A DNA stretch of 64,000 nt from assembly GCA_022763105.1 (NCBI GenBank), contig JALEGK010000022.1, positions 1,198-65,197 on the forward strand. Direction: 5' to 3'. A model generated the notes under the pieces. That model searched no databases. It was not told the DNA's origin and saw only the letters and a list, made by a program, of their open reading frames with translations. Made by a program: the position numbers and the translations under genes. Of the stretch, positions 1-64,000 are shown piece by piece (position 1 is the first letter of the stretch; the number at the start of each line of letters is the position of its first letter). This stretch comes from Rickettsiales bacterium (GTDB lineage: Bacteria > Pseudomonadota > Alphaproteobacteria > Rickettsiales > UBA3002).

Positions 1-1043
1 ATGGTTTGCAGATAGAAATCGGCTGGCAAATCGCAGACAGACAGATATTCATTATAGAATTTGCGGTGTGCGGCTGCGCTTTCGCCATCACCCTCGATTA
101 AATGTTTGAAGAGGTTGATATGCGATTCGATATGGCGGTCCATATTCATCGACATAAAGCCGGTGAGCTGCAAGAAGCCGGGATAAACACGGCGCATGAA
201 GCCGGGATAATTGATTGGCACACGGGTAATTACGTGGCTTTCAAACCAGTTCAGCGAGCGCTCTTTGGCCAAGCGGTTCACTTCTGTTGGTGCTTTGCGC
301 GTATCGACCGGTCCGCCCATTAGCGTCATGGTTTTTGGTGCGCATTTATCTTTTTTCTCATTCAGGACGGCCACGGCCGCATATAGTGGTACGGAAGGCT
401 GACAAACCGCCATGGTATGCAGATTTGGCCCTAAATGGTGAATGAACTCGATGAGGTAATCGATATAATCATTCAGATCGAATTTTCCGGCGCCGACCGC
501 GACTTCGCGCGCATCTAGCCAATCGGTGATATAGACATCATGGTGTGGAATGAGTGCCTGAACCGTGCCACGAAGCAAGGTGGCGTGGTGACCAGACATC
601 GGTGCGACCACCAGTAATTTGCTGCCATCGCCGTTATACTCTTTGCCATTATGGGTACGCTTGAAGTGCAGCAAGTTACAGAATGGCTTGGCAATCAGCG
701 TTTCCACTTCAACATCGATGCGTTTGCCTTCGGCTTCTACTTTCTTGATGCCGAATTCAGGCTTTGGGTATTTCTTGGTAATGCGCTCTACCAGCTCGCT
801 GGCTGCGGCCACATGGCGGCCATAATCGGTATAAGATAGCGGGCTTAGCGGATTACTGAAAATATGTTTGGTTGCGTTAGCCATCATGCGTAGCGGGGTC
901 ATGCCCGCGGTTTGCATCTCGTGTAGGCTATATAGGTGACTGTTTTCTAAATATGGGATCATCTCATCTTCGCTTCGATACATTTCGTTATGAACGAATG
1001 TCTCTGTTAGGTTGATCGGTGTTTCTTGTTCATTGGATAGCAT
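1..1043 (-). CDS. phaZ: Intracellular poly(3-hydroxybutyrate) depolymerase PhaZ; 3' end (C-terminus) runs off the window
   Basis: Absent from the ORF track because it is truncated. Manual minus-strand translation from the ATG at 1043 stays open to position 1: MLSNEQET..LYSLHEMQTAGMTPLRMMA..VVAPMSGHHATLLRGTV..DVYITDWLDAR..MTLMGGPVDTR..YPGFLQLTGFMSMN..FYNEYLSVCDLPADFYLQT. This is colinear with rhizobial-type intracellular PhaZ (TIGR01849-like). Confidence 0.85.
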   Translation of the reverse strand, partial: MLSNEQETPINLTETFVHNEMYRSEDEMIPYLENSHLYSLHEMQTAGMTPLRMMANATKHIFSNPLSPLSYTDYGRHVAAASELVERITKKYPKPEFGIKKVEAEGKRIDVEVETLIAKPFCNLLHFKRTHNGKEYNGDGSKLLVVAPMSGHHATLLRGTVQALIPHHDVYITDWLDAREVAVGAGKFDLNDYIDYLIEFIHHLGPNLHTMAVCQPSVPLYAAVAVLNEKKDKCAPKTMTLMGGPVDTRKAPTEVNRLAKERSLNWFESHVITRVPINYPGFMRRVYPGFLQLTGFMSMNMDRHIESHINLFKHLIEGDGESAAAHRKFYNEYLSVCDLPADFYLQT

Positions 1044-1075
1044 TACACACCCCCACTATCTTACTGGAAAATGAT

Positions 1076-1090
1076 TTAAGAAAGCTTTAA
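1076..1090. promoter_or_regulatory. Perfect TTAA-N7-TTAA (CtrA-type box) about 33 nt upstream of the phaZ start
   Basis: Read directly: TTAA(1076-1079) gaaagct TTAA(1087-1090), in the AT-rich spacer between phaZ and the TRAP permease gene. Confidence 0.3.
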
Positions 1091-1154
1091 TGCGCAACCC
1101 CAGCATTTATTAACTAAATTAATAGATACCACAATATCTAGTGATTGGCAGCTT

Positions 1155-3068
1155 CTAGCTGGTGGCTGTGGAAATGCTGCGAGTAAGGGTGAGCTTATTC
1201 CAGAAGGCGGTGATGAGGAAGATGATGATGCCCAAAATCGACGTCTCGATTGAATTATAAACCAATAATGGCACGGCCACGAAGAATAATACGCGCTGTA
1301 ACTTGGTGGTGTAGGTGCTGGCGAATCCTTCAATTGCATAGGCCAGGCTGAAGACAATCGAGAAGCTAACCGCTACGGCCAGACCAAATTCTGTCCAGGT
1401 GACGTCGTCGACGAATAGCAGATCAGAATAAAGCATCATGACGGGTATCAGGAAGAACCCGTTGGATAATTTGAGTGATTCAATCGCAGAGCGCTGTGGT
1501 TTGGCGTTGGCAACTCCCGCTGCTGCAAAGGCGGCAAGCGCCACAGGTGGCGTAATGTTTGAGGTTTGTGATAGCCAGAAAATTGCCATATGCGCGGTGA
1601 GCAGATACACGCCCATCGTCTCAAGCGCTGGTGCGGCCATCACGGCCAAAATGATGTAGGCTGCGGTCACAGGCAAGCCCATACCCAAAATAAGGGCTGC
1701 GAAGGCGACCAAAATAAGGGCAAGCCATAAACTGCCGCCAGATAGTGACAATACAAATTCGGTGAATTGCAGGCCCAAGCCGGTTTGGCCGATCACCCCC
1801 ACAACAATGCCTGCCGTTGCACATGCCGCCGAGATGGGTAGCATCATCATGGCACCGCCACGAAGGCCGGCATATAGCGCGTTAAAGCCGATACGGGTAT
1901 GTTTGCGCATCATACATGCGACGAGTACGGCCGCAGTACCAACCGCGCCGACAAGCGTTGGTGAGTAATTCATCATTAGCAGGCCGGTGATGAGACCGAG
2001 CGGCAAGATGAAATGGAAGCCGTAAATAAGGATATCTCTGATTTTTGGACGGTCCTCTACGCCTTTAAGGCCAAGCTTACAGGCCATTAAGTGGACATAA
2101 AGCAAAACGGATGTGAAATAGAGCAAAGCAGGCACGATAGAGATAAGGACGATATCGCGGTAAGCTGTATTGGTGAATTCAGCCATAATAAACGCACCCG
2201 CGCCCATGATGGGCGGCATGATCTGGCCGCCGGTAGAGGCAGAAGCCTCGATGCCTGCGGCTTGCTCGGGTTTGTAGCCGAGTTTTTTCATCATTGGGAT
2301 AGTGAGCGCGCCAACTGCGACGGCATTGGCAATTGCCGAGCCGGAAATAGAGCCCATACCCGCAGATGCCACAACACACGCTTTTGCAGGTCCACCGCGA
2401 TATTTACCCGCAGCAGCGTAGGATAAATCGATGAAGAATTTACCCGCGCCCGTTGATTCTAAGAATGCGCCAAACAGCACGAACATAAAGACGGCAGTGG
2501 CGGCAATGCCCAATGGTGCGCCATAGACGCCTTCTGATGTGAAGATCTGAAAGCGCACGAGGCGCTCGAGTGAGAAACCGCGATTGGCGATCTCATCGGG
2601 CAGTAAATTGCCGAATAGCGCATAAAGCACAAAGATAGAACCGATCAGCGCCATCTCCCAGCCGACCGCACGGCGCGTGCCCTCTAGTACCAAAAACAGC
2701 ACGCCGACGCCCGCGATATAATCAAATTCATTCAGGCCATTCAGCAGATGATCGATGCCGGTGTAGTCAAAATTCACGACGGATAGGCCGCCGTATATAG
2801 CAAGTCCGCAGCAGGCGAGATCAACCAATCGACCGGGGAAATAAAGCGGCGATTCGGTGATTTTGATGAGCGGGTATTTCATGTAAATCAGCACCAGAAT
2901 CCAACTTAAGTGGATGGGACGAAAGAAGGTGGAGCCAAGCTCAGTGGTTACTGATTGATAGAGGTGGAAGCACGATAAGAAGGCTGCAATCGCGAACATT
3001 GCAGGGAATACGACTTTATCGAGTGCATTGCTCGGTGCAGTTTGGGTGATGGTTACATCTTCACTCAT
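1155..3068 (-). CDS. TRAP transporter fused permease (DctQ/DctM-type 4TM/12TM fusion, TAXI-associated)
   Basis: Very hydrophobic polytopic ORF of about 640 aa immediately downstream of a TAXI receptor gene. The ATG at 3068 (MSEDVT) overlaps the receptor stop by 8 nt; the ORF stays open to 3089. Confidence 0.85.
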   Translation of the reverse strand: MSEDVTITQTAPSNALDKVVFPAMFAIAAFLSCFHLYQSVTTELGSTFFRPIHLSWILVLIYMKYPLIKITESPLYFPGRLVDLACCGLAIYGGLSVVNFDYTGIDHLLNGLNEFDYIAGVGVLFLVLEGTRRAVGWEMALIGSIFVLYALFGNLLPDEIANRGFSLERLVRFQIFTSEGVYGAPLGIAATAVFMFVLFGAFLESTGAGKFFIDLSYAAAGKYRGGPAKACVVASAGMGSISGSAIANAVAVGALTIPMMKKLGYKPEQAAGIEASASTGGQIMPPIMGAGAFIMAEFTNTAYRDIVLISIVPALLYFTSVLLYVHLMACKLGLKGVEDRPKIRDILIYGFHFILPLGLITGLLMMNYSPTLVGAVGTAAVLVACMMRKHTRIGFNALYAGLRGGAMMMLPISAACATAGIVVGVIGQTGLGLQFTEFVLSLSGGSLWLALILVAFAALILGMGLPVTAAYIILAVMAAPALETMGVYLLTAHMAIFWLSQTSNITPPVALAAFAAAGVANAKPQRSAIESLKLSNGFFLIPVMMLYSDLLFVDDVTWTEFGLAVAVSFSIVFSLAYAIEGFASTYTTKLQRVLFFVAVPLLVYNSIETSILGIIIFLITAFWNKLTLTRSISTATS

Positions 3069-4005
3069 GCGTATCTCCATTGGCGCCATTTAGATATTCG
3101 AGCGCAGCAGGGTGAAGGATGGGTTTGGCATATTTCAGCGCATTCTCAATGGTGGTGAAGCGCGCGACTTTCGTCACCCCCTCCATTTCTTTCATGTGTT
3201 GGAAGGCAGTTTTTGTCAGTTTCGCAGCCAGCTCATCTTTCATGTCTTTATTGACGATGAGAAAGTTCCAAAGCGTGGCAGTCTGAAGCGGTTCTTCAAT
3301 ACCGTTATAGGTGTTGGCTGGAATATCGATGGCAGTGTAGGCAGGGAATGCATCTGAGATGTCAGCCATTTCCGCATCGGTGAATGGAATTAAGCGGATA
3401 TCGCGCGTCAGTGCCAGCTCTACCAGTGCGGCTAAGCCCATGCCGCCCACCATAAAGCCTGCATCGATGGTGCCGTTTTTTAAGCCTTCTGAGGTTTCGG
3501 TGTAGCTGAGATATTGCACATCAAAATCATCGAGTGTGATGCCAACCGTATTCAAAATATTCATGGTGGTAATGGCCGTGCCAGAACCCGGTGCGCCGAT
3601 AGAGACGCGTTTGCCACGCAGATCTTGCAGCGTTTTAATCTCGGAATCTGCGGATGTGATCGCATGCACAATGTTTGGATAGAGCGCGAATAGGGCGCGC
3701 ACTGGCATTTTTTCTGGGTATGGCTTGTTGCCTTTAATGGCCGCGAAGAGGGCGTCACCTTGCGAAATGCCTAGCTCGCTCTCGCCTTTAGCGACCTGAA
3801 TGATATTGACGACGGAGCCGCCCGTGACTTCTGCTTTAATATTCACATCTTTATGGATGCGCGACCAGATAGAAGCCAGCCCGCCACCAAACGGATAATA
3901 CAGTCCGCTCGGGCTACCGGTTGCAATCGACATGGTGTCTGCGGCTAACACAGGCGTGTTGAGCACAAAGACAAAGGCGCAAAAATAGGTAAGAAGCACT
4001 CTCAT
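3061..4005 (-). CDS. TAXI-family TRAP transporter solute-binding receptor
   Basis: Signal peptide MRVLLTYFCAFVFVLNTPVLA. The motif GSPSGLYYPFGGGLASIW and the size match TAXI receptors (TIGR02122-like). The ORF stays open to 4041, but the ATG at 4005 gives a normal signal peptide. Confidence 0.85.
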   Translation of the reverse strand: MRVLLTYFCAFVFVLNTPVLAADTMSIATGSPSGLYYPFGGGLASIWSRIHKDVNIKAEVTGGSVVNIIQVAKGESELGISQGDALFAAIKGNKPYPEKMPVRALFALYPNIVHAITSADSEIKTLQDLRGKRVSIGAPGSGTAITTMNILNTVGITLDDFDVQYLSYTETSEGLKNGTIDAGFMVGGMGLAALVELALTRDIRLIPFTDAEMADISDAFPAYTAIDIPANTYNGIEEPLQTATLWNFLIVNKDMKDELAAKLTKTAFQHMKEMEGVTKVARFTTIENALKYAKPILHPAALEYLNGANGDTHE

Positions 4006-4059
4006 AGAGCCATACCTAGCGTAAAGCATGGCTGCTGCCAATGCTTAGTTTGCAAAAGC

Positions 4060-6102
4060 TTAGGCTCGCTTTGATTTTTTGCGTTTGGCGCTGCCTGCTG
4101 GTGCTTCGCCGTCCAGTCTGGCTTGGAGTTTTTCGATCTTATCGCGCAGTTTGGCGGCTTGCTCGAATTCTAGGTTAGAGGCGGCGACCAGCATTTCCTG
4201 GCGCATAAGCTGGATATGATCTTCGAGATTGGTGCCGGTGAAATCATCAGATTCAAGGCCAGTATGGACGCGGACATTGTCGCTACTATCTTGTTGGCGA
4301 AGCGCATCGCTGACCGCTTTCTTCACCGATTCTGGCGTGATGCCATGCTTTTTGTTGTAGGCGACCTGAATTTCGCGGCGGCGATCGGTCTCTTCGAGCG
4401 CGGCTTTGAGTGAATCGGTCATTTTATCGGCATAAAGTACGACTTTGCCCTCAACATTACGCGCAGCACGGCCGATTGTTTGGATAAGTGAGGTTTTAGA
4501 GCGCAAAAACCCTTCCTTATCGGCATCTAGTACAGCAACAAGGCCACATTCGGGGATATCGAGGCCTTCTCGCAGCAAATTCACACCAATTAGCACGTCA
4601 AATACGCCTAATCTTAGGTCTCTGATGATTTCTACCCGCTCTAACGTGTCGATATCGGAGTGCAAATAACGCACTTTGACGCCAACCTCGTCGAGATATT
4701 CGCAGAGTTGCTCGGCCATTTTCTTCGTCAATGTCGTCACCAGACTGCGATGACCGAGTTTGACCTGTTCTTTACATTCATGAATCAGATCATCGACCTG
4801 ATCGGCGACGGGGCGGATATGGCAGGGCGGATCGGTCAGGCCGGTTGGGCGGATGACCTGCTCAACATATGCACCCTCAGTCCAATCCAGCTCTACTTGG
4901 CCCGGAGTGGCCGAGACATGAATGGTCTGTGGTCGCATACTGTCCCACTCTTCGAATTTGAGTGGACGATTATCCATGCAGGAAGGTAGGCGGAAGCCGT
5001 GCTCAGCCAGCACGAGCTTGCGCGCGCGGTCACCATTATACATGCCGCGCACTTGCGGTAGCATGACATGGCTCTCATCGACGAACAAAATCGCATCATC
5101 GGGCAAATACTGAAACAGTGTTGGCGGCGGCTCGCCGGGTGCGGTGCCTGCCAAAAAGCGCGAATAATTCTCGATGCCTTTGCAGGCTCCCGTTTCTTGC
5201 AGCATCTCTAAATCAAAGGTGGTGCGCTGCTCTAGGCGTTGGGCTTCGAGTAGCTTGTTATTTTTGTGATACCAATCAAGGCGCTCTTTCAGCTCAGCCT
5301 TAATGCCTTTAATTGCCTGATCGAGCGTGGGGCGCGGGGTGACATAGTGGCTATTCGCGTAAAGGGTGACTTCATTAAGCGTGGCGGTGCGCTCGCCGGT
5401 GAGTGGGTCGAACTCGGTAATGCTCTCAATCTCATCACCAAACATGGATAAGCGCCATGCGCGGTCTTCCAAGTGGGCTGGGAAGATATCGAGGCTATCG
5501 CCGCGCACACGGAAGGTGCCGCGCACGAAATTCATATCATTGCGTTTATACAACAGCTCTACCAGACGCGCGATGATCTCTTGTTGCGGATGATCGGTTC
5601 CGGAGGTGAGTTTGGTGGTCATCTCGGTATAGGTTTCAACCGAGCCGATACCATAGATGCACGAGACAGATGCAACGACGATGACATCGCGCCGCTCAAG
5701 CAGTGAGCGTGTGGCGGAGTGACGAAGCCGATCGATCTGCTCGTTGATGGATGAGTCCTTCTCAATGAATGTATCGGTTTTAGGGACATAGGCCTCTGGC
5801 TGATAATAGTCGTAGTATGAAACGAAATACTCCACGGCATTATTGGGGAAGAAGCCCTTCATCTCGTGATAAAGCTGGGCGGCGAGTGTTTTATTGTGGG
5901 CGAGCACCAAGGCAGGGCGCTGCAAATTCTGGATGATATTAGCCATGGTGAAGGTTTTACCCGAACCCGTGACACCGAGCAGGACCTGATTACGCTCATC
6001 GGCTTGCAGCCCGTCGCACAAAGCAGCGATGGCTTGCGGCTGATCGCCACGCGGTTCGTATTCTGACTGTAGGTCGAATTGGGTCATGACATCCTTTTGC
6101 AA
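4060..6102 (-). CDS. uvrB: Excinuclease ABC subunit B
   Basis: [11 protein letters not shown], Walker [30 protein letters not shown], and C-terminal UVR motif [15 protein letters not shown]. Full-length colinearity with UvrB. Confidence 0.97.
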
Positions 6103-6141
6103 GGATATGGGGAGAAAATCAATGGATTCAAGCCGTGCTGT

Positions 6142-7101
6142 TTAGCGCGCTGCGCCAAAGAAGCTGCCTCGTGCCATGACCCGGACGATGGTTGGGCCCA
6201 AAATAATCATGATGAAAGACGGCATCAGCAGGAAGATCAGTGGAATGGTGATCAGCGCTGGCAGGCGGTTTGCTTTGTTTTCTGCCATCAGCAGGCGGGT
6301 TTGGCGATAATCATCCGATAGGACGCGCAGCGTGTCGCTAAGGCTGGTACCAAATTTCTCGGTTTGAACGAGAGCGGCAGCGAGTGAGCGGAAAGGTACC
6401 AAATCGGTGCGATCGCCCAGATTCATCAGCGCTTTACTCCGGTCATTCAGAAGCGCCAGTTCTAGACGGGTACGGTTAAGTTCTCCTGTTAGCTCTGGGT
6501 GTGCTCGGCCAAGCTCGGCGCATACGCGGCTCATAGAGGCGTCGAGCGCTAAACCCGATTCTACGCAGACCAGCAACAGATCGAGCGCATCTGGGAAAGA
6601 ACGTGTGAGCGTTTTTTTGCGGTTTTGGATTTTATTTTCCAGGAACAAATAAGGACCAAATACACCGACAACGACTAAGAATAGACCGATGAAAATGTCA
6701 GCGTAAAACATGGCGCCGTCTTTGCCGCTATTGAAAAAGGGAATACTGACAAGCAAGAAAAAGACGGATGCGATGCGCTGCATAAACAGATAGATAAATG
6801 GCGCATCTGGAGAGTTAATGCCGGCATGGGCAAAGCGCTTGGTTAAGAATTCTCCGGTCGCTTCAGTGTCGACGCCCACCATTTTGAGCATGCTTTCCAT
6901 GACTTCGGCGGTTGGTGATTTTTCGATATCAAGCGTACTGAGGCTTTCATCGCCGCCAGCCATTTCCAGATTACCAGCACCCGGGCCGATACGGCCTTTC
7001 AAGCTTTCGGACTGTTTCTTTTTGCGGATGAAGCCGTCAACCGCCATATATACGGTGAAGACGATCACAAACGTCAGTGCGGCTAGGATTTCTGCGCTCA
7101 T
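6142..7101 (-). CDS. tadC: Tad/Flp pilus inner-membrane platform protein TadC (T2SS-F family)
   Basis: 319 aa with an N-terminal TM, a cytoplasmic helical domain and C-terminal TMs. It is a paralog of the preceding tadB-like ORF and the last gene of the cpa/tad operon. Confidence 0.85.
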   Translation of the reverse strand: MSAEILAALTFVIVFTVYMAVDGFIRKKKQSESLKGRIGPGAGNLEMAGGDESLSTLDIEKSPTAEVMESMLKMVGVDTEATGEFLTKRFAHAGINSPDAPFIYLFMQRIASVFFLLVSIPFFNSGKDGAMFYADIFIGLFLVVVGVFGPYLFLENKIQNRKKTLTRSFPDALDLLLVCVESGLALDASMSRVCAELGRAHPELTGELNRTRLELALLNDRSKALMNLGDRTDLVPFRSLAAALVQTEKFGTSLSDTLRVLSDDYRQTRLLMAENKANRLPALITIPLIFLLMPSFIMIILGPTIVRVMARGSFFGAAR

Positions 7102-7109
7102 TTAATCAC

Positions 7110-8084
7110 CTAAATATCAATATCAATCATTTGATTCACAATAAACATACATAATGCCACCAGTCCTAAAGCGGAGCCTAACAGCACCTGACCTGCGGAT
7201 TCTTCCCATAAAGGCGCGAGGTAGTCGCGGCGCAGGAAGTAGAGCGCAAAGAAGATGACGAATGGCAGAGAACCAAGAATGACCGCGGTGGTGCGGCCTT
7301 CTGAGGTCATGGCGCGGATACGCATGCGCAGCTGTTTACGTTTACGGATGACGTTTGAGAGGTTGCTGATGACTTCAGACAAGTTACCACCGGTTTCTTG
7401 CTGCACGGTGAGTACCACCACGAAGAAGTTGATGTCTGGTTCGGCAATGCGTTCTTCGAGACGTTTAAGCGTGTCATTGATGGTGCGGCCAATCGCAATC
7501 TCATTGACAACCTGCTGAAATTCTTCGCGTACCGGAGAGTCCATATTCTCGGCGACCATTTTAAAAGCGGTCGTAATAGGGAAACCAGAGCGCACACTAC
7601 GCACGATCATGTCGAGCACGTCTGGGAATTGTTCAATGAATTTGTGGTTACGCTTACGAATGCGACGTTTGAAATGCGTGATTGGTAGAAAATACGTGGC
7701 AAGCGGACCAAAAAACAGAGCAGCAGGACCAAGGCCGCTAATTAAGAAGAAAGACGTGCTGACAAACAGCATCGCGACAAAAATAACCGCGAAAGGGGCG
7801 GCTTTTTTCTGGTACCCGGCTTGCACCATTTTGACGTAAAAATTACGCATGAATGGCAGGTCGTAGAATTTCTGGACAAGGAAGGTTTCTTCCGCAAATT
7901 CATCACGAAGGACGTTGTTGTCGTTGCCGCCGTCATTGTCAGCGGTCTGGGTATTTTCGTAGAGTTGCTTAAGGGCGTTACGCGTTTTTGCGCCAGATTC
8001 TTCGGGAATCGCTTTAGGGAATAAGAAAACGAATCCTAGATAGCCTAGAATAATTAAGCCGATGGAAAGAAGTAACCACTCCAT
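7110..8084 (-). CDS. tadB: Tad/Flp pilus inner-membrane platform protein TadB (T2SS-F family)
   Basis: 324 aa with GspF-like topology; lies between cpaF and tadC. Confidence 0.85.
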   Translation of the reverse strand: MEWLLLSIGLIILGYLGFVFLFPKAIPEESGAKTRNALKQLYENTQTADNDGGNDNNVLRDEFAEETFLVQKFYDLPFMRNFYVKMVQAGYQKKAAPFAVIFVAMLFVSTSFFLISGLGPAALFFGPLATYFLPITHFKRRIRKRNHKFIEQFPDVLDMIVRSVRSGFPITTAFKMVAENMDSPVREEFQQVVNEIAIGRTINDTLKRLEERIAEPDINFFVVVLTVQQETGGNLSEVISNLSNVIRKRKQLRMRIRAMTSEGRTTAVILGSLPFVIFFALYFLRRDYLAPLWEESAGQVLLGSALGLVALCMFIVNQMIDIDI

Positions 8085-8109
8085 GAATCAAACGTCCTCT
8101 GACTCGAAG

Positions 8110-9600
8110 CTACACACCGATTGTGAAACATTCAAGCACAGCCTTCGTCAGGCCAAAATATTCCGCGCGAGTTAGCATTTTTGGACGAATACCGTGACAA
8201 ATAAACTCACCTTGTAGCCTTCCCTTGGCATCCAATCCGCTCGCTTTGTAGCTGAATAAGGTTTGGGTAGAAATGACATCTCCTTCGACGCCGCATACTT
8301 CCTCCACCTGAGTCACCTTACGTGTACCGTCACGCATACGTTCAATCTGAACAATGATTTGAAGCGCGCTGGCGATTTGCTGTCTTAGAGAGCCAGATGA
8401 TAGTTTGACCTCGGACATGCCGACCAAATTTTCGATACGAGACAGACAGTCACGTGGGCTGTTGGAGTGAATGGTAGCCATCGAACCATCGTGACCAGTG
8501 TTCATTGCGGTCAGTACGTCGATGACTTCATCACCACGAATCTCACCAAGGATAATGCGGTCTGGTCTCATACGCAGGGCGTTTTTAACGAGCAATCGCT
8601 GCGTGACTTCGCCGCGGCCTTCCATTGATGGTGGACGGGTTTCTAGTCTGAGAACGTGTGGCTGCTGAAGTTGTAATTCCGCAGCATCCTCAATCGTGAC
8701 GATACGCTCGCCGTGGCTAATGCCACCAGAGAGCGCGTTCAGCAGGGTGGTTTTACCACTACCCGTACCACCCGATACGATGATATTCAGGCCGATATGG
8801 GTACATAACTGCAGGAATTTGTACATCTCTTCAGACATGGAGCCGAGCTGCACATAGGCGCTGAGCGGCATTTTGTTCTTTTTGAACTTACGAATGGATA
8901 CCAAGCAGCCATCAAGTGCAAGTGGCGGGATAATCGCGTTAAAACGCGAGCCATCTGGCATGCGGGCATCGACCATTGGCGATGCTTCATCGATGCGGCG
9001 GCCAACGCGCGAGACAATTCGCTGTACGATGGTGAGCAGGTGCTGTTCATCGAGGAACTTCACATCGGTGAGAAAGATTTTACCCTGTTTCTCGATATAG
9101 ACCTGAGAGTGGGTGTTCACCATGATATCGGCGATTTCGTTATCAGCGAGTAGTGGTTCTAGCGGGCCGAAGCCGAAAATTTCATCTAGCGCTTGCGATT
9201 TCAGCGCTGAGATTTGGCTGCCATTCAGTGGCGATGGGATTTCAGATAAGATCTTATCGCAAACACTTAAGACTTTCTTCTTTTGCAACTCTTCATCGAG
9301 TTGGTCTAGTGCGACAAAGTCGACCTGCTTGATAAGCTGGTTCATCAGCTCGTGCTTGGCGTTGTTAAAATCTGGCGTTTCGAGATTTACGTCAACATAG
9401 CTGCTGGTCTCAATCGCCTCACGCTTCATGCCTTCGATGGCTTCGTTGAGGGCGGCGGCATCGACTAAGTCTTTTGACTCGCGCTCTTCTAGCGCGGTGC
9501 TATCGACGGCGACGGGTAAATGTTGTTCAGGCTGTTCTGGTTGTTCTTGAGGTTGCTGCTGTTGTTGTGACGGTTTTTGGTTAGGTTTGCTACCAAACAT
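8110..9600 (-). CDS. cpaF: Tad pilus secretion ATPase CpaF/TadA
   Basis: Walker [40 protein letters not shown] and [14 protein letters not shown] are typical CpaF/VirB11-type motifs. The N-terminus is a low-complexity Q/P/E tract. Confidence 0.93.
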
Positions 9601-9650
9601 AATGACTTCCCTGTTGAATTGGCCGGACGGTAAAACGACAATTTATCGAG

Positions 9651-10808
9651 TTACAAGTGTGCCTGATTCTCAGTAAAACTGCCACCATTTTCTATCGATT
9701 GAGCCACCTCCATCATGCCTGTAGCGAGCTTAGATTTGCCCACTTCGATGATGGTTTTGCCCATATTTTCTGCGTTTACGACGGTTTTAATGTCGTTTGG
9801 CAGATGGAAAGAAATTTTCTTGTTACAGACGCGTTCAAAATCGCGCGCTGACACCCCTTCTTTGAATTTCGCGCCGCTTCGGTTGATGATCACGTCGACA
9901 TGACCTAAATCGATGCCGATTTCGCGCCATACATTGAGTAGGCGAGAGGCGTGGGTAACAGATTTTAGCCAAAGCTGCGCGACCAGAATAATCGAGTCTG
10001 AATTACTGAAAGCGGCTGAAATCCATGGGGACCAGATATGCGGCAGATCAAGAATGACGTAGCGATATTCTGATTTGAGAGCGAGTAGTAAGTCGCGAAT
10101 CATCTCAGGATTCAGATCGGGTAGATATTTGAGCTCGTTAGGCGCGGCGATCAGGTCTAGATAGTCGTTATACTGAACCGCCATGCGCTTAATCAGCGTG
10201 CTGTCGATACCGCGGTCTGGGTGCTCAAACAGCTCTTTAATACCGTAAGGCGAGCCTAGATCGAGGTTCTTACAGACCATGCCGAATTGGTAATCCATAT
10301 CGACCACGATGGTTTTTGCACGGAACTCTCGCGCCAGACAATAAGCGGCATTCAGGGCTACGGTGCTGGAACCATCGCCAGCGGCAGCACTCATAAAGGC
10401 GATTGCGCTGCTATTCGTATTGGAAGAGCTACTAGATGCGCCAATAAGCGCACGGCTTACCTCTTCCATGTTTGGCGGGTAGGTGAAATATTCAGCAATG
10501 CCGCGCTCGATCAATGCGCGATAATATTTGATGTCGTTTACTTGGCCGATGACCACGACTTGCGTGCCAGAGACGCAATGCTCAGACATTTCTTCTAACT
10601 CTGCGAAGACTTCCTGAGAGCGCTCGCCAGTAAACATAGCGATATATTTCGGGGTGTAGCGGTTCGCATCAATGAAGCGCGCTGCATCATATCCATTACC
10701 TACGACGACATTGGCAAATGAGTAGCCAAGCAGATTGGCTAATTGATTTCCTAGGGGGCGCTCATCTTCTGATGAGATGACGACCAGAACCGGACTTTGT
10801 GTATCCAC
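9651..10808 (-). CDS. cpaE: Tad pilus assembly protein CpaE/TadZ (receiver-like N-domain plus atypical ParA/MinD-like domain)
   Basis: 385 aa, in the cpaD-cpaE-cpaF position, with a MinD/ParA-like fold (IVVDMDYQFG, VILDLPH). The Walker A position reads SAAAGDGSSTVALN and has no lysine. Confidence 0.8.
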   Translation of the reverse strand: MDTQSPVLVVISSEDERPLGNQLANLLGYSFANVVVGNGYDAARFIDANRYTPKYIAMFTGERSQEVFAELEEMSEHCVSGTQVVVIGQVNDIKYYRALIERGIAEYFTYPPNMEEVSRALIGASSSSSNTNSSAIAFMSAAAGDGSSTVALNAAYCLAREFRAKTIVVDMDYQFGMVCKNLDLGSPYGIKELFEHPDRGIDSTLIKRMAVQYNDYLDLIAAPNELKYLPDLNPEMIRDLLLALKSEYRYVILDLPHIWSPWISAAFSNSDSIILVAQLWLKSVTHASRLLNVWREIGIDLGHVDVIINRSGAKFKEGVSARDFERVCNKKISFHLPNDIKTVVNAENMGKTIIEVGKSKLATGMMEVAQSIENGGSFTENQAHL

Positions 10809-10833
10809 GCTACAACCTTATACAGCTATAAAG

Positions 10834-11412
10834 TTAGTTAATTTCAGCGTTATCAAGAAGAGAGTCGTCCAAGGTAAATTGCTCGGTTGGCTCCAGATAT
10901 TTTTGATACGCCTTCACAGCTTTATAGGAACTTACCGGATCCATCAAGTTCGGACGCACAAATTGATGCTTATCTGACACCATTTGGACGATGTTTGCCG
11001 CATTTGAGCACCCAAAGCTTGGGTGATTCAGGTTGCTGCCGTTACCAATCCTGTCAATATAGCGGTTTTCGCAGTCACGTGCGAGTACGCGCTCATACAC
11101 CAATGACACAACACTATCGAGTGATGGCACATAAAGAGTGGCAACACCGTATAGGTCTAATACTTCTTGAGCCGCAGAGCAGCGCTCATCTGCTTCTGGG
11201 CAATATAGTTCAGCGCGGGTTGGCTGGTCGTGCTGAATCCAGTCTGCCATTTCATCCAGGGCGACTTCTGATTCAACGGATAGGTTGACCACTTCGGCAG
11301 AGACATCGAGCAGGCTTTCAGGTGCGCCGCGATTGTAATAAGCCGATGTTGGGACATCTGATGAACAAGCAGCCAGAATCAGTAGAGCGGGAGCAAGTAT
11401 GAGATGTTTCAT
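10834..11412 (-). CDS. cpaD: Pilus biogenesis lipoprotein CpaD
   Basis: Lipoprotein signal MKHLILAPALLILAAC. About 190 aa with a GCSNAANIVQMVSD motif, located between the secretin gene and cpaE. The start overlaps the cpaC stop (TAATG). Confidence 0.75.
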   Translation of the reverse strand: MKHLILAPALLILAACSSDVPTSAYYNRGAPESLLDVSAEVVNLSVESEVALDEMADWIQHDQPTRAELYCPEADERCSAAQEVLDLYGVATLYVPSLDSVVSLVYERVLARDCENRYIDRIGNGSNLNHPSFGCSNAANIVQMVSDKHQFVRPNLMDPVSSYKAVKAYQKYLEPTEQFTLDDSLLDNAEIN

Positions 11413-12791
11413 TAGTCTACCATAAACCCGATTGGGCCTTCTAAGCTAGGAGATTGCGACATATTGCTTGCATTGCCAGACAAAGAACCCAAAGCGCCGT
11501 AAAATAGTGACTCCATAGTCGATGCTGGGCGGAAATCGTCTGAAGGCATACGTACATCTGAAGATTTCAACGGATCAACCAGATAAGGCGTTACGGCAAG
11601 AACCAGTTCGGTCTCTTGACGCTCAAAGCTGGTATTGCGGAATAAAGAGCTGAGAATCGGAATCTCGCTCACACCCGGCAGCTGGTTGATGGTGGTGTTT
11701 AGGTTGTCTTGAATCAGGCCTGCAATCATGAAGCTTTCGCCTGGAGCCAGTTCAATAGTGGTGCTCGCACGACGGACATCGAAGGCAGGAACAATAGCGC
11801 CGCCACCGATATCTACGCCATCACCATCGTTACGTTCTGATACTTCTGGCTGCACCTGAATGCGAATGCGGTTTGGAGTAAGAACGAACGGGCGGAAGCG
11901 AACCGACACACCGAAGGTTTTGTAATCTACTGTGATGGTGTCATTTGATTGGGCCACCGGAATTGGCACTTCACCACCGGCTAGGAATTCTGCCTCTTCA
12001 CCCGATAGTGCCACAAGATTTGGCTCAGCCAATACTTTAAGCAAATTGTCTTGCTCGAGCGCATCAATGGTCGCAGAGATAGAATTTTGGCCGCTAGAGT
12101 TGGTGTAAGAAACACCAAGGCTGGTTAAGCCAGCAATGCCGCTGCTTGATAGAATCTGAAATGGTACATCGCCAGAGCCTTTGATGGCATCAAAATCGAT
12201 ACCTAGCTGCTTTAGGGTGCCGCGCTGTACTTCACCAATACGAATACGCAGCATAACCTGCTGGCCGGCGCTTACTTTCATCAGGTTGATGACGTTATTA
12301 TTTTCCATCTTGCTGTCATATTGCTGATCCAATTCTTCATTGGCATCGCGCACAGGATTCAAAAACTGCGTCGCAATTTCTAAAGCAGTATTGGCAGAAG
12401 ATGAGCTGGACACTTCACCGGTTAGCGCAACTTTGGTGTTTACCATTTCAACGCCAATGCGCTCATTTGGCAGGAAGTCATGAAGGGCGCGGCGGATAGC
12501 AGGCAGGTCATAAGTGACCATTACATCCATGTCGCGGATAAGGCGGTTATTCTCATCAAACAAGCGAACAGAGGTTTCGCCTAAGGTCTTTCCAATGATG
12601 GAGAGCTTGTCTTTGCCATGCACATATATATCGGCGATATCCGGATTAGAGACGATGACTTCGCCTAAATCGACAGAAGAGGTGACAATTTCGGAACGGT
12701 TGACGGGAACGTAGAATTTGGTGGTCGCTGCGTTGGCTGAGGCCGCTAGTGCTATAATGAAAAAAGGTACTAATTTTATTGTTTTAAACAT
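11412..12791 (-). CDS. cpaC: Tad pilus outer-membrane secretin CpaC/RcpA
   Basis: Signal peptide, N-terminal pilus-formation domain (IVSNPDIADIYV), and C-terminal secretin domain (LLKVLAEPNLVALSGEEAEFLAGGEVPIP, IPILSSLFR). Confidence 0.92.
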   Translation of the reverse strand: MFKTIKLVPFFIIALAASANAATTKFYVPVNRSEIVTSSVDLGEVIVSNPDIADIYVHGKDKLSIIGKTLGETSVRLFDENNRLIRDMDVMVTYDLPAIRRALHDFLPNERIGVEMVNTKVALTGEVSSSSSANTALEIATQFLNPVRDANEELDQQYDSKMENNNVINLMKVSAGQQVMLRIRIGEVQRGTLKQLGIDFDAIKGSGDVPFQILSSSGIAGLTSLGVSYTNSSGQNSISATIDALEQDNLLKVLAEPNLVALSGEEAEFLAGGEVPIPVAQSNDTITVDYKTFGVSVRFRPFVLTPNRIRIQVQPEVSERNDGDGVDIGGGAIVPAFDVRRASTTIELAPGESFMIAGLIQDNLNTTINQLPGVSEIPILSSLFRNTSFERQETELVLAVTPYLVDPLKSSDVRMPSDDFRPASTMESLFYGALGSLSGNASNMSQSPSLEGPIGFMVD

Positions 12792-12815
12792 TATAGCCCG
12801 GCTATGTTTCCTTCC

Positions 12816-13787
12816 TTAGTTGGAATTAGCGCGGGTGGCAGTGCGTGCCCTTGCTTCCTCCAGTCTAAGTAACGATTCTTCATTCTCAACCTGCGTTCCT
12901 CTGACTACGACTACCGGTATAAATTCTTCGTCATTATTGGCGACCGGAACTTCGTCATCAGACATTGGAACTCCACTAGATTGTGATAAATCACTTTGAC
13001 GTGTAATTGCAACCGTTTCTATGGTTTGCTTGTCGGCAAGTGATCTAAGTGTCAGAGAGACCTTTCCAATTTCTGTAGCTAATTTAAGCCTTTGCGAATC
13101 TTCGGGCGCGACTTCTAGAGAAACCGATCTGGGGATAACTATGCCGCCATCTCGGTTAACGCCAGTAGAGCTGCGCTGATCAACCGCAAGAACGCGCACA
13201 TTCGATAGTAGCGTTTCGGTCACATCTTCATATAGGTTCTTTTGCGTGCGGGCATCTTTCAGGTCACGCTCACGCACACCCTTCTTCAGAATTTCGTGCG
13301 TTACCAATACATCTACGCGGTCGCCTGGGAATACGAAACCGGCGACGCCATCGATCTCATTGGTGCGGATGGTTGCGACGCGCATCCCTTTAGGCAGGTT
13401 GCCTGCAAGGAAGTTTGGATCGTCAGGGTTGACCATCTTGCTCATAATGAATGGTTCGCGTGGTTGGAATGGGGAGCGGGTTACCATGCCCACGAGCGCT
13501 TCACCCTTTTTGTTGCCGACCACGAAGTCTTTAAGAAGTAGGTGCTTCGGCCATGGCTGCACATCAAGCATGTTCTCTTCTACCACGGTTCCAACAGGGA
13601 TAAAGTTGGCGGCGACATACACATCAACGGTTTCGATGCGTGGCTCAGCGCGCTGCTGCACCTGAACTGGGCGGTTTTGTGCGACGATCGGCTTCGCCTT
13701 CTTCTCATCGCTTCCAGAGAGCTTTAGTACCATAAATGCCGCAACAGCAGCGACAAATACAGCGATGACCAGTCCAATCCATTTCAT
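12816..13787 (-). CDS. cpaB: Flp pilus assembly protein CpaB/RcpC
   Basis: N-terminal TM MKWIGLVIAVFVAAVAAFMVL, SAF-like domain, RcpC-like segment (GFVFPGDRVDVLVT). It is the first gene of the operon. Confidence 0.88.
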   Translation of the reverse strand: MKWIGLVIAVFVAAVAAFMVLKLSGSDEKKAKPIVAQNRPVQVQQRAEPRIETVDVYVAANFIPVGTVVEENMLDVQPWPKHLLLKDFVVGNKKGEALVGMVTRSPFQPREPFIMSKMVNPDDPNFLAGNLPKGMRVATIRTNEIDGVAGFVFPGDRVDVLVTHEILKKGVRERDLKDARTQKNLYEDVTETLLSNVRVLAVDQRSSTGVNRDGGIVIPRSVSLEVAPEDSQRLKLATEIGKVSLTLRSLADKQTIETVAITRQSDLSQSSGVPMSDDEVPVANNDEEFIPVVVVRGTQVENEESLLRLEEARARTATRANSN

Positions 13788-13966
13788 AGCAAACCTATTA
13801 TGTTATGTTTTTTAAAATTCTATATTTATAGAACTTACAATAGTTTGATCGGAATATATCATAAATTACATGAAAGTGACACCCCTTAAGTAGGTCGAGT
13901 TATGCACAGGTAGCCAAATGCGGTAATAATTTGACATTTTTGTCACAAGCAGGCCATAAACCGGGG

Positions 13967-15517
13967 ATGGCACATGACTCTATATTGATCATAGACTTTG
14001 GATCGCAGGTAACGCAGCTGATAGCGCGCCGCGTGCGGGAACATCATGTCTATTCTGAGATCAGGCCATGCACGATTACCGCAGAGGAAATAGAAGCGTT
14101 TAAACCGAAAGGCATTATTCTTTCTGGCGGACCGGCTTCTGTGAGTGCTGGCGAGAGCCCGAAGGTATCGCGCAAGGTGTTTGAGATGGGTGTGCCAGTG
14201 CTAGGCATCTGCTACGGTCAACAGCTAATGGTCGATATGCTGGGTGGTCGAGTAGCACCTGCGCAGCACCGTGAATTTGGAAGAGCCGAGATTACCGTGC
14301 GTGCAAGCAGCGCGCTCTTTGCAAATGCATGGCATGCAAATGATAAAGCGAATGTCTGGATGAGTCATGGGGACCGTGTGGAATCGATTCCGGGCACATT
14401 CAAAATTTTGGCGCGCACGGCTGGCGCTCCATTTGCCGCGATTGCCGATGAGAATAAACGATTCTATGGCTTGCAATTCCATCCGGAAGTGTCGCACACG
14501 CCAGAAGGCTCAACGCTGCTGAAGAACTTCGTTACGAATATCTGTGGCTGCTCTGGTGACTGGACGATGGAGGCGTTTCGTAAAGAAGAGATTGAGGCCA
14601 TCAAAAAGAAGGTGGGCAGTAAGCGTGTGATTTGTGGTGTGAGTGGTGGCGTAGATTCATCCGTTGTCGCCAAAATTCTGCACCAAGCTATCGGGAGCCA
14701 GCTTACATGTATCTTTGTTGATACGGGCATGTTGCGCTTAAACGAAGCGATTGCCGTTAAAGAGCGTTTTGAGAGTCATTATAAAGTGCCGCTGACTACG
14801 GTCGATGCATCGCGCATGTTTTTGCAGCGTTTGGAGGGCATTAAAGACCCTGAACGTAAGCGTAAGATTATTGGTGAGACCTTTATTGAGGTGTTCGAGC
14901 AGGAAGCAAAAGAGGTGGGTGGCGCTGATTTCCTAGCGCAAGGTACGTTGTATCCGGATGTGATCGAATCGATCTCATTTCATGGTGGCCCGAGCGTTAC
15001 GATCAAGTCGCACCACAATGTTGGCGGATTGCCAGAGCGCATGAAGATGGATTTGGTGGAGCCGGTGCGCGAATTATTCAAAGATGAAGTGCGTGCCTTG
15101 GGTTTGGCGCTGGGTATGCCGGAAGAGCTGATTAATCGCCATCCATTCCCGGGTCCCGGGCTGGCTATCCGTATTCCGGGCAATATCACGGAAGAAAAGC
15201 TGGATATGTTGCGTTTGGCCGATACGATCTATCTGGATGAGATTCATAAAGCGGGGCTTTATGACGAAATTTGGCAGGCCTTTGCGGTGTTGCTGCCTGT
15301 GAAAACAGTGGGAGTTATGGGAGATTCCCGCACTTATGAATATGTGTGTGCCTTGCGAGCGGTTACGTCTGTAGATGGAATGACCGCAGACTTTTACGGT
15401 TTTGATCATGAGTTCTTGAGTCGCGTGTCAAACCGGATTATCAATGAGGTGCGTGGCATTAATCGTGTGGTCTATGATATCACGAGTAAGCCGCCCGGCA
15501 CGATCGAGTGGGAATAG
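13967..15517 (+). CDS. guaA: GMP synthase (glutamine-hydrolysing)
   Basis: [20 protein letters not shown], the GATase domain motif GICYGQQLM, the PP-loop [10 protein letters not shown], and the C-terminal PPGTIEWE. The ATG at 13967 is preferred over the TTG at 13931. Confidence 0.97.
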
Positions 15518-15556
15518 CCTTCCCTAAGCCGTAATGTAACTAGGAGCGAAGCCAGT

Positions 15557-16195
15557 ATGAACGATGAGTTGATACGCGAAGTTGATGATGCAATGAAGCT
15601 GGAACAGTGGCAAAAGCTGTGGCAGCAATATGGTTCGTTGATTACCTATGTGGCGATTGGCTTTGTCGCGATCGCGTCTATTTCTATTTTTATTCGCGGC
15701 TATCAGCATGGTGTGGCGGAGTCTGAGACCGATACCATTTTGAAAGCGCATACGTATTATTTGTCTACCCGTTACGAAGAAGCGCGCGATCTGCTTACCG
15801 AAGCGATTGAAGATGCGAGCGGTGATCGTCAGGCAATCATGCGCATTTGGTTGGGTAAGACCCATTTAAAGCTTAGCGATTCTGGTGCGGCGCTTGCGGC
15901 ATGGAGCGAGCTAGTCGATAAGCAGCATATGAATAACCCGATGGTGCGATTGGCCTGTACGCATGCGCTGATGGTGTCTCCGGATGATGAGCGTTTTTCT
16001 GCATGCTACAATAGCGACCCTGAAAATCCGTTTACCGCGCTGACGAATGAGCAGCAGGCGATTCACTACCACATGATGGATCAGGATAAGCAAGCAGAAG
16101 ATGTGCTGCCTGATACAACCCGTCTGTCGACGAGTCAGAAGCGCCGCCTAACCGATCTTGAGGCGTATCTTACCTCCTCTGTTCATGCTGAATAA
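15557..16195 (+). CDS. YfgM-like membrane-anchored TPR-type protein
   Basis: A single N-terminal TM (LITYVAIGFVAIASISIFI) followed by a helical domain. It occupies the conserved yfgM-bamB-der position. Confidence 0.6.
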   Translation: MNDELIREVDDAMKLEQWQKLWQQYGSLITYVAIGFVAIASISIFIRGYQHGVAESETDTILKAHTYYLSTRYEEARDLLTEAIEDASGDRQAIMRIWLGKTHLKLSDSGAALAAWSELVDKQHMNNPMVRLACTHALMVSPDDERFSACYNSDPENPFTALTNEQQAIHYHMMDQDKQAEDVLPDTTRLSTSQKRRLTDLEAYLTSSVHAE

Positions 16196-17510
16196 TCGCA
16201 CAGTTCTTGTTCTCTTAACCACCCTGTTGCTTGGTGCATGTGATGTGCCCGATTGGATGGGCAACGAGGAAGCGAAAGAAAAAAAGCTGCCCGGTGAGCG
16301 AATCTCCGTTCTTGATTTTGAATCTGGTTTAGAGGCGGATGAGAGTTTGGAAGATGAGAAAATCCTTATTTCTGATCCCGAACGTAATCCGGATTTTAAA
16401 TTCGATGTCGCGGTGCAATTGGCGGGATATGAGAATCTGGCAATTACTGGCATTGAAAATCGACAAGAAGAATCTGCGGGAGATGGTGCGCCTTTTAAAA
16501 CCATTTTGGTCAGCCCGCCGATTGTTGCGGATGGCAAGGTATTTGCCATTGATGCGCAAGGCTATGTGAGCGCACATAATGCAGCAGATATTGATGAAAT
16601 TTACTGGATTTCAAATGTGCCTGTTACCTTTGAAGAGCGTGATATTGGCGGTGGTGGTCTCGCTTATGATAAGGGTGTGGTGTATGTGACCACGGGTTAT
16701 GGTGCGACGATTGCGCTTGTGGCGGCAGATGGCTCGCTTCTATGGCGTCGCGATGTTGATGCGCCAGTACGCGCAGCACCTTTGGTTGCTGATGGCAAAG
16801 TCTTTACCATCTCGATTGATAACCAGCTCTTTGCGTATAATGCCCGCACCGGTTCGACCTTATGGAATCACCGAGGCATCCGTGAATCTGCGGTGTATTT
16901 AGGCTCGGTTTCCCCTTCTTTTGAAAATGGGATTGTTGTGGCTGCGTATACCACGGGTGAGATTTATGCGCTGCGCGCAGAAGATGGCTCGCCGATTTGG
17001 TCGGATGCTTTGGTCGTGTCTAAACGAACCTCTGCCGCATCGACGCTCACGGGTATTGATGCAACGCCCGTGCTTAATGGTGGCTTGGTGTATGGTTTGA
17101 GTAATAGCGGGTTGCTATCGGCGAACTTGCTCTCTAACGGCCATAATGTCTGGGAGCACGAAATAGCAGGTTACAGCACACCATGGGCGGCTGGCGGCTA
17201 TGTGTTTGTGCTGACCAATGATGAGCGCCTGATGGCGATTCGCGGTAAAGATGGCGCGATTAAATGGATTACCCGAATCCAAGACCCGGAAGAAGATGAG
17301 CCGGTGAAGCAGCGCTTGCAAGGTCCGATCATGATCAATAGCCGCTTGGTCGTGGTCAGTGATTTGGGCCGTATGTTCTTGTTTGATCCGCAAACAGGTA
17401 AGCCGGACCGCGTGCTCGATATTCCTGAAGATGTGCATATGGCGCCGATTGTTGCGGATGGTAAGATGTATCTGCTGAGCGCCGATGCTACCCTTTACCG
17501 GTATCAATAG
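16185..17510 (+). CDS. bamB: Outer membrane protein assembly factor BamB (PQQ-like beta-propeller lipoprotein)
   Basis: Lipobox LLLGAC after the ATG at 16185. Repeated beta-propeller blades (ADGKVF..., G..LW). Lies immediately upstream of der. Confidence 0.85.
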   Translation: MLNNRTVLVLLTTLLLGACDVPDWMGNEEAKEKKLPGERISVLDFESGLEADESLEDEKILISDPERNPDFKFDVAVQLAGYENLAITGIENRQEESAGDGAPFKTILVSPPIVADGKVFAIDAQGYVSAHNAADIDEIYWISNVPVTFEERDIGGGGLAYDKGVVYVTTGYGATIALVAADGSLLWRRDVDAPVRAAPLVADGKVFTISIDNQLFAYNARTGSTLWNHRGIRESAVYLGSVSPSFENGIVVAAYTTGEIYALRAEDGSPIWSDALVVSKRTSAASTLTGIDATPVLNGGLVYGLSNSGLLSANLLSNGHNVWEHEIAGYSTPWAAGGYVFVLTNDERLMAIRGKDGAIKWITRIQDPEEDEPVKQRLQGPIMINSRLVVVSDLGRMFLFDPQTGKPDRVLDIPEDVHMAPIVADGKMYLLSADATLYRYQ

Positions 17511-17519
17511 GGGGAGCGG

Positions 17520-18869
17520 ATGGTAGCTGTCGCAATCATTGGTCGCCCGAATGTTGGCAAATCCACGTTGTTTAACCGTCTATGCGGTAATCGCCACGCG
17601 TTGGTGGCAGACATACCTGGCGTCACACGAGATCGCCGTATGGCGAAAGCCAGCATTGCCGATTTGGAATTTGATCTGGTTGATACCGCAGGGCTTGAAG
17701 AAGCTGACGTGGAGACGTTAGCAGGCCGCATGACGGCACAGACGCTCGCCGCTGTCGATCAGGCACATATCATTATGATGATGGTGGATGGGCGCGCAGG
17801 CGTGATTCCGGCTGATGAGCATTTTGCCTCGCTGATTCGCGATCAGGGTAAGCCGATTATTCTGGTGGTCAATAAATCGGAAGGTAAGCGCGGCGGTGAA
17901 GCGAGCTTGGAGGCGTATAGTCTGGGCTTGGGTGATCCGATTGCGATTTCGGCTGAACATGGCGAAGGCATGGGCGAGCTTTATGATGCGCTGGTGGCTG
18001 AGATTGATGCGCTGGGGTTAGACCCAGAAGCGACCGACCGCGAAGAGTTGCAGATTGCCGTTGTAGGCCGCCCGAATGTTGGTAAGTCGACCTATATCAA
18101 TGCGCTGCTTGGTGAGGACCGTCTGTTAACCGGACCGGAAGCAGGCATTACGCGTGACGCGATTGCGATTCCGTTTAAGTATGAAGACCGGATTATCCGT
18201 TTGGTTGATACGGCCGGTATGCGCAAAAAATCGCGCGTGGTGCGCGATAAGCTCGAAGTGATGGCAGTGAATGACACACGCCGCTCGATTCAATTTGCGC
18301 AAGTAGTAGTGCTAATGGTGGATGCGACGCAGCCGCTAGAGAAGCAAGATCATCAGATCGCATCGATGATTGCCGAAGAAGGGCGCGCCTGCGTGTTGGC
18401 GCTGAATAAATGGGATTTGATTGATCGTGATGATCGCGATGAGTTGATGGATGAGATTTTGTTCCAGATCGAAAAGGTCATGCCATATTATCGCGGGCTG
18501 CCCGTTGTGACGTTATCGGCAGAGCGTAAGCAACGCATTACTAATGTGATTGATAAATGCTTTGGTGCCTATGATTTGTGGGATACGCGCATTGCCACGG
18601 GCGATCTGAATCGTTGGCTGCAAGATGCGCTTGATCGCTACACGCCACCCCTGCTTAATGGCCGCCGTTTAAAAATCAAATATGCGACTCAGGCAAAAAG
18701 TCGCCCGCCAACTTTTGCACTGTTTGTGAATCACAAAGATGGTATCCCGAAAAACTATGAGCGCTATTTGACCAACTCGCTGCGCGAACATTTTAAACTG
18801 CCTGGCATTCCGATCCGTCTCTTGACGCGGCGAGGAAAGAACCCATATGACCAAGATGACAAAAAATGA
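17520..18869 (+). CDS. der: Ribosome-associated GTPase Der/EngA
   Basis: Two G domains (GRPNVGKSTLFN and GRPNVGKSTYIN; DTAG twice; NKSE/NKWD) and a KH-like C-terminus. Confidence 0.96.
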   Translation: MVAVAIIGRPNVGKSTLFNRLCGNRHALVADIPGVTRDRRMAKASIADLEFDLVDTAGLEEADVETLAGRMTAQTLAAVDQAHIIMMMVDGRAGVIPADEHFASLIRDQGKPIILVVNKSEGKRGGEASLEAYSLGLGDPIAISAEHGEGMGELYDALVAEIDALGLDPEATDREELQIAVVGRPNVGKSTYINALLGEDRLLTGPEAGITRDAIAIPFKYEDRIIRLVDTAGMRKKSRVVRDKLEVMAVNDTRRSIQFAQVVVLMVDATQPLEKQDHQIASMIAEEGRACVLALNKWDLIDRDDRDELMDEILFQIEKVMPYYRGLPVVTLSAERKQRITNVIDKCFGAYDLWDTRIATGDLNRWLQDALDRYTPPLLNGRRLKIKYATQAKSRPPTFALFVNHKDGIPKNYERYLTNSLREHFKLPGIPIRLLTRRGKNPYDQDDKK

Positions 18870-19797
18870 TCCCGCAATTCGTATAAGCCAGCTTCGCAAG
18901 ACCTATCGCGATGGCAAGAAAGGCGAAGAGAAAGAGGCATTAAAGGGCATTGATTTGGAAGTGCCAAGAGGCTCCTTCTTTGGGCTGCTTGGCCCGAACG
19001 GTGCGGGTAAATCGACCATGATTAATATCATGGCGGGGCTGACGTTGAAATCGAGCGGAACGGTAGAGATTTGCGGTTACGACATTATTGATCAGACGCG
19101 TAAAGCACGTATGTCGCTTGGTGTTGTGCCGCAAGAATTGGTGCTCGATACGTTCTTTACCGTGCGTCAGGCGCTAGAGATTACCGCTGGTTATTACGGC
19201 ATTCCAAAAGCAAAACGCCGCACTCAAGAAATCATCGATGCGATGGGCTTAACCGATAAAGCCGATGTTTCTGCGCGCCGATTATCGGGCGGTATGCGTC
19301 GTCGTTTGCTAGTCGGTAAGGCGTTAGTGCATAGCCCTGATGTATTGATTTTAGATGAGCCAACCGCAGGGGTGGATGTGGAGCTGCGCACCCAGCTATG
19401 GGAATATGTGCGCAAACTGAATGAGGCAGGTACCACCATTGTGCTAACCACGCATTATTTGGAAGAGGCCGAAGAGCTATGCGATGAGATTGCCATTATC
19501 AATCATGGTGAGATTATTGCGCATGAGAAAAAAGAAGCGCTGATGCAGGGCTTTGACAGCAAAGAATTGGTGCTGACGTTGGAGCAGACCATTACTGAGA
19601 TTCCAGAAGCGCTAAAAGACCTGCAAACCGGTATATGCGATGGCAAGCTGGTGATTAAGTATCAGCCGAGTCAGACCTCGTTTGCGAGTTTGATGGAGCG
19701 GGTTAATAAGGCAGGCTTATCCATTTGTGATCTGTCGACGCGTGAGGTGGATTTAGAAGATGTGTTCCGCCATTTAACCAGCGATCAGGCGGCGTAA
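18847..19797 (+). CDS. ABC transporter ATP-binding protein (ABC-2/export type)
   Basis: Walker A GPNGAGKST, signature LSGGMRRRL, Walker B LILDEPTAGVD. The start overlaps the der 3' end. Confidence 0.9.
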   Translation: MTKMTKNDPAIRISQLRKTYRDGKKGEEKEALKGIDLEVPRGSFFGLLGPNGAGKSTMINIMAGLTLKSSGTVEICGYDIIDQTRKARMSLGVVPQELVLDTFFTVRQALEITAGYYGIPKAKRRTQEIIDAMGLTDKADVSARRLSGGMRRRLLVGKALVHSPDVLILDEPTAGVDVELRTQLWEYVRKLNEAGTTIVLTTHYLEEAEELCDEIAIINHGEIIAHEKKEALMQGFDSKELVLTLEQTITEIPEALKDLQTGICDGKLVIKYQPSQTSFASLMERVNKAGLSICDLSTREVDLEDVFRHLTSDQAA

Positions 19798-20577
19798 TTA
19801 CTGCTCGATTTTATCGTAAAGCTGATAACGTTCTTTGAATTTCACGATATCGTCGAAATCGGCTTCTAGGAACTTCTGAACCAAAATATTATCGTTGTTA
19901 AAGGGGGCCGCGCCGGTGGTTACCGCATCATCATTGCAGTTACAATTTTCAATTTCTTCTGCGGAAATTCCATCCCCACCGTCAAAGCGGTTGCCTGAGC
20001 GCAAATAGGCGCCATGCCCATTCTCGCCGAAGCTCACAATCGCATAGACGGCTTGGGTGGTGCGGTCTGCTCCGGTTTCATCTTGCACTTGAATGTCACC
20101 GATTGCACCATCATCTACGGCCACATAGGCGGCCTCGCGCGGATCGAGTGAATCCTCAACGGTGAGGCCGATATCTACGTAATAAACAAGCCCTCTATCC
20201 CACGCATCCAACATGAGAGATTTGCTCATGCCTAATGTTGTAATGGGCACCGCGCCAAAAAAGACATTCGCGCTGGTGGTGGCGTTTGACTGGATTGCAC
20301 CGCCGGTACAAGCGCCTGGGTTATCTGCCTCGACACCATAATCCGCATCGCCTAAAACGGCTGCCAAAGGTGCGGGGCAAGGTAGGCGTTTATTGCGCTT
20401 ACGGTAAGAATCTAGGGCCGCTTCAATCAGCGTGATATTGTCTTTGGTGGTGTTGACCTTTTCTTGCTCTAACCATTTGGTGCCGAGCACAATGGTCATA
20501 CCCGCAATGGCGCCAAAGACGATGAGCACGAAAGAGAGCTCTAGGAGTGAAAAACCGGCCTGTTTGGTTGTGCGCAT
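19798..20577 (-). CDS. Prepilin-type N-terminal cleavage/methylation domain protein (type IV pilin / T2SS pseudopilin-like)
   Basis: The ATG at 20577 gives MRTTKQAG|FSLLELSFVLIVFGAIAG: a class III signal with G-1, F+1 and E+5, then a hydrophobic helix. The globular part is about 230 aa and contains LPCPAP and CNCN. The ORF stays open to 20643. Confidence 0.75.
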   Translation of the reverse strand: MRTTKQAGFSLLELSFVLIVFGAIAGMTIVLGTKWLEQEKVNTTKDNITLIEAALDSYRKRNKRLPCPAPLAAVLGDADYGVEADNPGACTGGAIQSNATTSANVFFGAVPITTLGMSKSLMLDAWDRGLVYYVDIGLTVEDSLDPREAAYVAVDDGAIGDIQVQDETGADRTTQAVYAIVSFGENGHGAYLRSGNRFDGGDGISAEEIENCNCNDDAVTTGAAPFNNDNILVQKFLEADFDDIVKFKERYQLYDKIEQ

Positions 20578-20746
20578 GGTCTCAGCATGCCAGATTAAGG
20601 GGTAAAATGCACGTTTAAGTCGGATTAGGCCGCTTTCGCGCAATTATTTATTTTCAAGTGCTTGAGAAGCTGGGTTTGTTGTACTACATCTAGGGTTCAT
20701 CATTGAATGAATCAATGGAAGTAACACAGACACAGTAGAGGATATC

Positions 20747-21364
20747 ATGGCGTTTACATTACCCGATCTACCCTATGCGAAAGATGCATTGGAACCACAT
20801 ATTTCACCAGAAACCTTAGATTTTCACCATGGCAAACACCACAATGCCTATGTTGGCAAGCTGAATGAGCTGATTTCTGGCACCGAGCTGGAAGGTAAAA
20901 GCTTAGAAGAGATTATGCATGCAACCGCTGGCAAAGCTGATAAAGCGGCGATCTTCAATAATGCGGCGCAAGTGTGGAACCACACCTTTTACTGGAACTC
21001 TATGAAACCATCTGGTGGTGGTGAGCCGGATGGTGCGCTCGCGGATGCGATTGAGCGCGATTTTGAAAGCTTCGAGAAATTCTCTGAGCAGTTTCATAAT
21101 GCAGGCATGGGCCAATTTGGTAGCGGCTGGGCATGGCTGGTGCTGGATGGTGACAAGCTGAAGATTGTTAAAACCCCGAATGCTGAAAACCCAATGACCG
21201 ATGGTATGACCCCACTGCTAACCGCAGATGTGTGGGAGCATGCGTACTACATTGATTTCCGCAATCGTCGTCCTGACTATCTGAACTCCTTTTTAGATGC
21301 ATTGGTGAATTGGGACTTCGCTGCGAAAAATTATCAAGACGCGCAGCAGGCAAAAGCCGCTTAG
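20747..21364 (+). CDS. sodB: Fe/Mn-family superoxide dismutase (Fe-type)
   Basis: AFTLPDLPYAKDALEPHISPETLDFHHGKHHNAYV; DVWEHAYYIDFRNRRPDY. Confidence 0.95.
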   Translation: MAFTLPDLPYAKDALEPHISPETLDFHHGKHHNAYVGKLNELISGTELEGKSLEEIMHATAGKADKAAIFNNAAQVWNHTFYWNSMKPSGGGEPDGALADAIERDFESFEKFSEQFHNAGMGQFGSGWAWLVLDGDKLKIVKTPNAENPMTDGMTPLLTADVWEHAYYIDFRNRRPDYLNSFLDALVNWDFAAKNYQDAQQAKAA

Positions 21365-21378
21365 TGATTGATGTGATT

Positions 21379-21410
21379 CTCCCCTTGCGCTAGCCTGAGT
21401 GCGAGGGGAG
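21379..21410 (+). terminator. 12-bp GC-rich hairpin downstream of sodB, with no U-tract
   Basis: ctccccttgcgc / loop tagcctga / gtgcgaggggag, with two G-U pairs. It sits 15 nt after the sodB stop and ends 9 nt before the next start. Confidence 0.4.
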
Positions 21411-21418
21411 ATGATTAA

Positions 21419-24154
21419 ATGACGAGCACGGTTCGTTCACTGCTTACACATTTCAGGCAGACCCCCCTACTTTATTGGTTATCCTTTTTATCCGGCGTAT
21501 GCGGCATTGCGTATGAGATTATCTATGCGCGCGTGCTGTCGACCTATTTGGGCGACATGTTTTATGTTAGCGCGTCTATTCTTGCGGTCTTTTTATTCAT
21601 GATCGGATTGGGCGCACTCATCGCCCATCGTTTCTTGAAATATCTCTGGCTGATGGAAGCGCTCATTGGGGTGTTTGCCTTTGCCATGGCCTATATGCAG
21701 ACCATGCCGGACCAGTGGGTGCAATGGTTGGCGGGTGAGGCGAGTGGTCCTTATGAAACCTTGTGGTTGGTGTTCATGTTGATTGGGTTGCCCGCCTGTT
21801 TGATCGGTTTTAGCGTGCCGCTTTTCACGCTCAGCATTCATGCCGAAGAAAAAAATGAGGGGCTGAAAGACTCCTTCAGAACAGTGTATTTATATTATCA
21901 TCTGGGTGCGGTGCTATGCGTGCTTCTGATAGAGTATCTCATCTTCCGTTATTTTGGTATTGGCGCGGCGCTTTGCGTTCTGGGCTGCGTGAATATGTAT
22001 ATTGCGGTACGGCTACGACCTGTTCTCAAAGATTTGCAGATACCCAAGCAAGAATCGGCTGCGAACGTATCGTTTCGGGCCATTAGTGTTTTGGTATTAG
22101 CCAGCACAGCTAGCGGCATGCTGCAGCTTTGGATGCTGAAATTATCGCAGCGTGTGTTTGGCCCGTATCACGAAAACTTCACCATCGTGTTGGTCATCAA
22201 TCTGATTGGCTTGGCGGTGGGTGCGTTCATGTTGCCGCGTATCGCAAAACAGGCGGCTAAATTGTATCGCTATGTTGCCTTCCTCTTGCTGGTCTTTTGC
22301 ATCAATTTGGTGGGTTGGATTTATCTGTGGTCGTATAGCAATATGCTGGCAGATGCGGTCGGGCTGAGTTGGCTACTTAAGCTGAGCTGGATGATTGGCT
22401 TTTCTGCTATGCCGATGATTATGCTTGGCGCAACGATTCCCATTTTGCTTTCGCTGTATCCGAGCAATACCCAAACACCGGGCCGCTATTTGGCGATTGC
22501 ATCTTTTGCAAATGTGGCGGGATATTTACTAAGTTTCTTGGTGCTGAATACCGTGCTGAATGACCCGCAAATGATTGCACTTATTGCGGCGATGGTGCTG
22601 CTTGTTGGTTTGACACTCCAATGGCCGGGTCTGAAAGACACATTAAACTACATTTTCTTTTTTGCGGGTTGCGTGGTGTTGCTAATGAAAGCATGGCCGG
22701 ATGATGTGCTATCGCTTGGTTATACTAATTTAGTGTTTGGTACGTATCTGCAAAACGAAAAGCGGGATTATTTTTATAGCGAACATTACACGCGCTACGA
22801 TAGTCATGTGGATCTGGTTTATACCAATAACCAGAGCGTGAAGTTGAATATCAATGGTTATTCTAGTTTGCATATTCCACTCAATCGCCCGGCGCTGAAT
22901 CAGGAAGTGTTGTATGGTGCGATTCCGGCGATCTACACGCCGAAGCAAAGTAATGCATTGGTGTTGGGTTTAGGCATTGGCGCAACGGCCTATGGTGCAG
23001 CAAGTCTGTTTGAAGAAGTGGATGTGGTGGAAATTAATCCGCTGATGATTGATTTGCAGCCGCGCTTTAAGCAGGTGAATCATGATGTGGTGAGCTGGCC
23101 GCATGTGAATGTGCATTATGAAGATGGGCTGGCATTTATTGCGAAGAAGACCAAGCAATATGATGCGATCATTAACACGGTCACTAGCCCATTATTTTTC
23201 TCATCTGCGAAGCTTTATACCAGTGATTTTATGCGGCTGGCGAAGAAGCGCCTAAAGCCAAATGGCGTCTATACTTTATGGTTTGATGCGCGTGTGACAC
23301 CCAAAGGTCAGGCGATCATTCAGCAGACGATTAAGTCGGTGTTTGCGCATTGTCATTTTGCGCATCTGAATGGTGCGTATACGCAGGCGATTTGCTCTGA
23401 CGCGCCGCTTAATCCAAAGCCAGAATATGTGTTAGATGCGCGCCAAAGCCTGATCGATACATTTAATGCTGAGAAGATGGGGATTTCATTTGATGCGCTC
23501 GTGAACTACCTGATTCTCAATGAGCATGATTTATATGCGAAAGAATGGGCATCGAGATTAAACACCTACGATTTACCAGCGCTTGAATATATTATGTCGG
23601 CGCGCTCTACCAATCAGAATAACTATGCGAAAGATTTGTTTGAAGAGTTAGGCGCACAGTTTGATCAAACTATCCGAGGGTCGCTTGATGAGGCGAAGCT
23701 CGCAGAGCGTTGCTTGGCGTTTTTGATTGTAGGTGGCAGTGATTGTGATGAGAAGCTGGCAGGAGATGGTGCGGTGCCGTCGCGTTTTGTGAAACTGCTT
23801 ATTCATTACATGCCAAATGATAAATCGATTATCTCTAATTTAGTTGATTATTTGCCTAAGCTAGAAGAGGCAGAGCGATGGGATGATATGGTGCTGATTG
23901 GGCGATCGGTATTAAACCAGCCTCACGATTTTTATCACAAAAACCAAAAGAAGATAGTGAGCTACTATGTTGGCGCGCTGATGAGAAAAGGCCAACCAAT
24001 AGAAGACGTGCTGGTTAGTTTGCTCTATGAATCAGGTCCTGCTGATGCGGATTTGCGCGAATTTATGGCAGATGTTGAATCTTACCGAGGCAATGAAGAA
24101 GAGGCGAAAGCACATGCCCAAGCCGCCGCATTATTAAGGCGCGACAATGAGTAA
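21419..24154 (+). CDS. Polytopic membrane protein fused to a spermidine-synthase-like (class I MTase fold) domain and a helical C-terminal region
   Basis: About 430 aa of TM helices, then ALVLGLGIGATAYGA (GxGxG), VDVVEINP and YDAIINTVTSP. The C-terminal ~250 aa is helical and TPR-like. Confidence 0.65.
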   Translation: MTSTVRSLLTHFRQTPLLYWLSFLSGVCGIAYEIIYARVLSTYLGDMFYVSASILAVFLFMIGLGALIAHRFLKYLWLMEALIGVFAFAMAYMQTMPDQWVQWLAGEASGPYETLWLVFMLIGLPACLIGFSVPLFTLSIHAEEKNEGLKDSFRTVYLYYHLGAVLCVLLIEYLIFRYFGIGAALCVLGCVNMYIAVRLRPVLKDLQIPKQESAANVSFRAISVLVLASTASGMLQLWMLKLSQRVFGPYHENFTIVLVINLIGLAVGAFMLPRIAKQAAKLYRYVAFLLLVFCINLVGWIYLWSYSNMLADAVGLSWLLKLSWMIGFSAMPMIMLGATIPILLSLYPSNTQTPGRYLAIASFANVAGYLLSFLVLNTVLNDPQMIALIAAMVLLVGLTLQWPGLKDTLNYIFFFAGCVVLLMKAWPDDVLSLGYTNLVFGTYLQNEKRDYFYSEHYTRYDSHVDLVYTNNQSVKLNINGYSSLHIPLNRPALNQEVLYGAIPAIYTPKQSNALVLGLGIGATAYGAASLFEEVDVVEINPLMIDLQPRFKQVNHDVVSWPHVNVHYEDGLAFIAKKTKQYDAIINTVTSPLFFSSAKLYTSDFMRLAKKRLKPNGVYTLWFDARVTPKGQAIIQQTIKSVFAHCHFAHLNGAYTQAICSDAPLNPKPEYVLDARQSLIDTFNAEKMGISFDALVNYLILNEHDLYAKEWASRLNTYDLPALEYIMSARSTNQNNYAKDLFEELGAQFDQTIRGSLDEAKLAERCLAFLIVGGSDCDEKLAGDGAVPSRFVKLLIHYMPNDKSIISNLVDYLPKLEEAERWDDMVLIGRSVLNQPHDFYHKNQKKIVSYYVGALMRKGQPIEDVLVSLLYESGPADADLREFMADVESYRGNEEEAKAHAQAAALLRRDNE

Positions 24155-25601
24155 TCCTTCAGATGAAACACAAATGTTAGCTGAGAAGCTCAGCTGGCCA
24201 GCACTCATTTTAGGCATGGCTATTGGTCTTGCGATGTTTGTGTCGGGTTTTTCGATTCAGCAACAATTTCTACAAGTCGGACATGAAGATATTGCATTTT
24301 CCTATATGGCAGGTGCGATCATTGCTGCGCTTACCGCAAGGCGAGTACGCGTGAGTATGTGCCATTCACTGATGGCTATTTTCATGCTCTGTTTTACCTG
24401 TTTGTATCTGTTCACCGAGCCTGCCATCTATGATCTGATGCCCGCTCATGCATGCGTCATTATTGTGCCCCTGTTGCTTGGCTATGTTTGCTTTATGGCG
24501 GCATCTGGGGTGGTGTTATTGCTGCATGATGCTCAGTATCAGCAAATGATTTGGGCGGCCTTTTTATTAGGAGCTGCGATTGCGATTGCGGCCGGTAGTT
24601 ATGTGCTTTTACCGATGTTTAGTCTGCATGTCATATTGCTTATTTTGCTGCAGTTGATGTTGCTTGGTTGGTGGTTGCTCAGAGCATATATAAACCGCAG
24701 CATTGATGACGCAAAAACCATTCATTCGTTGAAAGCATTTCTATGTGCTGTGCTTATCGGTTCTTCAATTATTTATGGCGTGAGCGTGATGGCTGCACCT
24801 TATGGTAATTTATGGATGGTCTATGGGTTGAGGCTGGCTGCTTCGCTGCTGTTGCTTGGCTTGGTGTTGTATGTACTGCGCGCACCATTATCTATGATTA
24901 GTAAATATTATGTTTCTAGCGTGCTTGGATTTATGGCGGCAGTTTGTTTGGTCTCATATCTTTACCAACCACCACTTGCGCATCATGACCGTCATATTCG
25001 TGCGCGCATGATACATAGTGTTTTCTCGGAACAATTCTCAGGTGGTGAGAAGGTGGCGCTATGGAATGCTTTGCCGGAAGAATATGATCTGGTTGCGCAA
25101 TATACAGGCGTCAGGCCCGTGGCTTTGTCGGTTGATATGGAGCCGTGTGATGTGGTGATGCTCATGTCATCTTCCTCTTACGACATGCCGGTGGTGCGGT
25201 GGTGGAATCAAGAGAATATCACGCAGCTCTATGATCTGGCTGCGAAGGATGGCCGTGTGATTTTGGCGGCGACCAAACCTATGCTAGATCGCCAGATGAT
25301 GACATTGCTGAACACATTTGAACGTGTGGAATGGCTGCGTGAATCGGATGGGCATTATGTGCTGATGGGCTTTGATTCGAACCGTGATCCGGTGCATCGC
25401 ATCAGAGAAATATCTGACGCATTAAAGGCGCGCCGTGCTGAGATGGGTGTTCGCTCCACACAAGAAGAAATTGCACGTTGGATGGATAGTCGCGAATTAC
25501 CGTCCTCTTACCGCGCGGCAAAACTGCTGAGCAGGCTACAACCTGCCATGGCGTTTACATTTATAAGTGATAAGGCTGAAGCAGCAGAGGAAACGAAGTA
25601 A
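24147..25601 (+). CDS. Polytopic membrane protein with a soluble C-terminal domain; function unknown
   Basis: About 280 aa of TM helices plus a soluble domain of about 200 aa. The start overlaps the upstream stop by 8 nt, which suggests translational coupling. Confidence 0.5.
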   Translation: MSNPSDETQMLAEKLSWPALILGMAIGLAMFVSGFSIQQQFLQVGHEDIAFSYMAGAIIAALTARRVRVSMCHSLMAIFMLCFTCLYLFTEPAIYDLMPAHACVIIVPLLLGYVCFMAASGVVLLLHDAQYQQMIWAAFLLGAAIAIAAGSYVLLPMFSLHVILLILLQLMLLGWWLLRAYINRSIDDAKTIHSLKAFLCAVLIGSSIIYGVSVMAAPYGNLWMVYGLRLAASLLLLGLVLYVLRAPLSMISKYYVSSVLGFMAAVCLVSYLYQPPLAHHDRHIRARMIHSVFSEQFSGGEKVALWNALPEEYDLVAQYTGVRPVALSVDMEPCDVVMLMSSSSYDMPVVRWWNQENITQLYDLAAKDGRVILAATKPMLDRQMMTLLNTFERVEWLRESDGHYVLMGFDSNRDPVHRIREISDALKARRAEMGVRSTQEEIARWMDSRELPSSYRAAKLLSRLQPAMAFTFISDKAEAAEETK

Positions 25602-25605
25602 ATGT

Positions 25606-27258
25606 TCAGGATTCTCGCTTCTGGCTGTCTCTGAGTTTGCCAAGCTGTTCCCCCATACGTCTGAGAGATGGGCTGGCATCATCGCGCGGCACGACCACTT
25701 CAATCAGGTTTAGTTCTGTGCTTGCGAATGCTGATTGCATGGCATCGTGAAGTTCTTGGCAGGTGGTGACACGATACGACTTGCCGTAACGAAGTAGCTC
25801 GGTAATTTGTGTGTAATCCCACGGATGAATATTGTTGAAACTACCGTCGATGATGTGGCGTTGTGTGCCGTAGCCATCGTTATTGAGCAGAAAGACGATT
25901 GGGTTCATGCCGTATTTTGCTGCGGTCGATAGCTCGATGCCGGTCATTTGAAATGCGCCGTCACCGACAATGCAGACGCAGCGAGAATCGGGTGCGCCAG
26001 CCATCGCACCAATGCCTGCGGGAATTGAGAATCCCATCGAGAGATAATAGGCATCGGATAGAAAGTGGTTGCGCCCGCCGGTGCGAAGATTGATGGCGCC
26101 AATTACGGCATCGCCGGTATCGCAGACAACCGTTGCATCGTCAGGTAGCTGCAAGCTTAACTGACGGAAGAAATAATCAATGCTGAGCGACTTGCTTAAT
26201 TCATCGTCGCTGAGTGGCTGAGGAGCAGGGGCGGGCTTTGGTAATTTCTCTGGTGATTTGGGCGTAATATCTGCTGTGTTCATTTTCTCAAGCGCGTCTT
26301 TGAGTGTGACGTGCTCGTAGCTGCGCAGGCCAATGCGCACTTTTTCTGTCGTCAACAAAATGGAGCGTTTGCGGTCTACTTGTCCGGTGTATAGCCCTAA
26401 GAATACGTCGGTGATGAATGCGCCGAGCATGATAATGCAATCGCTGTTTTCAATATAATCCTGCACGGCTTTGTCTGATAAGCCGCCACTATAGACGCCG
26501 ATATAGAGCGGGTTCTTTTCGCTGATGACGCTTTTGCTGAGTAAGGTTGATGCGATAGGGATGTTGAAATGTTGCGCTAAATCGGTCGCCAGATCGGTCA
26601 GGCCGTGGCGGTGTAATTCAACATCAGCAATGATGACTGGTTGCGATGATTTCTCAATCATGGCGGCGACATCTTCGATGAAAGCCTCTAAATTATCAGG
26701 GTCTGATTCGGGCAGCGGATGGTTCGGACGTTTGGGTTCGGTGATGGGAAGATCAACGACATCAAATGGAATTTCGATATAGCCGGGGCGGCTTTGGCGC
26801 TCCATTTCTTCGACGACGCGGATGATTTCATCGGCAGCGGTCTCGGCGTTTAGTAACACTGCGCTGGCACAGGTGACTTCTTCAAAGATGCGATGCTGCG
26901 TGTCGAAGGTGCGCACTTTATGGTGAATGAGCGAGTCGGCGGCACGATCAGATGCGGAAGGTCCGCCAGAGATGACCAGCAGCGGGCTTTTCTCGGCATA
27001 GGCGCACGCAACTGAGTTGAGCATGTTTAAGCCACCCACACAGTAAGTCACGCACGCGACTCCCAATGTTTTGTGCACGCGGGCATAACCGTCTGCAGCA
27101 AAACCAACCGATGGTTCGTGGGTGAGGGTGATGAGGTCTATTGGTGATTCATCGAGCCAGCGAAAGGTGGGCAGCGCAAAATCTCCGGGGATACCGAATG
27201 CATGGCGTACGCCTTTGCTATGAAGATATTGGAATAGAAATTCGCCGATAGTAGCCAT
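25606..27258 (-). CDS. ipdC: Thiamine-diphosphate-dependent alpha-keto-acid decarboxylase, indolepyruvate/phenylpyruvate decarboxylase-like
   Basis: The N-terminus GIPGDFALPTF..THEPSVGFAADGYAR..YAEKSPLLVISGGP closely resembles Azospirillum IpdC/PPDC. TPP motif GDGAFQMTGIELST...NNDGYG. Confidence 0.75.
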   Translation of the reverse strand: MATIGEFLFQYLHSKGVRHAFGIPGDFALPTFRWLDESPIDLITLTHEPSVGFAADGYARVHKTLGVACVTYCVGGLNMLNSVACAYAEKSPLLVISGGPSASDRAADSLIHHKVRTFDTQHRIFEEVTCASAVLLNAETAADEIIRVVEEMERQSRPGYIEIPFDVVDLPITEPKRPNHPLPESDPDNLEAFIEDVAAMIEKSSQPVIIADVELHRHGLTDLATDLAQHFNIPIASTLLSKSVISEKNPLYIGVYSGGLSDKAVQDYIENSDCIIMLGAFITDVFLGLYTGQVDRKRSILLTTEKVRIGLRSYEHVTLKDALEKMNTADITPKSPEKLPKPAPAPQPLSDDELSKSLSIDYFFRQLSLQLPDDATVVCDTGDAVIGAINLRTGGRNHFLSDAYYLSMGFSIPAGIGAMAGAPDSRCVCIVGDGAFQMTGIELSTAAKYGMNPIVFLLNNDGYGTQRHIIDGSFNNIHPWDYTQITELLRYGKSYRVTTCQELHDAMQSAFASTELNLIEVVVPRDDASPSLRRMGEQLGKLRDSQKRES

Positions 27259-27307
27259 GCAAAGATTATAGCATTCGCCATCGATAAAGCTAGCGAATCA
27301 GAATCGA

Positions 27308-27670
27308 TCAATTCTGGTTTTGCTCTATCTGCGCCTGCTTATATGCTTCCTGATGTGCCAATTGGATGAGCGCGGTACGAAGCTCAGTTATTGGCAGATC
27401 GATCTGGTGCAATGCGGGGTGGCCGACTTCTAAATTCACCCATTTTTCAATCTCGCTCATGGGGGATTGCTTGCTAAGCGCGCCCGCTGCAATGGCTTCA
27501 TCTAAATCTTGGACGGCCTTAAGCAGCTTCCATGACATGTGCCATGGTTGGCCTTTTAAGTAGTTTCTTAGTTGCGCCTGAGATTTTGGCGTGCCCAAAT
27601 CACTTAAGCGAAAAGGGGGGTAGATGCGTTGAATATCAGGGTCGTACGAAGAGTAATGAACATCGGACAT
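27308..27670 (-). CDS. Hypothetical protein (120 aa)
   Basis: Clean ORF 49 nt upstream of, and co-directional with, the decarboxylase gene. No motif recognised. Confidence 0.5.
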   Translation of the reverse strand: MSDVHYSSYDPDIQRIYPPFRLSDLGTPKSQAQLRNYLKGQPWHMSWKLLKAVQDLDEAIAAGALSKQSPMSEIEKWVNLEVGHPALHQIDLPITELRTALIQLAHQEAYKQAQIEQNQN

Positions 27671-27855
27671 GGGTGCCTCGCTTTCTCACAATTTAGTATT
27701 GTTGTTATGAGAAAATCTTAGCGGAGTTTTGTTACAGTTTTGTGACGGTCGCGCTGGCCGAAATCATTGCTGGCTTAAACTGCGTCAAGTCGATAGGTTT
27801 TTATGGCACGCGAATAATCATGCGATTCATTACACATAATAAGGAGGCATACGTT

Positions 27856-29214
27856 ATGCGCTTATCACTAATTCACCACAGTATTTTGCCTTTAATGTTA
27901 TTCTTTTCATGTTTTAGTGTGCCTGCTTTAGCGACAGACAATAATAGCCTTTTGCTGCTTATCGATAGCTCTAACTCTATGTATGAAGAGTTGGGTGGCG
28001 AGAAGAAAATAGATGCGGTGAAAGAGACAATTGAGGCGTTGGCCCCCTCTTTTCCAAATGATTTAGATATTCGTGTGGCTTCTTATGGTCGCGACGCACG
28101 CAATTCTTGTTACACAATTAAGTCTTTTTCCCCTTTTGTAGATGGAAAAAACACATCGGGCTTAGAAAAGGCTCTAGAGGAATTTATTACACCTAAACAT
28201 CGCAAGCCCATTGAGTCGGCATTAGAGCCTGCCGTATTCGCCGCAGAAGAAGGACATGAGCAAGGTAGTAACCATGTGGTGGTGATTACGGATGGCTTAG
28301 AGGCATGTGCGATCAATGTCTGTGATGAAGCAAGACGGTTAAGTTTAAGCAATCCGCGTTTGAAGATTCATGCGGTCGGCTATGCCATCGATATGAAAGC
28401 GTATCGTCCGCATATTATTCAATGTATTGCGGATGATGGTGCCGGGCAGTTCATCAATACGCATAGCAAGCAAGAGCTATCAGAGGCGCTAAAGACGATC
28501 ATATCGTCAATTACAAAGCCTGAGACGGATAAATCGCCCAAAAAATGGCATTTGCTTGAGGAAATGACCTTTTCTGACGCCGATTCAATGAAAAACTGGC
28601 GCATAATGGACCCTGTTGAGGGTCAGCACACAGTAAAAGAGGGTGAATTGGTGTTGATAGCGCCTGAAAACGCCCATACAGATGATATTTCCCCCAAAAA
28701 CCGACTAGAATTAGTGAAAAAGCTTCCAAATGGTGATTGGAAGATCAGCACACGCATCGATATGGAGTTTATTACCACCCATGAGGCATTTGAAATAGGC
28801 ATTAGGGATAAAGAGGGGAATTACGTGGCGGCAAGCTTTTTGTCGCGCGGATTTGCTCCGGCCACGGTTATGTTGGCCGTTACCAGCAGCGACAATGGTG
28901 CCGTTGTAAGCAAGGAACGCCAAATGTTTCGTAATGTTCTGACAGGTTGGCAGGGAACGAGGAAAATGGCAGCGGAGCGCATGCCGTTTGATTTGGAGTT
29001 GATCCGAAAGAATGATCGCTATTTCGCGCGCGCCTTATCTGCCCAAAATGGGCGCTATCTCTTTGAAACAGAAGAGATAAAACTCGATCTAAAGCCGGAA
29101 TCAATCTATTTGTCGTTATATCAGCGCCCGAATGACGTTCATCATATACCGCGTAAGAAACATCAAACTATTTCAACGTTAAAATGGGTTAAAATTTTTA
29201 ATATTACCGACTAA
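27856..29214 (+). CDS. Secreted von Willebrand factor type A (vWA) domain protein with an unassigned beta-rich C-terminal domain
   Basis: AAGGAGG RBS 8 nt before the ATG at 27856. Signal peptide MRLSLIHHSILPLMLFFSCFSVPALA. MIDAS LLLLIDSSNSM (DxSxS), VVVITDGLE. The ORF stays open to 27742. Confidence 0.8.
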   Translation: MRLSLIHHSILPLMLFFSCFSVPALATDNNSLLLLIDSSNSMYEELGGEKKIDAVKETIEALAPSFPNDLDIRVASYGRDARNSCYTIKSFSPFVDGKNTSGLEKALEEFITPKHRKPIESALEPAVFAAEEGHEQGSNHVVVITDGLEACAINVCDEARRLSLSNPRLKIHAVGYAIDMKAYRPHIIQCIADDGAGQFINTHSKQELSEALKTIISSITKPETDKSPKKWHLLEEMTFSDADSMKNWRIMDPVEGQHTVKEGELVLIAPENAHTDDISPKNRLELVKKLPNGDWKISTRIDMEFITTHEAFEIGIRDKEGNYVAASFLSRGFAPATVMLAVTSSDNGAVVSKERQMFRNVLTGWQGTRKMAAERMPFDLELIRKNDRYFARALSAQNGRYLFETEEIKLDLKPESIYLSLYQRPNDVHHIPRKKHQTISTLKWVKIFNITD

Positions 29215-29227
29215 ATAAGTCGGTAAT
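29203..29227 (+). terminator. Perfect 9-bp inverted repeat spanning the vWA gene stop (weak, AT-rich hairpin)
   Basis: attaccgac / taaataa / gtcggtaat, followed only by ttg. Confidence 0.25.
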
Positions 29228-29292
29228 TTGCTGATAAATATACTGATGCCCTGCGCGCATTAATAAACTAATTCAATAATTTTGCTAAAATT

Positions 29293-29307
29293 TTAATGAT
29301 TAGTTAA
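29293..29307. promoter_or_regulatory. Perfect TTAA-N7-TTAA (CtrA-type box) about 66 nt upstream of the Hint-protein start
   Basis: Read directly: TTAA(29293-29296) tgattag TTAA(29304-29307), in the AT-rich 158-nt spacer. Confidence 0.35.
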
Positions 29308-29372
29308 CGAAAATCATGTAGTGTAGCGTAAATCATTTTTCGAAATGCCGTAAACGGTTAACGGAGACGACT

Positions 29373-30569
29373 ATGCAACATGTAATTAAACACGTATTTT
29401 TATCAGTTATTCTGCTGATCGTGGCTTCCACCACGGTGTATGCAAATAATTCTAACGTTCAAGTAACGCGCATTCCTTGGCAGACGTCAGGCTATCAGGC
29501 GACTGACTCTTATTGGAATGAACCACCATTATCTTGTTTGCCTTGGCGCGCAGGAAAGTGGACTAGCGAAAGTGACAAACCATTATGTCACTGTCCGCCA
29601 GCTTCTATGTGTCCGAGCAGTGTGGCAGATTGGAATGCTAGCCCAATCGTTCCACCTTATATGCTGACGGCATGTTGTAATATTTCATGTCCGCGCGGTA
29701 CCGTTGCCGATATTGACCCTTGTGGTCGTACTGAGACGGTTAATACTGGTTCAGAAGGCCAGGGCGCAGACCCTAATGCCCCAACGCAAGCTGAGCGTGT
29801 GGCGGCACGTATGAACACCAACATTCAGAAAGCCTTAGCAGAAGGCGTGATGAGTGTCGCAAATGAATGTCAATCGTGTCAGGATACGGAAGGCCCTGAA
29901 GAGGGTGATCCAAAAGACGTTGATCCGATTGGCTGTGAAGGCTTGAGCGGTTGTGAAGTGACCCCTCAGGATGCTTACACCATTTGTATTCCAACCTTGA
30001 GCTGTACACCAATTTCAGAAAATCCATGTGATAAGGTCACCGATTTGACCGATCCACATCGTGATCCTTCGCTACAGGCTACAACCGACATCTCTTGTAC
30101 GGTGGCGGAAGCATTCTGTATTCTTGAAGGTACCGAGATTGTGCTGGTTGATGGTTCTAAGAAGAACATCGAAGACATCAAGCTTGGTGACAAACTCCGC
30201 AGTGGTGCGAAGAACGTGGTGATGGTTGAGGCTGTCTCTAAGGTGATTCGTAAGAAGGGCGCGCTACACTCTATCAATGGTAGCCGTGCATTCATTACTG
30301 CAGAACACCCTATCATGACCACTAAAGGTTGGAAGGCCATTGCTCCTAATAGTGACCTGGATCACAGTATTAAGATTCTAGGTGCGCTAGAAGTGGGCGA
30401 TGAAATCGTAACAGCAGACGGCACAGAAACCGTCAAGACGATTGAAGCGAAAGACCTTGAGTCTGATGCTGGTGTTGCCACTTACAACCTGATTGTGAAT
30501 GGTGATGGAACTTTTGTGGCTGACGGCGTTGTCGTCAAAAGCATGAGAAAATCAGCAATTTACTACTAA
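29373..30569 (+). CDS. Secreted protein: signal peptide, 16-Cys N-terminal domain, C-terminal Hint (Hedgehog/intein-like, bacterial intein-like) domain
   Basis: Signal peptide ...ASTTVYA|NN. Hint blocks: C249-ILEGTEIVLVDGSKKNIEDIKLGD (block A), FITAEHPIMTTKGWKAIA (TxxH block B), TYNLIVNGDGTFVADGVVVKS (C-terminal block, no His-Asn). Only about 8 residues follow. Confidence 0.8.
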   Translation: MQHVIKHVFLSVILLIVASTTVYANNSNVQVTRIPWQTSGYQATDSYWNEPPLSCLPWRAGKWTSESDKPLCHCPPASMCPSSVADWNASPIVPPYMLTACCNISCPRGTVADIDPCGRTETVNTGSEGQGADPNAPTQAERVAARMNTNIQKALAEGVMSVANECQSCQDTEGPEEGDPKDVDPIGCEGLSGCEVTPQDAYTICIPTLSCTPISENPCDKVTDLTDPHRDPSLQATTDISCTVAEAFCILEGTEIVLVDGSKKNIEDIKLGDKLRSGAKNVVMVEAVSKVIRKKGALHSINGSRAFITAEHPIMTTKGWKAIAPNSDLDHSIKILGALEVGDEIVTADGTETVKTIEAKDLESDAGVATYNLIVNGDGTFVADGVVVKSMRKSAIYY

Positions 30570-30592
30570 TCGTTGCAACTAGGAGATAGACC

Positions 30593-31999
30593 ATGAAACG
30601 TATCAACTTCTTCAAAAACGACCTAGGGAGCATTGCTCTCATGGGTGCTGCAGCGATTACATTGTTAGTTGTTGCGGCCGGTGTCACCATTGACGCTGCA
30701 AAATATGTCACTGTAAAATCCAAATTCCGTAATGCTGTGGATGCTGCTTTGCTTTCATCAGCTGCGGTTGCCTGGGAATATGAAAATGAATTGGATGAGG
30801 TGGCAACCCGCTTCTTCCATGCCAATTTCCCTGAGCAATATATGGGTTCTTTCAACCTCAGCGCAGTTCATGTTGAGCATAATGCCCAAGAGTTTTCTTG
30901 GACCATTCGCATGGACGGCGATGTTAACACTACCTTTGGTGCTTTGGTCGGGTTTGACTCGATCAGCATGAGCCACCAGGCGCGTGTTGAGGTGGATACC
31001 AGCGCCCATGTGGATGCTGTGTTCACACTTGATACTTCGGCATCGATGTGTACGACGACCCGTCGCGCACAACGTGACGATACCGATGAATATGCCATTG
31101 AGTATGTGCCAGATGGTGAATGTAAGAAGCTAGAAGCAGCTAAGGAGGCGTTGACCTATATTGCAGATCACGCATTCCCATCGTCTGCTACAGAAGCTGG
31201 CCCAATCTTTAATATGGGTGTTGTACCATTCAACCATAAAGTACGTTTGCCGCGTCAGGATAGTATTCCAGCGCCAATGCGTGCGGTTGAGGCTCGTAAC
31301 CCTATCGAAGGCGATTTTGGTAATAATGTGACCTTTACCGTGAATACGGCAGGTGCCAATTATTACAGCAATCTGTCTGATGCAAACCCGCTTTCAGAAG
31401 TCATTTCACTGACTCGTATGAATAGCGCGGCTGCTAAGGAAGATCTGAAAGACAAAATCGATGATATTTTCCAAGGGCCACACGGTCTGGGTTGGACCCG
31501 CTCTAATATTGCGGCTTATACCGCAGCTCTGATGCTTGATCCTGACTATTACCGTCACTTTGATGGTGAGCGTCCAGGTGAGTTTCTACCAGAGAATGAG
31601 AAGATCGTTGTGATGATGACTGATGGTGCCAATATTGGTTGCTGCTGGTTCTCACACCCATACGGTACCTTTGAAAACCAGTATCTGTATCTATACGAAG
31701 CTGATTTGGCTCACCTGACCGGTCTGGATAAGGCTAGTGGCTGGGCACGTCAGTGGAAAACACAGTACAACATTCCTGAGGAAGGTCTGTGTAAGAAGAT
31801 GAAGGAACGAGGTGTTATCATCTATTCTATTATCTTTGACGTAGAAGATGGCGATCCAGGTGGGCAGCAGATTAAAGAAGCCTACAAGGATTGTGCAAGT
31901 AATGACCAATTCTTCTTCGATGTGAAATCGGATGAAGACCTCAAGAACGCATATCGTACGATTGCTAGTTCGTTCATGCCACTGCGCTTGAGCTACTAA
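30593..31999 (+). CDS. TadG-like protein: TadE/G-like N-terminal anchor plus vWA domain
   Basis: N-terminus MKRINFFKNDLGSIALMGAAAITLLVVAAGVTIDAAKY (Tad_N/TadE-G-like). MIDAS AVFTLDTSASM and VVMMTDGAN. Lies 23 nt after the Hint gene and has its own RBS (AGGAGA). Confidence 0.8.
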   Translation: MKRINFFKNDLGSIALMGAAAITLLVVAAGVTIDAAKYVTVKSKFRNAVDAALLSSAAVAWEYENELDEVATRFFHANFPEQYMGSFNLSAVHVEHNAQEFSWTIRMDGDVNTTFGALVGFDSISMSHQARVEVDTSAHVDAVFTLDTSASMCTTTRRAQRDDTDEYAIEYVPDGECKKLEAAKEALTYIADHAFPSSATEAGPIFNMGVVPFNHKVRLPRQDSIPAPMRAVEARNPIEGDFGNNVTFTVNTAGANYYSNLSDANPLSEVISLTRMNSAAAKEDLKDKIDDIFQGPHGLGWTRSNIAAYTAALMLDPDYYRHFDGERPGEFLPENEKIVVMMTDGANIGCCWFSHPYGTFENQYLYLYEADLAHLTGLDKASGWARQWKTQYNIPEEGLCKKMKERGVIIYSIIFDVEDGDPGGQQIKEAYKDCASNDQFFFDVKSDEDLKNAYRTIASSFMPLRLSY

Positions 32000-32022
32000 T
32001 AACGTACACACGATACGAAGGA

Positions 32023-32048
32023 GGGGAGCCAAGCGGCTCCCCTTTTTT
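32023..32048 (+). terminator. Rho-independent terminator of the Hint/TadG-like transcript
   Basis: ggggagcc / aagc / ggctcccc followed by tttttt, 24 nt after the stop. Confidence 0.85.
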
Positions 32049-32095
32049 GTGGGTGCGCTTTGGTAGGTGAAAGCGTGAATTGGGATTAGGGTGTC

Positions 32096-32172
32096 TGGCG
32101 GTCTCGGCGCGATTCGAACGCGCGGCCTTCGCCTTCGGAGGGCGACGCTCTATCCAGCTGAGCTACGAGACC
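32096..32172 (-). tRNA. tRNA-Arg (anticodon CCG)
   Basis: The reverse complement folds as a cloverleaf: GGTCTCG/CGAGACC acceptor stem, GCTC..GAGC D arm, TCGCC-CTCCGAA-GGCGA anticodon arm, GCGCG-TTCGAAT-CGCGC T arm, discriminator G, encoded CCA. Confidence 0.92.
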
Positions 32173-32217
32173 GTGCGCTCTTTCATACCAGATAGAAAAG
32201 TCAGGACAAGTCGGTTG

Positions 32218-32598
32218 TTAGTAGCCCGATGCGTCGGCAAAGAAATTCTCAGCCCATTCTTCTTCGGCAAATTCTACATCATAGAGCAGCATGGTTTCTG
32301 GCATGTCTTGCTGGTTTGATGGGGCGGCTTCTTGCTGCGCGATGGTCGTGGCTTCTGGAGCGGTTGGCGGGTTGCCGACGGCACCGATAAGAATAAATAG
32401 ACCCACCACAGAGGCCATGACGACATAGCGCATGGATGGCACATATAGCCACGCTTTGAGCAGTCTTAACGGCGCAAAGAGAGGGAATTGCCTGCGAGGA
32501 TTCTCCTTAGCAAGCTGCACGATTCTACTGACCGCTGCGTCATCTGCCGCAGGGATATAGAGGGAGCGTAGCATCTCATGTGTCGATTTATTATCCAT
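32218..32598 (-). CDS. Putative anti-sigma factor (single-pass membrane protein downstream of the ECF sigma gene)
   Basis: 126 aa with a central TM (YVVMASVVGLFILIGAV). Overlaps the sigma gene stop by 8 nt. Confidence 0.55.
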   Translation of the reverse strand: MDNKSTHEMLRSLYIPAADDAAVSRIVQLAKENPRRQFPLFAPLRLLKAWLYVPSMRYVVMASVVGLFILIGAVGNPPTAPEATTIAQQEAAPSNQQDMPETMLLYDVEFAEEEWAENFFADASGY

Positions 32599-33157
32599 AC
32601 CGTTCCATCCGCTCTGTCACCACCTGACTGCGCAACTGCGTGCGTGCACGTGAAAGCAGTGATTCCAGCGCTTTAACTGATATACCCATCATATCAGCGA
32701 TCTGTTTTTGAGACAAATCCTCAAAGTAGAACAGATTCACCGCAATGCGCTGACGTTCGGGTAGCTCTTTTAATACGCTTCTAAGTGCCATTTGCCTTTG
32801 TTTGTCTATTTGTTCATCTTCTGCCGTGGGGCCTTCATCTGGAATGTCATCCTTCAGCTCACTGACGCTGCGGTTACGTTTGCGTAGTAAATCCACGGCC
32901 TGATTGTATAAAATCCGGTAAAACCACGTAGTAAAGCGGGCTTTCTTCTTTGCCTTCCAGCGCGCCTTTCCTGACCATATTTTCATAAATGCTTCTTGAA
33001 CGACGTCTTCCGCATCTTCTGCGTGTAGCACCCAACGATAAACCTGGCGGTAGAATCGCTGGTGGTGGCGAGAAACCAGGGTTTCAAACGCTCTCACCTC
33101 GCCTGCATGGATAAAATCCATGAGGCTTTCATCAGGCATATCCTTGAATGCTAACAC
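32591..33157 (-). CDS. ECF-type RNA polymerase sigma-70 family factor
   Basis: Region 2 (DAEDVVQEAFMKIW, FTTWFYRILYN) and region 4 (LPERQRIAVNLFYFEDLSQKQIADMMGISVKALESLLSRAR). Confidence 0.9.
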   Translation of the reverse strand: MLAFKDMPDESLMDFIHAGEVRAFETLVSRHHQRFYRQVYRWVLHAEDAEDVVQEAFMKIWSGKARWKAKKKARFTTWFYRILYNQAVDLLRKRNRSVSELKDDIPDEGPTAEDEQIDKQRQMALRSVLKELPERQRIAVNLFYFEDLSQKQIADMMGISVKALESLLSRARTQLRSQVVTERMERYG

Positions 33158-33169
33158 TAAATCGACCGC

Positions 33170-33526
33170 CTATTCACCCGGTTCTGGGTGATGACCACCG
33201 CCATGTGGTGGTTTATGGCCTTTGAACTTCTTGCGACGTTCCATTTTCTGTTCCACATGTTTGATTTTCTCATCATCTGACATGCTTTCCCAGCGTTCTT
33301 CCATTTTTTCGAGCCGTTTTTGACGTTTCTCTTCAATGGTTTGGAGCTTCTCTTCCTTGCTCATTTTTTCCCATTTTTCTTTGCGCTCTTTATGGAATGC
33401 TGCGCGTTCTTCAGGTGACATGTTCTTTATTTTCTCGCGCATGCCGCCTTCGTGATGTTCTGCATAGGCTGGGGCTGCATTTAGCGCCAATACAGAGCAT
33501 GTTAGTATCAGTAGATGTTTTAGCAT
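33170..33526 (-). CDS. Periplasmic Glu/Lys-rich repeat protein with His-rich termini
   Basis: GGAGGA RBS, then the ATG at 33526. Signal peptide MLKHLLILTCSVLALNAAPAYA. Mature protein starts EHHEGG, carries three MS(x)EE(K/R) repeats, and ends HGGGHHPEPGE. The ORF stays open to 33619. Confidence 0.6.
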   Translation of the reverse strand: MLKHLLILTCSVLALNAAPAYAEHHEGGMREKIKNMSPEERAAFHKERKEKWEKMSKEEKLQTIEEKRQKRLEKMEERWESMSDDEKIKHVEQKMERRKKFKGHKPPHGGGHHPEPGE

Positions 33527-33653
33527 CAGATCCTCCTTAGTGTTGTATCTGTAATACGATGCCCATAAAGAATTCCGTCGCATTAAATGCGAAAAAAGAG
33601 CGCTTTGCAATCCTGACATCTTCCGCCATAGTGTTCTGGGGGCTTTAGACTAG

Positions 33654-35111
33654 ATGAAAAGCAATGTCATACCTGTGATTTTATCTGGTGGCGCGGGAAC
33701 GCGACTATGGCCTTTATCTCGTCGTGATTATCCAAAACAATTCCTGAAACTGCTGAGCGAATATAGCTGTATACAGAATACGGCGAAGCGCATGAGAGCT
33801 GTGTGCGACGATATTTATGTGGTGGCTGCCGAGCGCTATCGTTTTGCTGTGGCAGAGCAGTTGCAAGAAGTATCATGCACGCCAGAGCGCATTTTGCTTG
33901 AGCCAGATGGACGTAACACGGCGCCCGCGATTGCATTAGCGGCATTATCCATTGCTCAAGATCGCGAAGACCAAATTATGGTAGTGGTGCCATCAGATCA
34001 TTTAATCAGCGATGAGGCGGCTTTTTATGAGGCGCTGGAGCGTGCAGCCAAATTATCTGATTCAGGCCGTTTGATTACGCTTAGTGTGACACCTGAATCT
34101 CCAACCACGCAGTATGGCTATATCAAGCAGGGCGCGCCGATCATTAATCATACGGATGCGTATCAGCTCGATGAATTTATCGAAAAGCCGGATATTGAGC
34201 GTGCTAAACAGCTTCTCCAAGATAAGAAATATAGTTGGAATAGCGGTATATTCGTTGGCAAGGTCGCGACGTTTTTAGCAGAGATGAAGCGCTTGTGCCC
34301 AACGGTTGTCGATGCGGCATATGATGCGCTTCGCACTGCACGCAAAGAGACTGACTTTACTTTTATTGGTGCTAAGGCGTATCGGGAATCACCTGCGATA
34401 TCGTTTGATTATGCGGTCATGGAACGAACCGATAAAGCAGCCGTCATTCCGGTGAAAATGGGCTGGTCGGATTTAGGGTCTTATGAGCAATTATGGCAAA
34501 ACACCCCTAAGGATGAGGCGAATAATGCCGTTGTGGGCGAAGCCGCTTTGCTCAGAGCCCGGGGCAATTATGTCCATAGCGAAGACCATATTACGGCGCT
34601 CATTGGGGTAGAGAATCTATTGGTCGTTGCGACCCGGGATGCCGTATTGGTGGCGAATCGATCAGAGGATCAAAATATTGGCGCGCTGGCTAAAGAGCTG
34701 ATTAAGCATGGCAAGAGTGAGGCGATTGAGCATCGCCGTGTGTATCGTCCGTGGGGATATTATGAGGCGCTATATATTCAAGAGGGTGTGCAGGTAAAGG
34801 CGCTTAGCATAAAACCGGCGAGCCGCATGTCGTTACAGAAGCATGAAAAACGCTCTGAGCATTGGGTGGTGATTGAAGGTGAGGCGCGTATTACTGTCGG
34901 GCAGGAACAGAAAATCATTGAAGCGAATGAGTCGATTTTTGTGCCGGTTGGTAGCGCTCACCGTATTGAGAATGTCAGCGAGGATGACTGGCTCAAAATC
35001 ATTGAGGTGCAGTCCGGCGAATATATCGGCGAGGATGATATCGTCCGGATTGAGGATGATTATGGCCGCAAAAAACCGAACAAAGAAACGCGTAAAGACG
35101 AGCCGTCTTAA
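33654..35111 (+). CDS. manC: Mannose-1-phosphate guanylyltransferase / mannose-6-phosphate isomerase (bifunctional type)
   Basis: PVILSGGAGTRLWPLSR..YPKQF at the N-terminus. C-terminal cupin with RPWGYYE, SLQKHEKRSEHWVV and VPVGSAHRIEN. Confidence 0.93.
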   Translation: MKSNVIPVILSGGAGTRLWPLSRRDYPKQFLKLLSEYSCIQNTAKRMRAVCDDIYVVAAERYRFAVAEQLQEVSCTPERILLEPDGRNTAPAIALAALSIAQDREDQIMVVVPSDHLISDEAAFYEALERAAKLSDSGRLITLSVTPESPTTQYGYIKQGAPIINHTDAYQLDEFIEKPDIERAKQLLQDKKYSWNSGIFVGKVATFLAEMKRLCPTVVDAAYDALRTARKETDFTFIGAKAYRESPAISFDYAVMERTDKAAVIPVKMGWSDLGSYEQLWQNTPKDEANNAVVGEAALLRARGNYVHSEDHITALIGVENLLVVATRDAVLVANRSEDQNIGALAKELIKHGKSEAIEHRRVYRPWGYYEALYIQEGVQVKALSIKPASRMSLQKHEKRSEHWVVIEGEARITVGQEQKIIEANESIFVPVGSAHRIENVSEDDWLKIIEVQSGEYIGEDDIVRIEDDYGRKKPNKETRKDEPS

Positions 35112-35974
35112 GCGTTCTTTTTCTTCAATCCCAGATCAATCGTCTCTTCCCAATAAGCAGGCTTAATATCCAGCTCATCGGTCATTTTGCCAGCGGCAAT
35201 AGCGCCCGGATGAGGGGTGCGGCTGATTGGGGGCGCAGGAGGTGGCTTTAGCTCTTCCTTGCGTTTATGGATGATCATCTTCTCGTTACGCTTTTCATGA
35301 TTTGGCGGGTATTTAAAACCTACTGCCCACAAATCAATAAAGTCACGCGACACTTGAATATTGGTAAAGCCAGCTTCACGCAGATGCGTGCCTAGGCTCT
35401 TAGCGGTGAAGGCCGTTTTATGTGCCATGAATAAGTTGCCTCGTTCCATTGAAGAGCGAAGACCATACATAATATCGATGGCACAGATTGGACCGGCCGG
35501 TGATTCGTAAATTGGCTCTTCTAAATCACCGTTGGCAACAAAGGTGGCAACGGTTTGGATGTCTGGCAGGGTAACCAGAATGTGTCCTTCATCTTTGATG
35601 ACGCGGTGAAATTCTTTCATCGCAGCAGGGACGGTATGCGGATAGAGATGCTCGACATTGTGTGAAGACCAGATAGCGTTGACAGAACCATCTGGAATCA
35701 TAGACATATCCAGCATGTCAGCGACGATATGCGGCTTCACGCTTGGGTCGATGTCCAGTCGTAGTTCAAACCATTCTTTATCGTTCTTGAATGATTTGTG
35801 TAATTTATCGGCATTAGGTTGCCCGCAACCAATATGCAGCACAATTTTACGGCCATTGGCTTCTTTCTCAATAGCGGCGAAAGAAACGCTCTTCGGTGCT
35901 GCCTTAGCTGCAGGTTTTTTAGCCGCTGTTTTAGCTGGCGCTTTACGTGGTTTTTTCGTTTTTGACTTTGCCAT
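35108..35974 (-). CDS. Class I SAM-dependent methyltransferase with an N-terminal Lys/Ala/Pro-rich tail
   Basis: MAKSKTKKPRKAPAKTAAKKPAAKAAPKS, then LHIGCG (motif I), VNAIWSSHNVEHL, and ILVTLPD. Confidence 0.75.
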   Translation of the reverse strand: MAKSKTKKPRKAPAKTAAKKPAAKAAPKSVSFAAIEKEANGRKIVLHIGCGQPNADKLHKSFKNDKEWFELRLDIDPSVKPHIVADMLDMSMIPDGSVNAIWSSHNVEHLYPHTVPAAMKEFHRVIKDEGHILVTLPDIQTVATFVANGDLEEPIYESPAGPICAIDIMYGLRSSMERGNLFMAHKTAFTAKSLGTHLREAGFTNIQVSRDFIDLWAVGFKYPPNHEKRNEKMIIHKRKEELKPPPAPPISRTPHPGAIAAGKMTDELDIKPAYWEETIDLGLKKKNA

Positions 35975-35976
35975 GA

Positions 35977-37257
35977 TTATGCTGCCTTTTTCGTCTCTAA
36001 TCCTTGAATTGCACGAATTTTTGCATCCACCGGTGGTGGGAATTTCTTCTCAGCAATCTCTTTTACTAACTGAACATGCAGCGGCATGGTTTTCTCTAGT
36101 GAGTATTTATCGACCATGAGCTTGCGCGCTGCATCACGTACATGTTGCATGCGTGTTTTGTGATCAAGCACTTCGTAGATTTGTTCTGCCAGTGCTTCGT
36201 GATCAAAGAAATCAACCAAGAAGCCTGTCTCACCATGGGTGACCACTTCACGTACCGGCTGGGTGTCAGATGCGACAAGGGCACATCCGCACGCCATCGC
36301 TTCCATGCTAGACCATGAAAGGACAAACGGATAGGTCAGGTAGATATGTGCTGCGCTTACTTGCAGTACAGAGATCAGATGGTCGTATGGTAGCGTGCCG
36401 ACAAAGTGCATGCGGTCCATATCTAGATCTACCTTCTTCATCCACATTTCGCGGTATGTTGTGCCTTTTGGCGCTTTACGGCCATAGCTTACCTCATCTG
36501 CGCCAATAGCAATGATGTGGCAGTTTGGGCGGTCTTTCAGAATCTTTTCAGCGGCTTTCATGAAGGTTGGGAAGCCTCTGTATGGCTCGAAGTTACGTGC
36601 AATATAGGTAACCACTTCATCGCCATGCTTGAATTGTACGCCTGGCTTAACCTTCACATTACGTTTTTGGTCTGGTTTTGCCACGTTCGTATTAATACCG
36701 TCATGAAGCACAGAGATTTTATGCTGAAACTCTGGCGGGTTGAGCGAATTTTGCCAATGAGTCGGACTGATACCCCAATCGGTTGAGACCATGCCTAGCA
36801 AATGGTGTGCGTTTTTGGTTCGCACGCGGGCTAGATCGTCTTCGGTGCGCGTGTCTTTAGGGTCAAAGCCGACATCGACGCCAACGCCATGATAGAAGAA
36901 CTCAAAGAAGCTGAGAACAGGCGTATCAGGATAGACGTCTTTGACATAAAGCGCGTCACCCCAACCTGGGTGACAGCAAATCACATCAGGGACAAAGCCT
37001 TCTTCGTTTTTAAGTTTATTGAGCATGCGCCACGCCTCTTGGCCTTGAATAACAGCGCGCTCAAAATGGATCATATAGCGGTGGCAATGCGGTGATTCAC
37101 GGCGTTGCAGGCCGTAAGTGACGCGGTGTACGCCTTCAATTTCAATATTTTTACTTTTGGTAAGAAAGACCACCAGATTATCCGGATCTTTCGCAAATTC
37201 CTTGCAGAGATACTTGTACTGACCCGGCATATTCGGGTGCATGAATAGCACTTTCAT
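35977..37257 (-). CDS. GT-B fold glycosyltransferase (GT4/group 1-like)
   Basis: C-terminal EX7E-type region: SWSSMEAMACGCALVASDTQPVREVVTHGETGFLV. Lies 2 nt upstream of the methyltransferase gene. Confidence 0.8.
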   Translation of the reverse strand: MKVLFMHPNMPGQYKYLCKEFAKDPDNLVVFLTKSKNIEIEGVHRVTYGLQRRESPHCHRYMIHFERAVIQGQEAWRMLNKLKNEEGFVPDVICCHPGWGDALYVKDVYPDTPVLSFFEFFYHGVGVDVGFDPKDTRTEDDLARVRTKNAHHLLGMVSTDWGISPTHWQNSLNPPEFQHKISVLHDGINTNVAKPDQKRNVKVKPGVQFKHGDEVVTYIARNFEPYRGFPTFMKAAEKILKDRPNCHIIAIGADEVSYGRKAPKGTTYREMWMKKVDLDMDRMHFVGTLPYDHLISVLQVSAAHIYLTYPFVLSWSSMEAMACGCALVASDTQPVREVVTHGETGFLVDFFDHEALAEQIYEVLDHKTRMQHVRDAARKLMVDKYSLEKTMPLHVQLVKEIAEKKFPPPVDAKIRAIQGLETKKAA

Positions 37258-37467
37258 GATCGCCCTATTTCCTAATATTTATTAATGAGGTGCGATGGTT
37301 AGCACAGCTTTTGATCTGTCGCGAGAAAAAAATGCGTTAAAACCGCTTGTATTTGTACAGTTAGTGCACGTCAAGGGGGCGTTATTTTATGAAATCTTAA
37401 CTTTATTAATCTTTCAAAAGCGTATAATAGACTCAGCTCGGATAAGCAAAAATATTAGGAGTATGCT

Positions 37468-38415
37468 ATGACCCTATCACTCAGCGTCGATCAAGCGACT
37501 GAAATTGAAGAAACAAACATTGTAACTATCGATGGTTCAGAGATCACGACAGATGGCGATTTGTTTGATTTTGCAGCGCGCGAAGTAATTTTCTTACATT
37601 TAACTGGCACCAGCGGTAACGACACGATTACCGGAACGAGTGCTGCAGAAGAGATCATTGGCGGCAATGGCTCGGACAATATTACTGGCGGCGATGGTAA
37701 CGATACCATTTATGGCGGCGATGGTATTGTCGATGCAGATGATTCAGCCGATACGATTGCGGGTGATAATGGTGCGGACTTTATTGTCGGTAATACAGGC
37801 GATGATGTGCTGTATGGCGGTGTTGGCGTGGCCGATTCTGAGGCTAGCAGTGACACGATTTATGGTGGTTATGGCCGCGATGCGATTTACGGTAATGCGG
37901 GTGATGATTCACTTTATGGCGGCGGTGCTGCTGCTGATCCTAACGATCTAGGTGATACCATTGCAGGCGGTAAGGGCGCCGATTACATTATCTCAAACGG
38001 TGGTAATGATGTGATTTATGGTGGTGGCGCTGCTGCTGATCCTGGTGATGGCAATGATACGATCTTTGCCGGTGTGGGCGATGATGTGGTGTATGGCAAT
38101 GGTGGTAATGATGTGATTTACGGTCTTGCTGGTAACGATCAGCTGCATGGCGGTATTGGTGATGATATTTACGTCTTCCTTGGTAGTGATGGCATTGATG
38201 TAATCAACTTCTTTGAAGGCGCTGGTTCTGCTGGCGGTGATGTGATTCAACTGAGATCGAATATCAATGGTTCGGGCATTACCACGGCACAGCAAGCAGT
38301 GGATGCGATTACCTATTCGGGTAATGGTTCGGCAGTCTTGTTGCTGGGTGGGTCAAATATTCTGACGATTGAAAGCCCCGGCACGATGAGTGCGGACGAT
38401 TTCCAGATTATCTAA
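37468..38415 (+). CDS. RTX (hemolysin-type calcium-binding repeat) protein
   Basis: More than ten GGxGxDxUx nonapeptides (GGNGSDNITGGDGNDTIYGGDG..., GNGGNDVIYGLAGNDQLHGGIGDD). No N-terminal signal peptide; the C-terminal tail of about 70 aa is non-repetitive. Confidence 0.9.
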   Translation: MTLSLSVDQATEIEETNIVTIDGSEITTDGDLFDFAAREVIFLHLTGTSGNDTITGTSAAEEIIGGNGSDNITGGDGNDTIYGGDGIVDADDSADTIAGDNGADFIVGNTGDDVLYGGVGVADSEASSDTIYGGYGRDAIYGNAGDDSLYGGGAAADPNDLGDTIAGGKGADYIISNGGNDVIYGGGAAADPGDGNDTIFAGVGDDVVYGNGGNDVIYGLAGNDQLHGGIGDDIYVFLGSDGIDVINFFEGAGSAGGDVIQLRSNINGSGITTAQQAVDAITYSGNGSAVLLLGGSNILTIESPGTMSADDFQII

Positions 38416-38430
38416 TTATTGTAATCTTAT

Positions 38431-39342
38431 CTAACCGATAATTTCTGACGGATTCATTGCGGCGCGCGTTTTCGCGCGTCTGCTTTCGCGTGCAGACATG
38501 TAGGCATTGAATAAGGTGCCCGCAATGATCACGATGGCGCCAACCACGGTGAGCGGTTCAATGACTTCGTCAAAGAAGAAATACGCGATGACCGCGATGA
38601 AGATCAATTGCACGAAATTCAGCGGAATCACGGTGGTGTACGGTACTTTGGAAAGCGATTCGGCAACAGCCAGCTGTTGCGAATATGCTAGCAGCCCGAT
38701 AATTGCCAGCCACATCCAGTCAATCGCCTCTGGTGCAACCCAGTGGTACAGGCCAAACGGTATCGAGATGGCTGTCGTCATCAGCAGCATGAAAAAGGCG
38801 ATTTTGTTGCTGGTTTCCGTGCGCGTTAGGAATTTGATGATATTGCCACAAGAAGCAAACCCAAGCGCTGCTAACAGCGCAAATACGATGCCTTCATTAA
38901 CGCCCTCTATACCCGGACGAGTAATGATAAGTACCCCTAAAAAGCCTGATCCGATACAGACATATGCATAGAGGTTTGGGCGTTCCTTTAGCACTAAAAT
39001 GGCAATGATGGTGCCAAATATTGGCGCACAGAAGAGCAAGGAAGTATGCATGGATAGCGGGATGAGCGTGAGCGCGTAGAAGGATAGTGAGAAGGAGACA
39101 AATTCCAACACGGCGCGTGCGGAATATAACCCCCATCTGGTGGTGTTAAACGCTTCTTTTAAGCCCTTGCGATAGAGCCAGGGTATCATGCAGACCAGTG
39201 CGAAGGCATTGTAGCACAACACAATTTGAAACGTATGAAAGCTAACAGAGATGTGGCGCACAATACCAATGATAATGGCGGCACTTAACAGCACATAAAT
39301 AAATAGTAGGATGGCCTGCACCGTATCGGATAAGAATTTCAT
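38431..39342 (-). CDS. DMT superfamily (EamA-like) transporter
   Basis: 303 aa with about 10 TM helices in two EamA-like halves. Confidence 0.75.
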   Translation of the reverse strand: MKFLSDTVQAILLFIYVLLSAAIIIGIVRHISVSFHTFQIVLCYNAFALVCMIPWLYRKGLKEAFNTTRWGLYSARAVLEFVSFSLSFYALTLIPLSMHTSLLFCAPIFGTIIAILVLKERPNLYAYVCIGSGFLGVLIITRPGIEGVNEGIVFALLAALGFASCGNIIKFLTRTETSNKIAFFMLLMTTAISIPFGLYHWVAPEAIDWMWLAIIGLLAYSQQLAVAESLSKVPYTTVIPLNFVQLIFIAVIAYFFFDEVIEPLTVVGAIVIIAGTLFNAYMSARESRRAKTRAAMNPSEIIG

Positions 39343-40124
39343 TAGATGACAAACTGCTCTTTGATGATGCGTTCTTCCAGATTATGCTCTGGATCGAACA
39401 GCAGGGATAGTTTGATGGAGCGCTCTTCGTCGATGGAGACACTGACGACATCGCGGATTTCGGTGAAATCGGCCACGGCACTGACAGGGCGTTTTTCTGG
39501 CTCCATGACTTCCATGATGATGCTTGCGGTATGGTGAAGCTGCGCACCTTTCCAGCGGCGAGGGCGGAAGGCTCCCATAGGAGTAAGGGCGAGCAGATTG
39601 CCCGATAGTGGGATGATAGGGCCACCTACCGAGAAGTTATGCGCGGTACTACCTGCTGGCGTAGAAATTAGCACGCCGTCACAGATCAGTTCGTTTAGGC
39701 GGACGACATGGTCGACGCTGATTCGGATTTTAGCTGCTTGTCGGCTCTCGCGGAACAAGGACACTTCGTTGATTGCTAGCTGGTGCTTTTCTTTGCCGTC
39801 AATGGTGCGGGCATACATAGAAAGCGGATGCAGAATATTGGTGCGCGCTTCTTGGATGCGCTCAATGAGGCGATCAGGCGAATAACTATTCATCAAAAAG
39901 CCGACTGTGCCACAATTCATCCCGTAGATAGGGATGTGGCGGTGCATATATTGGTGTAGCGTTTGTAGCATGAATCCGTCACCACCCAATGCGACGATCA
40001 CGTCGGGGCGGGCGCGTTTACGGCTCATATCCAAGAATGTGTAGCGTTCGCTCAGTTCTTTCAGGGCCTCTTGGGCCTTTGGTGACTCGTCTGCTAAACA
40101 GCCTATTTGTAAATTTTTATCCAT
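39342..40124 (-). CDS. nadK: NAD kinase
   Basis: [13 protein letters not shown] (GGDG motif), [24 protein letters not shown]. Confidence 0.93.
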
Positions 40125-40171
40125 GCGATTATGGTCTTAAATAATTAACGCTCACTGATTATTAGCAGGTT

Positions 40172-41017
40172 ATGAACGCAATACAACATCAAGCAGCGCG
40201 GCGGGGAGAAAATTTTCCAGTAGCCTCCTATTTATTGCCGGCTCATGCACGCATGCCGGTCTTGGCCTTTTATGATTTTGCGCGCGGCGCAGATGATATT
40301 GCCGACGCACCCAATGTTAGTGCAGGGGATCGCAGGTCAGGACTGTTAAGGATGGTTAGTGCGTTGAAAGAACGCACCTATCAGGAATTGCCGCCTTGGG
40401 CGGTCGCCTATGGGGAATGTACAAAGCAGGGCGTGATTGCCCCGCAATTCGGCATCGATCTGCTACAGGCATTTTTGCTGGATACCGAGAAAAGCCGCTA
40501 TGATGATTTAGAAGAATTGCTCGATTACTGCCGCTACTCGGCGAATCCGGTTGGGCGTATGGTGCTGCAAGTATGCGGTGAAGAGCGTGCGGACTTGGTG
40601 GCGTCTGACGCGATTTGTACCGTGTTGCAATTGCTGAACCATATTCAGGATATGGGTAAGGATGCGCGAGAGCTGGACCGCATTTATATCCCTCAGTTAT
40701 GGCTGGCCGAGCAATCACTTGGCGATGATGCCTTGCTGCAACCACGTATGAGCACGCCGCTCAGGGTGGTGGTGGATCAGCTGCTTGATGTGTGTGATGA
40801 TCTGTTAATCGTTGGAGAAAAGTTACCTGCAACGATTCGTGATCGGCGTGTGCGTGCAGAGATTTGTATCATTTTAATGATCGCAGGTGCGCTTTGTAAA
40901 AAGCTCAGAAAACGTGACCCGCTTCGCCATCGAGTTGGTTTATCAAAGCTGTCACTTCTCATAGCGGCGATAAAAGGGGTTGGCTTAAGCCTCAGATCGC
41001 GTAGAACATCTGTATGA
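40172..41017 (+). CDS. hpnC: Squalene/phytoene synthase family protein, HpnC-type (hydroxysqualene synthase)
   Basis: GENFPVASYLLP..FYDFARGADDIAD, NPVGRMVL, LQLLNHIQDMGKD. Has an ATGA overlap with hpnD. Confidence 0.8.
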   Translation: MNAIQHQAARRGENFPVASYLLPAHARMPVLAFYDFARGADDIADAPNVSAGDRRSGLLRMVSALKERTYQELPPWAVAYGECTKQGVIAPQFGIDLLQAFLLDTEKSRYDDLEELLDYCRYSANPVGRMVLQVCGEERADLVASDAICTVLQLLNHIQDMGKDARELDRIYIPQLWLAEQSLGDDALLQPRMSTPLRVVVDQLLDVCDDLLIVGEKLPATIRDRRVRAEICIILMIAGALCKKLRKRDPLRHRVGLSKLSLLIAAIKGVGLSLRSRRTSV

Positions 41018-41823
41018 GTGAATCCAAACGCAGCAATTTTTATTGGCCGATGCAATGCATGGCAAAGCCTCGTAGAGATGCGATGATGGCGCTATATGCC
41101 TTTTGTCGGGCGGTTGATGATATTGCCGATGGTGAAAGTGTGACAAAGCTCGAGACATTGCAGCAATGGCAGGATTGGATTGATTCGATTTATGAAGGGC
41201 GAGCGGTTACCGAACTGGTGCCTAATTTGGCTAAAGCCATCGCCGAATATGATCTCGATAAGGTTTATTTCTTAGGCATTATTGAAGGAATGCGCATGGA
41301 TGCGAATGGCCCGGTGGTGATGCCGGATTATGAGACATTGCAGCGCTATTGTTATTGTGTGGCTGGGTGTGTGGGCCAGTTGACTGTGCAGATTTTAGGA
41401 TGTCGCGATGAGTCGCATCGCCGATTAGCAACCGAGCTTGGGCACGCATTACAACTAACCAATATTTTACGAGATGTAGAAGCAGATGCGCGCATGGGTC
41501 GCGTCTATCTGGCGAAGCCTTGGTTTGAAGAGGTGAAATTAGAGGCGCTGGATGCAGCGGCGATCGTGCAGGACCCCTCTTGTGTGGCTGATGTGTGCGC
41601 GATTGGCGCGATGCATGCGCAGCTTCATTATGACAAAGCGAATCACATTATTAAGCAAAGCTCACAATCGGCACTATTGCCTGCGTTACTCATGAGAGAT
41701 GTGTATTTTCGATTATTCACCAAGATGCGCAAAGATAAATGGCGCCGTGCTACGCGCTATGAGCTATCGGGAATGGATGCGTTTTTGCAGTTATGCAAAG
41801 CGCCGCGCTATTTAGTGGCTTAA
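41014..41823 (+). CDS. hpnD: Squalene/phytoene synthase family protein, HpnD-type (presqualene diphosphate synthase)
   Basis: SNFYWPM..RRDAMMALYAFCRAVDDIAD, YCYCVAGCVG, LQLTNILRDVEADARMGRVYL. Confidence 0.8.
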   Translation: MSESKRSNFYWPMQCMAKPRRDAMMALYAFCRAVDDIADGESVTKLETLQQWQDWIDSIYEGRAVTELVPNLAKAIAEYDLDKVYFLGIIEGMRMDANGPVVMPDYETLQRYCYCVAGCVGQLTVQILGCRDESHRRLATELGHALQLTNILRDVEADARMGRVYLAKPWFEEVKLEALDAAAIVQDPSCVADVCAIGAMHAQLHYDKANHIIKQSSQSALLPALLMRDVYFRLFTKMRKDKWRRATRYELSGMDAFLQLCKAPRYLVA

Positions 41824-41825
41824 AT

Positions 41826-42965
41826 TTAATTTGAAACGGCCTGGCGGATCAGCGCGATGACATACGGCAAATTGTCGATGTCTTTATCTTTTGAACGCTC
41901 TAGCACCATATTCACTAGCTCATTCGCATATTGCATATTGCCCGGCTCTTTATTGTCGTCTTGCATCGATTTAACCGACATCAATACCATGCGCACCGCA
42001 TCAAACATGCTGTCAGGTAGCTGCGTTTTGCCATAAAGCGCCTTGAAGCCCAGCGGGCCTTTATCGTGAATGAGTTTGCGTGCATTAGAGCGTGGAATAC
42101 CCGCCAGACGCGCTAGCGAGATTTCGAAGAAGCTTAAATGGCCGCGGCATAAAGCGGATAGAATGATGGATGGGCTGAGGCGGCCAGAGTTGATCATTTG
42201 AATGACGGTGCGATCAATTTCTTCATCGGGCTGATTGTAATTCAGGAATTCTAGCGTGATGGCTTCGCGCGCCTGATCCATAGCAGCGGAAGAGATTTTG
42301 TATTTCTCTTTCAGCTTATCTGCCATGGTATCAGAGACGTAATTCACTAACTTCTCAACGACATTGGCGGGAACAGCATTACGCTCAGACATGGCCGATG
42401 TAATATTCTCGCGATCAGAAAATTCTTCTAAGATTTGCTCGTACGTATTTTCAGCAATCTCAGCACCTTCATTTTTTAGCAAGGTTTCAACGACTTCTTC
42501 ATATTGAGAATCAACCAATGCTTCAGACACACGGCTGGAGACGGCGCCGCGCTCAGAAATTTTCACGAGCTTATTTACTTCGCGTGTGCTCTCGACGATA
42601 GAGACCAAATCATTGTCGCTGAGTACGTCGGATGCTTCTAGCACCGGCAAGGCAACACTCTCTACGTCTTTGGCTAAATGGAGCATGATATCGCGCGGGA
42701 CATCGTGATTGTCTTTGAGCTCTTGGCTGAGCACCTCGCGTACACGTTCTTCCGCATCTTTCATCATCAAACGAAAGATTTGTTCAGCGAAAATAAATTC
42801 TTTTTCCTGGAAAGAGCCGTCTTTGTATTTGTCAGCGATTTTACCCAAAACATTGATGCGCGAATCCGTTGACGAATCCTGCATGAGTCGCTCTACATCA
42901 GATTTAGATAATTCTTCCTTAGGCTGACCGTCCTGATCAGTGGAACCCGTCGACATCTGCCACAC
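41826..42965 (-). CDS. DUF2336-like helical-repeat protein (paralog B)
   Basis: 379 aa, all-helical, homologous over its full length to the upstream ORF (for example RVREVLSQELKD / RVRKTLAETLKD and LCRGHLSFFE / LCMGDLRFFE). The family assignment is from memory. Confidence 0.6.
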   Translation of the reverse strand: MWQMSTGSTDQDGQPKEELSKSDVERLMQDSSTDSRINVLGKIADKYKDGSFQEKEFIFAEQIFRLMMKDAEERVREVLSQELKDNHDVPRDIMLHLAKDVESVALPVLEASDVLSDNDLVSIVESTREVNKLVKISERGAVSSRVSEALVDSQYEEVVETLLKNEGAEIAENTYEQILEEFSDRENITSAMSERNAVPANVVEKLVNYVSDTMADKLKEKYKISSAAMDQAREAITLEFLNYNQPDEEIDRTVIQMINSGRLSPSIILSALCRGHLSFFEISLARLAGIPRSNARKLIHDKGPLGFKALYGKTQLPDSMFDAVRMVLMSVKSMQDDNKEPGNMQYANELVNMVLERSKDKDIDNLPYVIALIRQAVSN

Positions 42966-44058
42966 TCCTGCCCATCATAGAGAGTAAATATGACATATTA
43001 ACAACTGACTTGTCATGTCCTTCTTCATGAATGCGGGTAACTAGGCGAACAGAAAGTTCTTCCGTGTCAAAATCCCCACGGCTTTGCTCATCTTGCATGA
43101 GATTGTAAAGAATTCGAACAGGGTCGCGGTAGCGCTTAGGCATGCCGGATTTATTGTATAGCGCATCGAAGCCTTTATCACCGATATCGCTGAGTAGAAT
43201 ATGCGCATTTTCAGTAGGAATACCTACGCGCTTTGCCATTGCGGTCTCAAAGAAGCGCAGATCACCCATGCACAGCGCGCGCATGATAAGGCTGTGGGTT
43301 AGCCGGCTGTTTTTATGCATATGCTCGACAAGCTCAATCAGATCTGACTCGCTCATCCAAGGGGATAAAAACTTTAGCATAGATGCTTCGCGTGCATCTT
43401 CGAGTTTTTGATCGATCTGCTTCCAAGTGAAGCGGTATTTTTTCGTCAGTTGCTTGCGCAAATTGCTGCTGACCATAACAAATAGCTGCTCTGAATAAGC
43501 ATATGGCAGGCCGCCGCGATAGACCATATCTTCCAGCACCGAGCTGTGATTATTGAAGTGCGTCAAGATTGACGCATAGCATTCATCATCAAGCTGTGAG
43601 GTCTCGTTGTTAATGAGTGCCTTTGCCACGCTTGGCTCGCGCTTATCAATCAGTGTTTTAGATACGGGCGTTGAGACATAGCGACGTGATGCGACTGCAA
43701 CCAGTTTAACGATATTCTCTGTCGCTTCGCACAGTTGAATCAATTCGTCATCGTCAAGCACGGGTGAATATTCTAGCACGAGCGAGCTAATCTCACTTGC
43801 GTCATCAGCTAGGCTTGAAATCACATCATGCGGTGCATCTGGGCAGTCTTTTAGGGTTTCTGCCAGCGTTTTTCTCACGCGGATTTCGGTATCTTTAAGC
43901 AGAAGTTTGAAGATGTCTTCAGCGACTTCTTTTTCGCGTTGAGTGAAGCGGCGTGACTGATAATCTAGGCACATTTTTTCCGCAATCGCACAGCGAATAT
44001 CTGCCGATGGCTCATGTATTAGGCGAGAAATATCTGCCTGAGTCAGAGAAAATGTCAT
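42937..44058 (-). CDS. DUF2336-like helical-repeat protein (paralog A)
   Basis: 373 aa. Its 3' end overlaps the paralog B start by 29 nt. Confidence 0.6.
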   Translation of the reverse strand: MTFSLTQADISRLIHEPSADIRCAIAEKMCLDYQSRRFTQREKEVAEDIFKLLLKDTEIRVRKTLAETLKDCPDAPHDVISSLADDASEISSLVLEYSPVLDDDELIQLCEATENIVKLVAVASRRYVSTPVSKTLIDKREPSVAKALINNETSQLDDECYASILTHFNNHSSVLEDMVYRGGLPYAYSEQLFVMVSSNLRKQLTKKYRFTWKQIDQKLEDAREASMLKFLSPWMSESDLIELVEHMHKNSRLTHSLIMRALCMGDLRFFETAMAKRVGIPTENAHILLSDIGDKGFDALYNKSGMPKRYRDPVRILYNLMQDEQSRGDFDTEELSVRLVTRIHEEGHDKSVVNMSYLLSMMGRSVADVDGFH

Positions 44059-44114
44059 GATTAGCTGCCGCCCATTTGTTTTATCGTTATTATGTTAATT
44101 TTGTCAGTTATTTG

Positions 44115-44129
44115 TTAAGTATTCGTTAA
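44115..44129. promoter_or_regulatory. Perfect TTAA-N7-TTAA (CtrA-type box) in the divergent DUF2336 / hisE spacer
   Basis: TTAA(44115-44118) gtattcg TTAA(44126-44129). A further GTTAA copy lies 5 nt downstream. Confidence 0.3.
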
Positions 44130-44229
44130 AAATGTTAATGAAATTTGATGTAAATTTATCCGGTATTTGCGCTAGATAATTATCTGATCATGCTTTACAA
44201 GAATTGCTCATTATTTTTCAGGAGTATAC

Positions 44230-44556
44230 ATGGCTAAGAACACGCTAGAAAATCTGCAAAAGACGATCACAGAACGTAAAAAAAATGGTGATGCAGCCTC
44301 ATCCTATGTCGCTAAACTCTTCAAAAAGGGCAAAAAAAAGATGGCCCAAAAGGTGGTTGAAGAAGCAGGCGAGGTGGCGGTTGCCGCCCTTGCTGAGGGG
44401 CCGGATGAGCTAAAGTCTGAAGCGGCCGACCTGCTATTTCACCTCATGGTGCTTTTGAGCGACTCAAATATTTCTGTGTCTGAAGTGTTGGATGAGCTGC
44501 AAAGCCGTGAAGGAATTTCGGGGATTTCTGAGAAGCAAAATAGGAATAATGACTAA
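44230..44556 (+). CDS. hisE: Phosphoribosyl-ATP pyrophosphohydrolase
   Basis: SYVAKLFKKG..KVVEEAGEVAVAA..EAADLLFHLMVLL. Confidence 0.9.
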   Translation: MAKNTLENLQKTITERKKNGDAASSYVAKLFKKGKKKMAQKVVEEAGEVAVAALAEGPDELKSEAADLLFHLMVLLSDSNISVSEVLDELQSREGISGISEKQNRNND

Positions 44557-44590
44557 CCAAACGCGGTTTTAGCCAAATTAGAGAGGGAAT

Positions 44591-44965
44591 ATGGCCTACG
44601 ATTCGAATAATATTTTTGCCAAGATTATCTCAGGTGAAGTGCCAACCCGCATTTTATACGATGATGAGGTGGCGCTGGCCTTCAACGATATTTCTCCAGC
44701 AGCCGATATTCATGTATTGGTGGTGCCGAAGGGCGAATATGAGTCCTTTGATGATTTTGCCCGAATTGCAGGTGCGGATGTAGTCGCAAAATTTTTCCAG
44801 GCGGTGCAAAAGGTGGCTGAACAGTTGGGCGTAACCAAGACAGGTTATCGTCTGATCACTAATCATGGACAAGATGCCCACCAGACCGTGCCGCATTTTC
44901 ATGTCCATATTCTGGGTGGTAAGCCGCTCGGGCCGCTAGTCGCTGGTGATGCCTTGGAGCGCTAG
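44591..44965 (+). CDS. HIT-family (histidine triad) nucleotide hydrolase
   Basis: NIFAKIISGEVP and the histidine triad VPHFHVHILGG. Confidence 0.9.
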   Translation: MAYDSNNIFAKIISGEVPTRILYDDEVALAFNDISPAADIHVLVVPKGEYESFDDFARIAGADVVAKFFQAVQKVAEQLGVTKTGYRLITNHGQDAHQTVPHFHVHILGGKPLGPLVAGDALER

Positions 44966-45517
44966 GGCGTTTTTCGTCTCATAAAGTGGTAGCCCGACAA
45001 TGGCGCTGTGTGAGCCGCGCATAAAGGATATTAGCGCTTGTGCTGCGCCCTGAATCGCGTAGCCGCCTGCTTTACCTTCCCATTCACCGGTTGAGATATA
45101 CCAATCGATATCGTCTTGGCTGAGCCGTTTGAATTGCACGATCGAATCGAGGGTGCGCGAATAGACTAGTTTTTGATTCTGACATAAGCACAGATGGGTC
45201 AGCACATGGTGGCGGCGACCTGACATACGCTTAAGGCAAGCACGTGCCTCGTTCTCGTCTTCGGCTTTGGGTAGAATATCGCGGCTAAAGGCGACGGTGG
45301 TATCGGCAGATAGAATCAGCGCATTGGCATGTTGGTTGCTGACATGCAGCGCTTTGCTTTCTGCGATACGTTTAACATAATGGCGTGGCAGCTCGCCTTT
45401 GCGTGGCGTTTCATCAATATCGGCGGGAATAATATCATCTGGAGTGATGCCGATTTGTTTAAGCAAAGCCAATCGACGAGGTGAGGCAGATGCTAAAATG
45501 AAGCGGGGCCGGGACAT
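44936..45517 (-). CDS. maf: Maf-like nucleoside triphosphate pyrophosphatase
   Basis: ILASASPRRLALLKQIGI, SADTTV, GKAGGYAIQG. Confidence 0.9.
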   Translation of the reverse strand: MSRPRFILASASPRRLALLKQIGITPDDIIPADIDETPRKGELPRHYVKRIAESKALHVSNQHANALILSADTTVAFSRDILPKAEDENEARACLKRMSGRRHHVLTHLCLCQNQKLVYSRTLDSIVQFKRLSQDDIDWYISTGEWEGKAGGYAIQGAAQALISFMRGSHSAIVGLPLYETKNALALQGITSD

Positions 45518-45521
45518 GGGC

Positions 45522-45740
45522 CTATTTGTGGCGGAACTTAATCCGTCCTTTGGTGAGATCGTATGGAGTCATCTCAACAGTGACTTTATCACCCGCAAGC
45601 ACACGGATACGGTTCTTGCGCATTTTGCCTGAGGTATGCGCCAGCACTTCATGTCCGTTCTCTAGCGTTACACGGAACATTGCGTTGGGAAGCAGTTCCT
45701 CGACAACACCTTCGAATTCAAGCAGATCTTCTTTAGCCAT
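45522..45740 (-). CDS. infA: Translation initiation factor IF-1
   Basis: [53 protein letters not shown]. Confidence 0.97.
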
Positions 45741-45745
45741 TTAAA

Positions 45746-46228
45746 TTACCTAATATGTAAAACACAGATCAGGGTAAATAGCCGTCTTGCGGTATCAAAA
45801 TCAAGGGTTATTCTTCCATCAAGTTGATTTTGTAGCAATTCAGAGCCTTCATTGTGGACGCCACGGCGTGCCATATCAATGGCTTCAACGCGGTGTGGCT
45901 CCCCTCCATTAACGGCGGCGAGGTAGCTCTCAACCATGATGAAATAATCTTTTACAATGCCTTTAAAGGGCTTGATCGGCAGAATCACATCACGTGCTTC
46001 GGTTAAAGTGTCCGAGGTGATGCGAATGAGCAAGCTATTGTCTTTAATGCTCAAATAGACCTCGTAAGGGCCTTCTTGGACGCAATGGGGTTTGAAGTGA
46101 TTGCGTGCCAGCAAATCGGCAATAGCGGTTGCCCGCTCGCGCTCCACTTCCTCGGAGCGGCGGATAATACTGCCTTCATCTAACGTGATGCTGGCGATAC
46201 ATTCGCGCGTTTTAGTTTCTACGTTCAT
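45746..46228 (-). CDS. UPF0262-family protein
   Basis: EAIDMARRGVHNEGSELL...DFDTARRLFTLICVLH. It sits between hisD and infA, the family's usual position in Alphaproteobacteria. Confidence 0.8.
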   Translation of the reverse strand: MNVETKTRECIASITLDEGSIIRRSEEVERERATAIADLLARNHFKPHCVQEGPYEVYLSIKDNSLLIRITSDTLTEARDVILPIKPFKGIVKDYFIMVESYLAAVNGGEPHRVEAIDMARRGVHNEGSELLQNQLDGRITLDFDTARRLFTLICVLHIR

Positions 46229-46266
46229 ATTCCCACTATAACGGAATATGTTGCAGTGCGGTAGGA

Positions 46267-47559
46267 TTATTTTTCCAAGCGTTTTCTGACGGATAGGGCG
46301 TGCGCACCTAATCCCTCGCTATCGGCGAGGTGTGCGGCTTGATGTCCAATTGCCTGAATTGAGTCTGCCGTGCAGCGAATCAGCGAGCTTTTCTTGATGA
46401 AGTTATTGACGGATAAGCCTGAAGAGAAGCGCGCAGTCTGCGATGTAGGCAATACGTGTGATGGTCCGGCCAGATAATCGCCAATGGCTTCTGGCGTGTG
46501 GCGGCCTAAGAAAATCGCGCCAGCATGGCGCACACCTTGCGCAAATTCTTCTGGATTATCGATGGCGAGTTCTAAATGCTCTGGGGCGATGCGGTTAATG
46601 AGCGGGATCGCATCTGTTAAGCTATCGACTGTGATAATCGCGCCGAAATCCTGCCAAGACTGGCTTGCAATCTCGCTACGCTCTAGGGTTTTGAGCAATG
46701 CATCGATAGCACGGCTGACCTGATTGGCATATTCCACGCTATCGGTAATGAGGATCGATTGGGCCATCGGGTCATGCTCGGCCTGAGACATGAGATCGGC
46801 GGCCATCCATTCCGGATCATTTTTATCATCGGCAACTACCAGAATTTCGGATGGACCAGCGATCATATCGATGCCGACGGCTCCAAATACCTGACGTTTT
46901 GCTTCGGCGACATAGGCATTGCCGGGCCCGACGATGGATGCGACGCGCGGAATGCTATCGGTACCAAAGGCAAGGGCCGCCACTGCTTGTGCGCCGCCAA
47001 CGCGGTAAATCGCATCGACCTCAGAGAGTTTTGCTGCCGCAATCACCACCGGATTGATGATGCCATGCGGGGTGGGGACCACCATCTGGACACGTTCAAC
47101 CCCTGCGACTTTTGCCGGGATGGCGTTATGCATGACAGAGCTTGGGTAGGTGGCGCGGCCACCGGGCACGTAAATGCCGACCGCATCGATTGGACGCCAG
47201 CGCCAGCCAAGGCCTGTGCCTGTCTCATCGATATAATATTCATCGGATGGCAACTGTTTTTCGTGATAGCGTTTCAAGCGCCCTGCCGCGAGTTTCAGCG
47301 CATCGAGTGTTTCGTCGGGGCAGTCTTTAATGGCCGTATCGATTTCTTCTTCAGATAGCTCAATGCTGGTTTCGCTTAAATCTAAGTGATCGAATTGCTG
47401 GGTGTAATTCTTCAGCGCGTCATCGCCATTGATGCGCACATCGGCAATGATATTGGCGACCGCTTCGGTAATTTGAGCGGGTGCCGCCTCGCGCATATCG
47501 AGCAGGCGCTTAAAGCTAGCTTCGAAATCCAGCTCGTTTGCATCAAGCCGCAAGGTCAC
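46267..47559 (-). CDS. hisD: Histidinol dehydrogenase
   Basis: [47 protein letters not shown]. Confidence 0.96.
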
Positions 47560-48205
47560 GGAGTGCTCCTTCGAATTGCTCGATTAACGGGTTGAGCCGG
47601 TCAGCTTGCGTTTTTAATGCAGTGCGGTTGACGATTAAACGTGAAGAGACTTCGCGCAGCACCTCGACTTCAACCAAACCATTGGCTTTTAGCGTGCCAC
47701 CAGATGAGACCAAATCGACGATGCGTTCACACATGCCGAGTGTGGGTGCGAGCTCCATTGCGCCATTGAGTTTAATGCATTCTGCCTGCACGCCGCGCTC
47801 AGCAAAATACGATTTGGTGAGGTTCGGGTATTTGGTGGCAATACGAATGTGACTCCATTGGCTTGGATCATCTGTGGAGGCGATGTCAGCCATTTCCGCA
47901 ACCGATAGGCGGCATTTACCGATGCCAAGATCAATAGGCGCGTAGAGTTCGGGGTAGTCAAATTCATCGAGCACGTCACTACCAACAACGCCAATCTGCG
48001 CAGCGCCTTGAGCAACAAAGGTTGCAACATCAAAGCTGCGTACTCGAATGATAGAGAAGTCATCGTGGTTGGTAGCGAATTGTAATGAGCGGTTGCTGCT
48101 GTCAAAGAACGCACCTTCGGGGAAGATGCCGACCTTGTCGAGCATCGGTTTTAACTCGTCATAGATGCGTCCTTTCGGGATCGCAAAAATCAATGGCTTG
48201 CTCAT
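47543..48205 (-). CDS. hisG: ATP phosphoribosyltransferase, short form
   Basis: [39 protein letters not shown]. At 220 aa it lacks the C-terminal regulatory domain. Confidence 0.93.
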
Positions 48206-49476
48206 TATTCTACTCGTTCTATTTCGGCGCCACAGGCTGCCAGTTTTTCTTCTAACCGCTCGTAGCCGCGGTCTAGATGGTATACGCGGTGTATCACAGT
48301 CTCACCTTTGGCTGCAAGTGCAGCAATTGCTAAGCAAACCGATGCGCGCAAGTCGGTTGCCATGACTTCGGCGCCGCGCAGCTCGTTCACGCCTTTGATA
48401 TGCGCCATGCGACGGTCTATCGCAATATTAGCGCCCATACGTGTGAGTTCTGGTACGTGCATGTAGCGATTTTCAAAAATGGTCTCAGTAATGTGTGACT
48501 CGCCGTCAGCCATGCTTAGCAGCGCCATGATCTGCGCCTGCATATCGGTTGGGAAACCGGGATAAGGGTCGGTCACGATATTGGCAGGCTGTAAAGGCCC
48601 ATCTTTTTTGGTCACTTTAATGCCAAGATCGGTCTCTTCAATGGCAACACCGACATTATTCAGCACTTGAATAAGTGCACCTGAGGTGTATGCCTGCGCA
48701 TTTTGTAGCAGCACTTCGCCGCCTGTTAGGCCGATCATGCAAAGATAGGAGCCTGTCTCGATGCGATCCGCAATGACGCGGTGTGATGCGCCTTTGAGCG
48801 ATTTCACGCCCTTAATGGTCAGCGTGTTGCTGTCAATGCCGGTAATATCGGCGCCCATTGCATTTAGCAGATTGGCGAGATCACCAATTTCTGGCTCTTG
48901 TGCTGCGTTGCGCAGGATGGTGGTGCCATCGGCTAAGCTTGCAGCCATCAAGATGTTCTCGGTTGCACCAACAGAGACTTGCTCGAAGGTGATGTCGGCG
49001 CCTTTGAGGCCGTCTTTGGTGCGGGCATCGACGTAACCCTCTTCCAGCGTGATGTCGGCACCCATTTGCTCTAGTGCTTTGAGGTGCAAATCGATCGGGC
49101 GCGAGCCAATGGCGCAACCGCCCGGCAATGACACGCGTGCGCGGCCAAAACGGCCAAGCAGAGGCCCAAGCACAAGCACAGAAGCGCGCATGGTGCGGAC
49201 AATATCGTACGGTGCGGTCAGGTTGGGGATTTGGCCAGCATCGAGTGTGATGGTGCGGCCCTGATCGTTGGGTTCATGCATCATGACATGCACGCCATGC
49301 TGGGCGAGCAGTTTCGCCATGGTGGTGATGTCGCGTAGATAAGGGATATTGGATAGGGTAATCGGCTCTTCGGAAAGCAGACAAGCGGCCATAAGCGGTA
49401 GGGCCGCGTTTTTAGCGCCACCTACGCGAATTGTGCCCGAAATCGGACGTCCACCAACAATACGAAGTTTATCCAT
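48205..49476 (-). CDS. murA: UDP-N-acetylglucosamine 1-carboxyvinyltransferase
   Basis: [31 protein letters not shown]; [16 protein letters not shown]. Confidence 0.97.
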
Positions 49477-49533
49477 GCCCTCTCATAGGCAATTAGGGCC
49501 TAAATGAAAACCAAAAAGCGATGATTTGCGGCT

Positions 49534-49827
49534 TTAGCGGCAGTAAATGGTCTGTTCTTGCGGGGTGTAGATGCCGAAGGTGACAATACCGAGCAAATAG
49601 TTCAGCGCACTATGCTTGGTTTCCGTTGCGGCAACACGCTGGATACCACCGCAGACATGTGCAGCGCTGGTCTCTTTCTTTTGCGCTAGGCCGCTAATGA
49701 AATAATCATTGTCGGTTTTTACGGCGCGGGTGCCCTGAATGGTGTTCGAGCTCACATAATGGCGCGTGGTCATGCAGCCAGTGGCTAGAAGTGAAATGGC
49801 TAGCATTAATGCGATGGAAGCTTTCAT
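49534..49827 (-). CDS. Bor/Iss-family outer-membrane lipoprotein
   Basis: Lipobox LLATGC. FISGLAQKKETSAAHVCGG...TETKHSALNYLLGIVTFGIYTPQEQTIYC is colinear with lambda Bor (FVSGIGQKK..AKICGG..TETQQTFVNGLLGFITLGIYTP..VYC). Confidence 0.8.
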   Translation of the reverse strand: MKASIALMLAISLLATGCMTTRHYVSSNTIQGTRAVKTDNDYFISGLAQKKETSAAHVCGGIQRVAATETKHSALNYLLGIVTFGIYTPQEQTIYCR

Positions 49828-49895
49828 GGCTTTCTCCTATTCCGTGTCAATTCGCGTCTAGATAAACGCATGGACTGCAAAATTGCAAATGTAAA

Positions 49896-50462
49896 CTAGC
49901 CAGCCTTTTCCACGCGCGGCAGGGTGACGCCTTCTTGCCCCTGATATTTGCCTTTGCGGTCTGCGTATGAGACTTCGCACATTGATTCGCCTTTGAGGAA
50001 GAGAAACTGGCACGCACCCTCATTGGCGTAGATTTTGGCTGGAAGGGGCGTGGTGTTAGAAAATTCGAGCGTGACATGGCCTTCCCACTCTGGCTCTAGC
50101 GGGGTGACATTGACGATAATGCCGCAGCGCGCATAGGTGGATTTGCCCAAACAGATCACCAGCGTGTCGCGCGGGATGCGGAAATATTCAACCGTACGCG
50201 CAAGGGCAAAGCTGTTTGGCGGGATGATGCAAACATCGCTTTTGCGATCGACGAAGCTTTGGGTGGAGAAATTTTTTGGGTCGACAGTGGCCGAATCAAC
50301 ATTGGTGAAAATCTTGAATTCATCGGAGACACGGGCATCGTAGCCGTAAGATGATAATCCGTAAGAAATGACGTTTTCGCGTTGTAGATTTTCTACAAAT
50401 GGGTCGATCATTTTGGCGCTTTGGGCTTGTTCGCGAATCCAGCTATCGGGCATGATGGGCAT
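49896..50462 (-). CDS. dcd: dCTP deaminase
   Basis: [57 protein letters not shown]. Confidence 0.95.
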
Positions 50463-50507
50463 AGTGATGCTTCCTTAAATCGTCTTCTTTACCGTCGTCG
50501 AAGATAG

Positions 50508-50583
50508 TGGTGCCGATTGTCGGAATCGAACCAACGACCTGATGCTTACAAGGCAACTGCTCTACCAACTGAGCTAAATCGGC
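50508..50583 (-). tRNA. tRNA-Thr (anticodon TGT)
   Basis: Reverse complement: GCCGATT-TA-GCTC-AGTTGGTA-GAGC-A-GTTGC-CTTGTAA-GCATC-AGGTC-GTTGG-TTCGATT-CCGAC-AATCGGC-A-CCA. There is one U-U mismatch in the anticodon stem. Confidence 0.88.
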
Positions 50584-50639
50584 ACGAATGTATGTCTAAC
50601 GAATATGGATGCAGGCTGCAAGCCCTTTAAATAGCAGGT

Positions 50640-52007
50640 TTAAGAGCTGCTATATTCGCCTGAGTCAAGCCAGCTGCGGTGGTTTTCAGGGCGACCGAAA
50701 TAGTATCCTTGCTGATACTCAACGCCCAGATCCATCAAGACTTTTGCGATGTCACCGGTTTCAACAAACTCTGCAACGGCCTCTAGGCCGAAGCCTTTGG
50801 TGAAGTCGAGCAAGGTTTTCACGAAGAAACGGTTATCGTAATTATCGACCAGATCCTTGATGAAGGCGCCGTCAATTTTCACCAGATCAACCGATAAGCT
50901 TTTGAGCTGGCGGAATGAAGTATAGCCTGAGCCGAAATCATCAAGTGCCACTAGACAGCCATGCGCTTGAATTTCTGCAACGAAATAAGCGGTTTGGCTT
51001 AGGTCTAACTGTGCCGCGGTCTCGGTAATTTCAACGATACAACGCGGTGCAATTTCTGGGGTTTCCTTCATGTAATATTGGAAATCTTCCAGCCATTTTG
51101 GATTTTGCGTTGTGATGTTTGAGACATTAAATGCCAGTTTCACTGAATCATGCGCGCGAAGTTCTTTGACCACGCGAGCTAAGGTGAAATCATCGATCTT
51201 ATCGATGAGGCCCATACGCTCTGCGATTGGCACTAATGCGCCAGCGGAGGTAATCTTGCCCTCATCGGTACGCATACGAAGCAGGGCTTCATAATGCGAA
51301 ATTGCGCCATCTTTTGATGAAATAATTGGCTGATATGCCATTTGCAGGCGATCTTCACGGATTGCTTTGCTTAAATAATTCGCCAGCGCCATTTCTTGAC
51401 GGCTGGTTGCTGATAAATCTTGGCTTTCATCGAGCTGGCGGATGTACGAACCCGTACCTTCGCGCAGTGCGATGAAGCTTTTATCCAGCGCATCTTCTGC
51501 GGTGCTGCATTGCTCTGGGAACATGATATGTGCAATAGAGCTGGTGATATGTAGCGAGCCAATATCGGCATAACAGCTGAAATGCTGAATATGCGAAACA
51601 ATACGCTCAGATAGATACTGCACTTCTTTCGCTTCGGCATTTTTGAGCACTATACCAAGCTGGTCGCGTTGAATGCGATTGACTGAATCGCTGTGTCCGA
51701 CGATCTCACAGACTTCATGTTTGATTTGCTGCATGACTTTTTCAGATGTGTCATGGCCGTGACCACTCATGATCATGGCTAAATTTTCAATGGAGATAAC
51801 GAGCAACGCACCAGGCTTATTGCTTGTTTGAGATTCAGCGATAGCATCTTGCAGCAGGGTGACGAAACGTTCAGGATAGCTGGCAGAAGTCATACGATCA
51901 AACTCGTTGCCCTGTCCATTTGCTTGTTCTTGCGTCGCATTGTCCGTCATAACCGCTAAACCCTGCGCATGCTCGCTGTCTTTTGCAGACATGTTTGGCA
52001 CGCCCAT
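50640..52007 (-). CDS. Degenerate GGDEF-like domain plus EAL domain protein (predicted c-di-GMP phosphodiesterase)
   Basis: EAL signature residues are present (YEALLR, FNVS, EITE, DDFGSGYTS, KIDG, EFVET, QGYYFGRP). In the upstream domain RDQLG replaces GGDEF. Confidence 0.85.
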   Translation of the reverse strand: MGVPNMSAKDSEHAQGLAVMTDNATQEQANGQGNEFDRMTSASYPERFVTLLQDAIAESQTSNKPGALLVISIENLAMIMSGHGHDTSEKVMQQIKHEVCEIVGHSDSVNRIQRDQLGIVLKNAEAKEVQYLSERIVSHIQHFSCYADIGSLHITSSIAHIMFPEQCSTAEDALDKSFIALREGTGSYIRQLDESQDLSATSRQEMALANYLSKAIREDRLQMAYQPIISSKDGAISHYEALLRMRTDEGKITSAGALVPIAERMGLIDKIDDFTLARVVKELRAHDSVKLAFNVSNITTQNPKWLEDFQYYMKETPEIAPRCIVEITETAAQLDLSQTAYFVAEIQAHGCLVALDDFGSGYTSFRQLKSLSVDLVKIDGAFIKDLVDNYDNRFFVKTLLDFTKGFGLEAVAEFVETGDIAKVLMDLGVEYQQGYYFGRPENHRSWLDSGEYSSS

Positions 52008-52083
52008 TTCACCTCCAAAATGATTTTGTCTTTTATGTTCTTTTATTCAGTATGTCGTGAAAAAGTAAAAAAAGCGCTAAATT

Positions 52084-52959
52084 TTAGAGAGCTTTTTCAA
52101 GGATGATCGATAAAAAAACCATGCCCCCTAACCACTTGTTTGAGCGGAAGATTTCTAGACAAATGTGAGGTTTTTCAATATCTAAGCGGTGGATTTGCCA
52201 GATGAAATGGGCCATAGGGGCGACCAGGCTCACGAAAAAAACTTCAGAATATTGCAAAATAAACCCGGCAACGGCGATGAGCGTGATGGTGAGGAAGTAA
52301 AATAGGCCTGCCGCCAGTATGGTGGATTTGCCAAATAGAATGGCCGTGGATTTGACGCCAATGGCCAAATCGTCGGTAATATCCTGATGGGCGTAGATGG
52401 TGTCATAGCCCAGTGTCCAGAAGAAGCCAGCAGCATACAGCAGCCAAGCGCCTAATGCTGGCTCGCCGTGAATCGCAACCCAACCGATGATAGCCCCCGC
52501 ATTGAAGGTGAGGCCTAAGAAAGCCTGCGGCCACCAGGTAATGCGTTTCATGAACGGGTAGGCGGCAACGAGTAACAAAGACGCAGCGGCCCAAAACAGC
52601 ACATTGGGGTGCATGGGAAGAAGTAGCCATGCGGATAGGCCGATGAGTAGCGTGATAAAGGTGATGGCCTGATAGGGGCTGAGCGTGCCAGCCGCTAAAG
52701 GCCGTGTCTTTGTACGCTCGACTTGTTTGTCGATATCACGGTCAATCAGGTCATTCACCGCACAGCCAGCCGAGCGCATGAGCACCGCGCCCGCAAAGAA
52801 TAACAGCAGTAATGTTGGGTTGGGAATGCCATCACTTGCCATGGCGATTGACCACCAGCAAGGCCACATCAGTAACCAAATTCCTATAGGGCGGTTTAAT
52901 CTGGCAAGTTCGATATAGGGTTTTAATCGCATAGCATTGTTTCTTGGATCCAATGTCAC
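52084..52959 (-). CDS. ubiA: 4-hydroxybenzoate polyprenyltransferase
   Basis: NDLIDRDIDKQVERTKTRPLAAG, YAHQDITDD; about 9 TM helices. Confidence 0.92.
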   Translation of the reverse strand: MTLDPRNNAMRLKPYIELARLNRPIGIWLLMWPCWWSIAMASDGIPNPTLLLLFFAGAVLMRSAGCAVNDLIDRDIDKQVERTKTRPLAAGTLSPYQAITFITLLIGLSAWLLLPMHPNVLFWAAASLLLVAAYPFMKRITWWPQAFLGLTFNAGAIIGWVAIHGEPALGAWLLYAAGFFWTLGYDTIYAHQDITDDLAIGVKSTAILFGKSTILAAGLFYFLTITLIAVAGFILQYSEVFFVSLVAPMAHFIWQIHRLDIEKPHICLEIFRSNKWLGGMVFLSIILEKAL

Positions 52960-52992
52960 TACATTGAGTCCAGCATTACCTTAGGAGCTTGC

Positions 52993-53754
52993 ATGGCGTC
53001 TAGCCCGAAAATCCGATTATGTGTAGAGCATGGTTTAAGCGCTGGGATTCAATTTGAATTGGTTGATGAGCAGGCTAATTATGTGGCGCGTGTGATGCGC
53101 GCAAAAAGTGGCGACAGGTTAGCACTGTTTAATGGCAAAGACGGTGAATGGTCGGCAACGATATTGGAGGCATCGCGCAAACGTGTGCATGTTCGCATCG
53201 ATGAATGCCTCAGAGAATATATTGCGCCACCACAGGTGTGGATGTGTTTTGCGCCGATTAAATTTGGCCGCATTGATTATTTAGCGCAAAAAGTGACCGA
53301 GCTGGGCGCGGCGCATATTCAGCCAGTGCTTACCCAATATACCCAAGCGGACCGTGTGAACAAGAAGCGCTTGCGTGGCAATATGGTGGAAGCGGCAGAA
53401 CAATGCGAGCGTGTGGAAGTGCCTGAACTGCACGAACCTATCGGGTTGCGCGAGTTGCTAGCTGAATGGCCGAAAGATCGACCACTTTATTTTGGCGATG
53501 AGCGCGGGGCAGGCATTGAAGGTAAGGCAATCTTTGATGAGCCAAAGCCAAAAGAATGGGGTATTTTGATTGGGCCGGAAGGTGGCTTCTCGCCAGAAGA
53601 GCATGAGCTGTTGCAGTTAATGCCATTTACCAAAGCAGTCAATCTAGGTCCGCGAATTTTGCGCGCGGATACGGCAGCGCTGACGTTGCTCAGTTTAACG
53701 CAATGTGCGTTTGGTGATTGGCATATTGCCCCGCACTTTTCATTTCACGATTAG
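52993..53754 (+). CDS. rsmE: 16S rRNA (uracil1498-N3)-methyltransferase
   Basis: HYVARVMR-type N-terminus (NYVARVMRAKSGD), AAEQCER, ILIGPEGGFSPEE, LGPRILRADTA. Confidence 0.9.
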   Translation: MASSPKIRLCVEHGLSAGIQFELVDEQANYVARVMRAKSGDRLALFNGKDGEWSATILEASRKRVHVRIDECLREYIAPPQVWMCFAPIKFGRIDYLAQKVTELGAAHIQPVLTQYTQADRVNKKRLRGNMVEAAEQCERVEVPELHEPIGLRELLAEWPKDRPLYFGDERGAGIEGKAIFDEPKPKEWGILIGPEGGFSPEEHELLQLMPFTKAVNLGPRILRADTAALTLLSLTQCAFGDWHIAPHFSFHD

Positions 53755-53771
53755 GAGTCTATAAGCGATCT

Positions 53772-55016
53772 ATGTCTACTGTCATTCCGCTACTGCTAGA
53801 AAAACTCGAATCGCGCCACAGCGATATTCAGCAATGGTTTGAAAAAGCCTACGAGAAGCATCCGCCTAATTTTTATAGCTCGGTTGATCTGCGCCATAGC
53901 GGGCACAAACTGGTGCCGGTGGATACGAATTTATTTCCTGCCGGATTTAATCATCTGTCAGATGCTGCGAATCAGCGTGCAGTTGAGCAGATTCATGAAT
54001 TTATTGAGCATACCGGCAAGCCGATCAACAAAGTGCTGATTGTGCCTGAAAATCATACGCGCAATGTTGGCTATCTCGATAATCTGCAAGCGCTGCGTCA
54101 GTTGTTTGTCTATGCCGGTTTGGACGTGATGCTGGGAAGTCTAACGGCAGAGGAAGAGCCGCTGGAGTTGGAAGTGTCTGATGGCACGACCATTACGCAA
54201 TGTCCACTGGTGAAGGATGGTAACCGCCTGAAAACATCGAAAGGATATGAGCCGGATTTGATTGTCATGAATAATGACATGGTGGCAGGCTCGCCTGAGA
54301 TTTTGCGCGGGGTGACGCAATGTATTGTGCCGCCAACGGGTAAGGGGTGGTATCGTCGCAAGAAGTCGATTCACTTTGATGCTTATGCTCAAGTCGCAAA
54401 AGAATTCGCTGCATTTTTGGACATCGACCCATGGCTGATTGCTGCGCAATTCCATAAATGTGGTCGCATCAATTTCAAAGAAAAGCAAGGCATGGAATGT
54501 GTTGCAATTGGCGTTGAGAGGGTGCTTACAAAAGTGCGTGCGAAGTACGAAGAGTATGGCATTGAACAAGAGCCTTACGTATTCATCAAAGCCGATAGCG
54601 GCACCTATGGTATGGGTATTATGACGGTGCGTTCTGGCGAAGAGCTGGGCGAGCTCAATAAGAAGATTCGCAATAAAATGAACGTCATCAAAGAAGGCGT
54701 GCAAAGCACCGAAGTGATGATACAGGAAGGTGTGCCGACGATTGATGCGATTGAGTCTTCATCGGCTGAACCGATGTTGTATCTGGTGAATGGCCGTGCG
54801 GTGGGTGGTGCGTATCGCGTCAATGATGAGCGTGATGCTTATGCGAATTTAAATTCAAAAGGTATGAGCTTTAAAGGCATGTGCGACGAGTCAGAGAAAA
54901 GCGATGCAGATCATACGCAGGTGAAATATTGCGATTTTGGTGTGTTGGGTATGATTGCGCAATTGGCGACGCTGGCTGCATCACGCGAAGAATATGGCGA
55001 TAATTATAGTATCTGA
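53772..55016 (+). CDS. gshA: Glutamate--cysteine ligase, rare Acidithiobacillus ferrooxidans-type family (assignment from memory)
   Basis: PPNFYSSVDLRHSGHKLVPVDTNLFPAGFNHL, FIKADSGTYGMGIM. The ATG at 53772 avoids overlap with rsmE; the ORF stays open to 53718. Confidence 0.6.
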   Translation: MSTVIPLLLEKLESRHSDIQQWFEKAYEKHPPNFYSSVDLRHSGHKLVPVDTNLFPAGFNHLSDAANQRAVEQIHEFIEHTGKPINKVLIVPENHTRNVGYLDNLQALRQLFVYAGLDVMLGSLTAEEEPLELEVSDGTTITQCPLVKDGNRLKTSKGYEPDLIVMNNDMVAGSPEILRGVTQCIVPPTGKGWYRRKKSIHFDAYAQVAKEFAAFLDIDPWLIAAQFHKCGRINFKEKQGMECVAIGVERVLTKVRAKYEEYGIEQEPYVFIKADSGTYGMGIMTVRSGEELGELNKKIRNKMNVIKEGVQSTEVMIQEGVPTIDAIESSSAEPMLYLVNGRAVGGAYRVNDERDAYANLNSKGMSFKGMCDESEKSDADHTQVKYCDFGVLGMIAQLATLAASREEYGDNYSI

Positions 55017-56735
55017 TTAGTGGTTCAGTACGCGCTCAGCAGGTAGGCTGATGGTGACGGTGGTACCTTCGCCGACTTTACTGGTTAGGCCCAATTTACC
55101 ACCATGCAATTCTGCAAACATTTTACATAGCGGCAGACCAAGGCCCGTTCCTTCATGACTTTGGTTACGGTGAACCTGACCGAATACTGATAGCGCTTTT
55201 TGAATCTCTGCTTCTGGAATACCGATACCGGTATCGGTAACCGATAGATGCATGGCACCGTTACGATCCTGGCGTGCCGTCATGGTGATAGTGCCGCCTT
55301 CAGGGGTGAATTTGATCGAGTTCGAAAGCAGGTTCAGTAGCACTTGGCGAATCTTACGCTTATCGGCCAGCACATGTGGCAGCACGCTATTAATGTCGAG
55401 CTTGATGGTGATTTGTTTGCCGCGAGCCTTCTCATTGATGATACGCATACATTCATCCATGATCTCTGGCACATCAACATTCTCTTCGATCAGCTCTAGC
55501 TTACCAGCCTCACCTTTAGAGAATTCAAGGATGTCACTGATCAGTTGTAGCAGGTGGCTACCGCAGAGGTTGATATCGTGAATACGTTCTTTTTGTTTCT
55601 CATTCAGCTCACCAAAATAACCGGCATTGATCATCTCGGAGAAACCGATAATCGCATTGAGCGGTGTGCGTAATTCGTGCGACATGTTCGCCAAAAATTC
55701 GGACTTGGCCTGACTCGCTAGAATCGCCGCACTCTCTGATTCTTCGACGCGGACAATCTGTTTTGCCATGGTCAGTGCGAAGAAGGATAACACCGAGCCG
55801 AATATGGTGAAGATGGCGAGGAAGCTGATATCTTTGATACGTGCATCGCGCCAGCCTTTTAAGAAATCCTGCTCATCGATCACGACAGTGACATAGATCG
55901 GCAGGTTCTTCAGGAAGCGATAGGAGAATACTTTGATCGTGTCCTTGATAGTTTGCGTGTCACTATGCACGTCTAAGCTTTTGCGATTTTTGCTGGCGCT
56001 TTCATGCACATGTGCGAGCACCATGGCGCTATTATCTATTTTATCTAGTGGCCCGCTGAATAGCTTTTTACCGTTTTGCAGTACCAATGACATAAAACGG
56101 TGTGTGCCCTTATCAACGGAGCGGAAGAATTCCAGGAAGAAGCTTGGGTCAACAGCGGCAATGACCACACCGCCAAAGCTGCCATCGAGCTTGTTCATCT
56201 GACGACTGATGAGGATCAGATCTTCTTTATCTTCTGATTGTGGTGCGATGGCGAAGCTGCGCGACTCATCATTTTTCAGCGATAGGAATACTGGGTGGCT
56301 GCCATAGGTTTTGGTGTAGCGGATGCGGGTCTGGTAGCCGCGTTTGAACGCAGCAATTCGTATGTTGCCGACTTCATCGACGATCATGATGGAGGCAATT
56401 TGCGGGGTTTCATCGACCCATAAGCGCAAATTATGCTCAATATCCTGCATCAGATTATTGCCAAATAACAAATTGAAGTAATGGCGCTCTACTACGCGTC
56501 GCAGGGTTAAATCGACAGCCAAGAATGTTAGCTCGATCTGGTCGGCGAGAATAGTGGTGAGTCGGTCCGCGTTGGCGCGGCCATCTTCGATAGATGTTTC
56601 GTAGGCTTTGGATGCTTGATAGACAACGAATACGCAGAATAGCAGCATGATCAGTGAGCTGAATGCAATCAGCGTTCTGACTTTTGGCGGGCGCGTCTTC
56701 GTCCGCTCTATTTTCTGCTCTTCGACCTCTTCCAT
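55017..56735 (-). CDS. Membrane sensor histidine kinase (periplasmic sensor domain, HisKA, HATPase_c)
   Basis: Two TMs flank a domain of about 270 aa. H box SHELRTPLNAIIGFSEM, N box LLNLLSNSIKFT, G boxes DTGIGI / GTGLGL. Confidence 0.9.
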   Translation of the reverse strand: MEEVEEQKIERTKTRPPKVRTLIAFSSLIMLLFCVFVVYQASKAYETSIEDGRANADRLTTILADQIELTFLAVDLTLRRVVERHYFNLLFGNNLMQDIEHNLRLWVDETPQIASIMIVDEVGNIRIAAFKRGYQTRIRYTKTYGSHPVFLSLKNDESRSFAIAPQSEDKEDLILISRQMNKLDGSFGGVVIAAVDPSFFLEFFRSVDKGTHRFMSLVLQNGKKLFSGPLDKIDNSAMVLAHVHESASKNRKSLDVHSDTQTIKDTIKVFSYRFLKNLPIYVTVVIDEQDFLKGWRDARIKDISFLAIFTIFGSVLSFFALTMAKQIVRVEESESAAILASQAKSEFLANMSHELRTPLNAIIGFSEMINAGYFGELNEKQKERIHDINLCGSHLLQLISDILEFSKGEAGKLELIEENVDVPEIMDECMRIINEKARGKQITIKLDINSVLPHVLADKRKIRQVLLNLLSNSIKFTPEGGTITMTARQDRNGAMHLSVTDTGIGIPEAEIQKALSVFGQVHRNQSHEGTGLGLPLCKMFAELHGGKLGLTSKVGEGTTVTISLPAERVLNH

Positions 56736-56908
56736 GCGTAATCTTTTGTTTTATTTATAAATTTTTATACTCTCACTCATGCTTTTTGCCCTTTTGGGGT
56801 AGCATTCAAGCCATATTGTTGGGCAATAAGGTTAAATTAACGCTAACAAACCCTTACCAATTCCTTTAGAGATGAAAGAAAAGCAATTTGTGACATGAAA
56901 GAGACGCG

Positions 56909-58441
56909 GTGGTAGCCAGAATTACAACAGTCGCATTTACCGGTATTGAGGCGACAGGCGTGGATGTGCAAGTCCAGATCAGTAACGGGTTGCCGGCCTT
57001 TACCATCGTAGGGTTGCCCGATAAAGCGGTGGCAGAATCAAAGGAGCGCGTGCGTGCAGCGCTGACCTCGATGGGATTGCCGCTTCCGGCCAAAAAAATC
57101 ACGATTAATCTGGCCCCTGCCGATTTGGTGAAAGAAGGCAGCCATTTCGATTTGCCAATAGCGATTGGCGTGTTGGTAGCGATGGATGTACTGCCACAAT
57201 CCGAAATTTCTGAGTATTTAGCCGTGGGTGAATTATCGCTGGATGGGCAGTTACAAGCCGTATCCGGTGTGTTGCCTGCTGCGATGCATGCTTTGATAGA
57301 AGATAAGGGTATTATCTGCCCGCATGGTAACGGCTCGGAGGCCGCATGGGCAGGTGAGTTGCCGATATTGGCTGCGAAATCATTGCTGGGTCTGATTAAT
57401 CATTTCAAAGGCACGCAAGTGCTGTCTACGCCAGAACCGTTGATGGAGGCTAACCTTGCAGCATCGACTGATCTGCGCGATGTGAAAGGTCAGGAGATTG
57501 CGCGCCGTGCACTAGAAGTGGCGGCTGCGGGTGGTCATAATATGATGATGATTGGCCCGCCAGGTGCGGGTAAATCGATGTTGGCGTCGTGCTTGTCGGG
57601 CATTTTGCCCCCTATGCAGGCCGATGAAGTGCTGGAAGTGAGCGCCATTCATAGTGTGGCTGGGCAATTGCGCGATGGCCGTTTGAGCAATATCCGCCCG
57701 TATCGTGCCCCTCATCATTCTAGCTCTATGGCTGCAATGGTCGGCGGTGGGCGCCGTGCATTGCCCGGTGAGATTTCACTCGCGCATTGCGGCGTGCTGT
57801 TTTTAGACGAGCTACCCGAATTTCCGCGTGGCGTGCTGGAATCACTGAGGCAACCGCTTGAGAGCGGCACGGTGAGCGTGGCCAGAGCGCAGGCACATGT
57901 GAATTATCCGGCGAATGTGCAGCTCATTGCTGCCATGAACCCATGTCGATGTGGGTATTTGGGGGATGCCGCGCGTGCGTGCGGCAAAGCGCCTAAATGC
58001 GCGGTCGATTACCAGTCTAAACTGTCCGGACCATTGTTGGATCGAATCGATATTTTCGTCGATATGCCGGCTGTTGAGCCCATCGCCATGATCGATCAGC
58101 CTCATCATACCGACAGCAGTGAAGAAGTGGCTAAGCGAGTGGCAGCGGCGCGCGCCAAACAGAAAGAGCGGTTTGCAGCACAGTCCGCGATGGTTCGATG
58201 CAATGCGGATGCATCCTCTGAATGGTTGCAAGCGCATGCAATGCCACAAGGAGCGGCACGGCAATTGCTAGAAGAGTCTACACGTAAGCTACAGCTCTCT
58301 ATGCGAGGGCTGACAAGGGTTCTGCGCGTGGCGCGGACAGTCGCTGATCTGGATAATAGCGATCAAATTAATGAAGGACATTTGGCAGAAGCGCTGCAAT
58401 ATCGCCAAATGCCGCTAAGACAAGACTCACAAGCCGCGTGA
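56909..58441 (+). CDS. comM: YifB/ComM-family Mg-chelatase-like AAA+ ATPase
   Basis: GTG start giving MVARITTVAFTGIEA. Lon-like N-domain, Walker A GPPGAGKSM, VLFLDELPEF, and a C-terminal ChlI-like region. Confidence 0.9.
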   Translation: MVARITTVAFTGIEATGVDVQVQISNGLPAFTIVGLPDKAVAESKERVRAALTSMGLPLPAKKITINLAPADLVKEGSHFDLPIAIGVLVAMDVLPQSEISEYLAVGELSLDGQLQAVSGVLPAAMHALIEDKGIICPHGNGSEAAWAGELPILAAKSLLGLINHFKGTQVLSTPEPLMEANLAASTDLRDVKGQEIARRALEVAAAGGHNMMMIGPPGAGKSMLASCLSGILPPMQADEVLEVSAIHSVAGQLRDGRLSNIRPYRAPHHSSSMAAMVGGGRRALPGEISLAHCGVLFLDELPEFPRGVLESLRQPLESGTVSVARAQAHVNYPANVQLIAAMNPCRCGYLGDAARACGKAPKCAVDYQSKLSGPLLDRIDIFVDMPAVEPIAMIDQPHHTDSSEEVAKRVAAARAKQKERFAAQSAMVRCNADASSEWLQAHAMPQGAARQLLEESTRKLQLSMRGLTRVLRVARTVADLDNSDQINEGHLAEALQYRQMPLRQDSQAA

Positions 58442-58507
58442 AAAGGATTTGTGTTGTGGAAAAAATATACTATTACTAGTTAATTCAATAATAAGGTGGC
58501 TCTAGCA

Positions 58508-59305
58508 ATGTCAGATGCTCACATGGAAGAAAAGCAAGCGGTCAACCACGTCAATCAAGCATTTCGACGTGACATTATCTCTTTAGAAACAAAAATTACG
58601 CGCGCAATCCGCGGCTTAGACAGTGCCTGCGACGCTGTGCGCGGCTTAGAGAAAGATATTGAAGGCTTTCTTGGTGAGTATTATCAGCAAGTTGGCGGCT
58701 ATTTTGAACAGCTTGAAGCGATTGAGCGTGAGCTAAAAGAATATGAAGCCGATGAGCCAATGCCAATTGCTAAGCGCTTGTTTAAAGAGCAAGAAGTGCT
58801 ACCTAAGGGACAGAGCAAAGCGATTGAACGTGATGTGAAGTCTTTGTATCGCGATATGGCGAAGCAGTTCCATCCAGATAATCTGGCAGGTGGTGCGGCG
58901 GTTGAATCGATGAAAGAAGATGTGATTCGTACGCTGAATGATGCGTATTCACGCAAGAGCCTCGTTGATTTATGGAAAATCAAGCTAGAGGTAGAAGCCA
59001 AGCAGCAAGATGATGCTGAGCTGCCAATGGCTGAGCGTGTTGATGTGCTACAACAGCGCTTAGATCACCTAGAGCGCGCGAAACAAGAAGTTGATAAGCG
59101 CCGCAAGAAGCTAGAAGAAAGCCAAGCATATGCGTTATTCCAACGTGCTTTCCAGCTACGGCTGTGCGGCTGCGACTTCATCGAGCAGGTAGTGATTGAT
59201 GTACGCAATCAGATCGATCTGAAGAAGAAGTTGCTGGTATCACGCAAAGTGCGCCATTTATATATGGAAGCACAGACGATCCGACACGGTAACGCGTCAG
59301 CATAA
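58508..59305 (+). CDS. Coiled-coil protein with a central J-domain-like segment
   Basis: KSLYRDMAKQFHPDN (HPD motif) ... IRTLNDAYSRKS, flanked by heptad-rich E/K/Q regions. The ATG at 58508 lies about 10 nt after AAGGTGG. Confidence 0.6.
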   Translation: MSDAHMEEKQAVNHVNQAFRRDIISLETKITRAIRGLDSACDAVRGLEKDIEGFLGEYYQQVGGYFEQLEAIERELKEYEADEPMPIAKRLFKEQEVLPKGQSKAIERDVKSLYRDMAKQFHPDNLAGGAAVESMKEDVIRTLNDAYSRKSLVDLWKIKLEVEAKQQDDAELPMAERVDVLQQRLDHLERAKQEVDKRRKKLEESQAYALFQRAFQLRLCGCDFIEQVVIDVRNQIDLKKKLLVSRKVRHLYMEAQTIRHGNASA

Positions 59306-59323
59306 TTCCTTTAATCTAGAAAT

Positions 59324-60223
59324 TTAGGCGACGTCTTTGATGGCGAGCGGTTTGCTTTGTGCATCTTCAGCGAATTGCGTCATTTTCTCGATAGCACGTG
59401 CTTCGATCTGACGGATACGCTCGCGAGATACGCCAAATTCCTGACTTAAATCTTCGAGGGTGCGTGGCTCGTCAGATAGACGGCGAGCGAGTACAATCGC
59501 TTTCTCGCGGTCATTTAAAGACGCCATCGCGTCATTCATGATGTTGCGCTTAATGGTGTATTCTTCACGGTCGCCTAGGATTTCTTCGTGGGTTTCTGAT
59601 TCATCGGCTAGCAAATCCATCCATTCGCCGCCTTCACCATCGTTAGAGATGCGGGCATTGAGGAATTGGTCGTTAGCGTTTAAGCGCTGGTCCATATCAA
59701 CGACATCACGCTCATTCACCTCTAACTCACCAGCGATGTATTTAATCTGGTCAGGGGTTAGGGCTGGCTGATCGACAGCATCTAGCTGCTTGCGCAGTTT
59801 CTTTAAGTTAAAGAACAGACGCTTTTGAGCGGCGCTCGTACCCATCTTCACGATAGACCATGATTTCAGCACGAATTCTTGGATGGATGCTCTAATCCAC
59901 CACATCGCATAGGTTGATAGGCGGAAGCCTTTTTCGGGGTCGAATTTTTTCACCGCCTGCATGAGGCCAATATTACCTTCAGAGATCATATCGCTCATGG
60001 GCAGGCCGTAGCCACGGTAGCCAGAGGCGATCTTAGCGACGAGACGCAAATGGCTGGTAACCAGCTTATGAGCGGCTTCGTAATCGCCATCTTCGGTCCA
60101 ACGCTTGGCGAGCGCATATTCTTCATCCGCCTCTAAAATAGGGAATTTCTGAATATCCTGCAGATACTGATGAAGATTACCATCAGGTGATAATGCAGGT
60201 AGATTCATATTTGCGTTTGCCAT
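59324..60223 (-). CDS. rpoH: RNA polymerase heat-shock sigma factor sigma-32
   Basis: RpoH box AAQKRLFFNLKKLR. Region 2 (NIGLMQAVKKFDPEKGFRLSTYAMWWIRA) and region 4 (LEDLSQEFGVSRERIRQIE). Confidence 0.95.
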   Translation of the reverse strand: MANANMNLPALSPDGNLHQYLQDIQKFPILEADEEYALAKRWTEDGDYEAAHKLVTSHLRLVAKIASGYRGYGLPMSDMISEGNIGLMQAVKKFDPEKGFRLSTYAMWWIRASIQEFVLKSWSIVKMGTSAAQKRLFFNLKKLRKQLDAVDQPALTPDQIKYIAGELEVNERDVVDMDQRLNANDQFLNARISNDGEGGEWMDLLADESETHEEILGDREEYTIKRNIMNDAMASLNDREKAIVLARRLSDEPRTLEDLSQEFGVSRERIRQIEARAIEKMTQFAEDAQSKPLAIKDVA

Positions 60224-60328
60224 TATGTTGCCTCCTCAAGCCTTATCTATGTGGGTATACTCATTGTACGAGTCAAGAGGATCAATCATTCGCTTGCCAC
60301 ATAAATTTCCGAGTTTCATATAGGGTTT

Positions 60329-61324
60329 TTAGAGATTTTGCAAGGATTTTATAAGATTTTTCATGTCGTTAGGCGGCTCCGCACTATAGGATAAAGACTC
60401 GTTAGTAACCGGATGAATCAGCGTGATTTTGTGCGCATGCAATGCTTGGCGCTGAAAGGATTCAATCACGGTTTGGGTGGCGTCTGGAAGTGCCTTTATC
60501 TTACTTTTCAGTGATTTATTGCTGCCATAAAGTGCGTCACCCATTAAAGAATGGCCGATATGGGCCATATGCACGCGGATTTGATGGGTGCGGCCCGTTT
60601 CTAACTTACAGCTAACTAGCGTGGCGAGCGAGATAAGCTCTTGATTGATTGCGGGTTGGAAGCGTTTTACCGTCTCGTAATGGGTGCGTGCCTCTTTGCC
60701 ACCATGCTCGAGAACGGCCATTTTTTTGCGGTTGTGATGGCTGCGGGCGATGTTGCCCTCAATAGTACCTGCCTTCGCTTTGGGAATGCCCCAGCAGACT
60801 GCCAGATAAATACGGCTAAGGCTACGGTCTTTTAGCTGAGCGCTTAAATGCTGGTGGGATTGGTCATGTTTGGCGACGACCAGCAGGCCTGACGTGTCTT
60901 TATCGATACGATGGACAATACCTGGGCGGGCAACGCCGCCTATGCCCGATAGGCTATCAGGGCAATGTGCGAGCAGCCCATGCACGAGTGTTGGCTCATT
61001 GGATGAGTCGGATGGGTGGACAGTGAGTCCCGCCGGTTTATTGATGACGAGTAAATGCTCATCTTCAAAGATGATATCTAAATCCATCTTGATCGGCTCT
61101 AACGCAAGCTCCACCACCTCAGGAATGGTGACGGTAAAGCGGGTATTTGCCTGCACCTTCATGGAACTGGTGATTTTCGGGTAATCGGAGGAGGTAATAT
61201 GGCCTTCATCAATGAGTTGCTGGATGCGGCTGCGCGAAAATGCTGGTAATTCTTGCGCAAGCCATTTATCCAATCGGGTACCGGCCTGATCGGGGCTAAC
61301 GATATGGTGAGAAGGAGCATTCAT
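60329..61324 (-). CDS. rluD: 23S rRNA pseudouridine synthase, RluD family
   Basis: S4 domain (GTRLDKWLAQELPAFSRSRIQQLI), catalytic HRIDKDTSGLLVVAK, GRTHQIRVHM. The ATG at 61324 (MNAPSHH) aligns with E. coli RluD; the ORF stays open to 61417. Confidence 0.9.
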   Translation of the reverse strand: MNAPSHHIVSPDQAGTRLDKWLAQELPAFSRSRIQQLIDEGHITSSDYPKITSSMKVQANTRFTVTIPEVVELALEPIKMDLDIIFEDEHLLVINKPAGLTVHPSDSSNEPTLVHGLLAHCPDSLSGIGGVARPGIVHRIDKDTSGLLVVAKHDQSHQHLSAQLKDRSLSRIYLAVCWGIPKAKAGTIEGNIARSHHNRKKMAVLEHGGKEARTHYETVKRFQPAINQELISLATLVSCKLETGRTHQIRVHMAHIGHSLMGDALYGSNKSLKSKIKALPDATQTVIESFQRQALHAHKITLIHPVTNESLSYSAEPPNDMKNLIKSLQNL

Positions 61325-61670
61325 GGTACCGCCTAAAAAACCAGAGACGGGTGAAGATAGCAATCGGATGTTACGCATGGTGGTGATTGGCATGGGACTT
61401 GTGCTGATCGGCGGCACGATTCTGCTGTTTGTGGTCGCGTTTCAGAAGATGAATAATAAGAATATTGCGAAATCACATGCGAAGCTACCATATGGCTATC
61501 GCGAATGTGGCGATCATGAAGTGCCGCTGGCCGATGGCGAGCGTATTGAAGCGATTGAATTTGATGAGATGATCATGCGCGTGACCATCCGTATTCCGCG
61601 TGGTGGTAAAAAGGTGACCATGCTGCATGCCTGCACCGGCGAGCATGTGGGTAGCGTGACGATCAAATAA
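61323..61670 (+). CDS. Small membrane-anchored protein of unknown function
   Basis: 115 aa with one TM (MLRMVVIGMGLVLIGGTILLFVVAF). The start is uncertain; alternative ATGs at 61368 and 61377. Confidence 0.5.
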   Translation: MVPPKKPETGEDSNRMLRMVVIGMGLVLIGGTILLFVVAFQKMNNKNIAKSHAKLPYGYRECGDHEVPLADGERIEAIEFDEMIMRVTIRIPRGGKKVTMLHACTGEHVGSVTIK

Positions 61671-61671
61671 T

Positions 61672-62934
61672 TTAAGCGGCGAGCTTTTCTTCTATTGCTT
61701 CAGCAGAGGCCAGCTTGCTGGTTTTACCCAAACCTGCAACCGTCACTTTCGGGTTGGTGAAGATATCACGCGCGAGTGCTTTAATATCGTCTACCTGCAC
61801 GTTTTCTACCATTTGGCGCATGGCATCGGCATTGCGGTATTCATTGAAGCTCAGCAGATGACGCCCAATCCATTCAGCCACGGATGCACTGCTTTCGCGT
61901 GCCATCAGTAAATTAGCAATGTGCTGGTTTTTCGCGCGTTGCAGCTCTTCTTCGCTTAAAGACTCGCTTATGCCGTGCAATTGTTCGCAGATGACTGGAA
62001 TCATCTCTTCGACATCCTCTTCGCCAGTGGCCGCGTAAATCGCAAAGAGGCCGGTATCTTGATAGCAGCTTACAAAGCTTTGGATGGTATAGACCAAACC
62101 GCGCTTCTCGCGCACCTCTTGGAATAGGCGCGAAGACATGCCGCCGCCCAGCGCGATCGATAGTAATTGCAGCGGGTAGTAGCGCGCATCGTGGATGGGG
62201 AAGGATTCGACACCCAGTAGGCATTGGACCTGCTCTAATGGCTTTTTGATGATGGCAGAGCCGCCGACATAACGCGCCTCATCCATGATCGGTTTTGTAG
62301 GCTGATTAAATGCATCAAGATGCTCTTTAACCAGTGCAACGATCTGGTCATGTTGCAGATTGCCTGCAGCAGAAAAGACGATGGATTCAGGCTGGTAGTG
62401 ATGTGCCACATAGTCACGCAGCGCATCGGACTGATGGCTGGTAATGCTATCGGCCGTGCCCAGAATAGAGCGGCCTAAGATTTGATCGTGGAATGCAGTT
62501 TCTTGGAAATAATCGAATACCAGATCGTCTGGCGTGTCGTTATGCATAGCGAGTTCTTGCAAAATGACATGCTTTTCTTTTTCCAACTCTTGGGCATCGA
62601 ACACGGAATGCTGCAATATATCGCACAGCACATCGATGCTGAGTGCCGCATTTTCTTTGAGCGTTTTAGAGTAATACACCGTCATTTCATGTGAGGTGTA
62701 AGCATTGAGTTGGCCGCCGACTGCATCAAACGCTTCGGCGATATCTTGCGCGCTGCGCTTTTTCGTGCCCTTGAATGCCATATGTTCCAGCAAATGCGAG
62801 ATACCATGCTGATCGGTGCGTTCATTGCGTGCACCGACATTCACCGACATGGCAACCGATACGGTTTCTACGCCGGGAAGATATTCGGTAGCAATACGCA
62901 GCCCGTTATTAAGCGTGGTGAGTTGGTAGCTCAT
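61672..62934 (-). CDS. M16-family (pitrilysin-like) zinc peptidase
   Basis: Inverted zinc motif GISHLLEHMAFKG (HxxEH) and the downstream ELEKEKHVILQE. Confidence 0.9.
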   Translation of the reverse strand: MSYQLTTLNNGLRIATEYLPGVETVSVAMSVNVGARNERTDQHGISHLLEHMAFKGTKKRSAQDIAEAFDAVGGQLNAYTSHEMTVYYSKTLKENAALSIDVLCDILQHSVFDAQELEKEKHVILQELAMHNDTPDDLVFDYFQETAFHDQILGRSILGTADSITSHQSDALRDYVAHHYQPESIVFSAAGNLQHDQIVALVKEHLDAFNQPTKPIMDEARYVGGSAIIKKPLEQVQCLLGVESFPIHDARYYPLQLLSIALGGGMSSRLFQEVREKRGLVYTIQSFVSCYQDTGLFAIYAATGEEDVEEMIPVICEQLHGISESLSEEELQRAKNQHIANLLMARESSASVAEWIGRHLLSFNEYRNADAMRQMVENVQVDDIKALARDIFTNPKVTVAGLGKTSKLASAEAIEEKLAA

Positions 62935-64000
62935 TGCTTGTGATTCACAATGAATTGTTTGACCTGCTCAATATCGTTTGGCACCACGTCAAAGCGCTCT
63001 TTCAGCTCAAACAGATCCGATAGATGATCGGGCAATTCTGGGTGAACATTACTGGCTGAGGTAACCGCATCCGGGAATTTGGCCGGATGGGCGGTTGCGA
63101 GCGAGACCACTGGTTGTGAGTCATCTTTATGGCATGCACGCGCGGCTTTCACACCGATGGCGGTGTGTGGATCAAGCAACTCACCGGTTTGGGTGTAGAC
63201 GTCTTTGATTGTCTGCTTGGTCGTCTCATCGTCAACTGCCAAGCTATCGTAAATAGCGCGCAGACGGTCAAGCGCATCTGGCTTAATGGCTAGCGTTTTC
63301 TCGGTGCGGAAGCGTTGCATCATATCGGCAATGCTATCGGCATCGCGATCATAAAGCAGGTACAGCATGCGTTCGAAGTTGCTTGAGATTTGAATGTCCA
63401 TACTAGGGCTGATGGTCGGGGTAACGCCTTGCATGGTGTATTCGCCGTTAAGCACGCAGCGCGCAAGAATGTCATTGCGGTTGGTGGCAATGATTAGCTT
63501 GCCCATTGGCAAACCCATTTGCTTGGCAATGTAGCCTGCAAAAATATCGCCGAAATTACCGGTTGGAACAGAGAAACTTGGTGCTACTGCAGGCGCTCCT
63601 AAGCGAAGTGCTGCATAGAAGTAATAGACGACTTGCGCGAGAATACGCGCCCAGTTGATGGAGTTTACCGCTACCAGATGATGGGTTTCGCGGAATTTGG
63701 CATCGGCAAAGAGGGATTTGACGATGTCTTGGCAATCATCAAACGTGCCATCGAGCGCGATGTTATGGATGTTGGCATCGGTCATGGTCGTCATTTGGCG
63801 ACGCTGCACTTCCGAGACGCGATTATTGGGGAACAGAATAAAGCTCTGCATACGATCACGACCACGGCAGCCTGCAAGCGCCGCTGACCCGGTATCGCCA
63901 GAGGTTGCACCCAGTACCACCACATGCTTATCACGGCGGGTGAGGAAGTGATCGACCAATCGGCCAAGGAATTGGAGTGCGAAATCTTTGAAGGCCAGCG
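62931..64000 (-). CDS. thrC: Threonine synthase; 5' end (N-terminus) lies beyond the window
   Basis: The frame stays open past the TTG at 63959 to the window edge (..FKDFALQFLGRLVDHFL..). LGATSGDTGSAA, VPTGNFGDIFAGY. There is a 4-nt overlap with the peptidase gene. Confidence 0.9.
   Translation of the reverse strand, partial: LAFKDFALQFLGRLVDHFLTRRDKHVVVLGATSGDTGSAALAGCRGRDRMQSFILFPNNRVSEVQRRQMTTMTDANIHNIALDGTFDDCQDIVKSLFADAKFRETHHLVAVNSINWARILAQVVYYFYAALRLGAPAVAPSFSVPTGNFGDIFAGYIAKQMGLPMGKLIIATNRNDILARCVLNGEYTMQGVTPTISPSMDIQISSNFERMLYLLYDRDADSIADMMQRFRTEKTLAIKPDALDRLRAIYDSLAVDDETTKQTIKDVYTQTGELLDPHTAIGVKAARACHKDDSQPVVSLATAHPAKFPDAVTSASNVHPELPDHLSDLFELKERFDVVPNDIEQVKQFIVNHKQ

Follow-up and report, generated by a model that had tools for sequence, protein, structure and literature searches.

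A Hint-domain protein gene paired with a TadG/CpaL-class pilin gene suggests a detached Tad pilus tip cassette in uncultured alphaproteobacteria

TadE, TadF and TadG assemble into complexes at the tip of Tad (Flp) pili, where the TadG module takes the outermost place, and several of the gene clusters for such tips are detached from the core genes (PMC12075869). In proteins of the TadG/CpaL/KilN class, a hydrophobic N-terminal helix (PF13400) is joined to a small pilin-like sheet and a large C-terminal module, and the C-terminal strand is conserved. The non-pilin subunits PilC/PilY1 of type IVa pili use their last ~10 residues for docking, adding a strand onto PilK, whereas CpaL/TadG is reported to supply the docking strand in cis (PMC13533445). 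MIDAS-bearing vWA domains with a role in adhesion occur on subunits of other pilus systems (S. sanguinis PilB, sortase-pilus SpaC, RrgA, GBS104 and PitA). Hint domains, in turn, form the C-terminal part of Hedgehog/Hog and BIL proteins, and in eukaryotic VWA-Vint proteins (PF14623; Burglin 2008) the vWA, Vwaint and Vint domains are fused in one cytoplasmic chain. A literature search returned no report linking Hint domains with TadG/CpaL, in agreement with the first-pass annotation of the present DNA, which had regarded a Hint partner of Tad or vWA tip proteins as undescribed. The locus presented here encodes such a pair, and we consider it fairly probable that the pair forms a detached Tad pilus tip cassette, in which the accessory Hint protein cuts off its N-terminal cargo or hands it on.

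The locus comprises three consecutive genes, g1, g2 and g3, in the window, i.e. the whole 64-kb stretch of DNA that was analysed (Table 1), and the ORF coordinates bear out the genes as they were first described. The motif AAGGAGG lies just before the ATG of g1, and g2 and g3, separated by 23 nt from stop to start, each have their own ribosome-binding site (GGAG and AGGAG, respectively), as had been noted. The strong terminator proposed downstream of g3 was likewise recovered: its hairpin has a folding energy of –28.8 kcal/mol (z = –6.6), which was equalled by 0 of 200 shuffled sequences.

Table 1. Features of the g1–g3 locus and of the Tad core operon, in positions of the window
Feature	Position	Strand	Description
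Tad core operon	6142..13787	-	cpaB, cpaC, cpaD, cpaE/tadZ, cpaF/tadA, tadB, tadC; flanked by uvrB and guaA
g1	27856..29214	+	452 aa; secreted (predicted) vWA plus ConA-like protein
TTAA-N7-TTAA box	29293..29307	+	g1–g2 intergenic region
g2	29373..30569	+	398 aa; Cys-rich protein, predicted to be exported, C-terminal Hint domain
g2 N-terminal disulfide-rich module (N-module)	29514..29708	+	aa 48-112; from family alignments
g2 Hint domain	30117..30542	+	aa 249-390; ends VVKS, terminal Asn absent
g2 C-terminal tail	30543..30566	+	aa 391-398, MRKSAIYY
g3	30593..31999	+	468 aa; TadG/CpaL-class modular minor pilin, vWA head
Intrinsic terminator of g2–g3 operon	32023..32048	+	hairpin, then T-run
tRNA-Arg(CCG)	32096-32172	-	converges on the g2–g3 terminator from the opposite side

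The three genes had initially been taken as one module whose linkage might extend across genomes. When g3-family loci were surveyed starting from either g2 or g3, a Hint-family gene was found directly upstream on the same strand at 21 of 21 distinct loci (the window and 20 others), with gaps between –17 and +74 nt, whereas orthologues of g1 were confined to the nearest clade (L001-3 and L005) and lay there on the opposite strand. Judged from gene order, the conserved unit is g2–g3 and not the three-gene module, and the linkage was found in a group of uncultured alphaproteobacteria. Full-length matches of g2 amounted to about 25-40 clusters at 50% identity among 1.84 billion representatives. 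Pairwise identities within the one family correlated with those within the other (Mantel r = 0.63, a value that none of 5000 permutations reached), and paralogous g2–g3 pairs co-diverged inside a single MAG. One Hint-family gene had no adjacent TadG (L008/L009), one locus held three Hint genes and one TadG (L100), and another held one Hint gene and two TadG genes (L011). This pairing suggests a pilus tip that is loaded or armed via protein self-cleavage.

In other genomes, g3-family genes are located beside TadE/TadF and away from the tad core genes, usually in the order TadE-TadF-Hint-TadG; TadE/TadE-like pairs flank the cassette at L004, L006, L011, L013, L016, L017, L019, L024, L025 and L100. 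This detachment and the sometimes multiple copies per genome resemble the 'Tips' of Myxococcus (PMC12075869). However, the window cassette differs from the known TadG/CpaL/KilN systems in having no adjacent TadE/TadF, and the upstream Hint partner, absent from the literature found on those systems, is also missing at L101, where a distant TadG is adjoined by TadE genes.

Sequence and predicted structure place g3 among the modular minor pilins of the TadG/CpaL class; it is composed of an N-terminal helix (aa 10-58), a pilin-like sheet (aa 87-134), a vWA domain (aa 139-460) and a C-terminal strand (...LRLSY). The TadE/G-like N-terminus and the vWA domain with a DTSAS motif had both been recognized in the first pass, and the family data agree: although the Pfam Tad match of the window protein (PF13400, aa 12-58, E = 0.003) scored 18.2 bits, under the 22.3-bit cut-off, Tad was matched by 26 of 35 family members (best E = 2e-8) and VWA by 15 of 35. 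In the family alignment, the MIDAS (D147-T-S149-A-S151, aa 147-151, with T343-D344) is invariant, as are three lysines (K179, K216 and K337), and 6 Cys are conserved. The AF2 model (pLDDT 82.8, pTM 0.78) had SpaC, PitA, RrgA, GBS104 and S. sanguinis PilB, a modular vWA pilin, as Foldseek neighbours; sequence homology to these proteins is confined to the vWA fold, and none of them has a Hint partner.

We also considered a role outside the pilus, in which g3 would be an inner-membrane-anchored periplasmic vWA protein with g2 as its ligand or substrate, or in which g2 would resemble polymorphic toxins and be set free by its Hint domain. Such a role would fit the absence of pilin, TadE and TadF genes near the cassette in the window and of the Gly-x4-Glu prepilin motif of TadE/F in g3, and polymorphic toxins commonly carry Hint domains (PMC3482391). 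However, the cassette is flanked by TadE/TadF in at least 10 loci, the modelled fold of g3 resembles modular pilins and tip adhesins, and a toxin domain after Hint, an immunity-like small gene and the terminal Asn for C-terminal release are all absent; we regard this explanation as highly improbable.

The initial reading of g2 as a signal peptide, a 16-Cys domain and a C-terminal Hint domain held up under profile searches, with matches to Vint/Hint (E = 7e-6) and to the NCBIfam intein model (E = 4e-7). Vint was the best Pfam match, just under the gathering score (26.4 vs 27 bits), and matches to PDB profiles also support the Hint fold. In the AF2 model the Hint domain had pLDDT values of 80-96, and its top Foldseek matches were BIL2 (6y75, 8e-12), 2lwy, mini-inteins, Vint (8r2c) and Hedgehog (1at0). 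As in VWA-Vint proteins, a vWA domain appears to be functionally linked to a Hint domain, but here the two reside on separate bacterial proteins, both apparently exported.

The predicted scissile bond of g2 is F248|C249 (Cys1 codon at 30117-30119), and block B of the Hint domain reads T309-A-E-H312. Cys1 was present in 64 of 64 recognisable g2-family sequences and TxxH was conserved, whereas a C-terminal Asn occurred in none of the family sequences. Conservation of both catalytic elements, Cys1 and TxxH, makes it plausible that g2 cleaves itself at the N-terminal junction; splicing and a cut at the C-terminal end are precluded, because the terminal Asn and a +1 nucleophile are absent. A reactivity confined to the N-terminal junction, predicted for the g2 family, is common to this family and Hedgehog/Hog and BIL proteins, together with Cys1, TxxH and Gly at position –1, as is the succession in g2 of a signal peptide, a Cys-rich N-terminal cargo and a C-terminal Hint domain. 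Like that of Hedgehog in the ER (PMC3051819), processing of g2 would take place under oxidising conditions in which the catalytic Cys stays free. In contrast to Hedgehog, g2 has no sterol-recognition region and carries an 8-residue tail; it lacks the His-Asn end of BIL-A, BIL2 and tandem-Hint proteins; its cargo module shows no relation to Hedge or ubiquitin-like domains; and a new feature is that it is obligately paired with a pilus gene.

A paralogue at locus L023 (3213) has lost both Cys1 and the block B His while retaining its pairing with TadG, which indicates that catalysis is dispensable in some members. Since non-catalytic AXH-like Hint folds are known and the AXH profile matches g2 weakly, the Hint domain could be a silent binding or scaffold module, with g2 remaining intact as a PilY1-like tip protein. 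This is quite improbable, however, because the universal Cys1, the conserved TxxH and an even cysteine parity are hard to explain without catalysis.

This parity concerns the N-terminal part of g2. Following a predicted signal peptide (~aa 1-24, ...VYA|NN), of a kind found in most family members, g2 holds 16 Cys in addition to Cys1. The number of Cys upstream of Cys1 was even in 48 of 50 family proteins (8 to 22 Cys), and the Hint domain contained none after Cys1; Cys1 would thus be the sole unpaired thiol. Most members also carry the N-module motif, W-x3-P-L-x-C-L-P-x-R-A-x2-W ... C-H-C-P-P-x3-C-P ... C-C-x3-C-P-x-G, in which W48, P52, L53, C55, P57, R59, A60, W63, C72, H73, C74, P75, P76, C80 and P81 are invariant and C106, P107 and G109 nearly so. 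The AF2 model of this half of g2 was poor.

Conservation of the N-module equals that of the Hint domain, whereas the middle of g2 is variable; L016 and P0098 encode the module and the Hint part in two distinct ORFs, and a 104-aa fragment consisting of the N-module only follows the L100 cluster. These observations would fit a plain maturation, in which Hint is a discarded single-use self-protease and the N-module, as a tip adhesin or cap, attaches to TadG, for instance via the vWA head. We treat this as a tentative possibility: it leaves unexplained the conserved 8-residue tail, which other Hint domains do not have, and the N-module is absent in L023, L019 (4906) and other members that keep the Hint domain and its pairing with TadG.

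The consensus of the tail, F-x-x-(V/M)-(Q/E)-(I/M)-x-Y at the C-terminus, was kept by about 60 of the 67 sequences of the family, with I396 and Y398 invariant, while tandem-Hint relatives have no such tail and terminate in HNK. The window clade has MRKSAIYY against FxxVxIHY in the family, and residues 394-398 had pLDDT values below 50 in the monomer model. By analogy with PilC/PilY1 (and MshQ), which g2 resembles in its probable Sec export, non-pilin nature, position beside minor-pilin genes and short, strongly conserved extreme C-terminus, the tail is a candidate docking beta-strand. However, g2 has no sequence or fold similarity to PilY1 and is a far smaller protein with a Hint domain as its C-terminal part; a docking role of its tail is hypothetical, and CpaL of Tad has been reported to bring its own strand.

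In the tip-cassette reading, which we prefer, Sec would export g2 to the periplasm as a non-pilin accessory subunit, where its N-terminal part would fold with every Cys in disulfides and Cys1 of Hint as the only free thiol. The Hint domain would then catalyse an N-to-S acyl shift at X|Cys1 (F248|C249 here, usually R-E-G|C), the first step of Hedgehog and inteins, so that the Cys-rich cargo is held as a thioester; its resolution by water or another nucleophile would cut off the cargo or pass it on. We conjecture that g2 joins a TadE/TadF/TadG initiation complex in the periplasm, much as PilC/PilY1 joins type IVa minor pilins, with the tail (phi-x-phi-x-Y, an ending shared with TadG itself) as the best candidate for the docking strand and the vWA/MIDAS head of g3 at the distal tip.

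The second nucleophile could be a Lys or another group on TadG, a tip subunit or a target surface, so that an ATP-independent ligation, either periplasmic or at the tip of the pilus, would leave the cargo isopeptide- or ester-linked, comparable with what BIL2/BUBL achieves with ubiquitin-like domains and Hedgehog with cholesterol. Among solved structures, the closest to the g2 Hint domain is BIL2 from the BUBL1 locus of T. thermophila, which needs no ATP to make K(epsilon-NH2)-C-terminus isopeptide bonds (PMC8616854). The pre-scissile residues of the family (R in 40, E in 36 and G in 42 of 64) are superfluous for cleavage chemistry, which suggests that the new C-terminus is recognised; the invariant lysines of g3, the strict one-to-one pairing and the co-divergence would also fit a dedicated donor-acceptor pair. 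Nevertheless, covalent loading seems unlikely: the terminal Asn of BIL2 is absent from the g2 family, the 3:1 and 1:2 Hint:TadG ratios of L100 and L011 oppose a simple 1:1 stoichiometric ligation, and in the window clade position –1 is occupied by F instead of G (EAF|C vs REG|C in the family).

The Tad core operon of the window presumably provides the assembly machine for the g2–g3 cassette, which would be one among several interchangeable tip modules dispersed in these genomes. Pfam matches in the operon comprised RcpC, Secretin (cpaC), Pilus_CpaD, AAA_31, T2SSE and T2SSF (twice). It had been described as lacking an adjoining pilin, prepilin peptidase and tadE/F/G. Indeed, no flp or tadE/F/G adjoins it, and no flp, tadE or tadF homologue was found elsewhere in the 64-kb window; for the prepilin peptidase, the statement stands for the window ORFs scanned with Pfam, none of which matched.

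The TTAA-N7-TTAA box pointed out upstream of g2 is present, but its frequency is compatible with chance: it occurred three times in the window, where 1.15 matches were expected, and three were also reached by 10 of 100 shuffled sequences, so that the box was not retained as a functional element.

g1 lies outside the conserved g2–g3 unit; it is lineage-specific and probably forms a transcription unit of its own. It has a predicted signal peptide (~aa 1-26, ...ALA|TD) and a Pfam VWA domain (aa 32-209, E = 9.9e-8). The MIDAS, initially called intact, is so in the window (DSSNS..TD) but not in the orthologues, which have DxSSK..SG. The C-terminal beta-rich domain, initially left unassigned, is assignable: ~aa 236-452 correspond to a ConA-like beta-sandwich, for which the L005 orthologue gave a GH43_C2 match (E = 4.5e-5). 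This lectin-like, clade-specific protein may cooperate with the cassette.

We compared the surroundings of g2, which encodes an exported Cys-rich protein with a Hint domain, and g3, which encodes a TadG-like protein with a vWA head, across related loci of other genomes, and found that the two genes form a conserved cassette. The first-pass annotation had proposed a module of three genes that also included g1, which encodes a secreted protein with vWA and ConA-like domains. When linkage of the three genes was checked in other genomes, every g3-family gene had a g2 relative next to it, whereas g1 homologues were confined to loci L001-3 and L005, where they lie on the opposite strand. The trio was therefore rejected as a conserved unit, and g1 is treated here as a clade-specific neighbour. 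The original observation is confirmed; the core of its interpretation is supported, and some details needed correction.

Word sharing identified 7 relatives of g2 among 5.8 billion proteins. The two full-length relatives, with ~50% identity (L001-3 and L005), belong to the same trio with its inverted g1-like gene, while the more distant ones (L004 and L006/7) adjoin TadE or TadE-like genes and a TadG-like gene; the relative in L010 is followed by a TadG fragment, with N-methyl pseudopilin genes on the flanks. For g3, ~45 full-length relatives with 33-60% identity were obtained, a few of which are named 'Flp pilus assembly protein TadG' by their source. When the g3 profile was run on GTDB with each species represented by a single genome, it yielded 13 loci, all from uncultured Alphaproteobacteria or 'Rickettsiales' MAGs and one 'Pseudomonadota' MAG, and the UvrB protein groups the window organism with the same uncultured alphaproteobacterial MAGs (75-79% identity). 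We ran a Hint-family HMM on the six-frame ORFs of every locus, and a Hint-family ORF was located immediately upstream, on the same strand, of each g3-family gene. The pairing was also present in two further look-ups (L100 and L102), and the stop-to-start gap from Hint to TadG ranged from -17 to +74 nt in 21 distinct pairs. A distant TadG protein, P0053 (29% identity over one third of g3), is accompanied by TadE genes and has no Hint gene, which indicates that the association is specific to the TadG family of g3.

Several cassettes can occur in one genome; for example, MAG PL25a_bin.132 harbors those of L015, L018, L021 and, twice, L023. Pairwise identities among Hint proteins were correlated with those among their TadG partners (Mantel r = 0.63, 0/5000 permutations), and paralogous Hint-TadG pairs inside a single MAG co-diverge, so that the Hint and TadG genes are duplicated and evolve together. 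The alternative that the cassette has a role outside pili must be set against the TadE/TadE-like pairs with canonical G|xxxxE(F/Y) motifs that flank it in at least 10 loci; the window cassette itself has no flanking TadE pair. At L017 and L021, the loci checked for them, there were no tad core genes beside the tip cassettes. Minor pilins of the TadE/F/G type assemble into a tip complex whose extremity is the TadG module, and several interchangeable, detached tip clusters are possible per genome (PMC12075869).

Deviating arrangements were also observed at individual loci (see the table for coordinates). In L008/L009, an orphan Hint-family gene without an adjacent TadG gene is followed by a gene for an HtrA-like protease, in surroundings with ArdC-like and MPTase-PolyVal genes typical of mobile elements. 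The L100 cluster comprises TadE-TadE-Hint-Hint-TadGvWA-Hint and a 104-aa fragment limited to the conserved N-terminal disulfide-rich module of the g2 family (N-module), giving three Hint genes for one TadG gene. An RTX/M12-like metalloprotease gene lies upstream of it and genes for a GGDEF response regulator and a sigma-54 activator lie nearby; its contig comes from the same sample as L001, with similar coverage. In L016, the protein is split at a poly-Gly tract into an N-module ORF (247 aa) and a Hint ORF (339 aa) with its own hydrophobic N-terminus. This Hint ORF shares its layout with P0098 (335 aa), which represents an independent cluster, so that the split may be genuine rather than an artefact of assembly. 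Of the two tandem Hint-TadG pairs in L023, one contains a Hint paralogue without the nucleophile (Cys1) and the block B His, which looks like a degenerate or repurposed copy; both L023 Hint proteins lack the N-module and the usual tail and end in ...TNDFVETDATQ.

The general order of parts in the g2 family is a signal peptide, the disulfide-rich N-module (W-x3-P-L-x-C-L-P-x-R-A-x2-W...C-H-C-P-P-x3-C-P...C-C-x3-C-P-x-G; aa 48-112 in g2), a variable region of ~100-300 aa, a Hint domain and an 8-residue tail. The C-terminal Hint domain that had been proposed for g2 was recovered from aa 249 onward by profiles for Vint (7e-6), Hom_end_hint (1e-3) and the NCBIfam intein model (4e-7). In the AF2 model, the Hint fold had pLDDT values of 80-96 over aa 250-390, and the cargo was modelled without high confidence. 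All 51 PDB matches returned by Foldseek at E<=1e-3 were Hint structures; the closest was BIL2 of the Tetrahymena BUBL1 locus (8e-12), and the others included a C. thermocellum BIL, mini-inteins, Vint and Hedgehog. The g2 profile also matches BIL and mini-intein entries of the PDB at the sequence level. An exhaustive HMMER search of 1.84 billion representatives detected 7713 Hint relatives, of which only ~25-40 clusters match from the N-module through the tail. The other strong matches come from giant proteins with tandem Hint units, each of which has the classical HNK ending. The nearest outgroup (P0061, P0062, P0064 and P0085) consists of such giants of up to 4119 aa with 3-7 Hint units arranged head to tail, the ...HNK of each directly preceding the Cys of the next.

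The predicted catalytic residues of g2 are C249 and T309-A-E-H312. Cys1 is present in 64/64 family sequences, and the block B TxxH is conserved as T-x-(E/D)-H-P. The residues preceding the scissile bond (predicted as F248|C249 in g2) are mostly R-E-G in the family and E-A-F in the window clade. The Hint domain ends in VVK(G/S)|F/M; with no terminal Asn and with Phe or Met as the +1 residue, it can undergo neither splicing nor C-terminal cleavage. When Cys1 and TxxH are present and the terminal Asn is absent, a Hint domain can activate only its N-terminal junction, as a thioester.

We also counted cysteines in 50 g2-family proteins. Between the N-module and Cys1 their number was even (8, 10, 12, 14, 16, 18 or 22) in 48/50 proteins, and after Cys1 there were none, so that Cys1 is the one thiol left unpaired in a protein otherwise suited to an oxidising compartment. 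This parity supports both export and a catalytic role of Cys1, and it is the only indirect support for self-cleavage by the Hint domain, against the rival possibility that the domain is silent. Hedgehog processing in the ER likewise requires a free Cys (PMC3051819). A redox trap, in which a conserved Cys 7-20 residues upstream would be disulfide-bonded to Cys1, was also considered; however, a dedicated partner is unlikely because the upstream cysteines are already even in number and Cys1 is the odd one.

g2 shares the Hint β-fold, the nucleophile Cys1 and Thr-x-x-His with the Hedgehog/intein/BIL superfamily, and it is a member of that superfamily. However, it is not an intein, A-type BIL, Hog, Vint or PT-HINT protein because it lacks the defining feature of each. 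Inteins and A-type BILs have a C-terminal His-Asn (or Gln/Asp) and a +1 Cys/Ser/Thr, both of which are absent from the g2 family, and Hedgehog/Hog proteins contain a sterol- or adduct-recognition region after the Hint domain, where g2 has just 8 residues. VWA-Vint proteins (PF14623) combine vWA, Vwaint and Vint in one polypeptide, whereas here the vWA domains reside on separate proteins; the Vint match of g2 (26.4 bits against a 27-bit cut-off) covers model positions 2-71 of 166. In PT-HINT toxins the toxin is C-terminal to the Hint domain and an immunity gene adjoins, whereas the Hint domain of g2 is at the extreme C-terminus and the gene that follows in the paired loci is always TadG-vWA. 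Burglin (2008) mentions, giving neither context nor function, bacterial proteins that are secreted, end in a Hint-like domain and have conserved cysteines ahead of it; these may belong to the g2 family. As the first-pass annotation had supposed, a Hint partner of Tad seems to be undescribed: our literature search found no paper that connects Hint, intein or Hedgehog domains to TadG, CpaL or Tad pili. The parts themselves are known; the novelty lies in the obligate Hint-TadG pairing, in the conserved tail and in the chemistry that they imply at the tip of a type IV filament.

The product of g3 fits the TadG/CpaL class, with which its family shares the TadG-type N-terminal segment and the association with tadE/tadF. 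Although the TadE/G-like N-terminus that had been claimed for it does match PF13400 (E = 0.0032), the score of 18.2 bits is under the 22.3-bit cut-off; among 35 family members, the same Pfam Tad model matches 26 (best 2e-8) and VWA matches 15. The profile signal of the C-terminal vWA is weak in the window protein. In the 35 sequences, S151 and T343 of the MIDAS (D-x-S-x-S...T...D) are invariant and D147, S149 and D344 nearly so, and the family has six conserved cysteines. The AF2 model (pLDDT 82.8, pTM 0.78) begins with a long N-terminal helix (aa 10-58) and continues with a three-stranded sheet (aa 87-134), the vWA domain at aa 139-460 and, at aa 464-466, a last strand. The conserved C-terminus of the family reads SF(L)xLR(I/L)xY. 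Its structural neighbours are the pilus tip adhesins SpaC, PitA, RrgA and GBS104 and the modular vWA pilin PilB of S. sanguinis.

The tail of g2 points to a possible site of docking. The family consensus of this C-terminal stretch, F-x-x-(V/M)-(Q/E)-(I/M)-x-Y, is kept in ~60/67 sequences and has an alternating hydrophobic pattern, with residues 394-398 at low confidence in the monomer model; the C-terminus of the g3 family (...LR(I/L)xY) resembles it in the form phi-x-phi-x-Y. PilC/PilY1 proteins, which are Sec-exported non-pilins, dock on the minor pilin PilK via their last ~10 residues, and CpaL/TadG supplies the equivalent strand in cis (PMC13533445), its extreme C-terminal β-strand completing the N-terminal pilin-like sheet (Ellison 2026). 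By analogy, we propose that g2 may work like a tip adhesin of the PilC/PilY1 type without being a member of that group; no PilY1-related Pfam match was obtained in g2. The g2 protein is probably an accessory subunit of a TadG-based tip and would undergo N-terminal autoprocessing in which the cargo is cut off or passed to a nucleophile; for its docking, we favour the conserved tail as the putative site. One rival reading is plain maturation, in which the N-module would be the portion that is retained. In another, the cargo would be ligated covalently, for which BIL2, the structure closest to the g2 Hint domain, is a precedent, as it forms Lys isopeptides without ATP (PMC8616854). In the most far-reaching scheme, which we regard as improbable, g2 would be a single-use, ATP-independent 'dispenser' anchored by its C-terminal strand to the TadE/F/G tip complex, and the disulfide-rich cargo held as a thioester would go covalently to TadG or to a molecule of the contacted surface or host. 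If the cargo joined TadG, this would be the first case of a type IV filament whose tip is built with isopeptide or ester bonds, and a dispenser of either kind would represent an extracellular counterpart, in bacteria, to Hedgehog cholesteroylation and BUBL ubiquitin-like conjugation.

How Tad pili acquire the functions of their tips is a topical question: it was only in 2025-2026 that TadE/F/G 'tips', CpaL and docking of PilC/PilY1 by strand addition were described. The cassette would add a new kind of tip-associated subunit, a putative carrier of Hedgehog/intein chemistry. Should the Hint domain react in the periplasm or at the pilus tip, proteins could be cut, released or covalently attached outside the Gram-negative cytoplasm without an energy source. 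To our knowledge, Hint domains acting in this manner on pili were not previously known. The g2 family has few members and sharp limits, and its catalytic residues are clear. The cassette also provides bacterial instances of a secreted Cys-rich cargo that is followed by a Hint domain at the C-terminus and of a functional link between vWA and Hint, and both bear on the origin of Hog and Vint proteins.

Positions of the features discussed, in the window unless a locus is named
Feature	Position	Strand	Remarks
tad core operon (cpaB, cpaC, cpaD, cpaE/tadZ, cpaF/tadA, tadB, tadC)	6142-13787	-	Between uvrB and guaA
Orphan prepilin-like ORF	19798-20643	-	281 aa; flanked by an ABC ATPase gene and by sodB, without T4P or T2SS genes near
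Overlapping gene pair	21419-25601	+	911-aa protein with spermidine-synthase-like domain mid-protein; 484-aa ORF without Pfam match
g1	27856-29214	+	Best start ATG 27856, AAGGAGG 5' of it
Segment of lowest GC	28001-30000		0.449 vs ~0.49
TTAA-N7-TTAA box	29293-29307		
g2	29373-30569	+	
g3	30593-31999	+	
Terminator	32023-32048		
tRNA-Arg(CCG)	32096-32172		Convergent, beyond operon terminator
ECF sigma operon	32218-33619	-	
Orphan Hint-family gene, L008	5584-7708		
Split Hint-family gene, L016	1190-2962		
Hint paralogue, L023	3213-4379		
TadE-Hint-TadG cluster, L100	3941-11327		

In the window, the three ORFs that had been annotated on the + strand are present, and g2 and g3 are indeed 23 nt apart, each with a Shine-Dalgarno sequence. 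The strong terminator after g3 was not flagged by our promoter/terminator consensus scan; it was verified by folding, which gave a hairpin of -28.8 kcal/mol (z = -6.6) followed by a T-run. The g1 protein has a Sec signal peptide, a BatA/BatB-like vWA (aa 32-209, E = 9.9e-8) and a ConA-like C-terminal domain, and a sequence search of the PDB returned weak BatA/BatB-type vWA matches only. Its MIDAS is intact as claimed (DSSNS..TD), whereas both orthologues have DxSSK..SG. A spacer of 158 nt separates g1 from g2, with a hairpin over the g1 stop codon. The TTAA-N7-TTAA box exists but is not enriched and is compatible with chance, and it was dropped as a regulatory site.

The tad core operon lies ~14 kb from g1 and ~17 kb from g3. 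It had been reported to have no pilin or tadE/F/G gene beside it, and in the whole 64 kb regular expressions and phmmer with TadE/TadF/Flp sequences of related loci detected no Flp/TadE-type pilin or pseudopilin. The window ORFs scanned with Pfam included no match to a prepilin peptidase. The only N-methyl/pilin-like find of the regular-expression and phmmer searches was the orphan ORF with a type IV prepilin-like N-terminus (KQAGFSLLELSFVLIVFGAIAG), for which Pfam N_methyl gave 0.0034, below the cut-off; it resembles the N-methyl proteins next to the L010 Hint gene in the N-terminal helix only.

The cassette may be a small, horizontally moved island. The module overlaps the segment of lowest GC, adjoins the tRNA-Arg(CCG) gene and has other flanks than the orthologous trio of L001/L005, which adjoins a tRNA U5-methyltransferase gene. 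Across the tRNA gene, an operon converges on the tip cassette that encodes a Lys/Glu-rich exported protein of 149 aa and then an ECF sigma factor of 188 aa (Sigma70_r2/r4_2), whose gene overlaps a downstream 126-aa ORF that may encode an anti-sigma factor.

What the first reader, a model, noticed from the sequence alone, without database searches (positions are those of the whole stretch)
30117..30569. Terminal Hint domain with nucleophilic Cys but no His-Asn and no C-extein: Hedgehog-style rather than intein-style processing
From Cys249 (TGT 30117-30119) the sequence shows these Hint blocks: C-ILEGTEIVLVDG, TAEHPIMTTKGW and TYNLIVNGDGTFVADGVVVKS. The penultimate His and terminal Asn of true inteins are replaced by K-S, and only about 8 residues follow. 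That leaves only the N-S acyl shift at Phe248|Cys249 as possible chemistry. It would be resolved by hydrolysis or by transfer of the N-terminal domain to another nucleophile, as Hedgehog transfers to cholesterol. Bacterial intein-like (BIL) and Hint_2 domains are known as families, but their substrates and biological role are largely unknown.
Basis: partly seen in the sequence, partly recalled or inferred. Interest (0 to 1): 0.75.

Follow-up and report, generated by a model that had tools for sequence, protein, structure and literature searches.

The report
Self-cleaving Hint protein in Tad pilus-tip cassette
A secreted, cysteine-rich bacterial protein ends in a genuine Hedgehog/intein-type self-cleaving domain that can only cut at its front end, and this uncatalogued protein family almost always sits among the minor-pilin genes that build the tip of Tad adhesion pili, which gives a first testable clue to what such bacterial domains are for.

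Summary
ORF 29373-30569 (+, 398 aa) has a signal peptide, an N-domain with 16 Cys, and a C-terminal Hint fold starting at Cys249. Foldseek against Tetrahymena BIL2 gives E=2e-11 and TM 0.8; pLDDT is 87-97. Cys1 and the block-B T-x-x-H are conserved. His-Asn is replaced by K389-S390, and eight residues follow.

By sequence and fold, the domain is closer to BIL domains and inteins than to Hedgehog Hog. There is no sterol-recognition region.

Three things are new:
- It belongs to a distinct subfamily (51 members aligned). The nucleophile is the only Cys in the Hint domain in 50 of 51 members, and the N-domain Cys count is even.
- The eight "leftover" residues are a conserved C-terminal motif (F-x-x-[VM]-[QE]-[IM]-[HQ]-Y). 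It resembles the C-terminal strand motif of the adjacent TadG-like protein.
- In 11 of 13 independent loci the gene lies in a tadE-tadF-X-tadG minor-pilin cassette. The window also carries rcpC-tadC pilus machinery 16 kb away.

Best reading: a Tad-tip-associated accessory protein whose N-domain is released or transferred by N-S acyl-shift chemistry. Cleavage, tip docking and transfer are inferred, not shown. I rate it a new variant of a known kind.

The parts
29373..30569 (+). Whole gene: 398-aa precursor made of a signal peptide, a Cys-rich N-domain, a Hint domain and a conserved tail. A GGAG Shine-Dalgarno sequence lies 8-11 nt upstream of the ATG.
   Evidence: The long ORF is the right one because the family's most conserved N-terminal motifs (W48...C72-H-C-P-P76...C80-P81) lie upstream of the 315-aa public gene call P0001.
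29373..29444 (+). Sec-type signal peptide, residues 1-24 (MQHVIKHVFLSVILLIVASTTVYA|NN). It has no lipobox and no prepilin G/xxxxE motif.
   Evidence: Read directly from the sequence. AF2 models residues 2-17 as a helix. Homologues have equivalent hydrophobic N-termini. The cleavage site is inferred.
29445..30116 (+). N-domain (the 'N-extein', residues 25-248; 23.9 kDa, pI 4.2) with 16 Cys. It contains a conserved folded module at about residues 51-120 (29523-29732) carrying W..PPL.CLP.RA..W, CHCPP...CP and CC...CP.G, followed by a variable, poorly predicted middle region.
   Evidence: Cys census. Conservation. AF2 pLDDT is 72-90 for residues 51-120 and below 50 for 158-198 and 216-245. No Pfam family matches.
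30114..30119 (+). Predicted scissile junction Phe248|Cys249 (TTC TGT). A near-invariant Cys (C242 here) lies 6-12 residues upstream of the junction in most members (44 of 50).
   Evidence: The residue at -1 is F in the window clade, G in most other members and S/T/D in the more divergent ones.
30117..30542 (+). Hint-fold autoprocessing domain, residues 249-390. Block A is C-ILEGT. Block B is T309-A-E-H312 (30297-30308). Block F is Y-N372-L...F-V-A-D-G. Block G is V-V-V-K389-S390 in place of ...H-N.
   Evidence: AF2 pLDDT 87-97. Foldseek PDB search. phmmer and profile searches against PDB. Pfam at family level. Cys249 is the only Cys in this domain.
30543..30566 (+). Conserved C-terminal tail M391-RKSAIY-Y398. 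The family consensus is F-x-x-[VM]-[QE]-[IM]-[HQ]-Y-COOH. Its function is unknown; the candidate role is a docking strand.
   Evidence: Alignment of 51 members. F391 and Y398 are conserved in at least 90%. AF2 gives mostly coil with mean pLDDT 64, against about 96 for the last core block. The same F-x-x-phi-x-phi-x-Y/Q ending occurs in all 10 linked TadG-like proteins recovered with a complete C-terminus, including the window's, and in none of the other roughly 100 gene-like ORFs.
30593..31999 (+). TadG-like minor pilin-like protein (468 aa), starting 23 nt downstream and probably co-transcribed. It has a Tad-type N-terminal hydrophobic segment with no Glu at +5 after the predicted G|S site, a vWA-like region with a D-T-S-A-S MIDAS-type motif, and the C-terminus ...SFMPLRLSY.
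   Evidence: Pfam Tad 18.2 bits and VWA 15.5 bits, both below cutoff. Across nine orthologues, Tad matches 5 of 9 (best 3.8e-6) and VWA 4 of 9. The gene is a conserved neighbour of the Hint gene in 9 loci.
27742..29214 (+). Secreted vWA-domain protein; the real start is probably M39, at 27856. It is a conserved neighbour only within the window's own clade.
   Evidence: Pfam VWA 32.6 bits, VWA_2 31.8 bits. It is 34-37% identical to the divergently oriented vWA genes next to the Hint gene in L001 and L010.
6142..13787 (-). Tad pilus machinery operon about 16 kb upstream: rcpC, rcpA (secretin), cpaD-like, tadZ-like, tadA (ATPase), tadB and tadC.
   Evidence: Pfam RcpC, Secretin plus T2SS-T3SS_pil_N, Pilus_CpaD, AAA_31, T2SSE and T2SSF x2. 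No flp or tadE/F-type G/xxxxE[YF] motif was found anywhere in the window.

Best explanation
The gene encodes a Sec-exported precursor. Its disulfide-rich N-domain (residues 25-248) is joined through Phe248|Cys249 to a BIL/intein-lineage Hint domain. That domain keeps the N-junction catalytic set (Cys1, block-B Thr/His) but has lost the C-terminal His-Asn.

In the periplasm the single free thiol, Cys249, attacks the Phe248 carbonyl (N-S acyl shift). The resulting thioester is resolved by water or another nucleophile. This yields a 23.9-kDa N-domain and a 16-kDa Hint+tail fragment. Splicing is impossible.

The protein is an accessory component of a Tad-pilus 'tip' cassette (tadE-tadF-X-tadG). 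Inferred: its invariant eight-residue C-terminal tail, which mimics the C-terminal strand motif of the neighbouring TadG-like minor pilin, docks the Hint end onto the minor-pilin tip complex. This would parallel the way PilC/PilY1 dock on PilK by beta-strand addition. The variable N-domain would then be presented at, or exported by, the pilus and set free, or handed over, by the Hint reaction.

Shown here: the fold, the motif conservation, the Cys pattern and the gene linkage. Inferred: that cleavage occurs, where it occurs, the tail docking, and the fate of the N-domain.

The confidence of 0.55 is for the composite. For its parts I put about 0.85 on 'N-cleavage-only Hint domain', about 0.65 on 'Tad tip-cassette accessory protein' and about 0.3 on 'tail docks by strand addition'.
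For: Hint fold:
- Foldseek gives E=2e-11 and TM 0.8 to BIL2.
- AF2 pLDDT is 87-97 over the domain.
- Profile hits to BIL2 and inteins.
- 51 of 51 members hit Pfam Vint.

Catalytic competence:
- Cys1 is present in all 51 aligned members.
- Block B is T/S-x-x-H-P in all members, with H312 and P313 invariant.

No C-terminal chemistry:
- K/H/R/Q/S followed by G/S/P/A replaces His-Asn, and the next residue is F or M, never C, S or T.

Extracytoplasmic design:
- There is a signal peptide.
- The Hint domain holds exactly one Cys in 50 of 51 members. The exception has two Hint domains.
- The mature N-domain has an even Cys count in 43 of 51 members; the odd ones are mostly fragments.

Tad linkage:
- 11 of 13 independent loci have TadG-like and/or TadE/TadF genes directly adjacent: the window, L001, L004, L005, L010, L011, L012, L013, L014, L016 and L017.
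- The other two, L007 and L009, have type-IV-pilin-like genes nearby.
- The window itself carries rcpC-tadC.

Tail:
- It is conserved and is not a confident part of the Hint core.
- It shares F-x-x-phi-x-phi-x-Y with the TadG-like C-termini.

Precedent:
- PilC/PilY1 use their last ~10 residues for strand addition in trans, and TadG/CpaL does so in cis (PMC13533445).
- TadEFG form separately encoded 'Tip' modules (PMC12075869).
Against: - There are no experimental data. Cleavage is inferred only from conservation.
- The TadG-like partners already carry their own C-terminal strand motif, so no vacant acceptor site for a trans strand is evident.
- The tail pattern was defined after seeing both families. 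A looser version also matches two OMP-like proteins, so it may just be a generic amphipathic terminal strand.
- In the window the tail is the most divergent in the family (MRKSAIYY).
- The window locus has no tadE/tadF next to it and lies 16 kb from the machinery.
- Only 13 loci were available, most from metagenomes.
- The window protein alone is sub-threshold in Pfam.
Confidence: 0.55

Rival explanations
1. Plain self-removing pro-domain. The Hint domain is only an autoproteolytic maturation device, or an intramolecular chaperone, that releases the Cys-rich N-domain into the periplasm or medium by hydrolysis. The tail is a structural or regulatory element of the Hint domain itself, for example a latch near the junction. 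The Tad linkage reflects only that the freed N-domain works with TadG and vWA proteins.
For: - BIL domains mostly give cleavage products (PMC7664689; PMC7765530).
- The catalytic set is conserved.
- AF2 shows isolated beta-bridges at residues 244 and 396, which could pair the tail with the segment just before the junction.
- The TadG-like partners already have their own C-terminal strand.
Against: - The tail has clearly lower confidence than the core and is mostly coil.
- Its similarity to the TadG-like C-terminus is unexplained under this reading.
- A disposable pro-domain would not be expected to keep an invariant free C-terminal motif.
Confidence: 0.27
2. Hint-mediated ligation. The thioester at Phe248 is resolved by a specific nucleophile instead of water, covalently attaching the N-domain through its C-terminal Phe/Gly. 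Candidate nucleophiles are a Lys of the TadG-like pilin or the vWA protein, a pilin N-terminus, a lipid amine, peptidoglycan or a target-surface molecule.
For: - The closest solved relative, T. thermophila BIL2, conjugates its N-extein to Lys residues of other proteins through an isopeptide bond (PMC8616854).
- Hedgehog transfers its N-domain to cholesterol (PMC7664689).
- The gene is tightly operonic with one specific partner gene; gaps are 13-33 nt in five of the eight loci measured and up to 140 nt in the rest.
Against: - No acceptor-recognition module such as an SRR follows the Hint domain; only eight residues do.
- No conserved acceptor Lys was identified.
- There are no data of any kind on adducts.
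Confidence: 0.13
3. Catalytically silent Hint domain used only as a binding or structural module. There is no cleavage and the protein functions full-length.
For: - The window protein scores below Pfam thresholds.
- The block-F Asp is Asn (N372).
- The penultimate His is Lys.
Against: - Cys1 and the block-B His are invariant across 51 divergent members (about 25-55% identity), and Cys1 is kept as the sole Cys of the domain in an oxidising compartment. This is hard to explain without catalysis.
- N372 is also Asn in the HN-containing relatives.
Confidence: 0.05
4. The tail is an outer-membrane or protease-recognition signal rather than a pilin-docking strand. It would act as a BAM beta-signal-like motif or a DegS/DegP/Prc-type C-terminal motif, targeting the Hint fragment to the OM or to degradation.
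For: - The loose tail regex also matches two OMP-like ORFs ending ...TRLQVNF and ...TRVQIAF in L012.
- An HtrA-like protease gene follows the Hint gene in L007.
Against: - The same motif ends the TadG-like proteins, which are inner-membrane-anchored pilin-like proteins and not OMPs.
- The Hint fold is not a beta-barrel.
- The protease neighbour appears in only one locus.
Confidence: 0.07

Closest known systems
BIL2 domain of the Tetrahymena thermophila BUBL1 polyubiquitin-like locus (PDB 6Y75/6TMM)
   Same: - It is the best sequence match (E=2.7e-4 with the single sequence, 1.8e-7 with the profile) and the best fold match (E=2e-11, TM 0.8).
- It has Cys1 and a block-B His.
- It acts by N-S acyl shift and hands its N-extein to another nucleophile (PMC8616854).
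   Different: - BIL2 keeps His-Asn (N143) and has a C-terminal flank (ubl5). It is eukaryotic and cytoplasmic.
- The window protein is bacterial and secreted. It has K-S instead of H-N and ends after an eight-residue conserved tail.
Bacterial intein-like (BIL) domains, types A and B (Amitai et al. 2003; e.g. C. thermocellum BIL, PDB 2LWY)
   Same: - Hint domains in non-conserved, often secreted bacterial proteins.
- No +1 nucleophile.
- They give cleavage rather than splicing.
- Type B lacks the intein C-terminal motif (PMC7765530).
- 2LWY matches by fold (E=1.6e-7) and by profile (1.8e-4).
   Different: - Type A is defined by a conserved C-terminal His-Asn, which is absent here.
- Type-B membership could not be tested directly. 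Pfam Hint_2 gives no hit for the window protein and only weak hits for 23 of 51 members.
- The tail motif and the Tad cassette context were not found for BILs in the literature I could search.
Hedgehog C-terminal (Hog) autoprocessing domain
   Same: - It is a C-terminal Hint domain on a secreted precursor.
- It uses only the N-S acyl shift.
- The N-domain is released with possible transfer to a nucleophile.
- In many family members, though not the window clade, the junction is G|C, as in Hedgehog. That Hedgehog has this junction is from my own knowledge.
   Different: - There is no sterol-recognition region.
- Fold similarity is weaker: 1AT0 and 6TYY at E about 1e-4, ranked 35-37.
- No Hog chain is found by profile at E<=0.01.
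- Pfam PF01079 gives no hit for the window protein.
Bacterial secreted proteins with a C-terminal Hint-like domain noted by Buerglin 2008 and by Dassa & Pietrokovski (MXAN_6253, STIAU_1829, plu1731, MED297_11140)
   Same: - Same architecture: signal peptide, conserved upstream Cys residues and a terminal Hint-like domain without His-Asn (PMC2362128).
   Different: - The C-terminal motifs differ...F/LAGGxLVGD..MQ followed by about 20 residues ending LP, against ...ANGxxVK[GS]F..[VM]Q[IM]HY here.
- No Tad link is reported for that group. They appear to be a sister subgroup, not the same family.
PilC/PilY1 tip adhesins and TadG/CpaL (functional analogy only)
   Same: - PilC/PilY1 are exported by Sec and signal peptidase I, are disulfide-rich, and have variable N-terminal domains.
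- They have a conserved extreme C-terminal peptide and are encoded beside minor pilins.
- In PilC/PilY1 that peptide is a beta-strand donated to a PilK-type minor pilin. In TadG/CpaL the strand is supplied in cis (PMC13533445).
   Different: - There is no beta-propeller, and the conserved C-terminal domain is a Hint fold.
- Strand donation by this tail is untested.
- A self-cleavable link between anchor and N-domain has no counterpart in PilY1.
Eukaryotic Vint (vWA-Vwaint-Hint) proteins
   Same: - Pfam Vint is the best-scoring Pfam model: 26.4 bits for the window protein, and 51 of 51 members match.
- A Hint domain is associated with vWA domains. Here the vWA domains are in neighbouring genes.
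- Vint structure 8R2C matches at E=2.4e-6.
   Different: - Vint proteins are eukaryotic, probably intracellular, single-chain vWA-Hint fusions conserved only in motifs A and B (PMC2362128).
- Here the vWA domains are on separate, secreted or pilin-like proteins.

Membership tests
HINT (Hedgehog/intein) superfamily | Hint beta-fold | tested here: met
   AF2 pLDDT is 87-97 for residues 249-390. Foldseek gives probability 1.0 to 48 PDB Hint, intein or BIL chains at E<1e-3.
HINT (Hedgehog/intein) superfamily | Block A nucleophile (Cys/Ser) as first residue, and block B T-x-x-H | tested here: met
   C249 and T309-A-E-H312 are present. Cys1 occurs in all 51 aligned members. H312 is invariant and T309 is conserved in at least 90%.
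Inteins (class 1) | C-terminal His-Asn and a +1 Cys/Ser/Thr on the C-extein | tested here: not met
   K389-S390 align with the His-Asn of BIL2. The next residue is Met here and Phe in most members.
Inteins (class 1) | Inserted in-frame within a conserved host protein whose two halves are ligated | tested here: not met
   The domain is terminal. Only an eight-residue tail follows, and the N-domain is a variable, family-specific region.
BIL type A | Highly conserved C-terminal His-Asn without a +1 nucleophile (PMC7765530) | tested here: not met
   There is no His-Asn. The first of the two positions is His in only 2 of the 51 members aligned (P0004, VVVHG; P0095, MHA), and neither has an Asn after it.
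BIL type B | Intein N-terminal and central motifs but no intein C-terminal motif, with N-terminal autocleavage (PMC7765530) | tested here: inconclusive
   The motif pattern is compatible. However, I had no BIL-B profile. Pfam Hint_2 gives no hit for the window protein and weak hits in 23 of 51 members. Cleavage is not testable here.
Hog (Hedgehog C-terminal domain) | Hint module followed by a sterol-recognition region, plus Hog-specific motifs | tested here: not met
   Only eight residues follow the Hint core. There is no PF01079 hit for the window protein. No Hog chain appears by profile at E<=0.01. Hh ranks low by fold.
Vint | Pfam PF14623 at or above the gathering score, and a vWA-Vwaint-Hint single-chain architecture | tested here: not met
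   The score is 26.4 bits against a cutoff of 27. The vWA domains are encoded in separate neighbouring genes.
Buerglin / Dassa-Pietrokovski bacterial C-terminal Hint group (MXAN_6253 type) | Signal peptide, conserved upstream Cys pair, terminal Hint ending ...LVGD..MQ...LP | tested here: not met
   The signal peptide and upstream Cys are present, but the C-terminal motifs differ.
Tad pilus tip (TadE/F/G) cassette component | Encoded within or next to tadE/tadF/tadG minor-pilin genes | tested here: met
   11 of 13 loci qualify. In the window a TadG-like gene lies 23 nt downstream, and rcpC-tadC lies at 6142-13787.
Tad pilus tip (TadE/F/G) cassette component | Physical association with the pilus tip or minor pilins | not testable with these tools
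No experimental data exist.
PilC/PilY1-like trans beta-strand donors | The last ~10 residues complete the beta-sheet of a PilK-type minor pilin (PMC13533445) | not testable with these tools
   The only evidence is indirect. The tail is conserved, has low confidence and is mostly coil in the monomer model. Its motif is shared with the TadG-like C-termini.

The most novel reading that the evidence does not exclude
The Hint domain is a pilus-tip protein ligase or release device. Its conserved C-terminal octapeptide inserts as a beta-strand into the Tad minor-pilin tip complex. The Cys249 thioester is then used to do one of three things:
- covalently transfer the Cys-rich N-domain, via Phe248, onto a Lys of the TadG-like or vWA tip protein;
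- transfer it onto a molecule on the contacted surface;
- release it on demand after export through the RcpA secretin.

This would be a bacterial, extracytoplasmic counterpart of Hedgehog cholesteroylation and of BIL2 ubiquitin-like conjugation. It would also be the first assigned biological role for a BIL-type domain in a pilus system.
Probability: 0.12. Interest if true: 0.9.

Novelty: new variant of a known kind. Interest (0 to 1): 0.6.

Why it matters
Bacterial Hint/BIL domains have been known for two decades, but almost none has an assigned biological role or partner. This subfamily offers both:
- a defined and conserved genomic partner set, the TadE/F/G tip minor pilins;
- a clean, testable chemistry. 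There is a single free Cys in an otherwise disulfide-bonded secreted protein, and the predicted products are 23.9 and 16.0 kDa.

If the link holds, it adds a non-pilin, self-processing component to Tad pilus tips, which drive adhesion, biofilm formation, predation and virulence. It would also extend the recent 'C-terminal beta-strand addition' model of tip assembly to Tad accessory proteins. Finally, it could supply a natural extracytoplasmic N-cleaving Hint domain for protein engineering. If the link does not hold, this is still a well-delimited new Hint subfamily that current Pfam and NCBIfam models miss or score below threshold.

Tried and rejected
- **First AF2 run with 7 sequences.** It gave a poor overall model (mean pLDDT 52) and was superseded by the 51-sequence run.
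- **Third homologue search with the 51-sequence profile.** It was capped at 8000 candidates and added only P0201, plus a usable record for P0137.
- **GTDB genome scan.** It found only 3 loci, all in MAGs. The window's own genome was not recovered.
- **Metagenome scan.** With A2, the scan mostly returned ordinary inteins in DnaE-like and other host proteins, and only one new family locus, L017.
- **Regex search for Flp/TadE-type prepilin motifs in the window.** Nothing was found.
- **Promoter and terminator scan of 27.2-32.7 kb.** Counts were at or below the shuffled expectation, so it was uninformative.
- **Polymorphic-toxin / PT-HINT reading.** Rejected because there is no domain after the Hint, no immunity-like gene, and PT-HINT hits only 13 of 51 members weakly.
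- **Canonical intein reading.** Rejected; see the membership test.
- **'Public 315-aa gene call is correct' (P0001).** Rejected because conserved motifs and the signal peptide lie upstream of that start.
- **NCBIfam.** There is no family for either the Hint protein or the TadG-like partner. The only hits go through the intein part of an intein-containing radical-SAM model.
Full report
**1. The observation.**
The window has a 398-aa ORF at 29373..30569 on the + strand. TGT at 30117-30119 is codon 249 and is preceded by TTC for Phe248.

The residues occupying the intein His-Asn position are K389-S390 (30537-30542). In a phmmer alignment to the crystal construct of the Tetrahymena thermophila BIL2 domain, they align with that chain's His and its mutated Asn (N143A). 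Eight residues follow (MRKSAIYY, 30543-30566), then TAA.

**2. Is it really a Hint domain?**
On its own the protein is borderline in curated libraries. Pfam Vint scores 26.4 bits against a cutoff of 27. Hom_end_hint scores 19 bits. Hint_2, Hog-Hint and PT-HINT give nothing. NCBIfam only touches the intein part of an intein-containing protein model.

The assignment becomes solid with family and structure evidence:
- A 7-sequence profile of the domain hits BIL2 at E=1.8e-7, the Mtu RecA mini-intein at 4.8e-5 and the C. thermocellum BIL at 1.8e-4.
- All 51 aligned family members hit Pfam Vint (best 1.2e-15). In addition, 42 hit Hom_end_hint, 23 Hint_2, 17 Hog-Hint and 13 PT-HINT.
- AlphaFold2 with the 51-sequence alignment gives pLDDT 87-97 over residues 249-390.
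About 45 further intein, BIL, Vint and Hedgehog chains followed at E<1e-3.
- Phage 'Hint domain containing proteins' are the top viral matches.

**3. Which kind of Hint?**
By both sequence and fold, the nearest solved relatives are BIL2, mini-inteins and the clostridial BIL. Hedgehog structures (1AT0, 6TYY) rank 35th-37th by fold at E about 1e-4. They are absent at E<=0.01 by profile. No sterol-recognition region follows the Hint core.

'Hedgehog-style' is therefore a fair description of the architecture and of the only chemistry left. It is not a description of ancestry.

Buerglin (2008) and Dassa & Pietrokovski had already noted a group of secreted bacterial proteins with terminal Hint-like domains and conserved upstream cysteines (PMC2362128). 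Their C-terminal motifs (...LVGD..MQ...LP) differ from those seen here. This looks like a sister subgroup rather than the same family.

**4. The family.**
A word-indexed search of 5.8 billion proteins found only six homologues. An exhaustive profile search of 1.84 billion cluster representatives found 5292 Hint-containing proteins at E<=1e-3, of which 238 had E<=1e-30.

Among the best 150 hits listed, about 45 representatives share the full architecture:
- a signal peptide;
- a conserved N-terminal module (W..APLACLP.RA..W, CHCPP...CP, CC...CP.G);
- a variable middle region;
- a Cys 6-12 residues before the junction;
- Cys1 of the Hint domain;
- a C-terminus ...F[IY]ANG..[VM]K[GS]-F-x-x-[VM]-[QE]-[IM]-[HQ]-Y-stop.

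The nearest other relatives keep ...YLVHN and often end one residue later (HNK-stop). Others occur as tandem or multiple Hints in giant, partly phage-like proteins.

In the 51-member alignment:
- Cys1 is present in every member.
- H312, P313, N302, N372 and several Gly/Asp positions are invariant.
- T309, C242, F391 and Y398 are conserved in at least 90% of members.

The N-domain has no Pfam family, and neither protein has an NCBIfam family. The public gene call for the window protein (P0001, 315 aa) starts downstream of the conserved N-terminal motifs and the signal peptide, so it is truncated.

**5. Design for an oxidising compartment.**
The window protein has 16 Cys in the mature N-domain and exactly one, the nucleophile, in the Hint domain.

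Across the family, the Hint domain has a single Cys in 50 of 51 members. The exception carries two Hint domains and two Cys. The N-domain Cys count is even in 43 of 51 members, and the odd cases are mostly N-terminal fragments.

This is what one expects for a Sec-exported protein whose N-domain is fully disulfide-bonded while the catalytic thiol stays free. Together with the invariant block-B His, it argues that the domain is catalytically used rather than a fossil.

**6. Genomic context, the main new finding.**
Twenty-three nucleotides downstream lies a 468-aa gene (30593-31999) with these features:
- a Tad-type N-terminal hydrophobic segment;
- no Glu at +5 after the predicted G|S site;
- a vWA-like region with a conserved D-T-S-A-S motif;
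- a C-terminus ...SFMPLRLSY.

Orthologues of this TadG-like gene follow the Hint gene in L001, L004, L005, L010, L011 (two copies), L012, L014 and L017. TadE/TadF-type genes flank it in L004, L005, L011, L013, L014 and L016. L011 shows the complete order tadE-tadF-hint-tadG-tadG.

The two remaining loci, L007/8 and L009, carry type-IV-pilin-like (N_methyl) genes nearby. In total, 11 of 13 independent loci place the gene in a Tad minor-pilin cassette.

The window also encodes rcpC-rcpA-cpaD-tadZ-tadA-tadB-tadC at 13787..6142 on the - strand. No flp or tadE/F motif was found in the 64 kb. Separately encoded TadEFG 'Tip' modules are known from Myxococcus and are proposed to be general (PMC12075869).

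A secreted vWA protein (27742-29214) is an additional conserved neighbour in the window's own clade.

No paper in the searchable library combines 'Hint domain' with Tad pilus, TadG or pilin in a relevant way.

**7. The tail.**
The eight residues after K-S are not a remnant. F391 and Y398 are near-invariant, and the pattern F-x-x-phi-x-phi-x-Y-COOH is kept across members that share only about 25-35% identity with the window protein.

In the good AF2 model the tail is mostly coil with mean pLDDT 64, against about 96 for the last core block. There is a single beta-bridge at residue 396 and another isolated one at residue 244.

All ten TadG-like partners recovered with a complete C-terminus end in the same pattern (F-[LMV]-x-L-R-[ILV]-x-Y/Q). 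A strict regular expression for it matches 15 of 122 gene-like ORFs in all loci, and all 15 are Hint-family or TadG-like proteins. A looser version also picks up two OMP-like proteins. The pattern was defined post hoc, so this is suggestive only.

A recent study gives the relevant precedent (PMC13533445). Sec-exported, disulfide-rich PilC/PilY1 adhesins dock on PilK-type minor pilins by donating their last ~10 residues as a beta-strand. TadG/CpaL supplies the equivalent strand in cis from its extreme C-terminus.

I therefore propose, as an inference, that the Hint protein's tail is a docking strand for the Tad tip complex. The main objection is that the TadG-like partners already have their own strand, so the acceptor is unclear. 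I could not model the complex.

**8. Mechanism proposed.**
Steps shown by sequence or structure evidence:
- probable Sec export (signal peptide);
- a Hint fold with an intact N-junction catalytic set;
- loss of the His-Asn pair and of any +1 nucleophile;
- operonic linkage to Tad tip genes.

Steps inferred:
- Cys249 performs an N-S acyl shift on the Phe248-Cys249 bond.
- The thioester is resolved by water or another nucleophile, giving a 23.9-kDa N-domain and a 16.0-kDa Hint+tail fragment.
- The Hint+tail end is held on the TadE/F/G tip. The N-domain is thereby presented or exported by the pilus and then released or handed over.

Transfer to a protein Lys has a direct precedent in the closest solved relative. 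BIL2 conjugates its ubiquitin-like N-extein to other proteins through an isopeptide bond (PMC8616854). Nothing here shows that transfer occurs.

B-type BILs are reported to cleave C-terminally by an atypical route (PMC7765530), so removal of the tail cannot be strictly excluded.

**9. Verdict.**
The finding is real. The domain is BIL-like rather than Hog-like, the 'missing C-extein' is a conserved motif, and the gene belongs to Tad pilus tip cassettes.

I class it as a new variant of a known kind: a new terminal-Hint subfamily with a new, specific genomic partnership. It is of moderate-to-high interest because it makes the long-open question of what bacterial Hint/BIL domains do directly testable in a defined system.

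Noticed in passing
window 6142-13787 (-): A Tad pilus machinery operon is present (rcpC, rcpA secretin, cpaD-like, tadZ-like, tadA, tadB, tadC). It has no recognisable flp pilin, prepilin peptidase or tadE/F genes beside it. guaA starts 144 nt from rcpC on the other strand, so the pilin genes must lie elsewhere in the genome.
   Followed up: partly
window 27742-29214 (+): This is a secreted vWA-domain protein with a roughly 240-aa C-terminal region of unknown family. It is conserved (34-37% identity) next to the Hint gene in L001 and L010, but in divergent orientation there. The listed GTG start is probably too far upstream; a signal-peptide-like segment begins at M39.
   Followed up: partly
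window 29205-29232 (+): A perfect 10-bp inverted repeat (attaccgact-aaataa-gtcggtaat), followed by ttt, sits right after the vWA gene stop. It may be a terminator separating that gene from the Hint-TadG-like pair. The consensus terminator scan did not report it.
   Followed up: no
window 32218-33619 (-): An ECF sigma factor gene (32591-33157) overlaps a 126-aa gene (32218-32598) that is probably its anti-sigma factor. It is preceded by a 149-aa secreted protein with a His/Gly/Pro-rich C-terminus (33170-33619). The group is convergent with the TadG-like gene. Whether it regulates the Hint/TadG pair is unknown.
   Followed up: no
window 37468-38415 (+): A 315-aa protein carries six RTX calcium-binding nonapeptide repeat matches (HemolysinCabind, E=2e-34). 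It sits amid glycosyltransferase, methyltransferase and GDP-mannose genes.
   Followed up: no
window 21419-25601 (+): A 911-aa protein has a spermidine-synthase-like domain in its middle. It is followed by an overlapping 484-aa protein with no Pfam match.
   Followed up: no
relatives P0055, P0056, P0058, P0072, P0081, P0105: Some relatives carry 2-5 Hint domains in one chain, in proteins of up to 4119 aa. In some the domains abut directly (...LVHNK-AGG-CCFLQGT...). P0081 and P0105 have an HN-type Hint immediately followed by a tail-type terminal Hint. Several giant members have phage-structural-protein-like N-termini.
   Followed up: no
relatives P0084, P0144, P0146, P0172, P0177: A side branch of the secreted terminal-Hint proteins ends ...[KR]-[SD]-N-stop. 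This is an Asn as the very last residue, one position later than in inteins, and there is no tail. It hints at a different C-terminal solution.
   Followed up: no
L012 4929-7306 (-): Two adjacent porin/OMP-like ORFs end in ...TRLQVNF and ...TRVQIAF. These classic beta-signal-like C-termini resemble the loose form of the Hint/TadG tail pattern. They are the basis for the beta-signal rival explanation.
   Followed up: partly
P0001 (public gene call for window 29373-30569): The public collection holds this protein as a 315-aa product starting at residue 84. That call removes the signal peptide and the conserved CHCPP module, so automated annotation would miss that the protein is secreted.
   Followed up: yes
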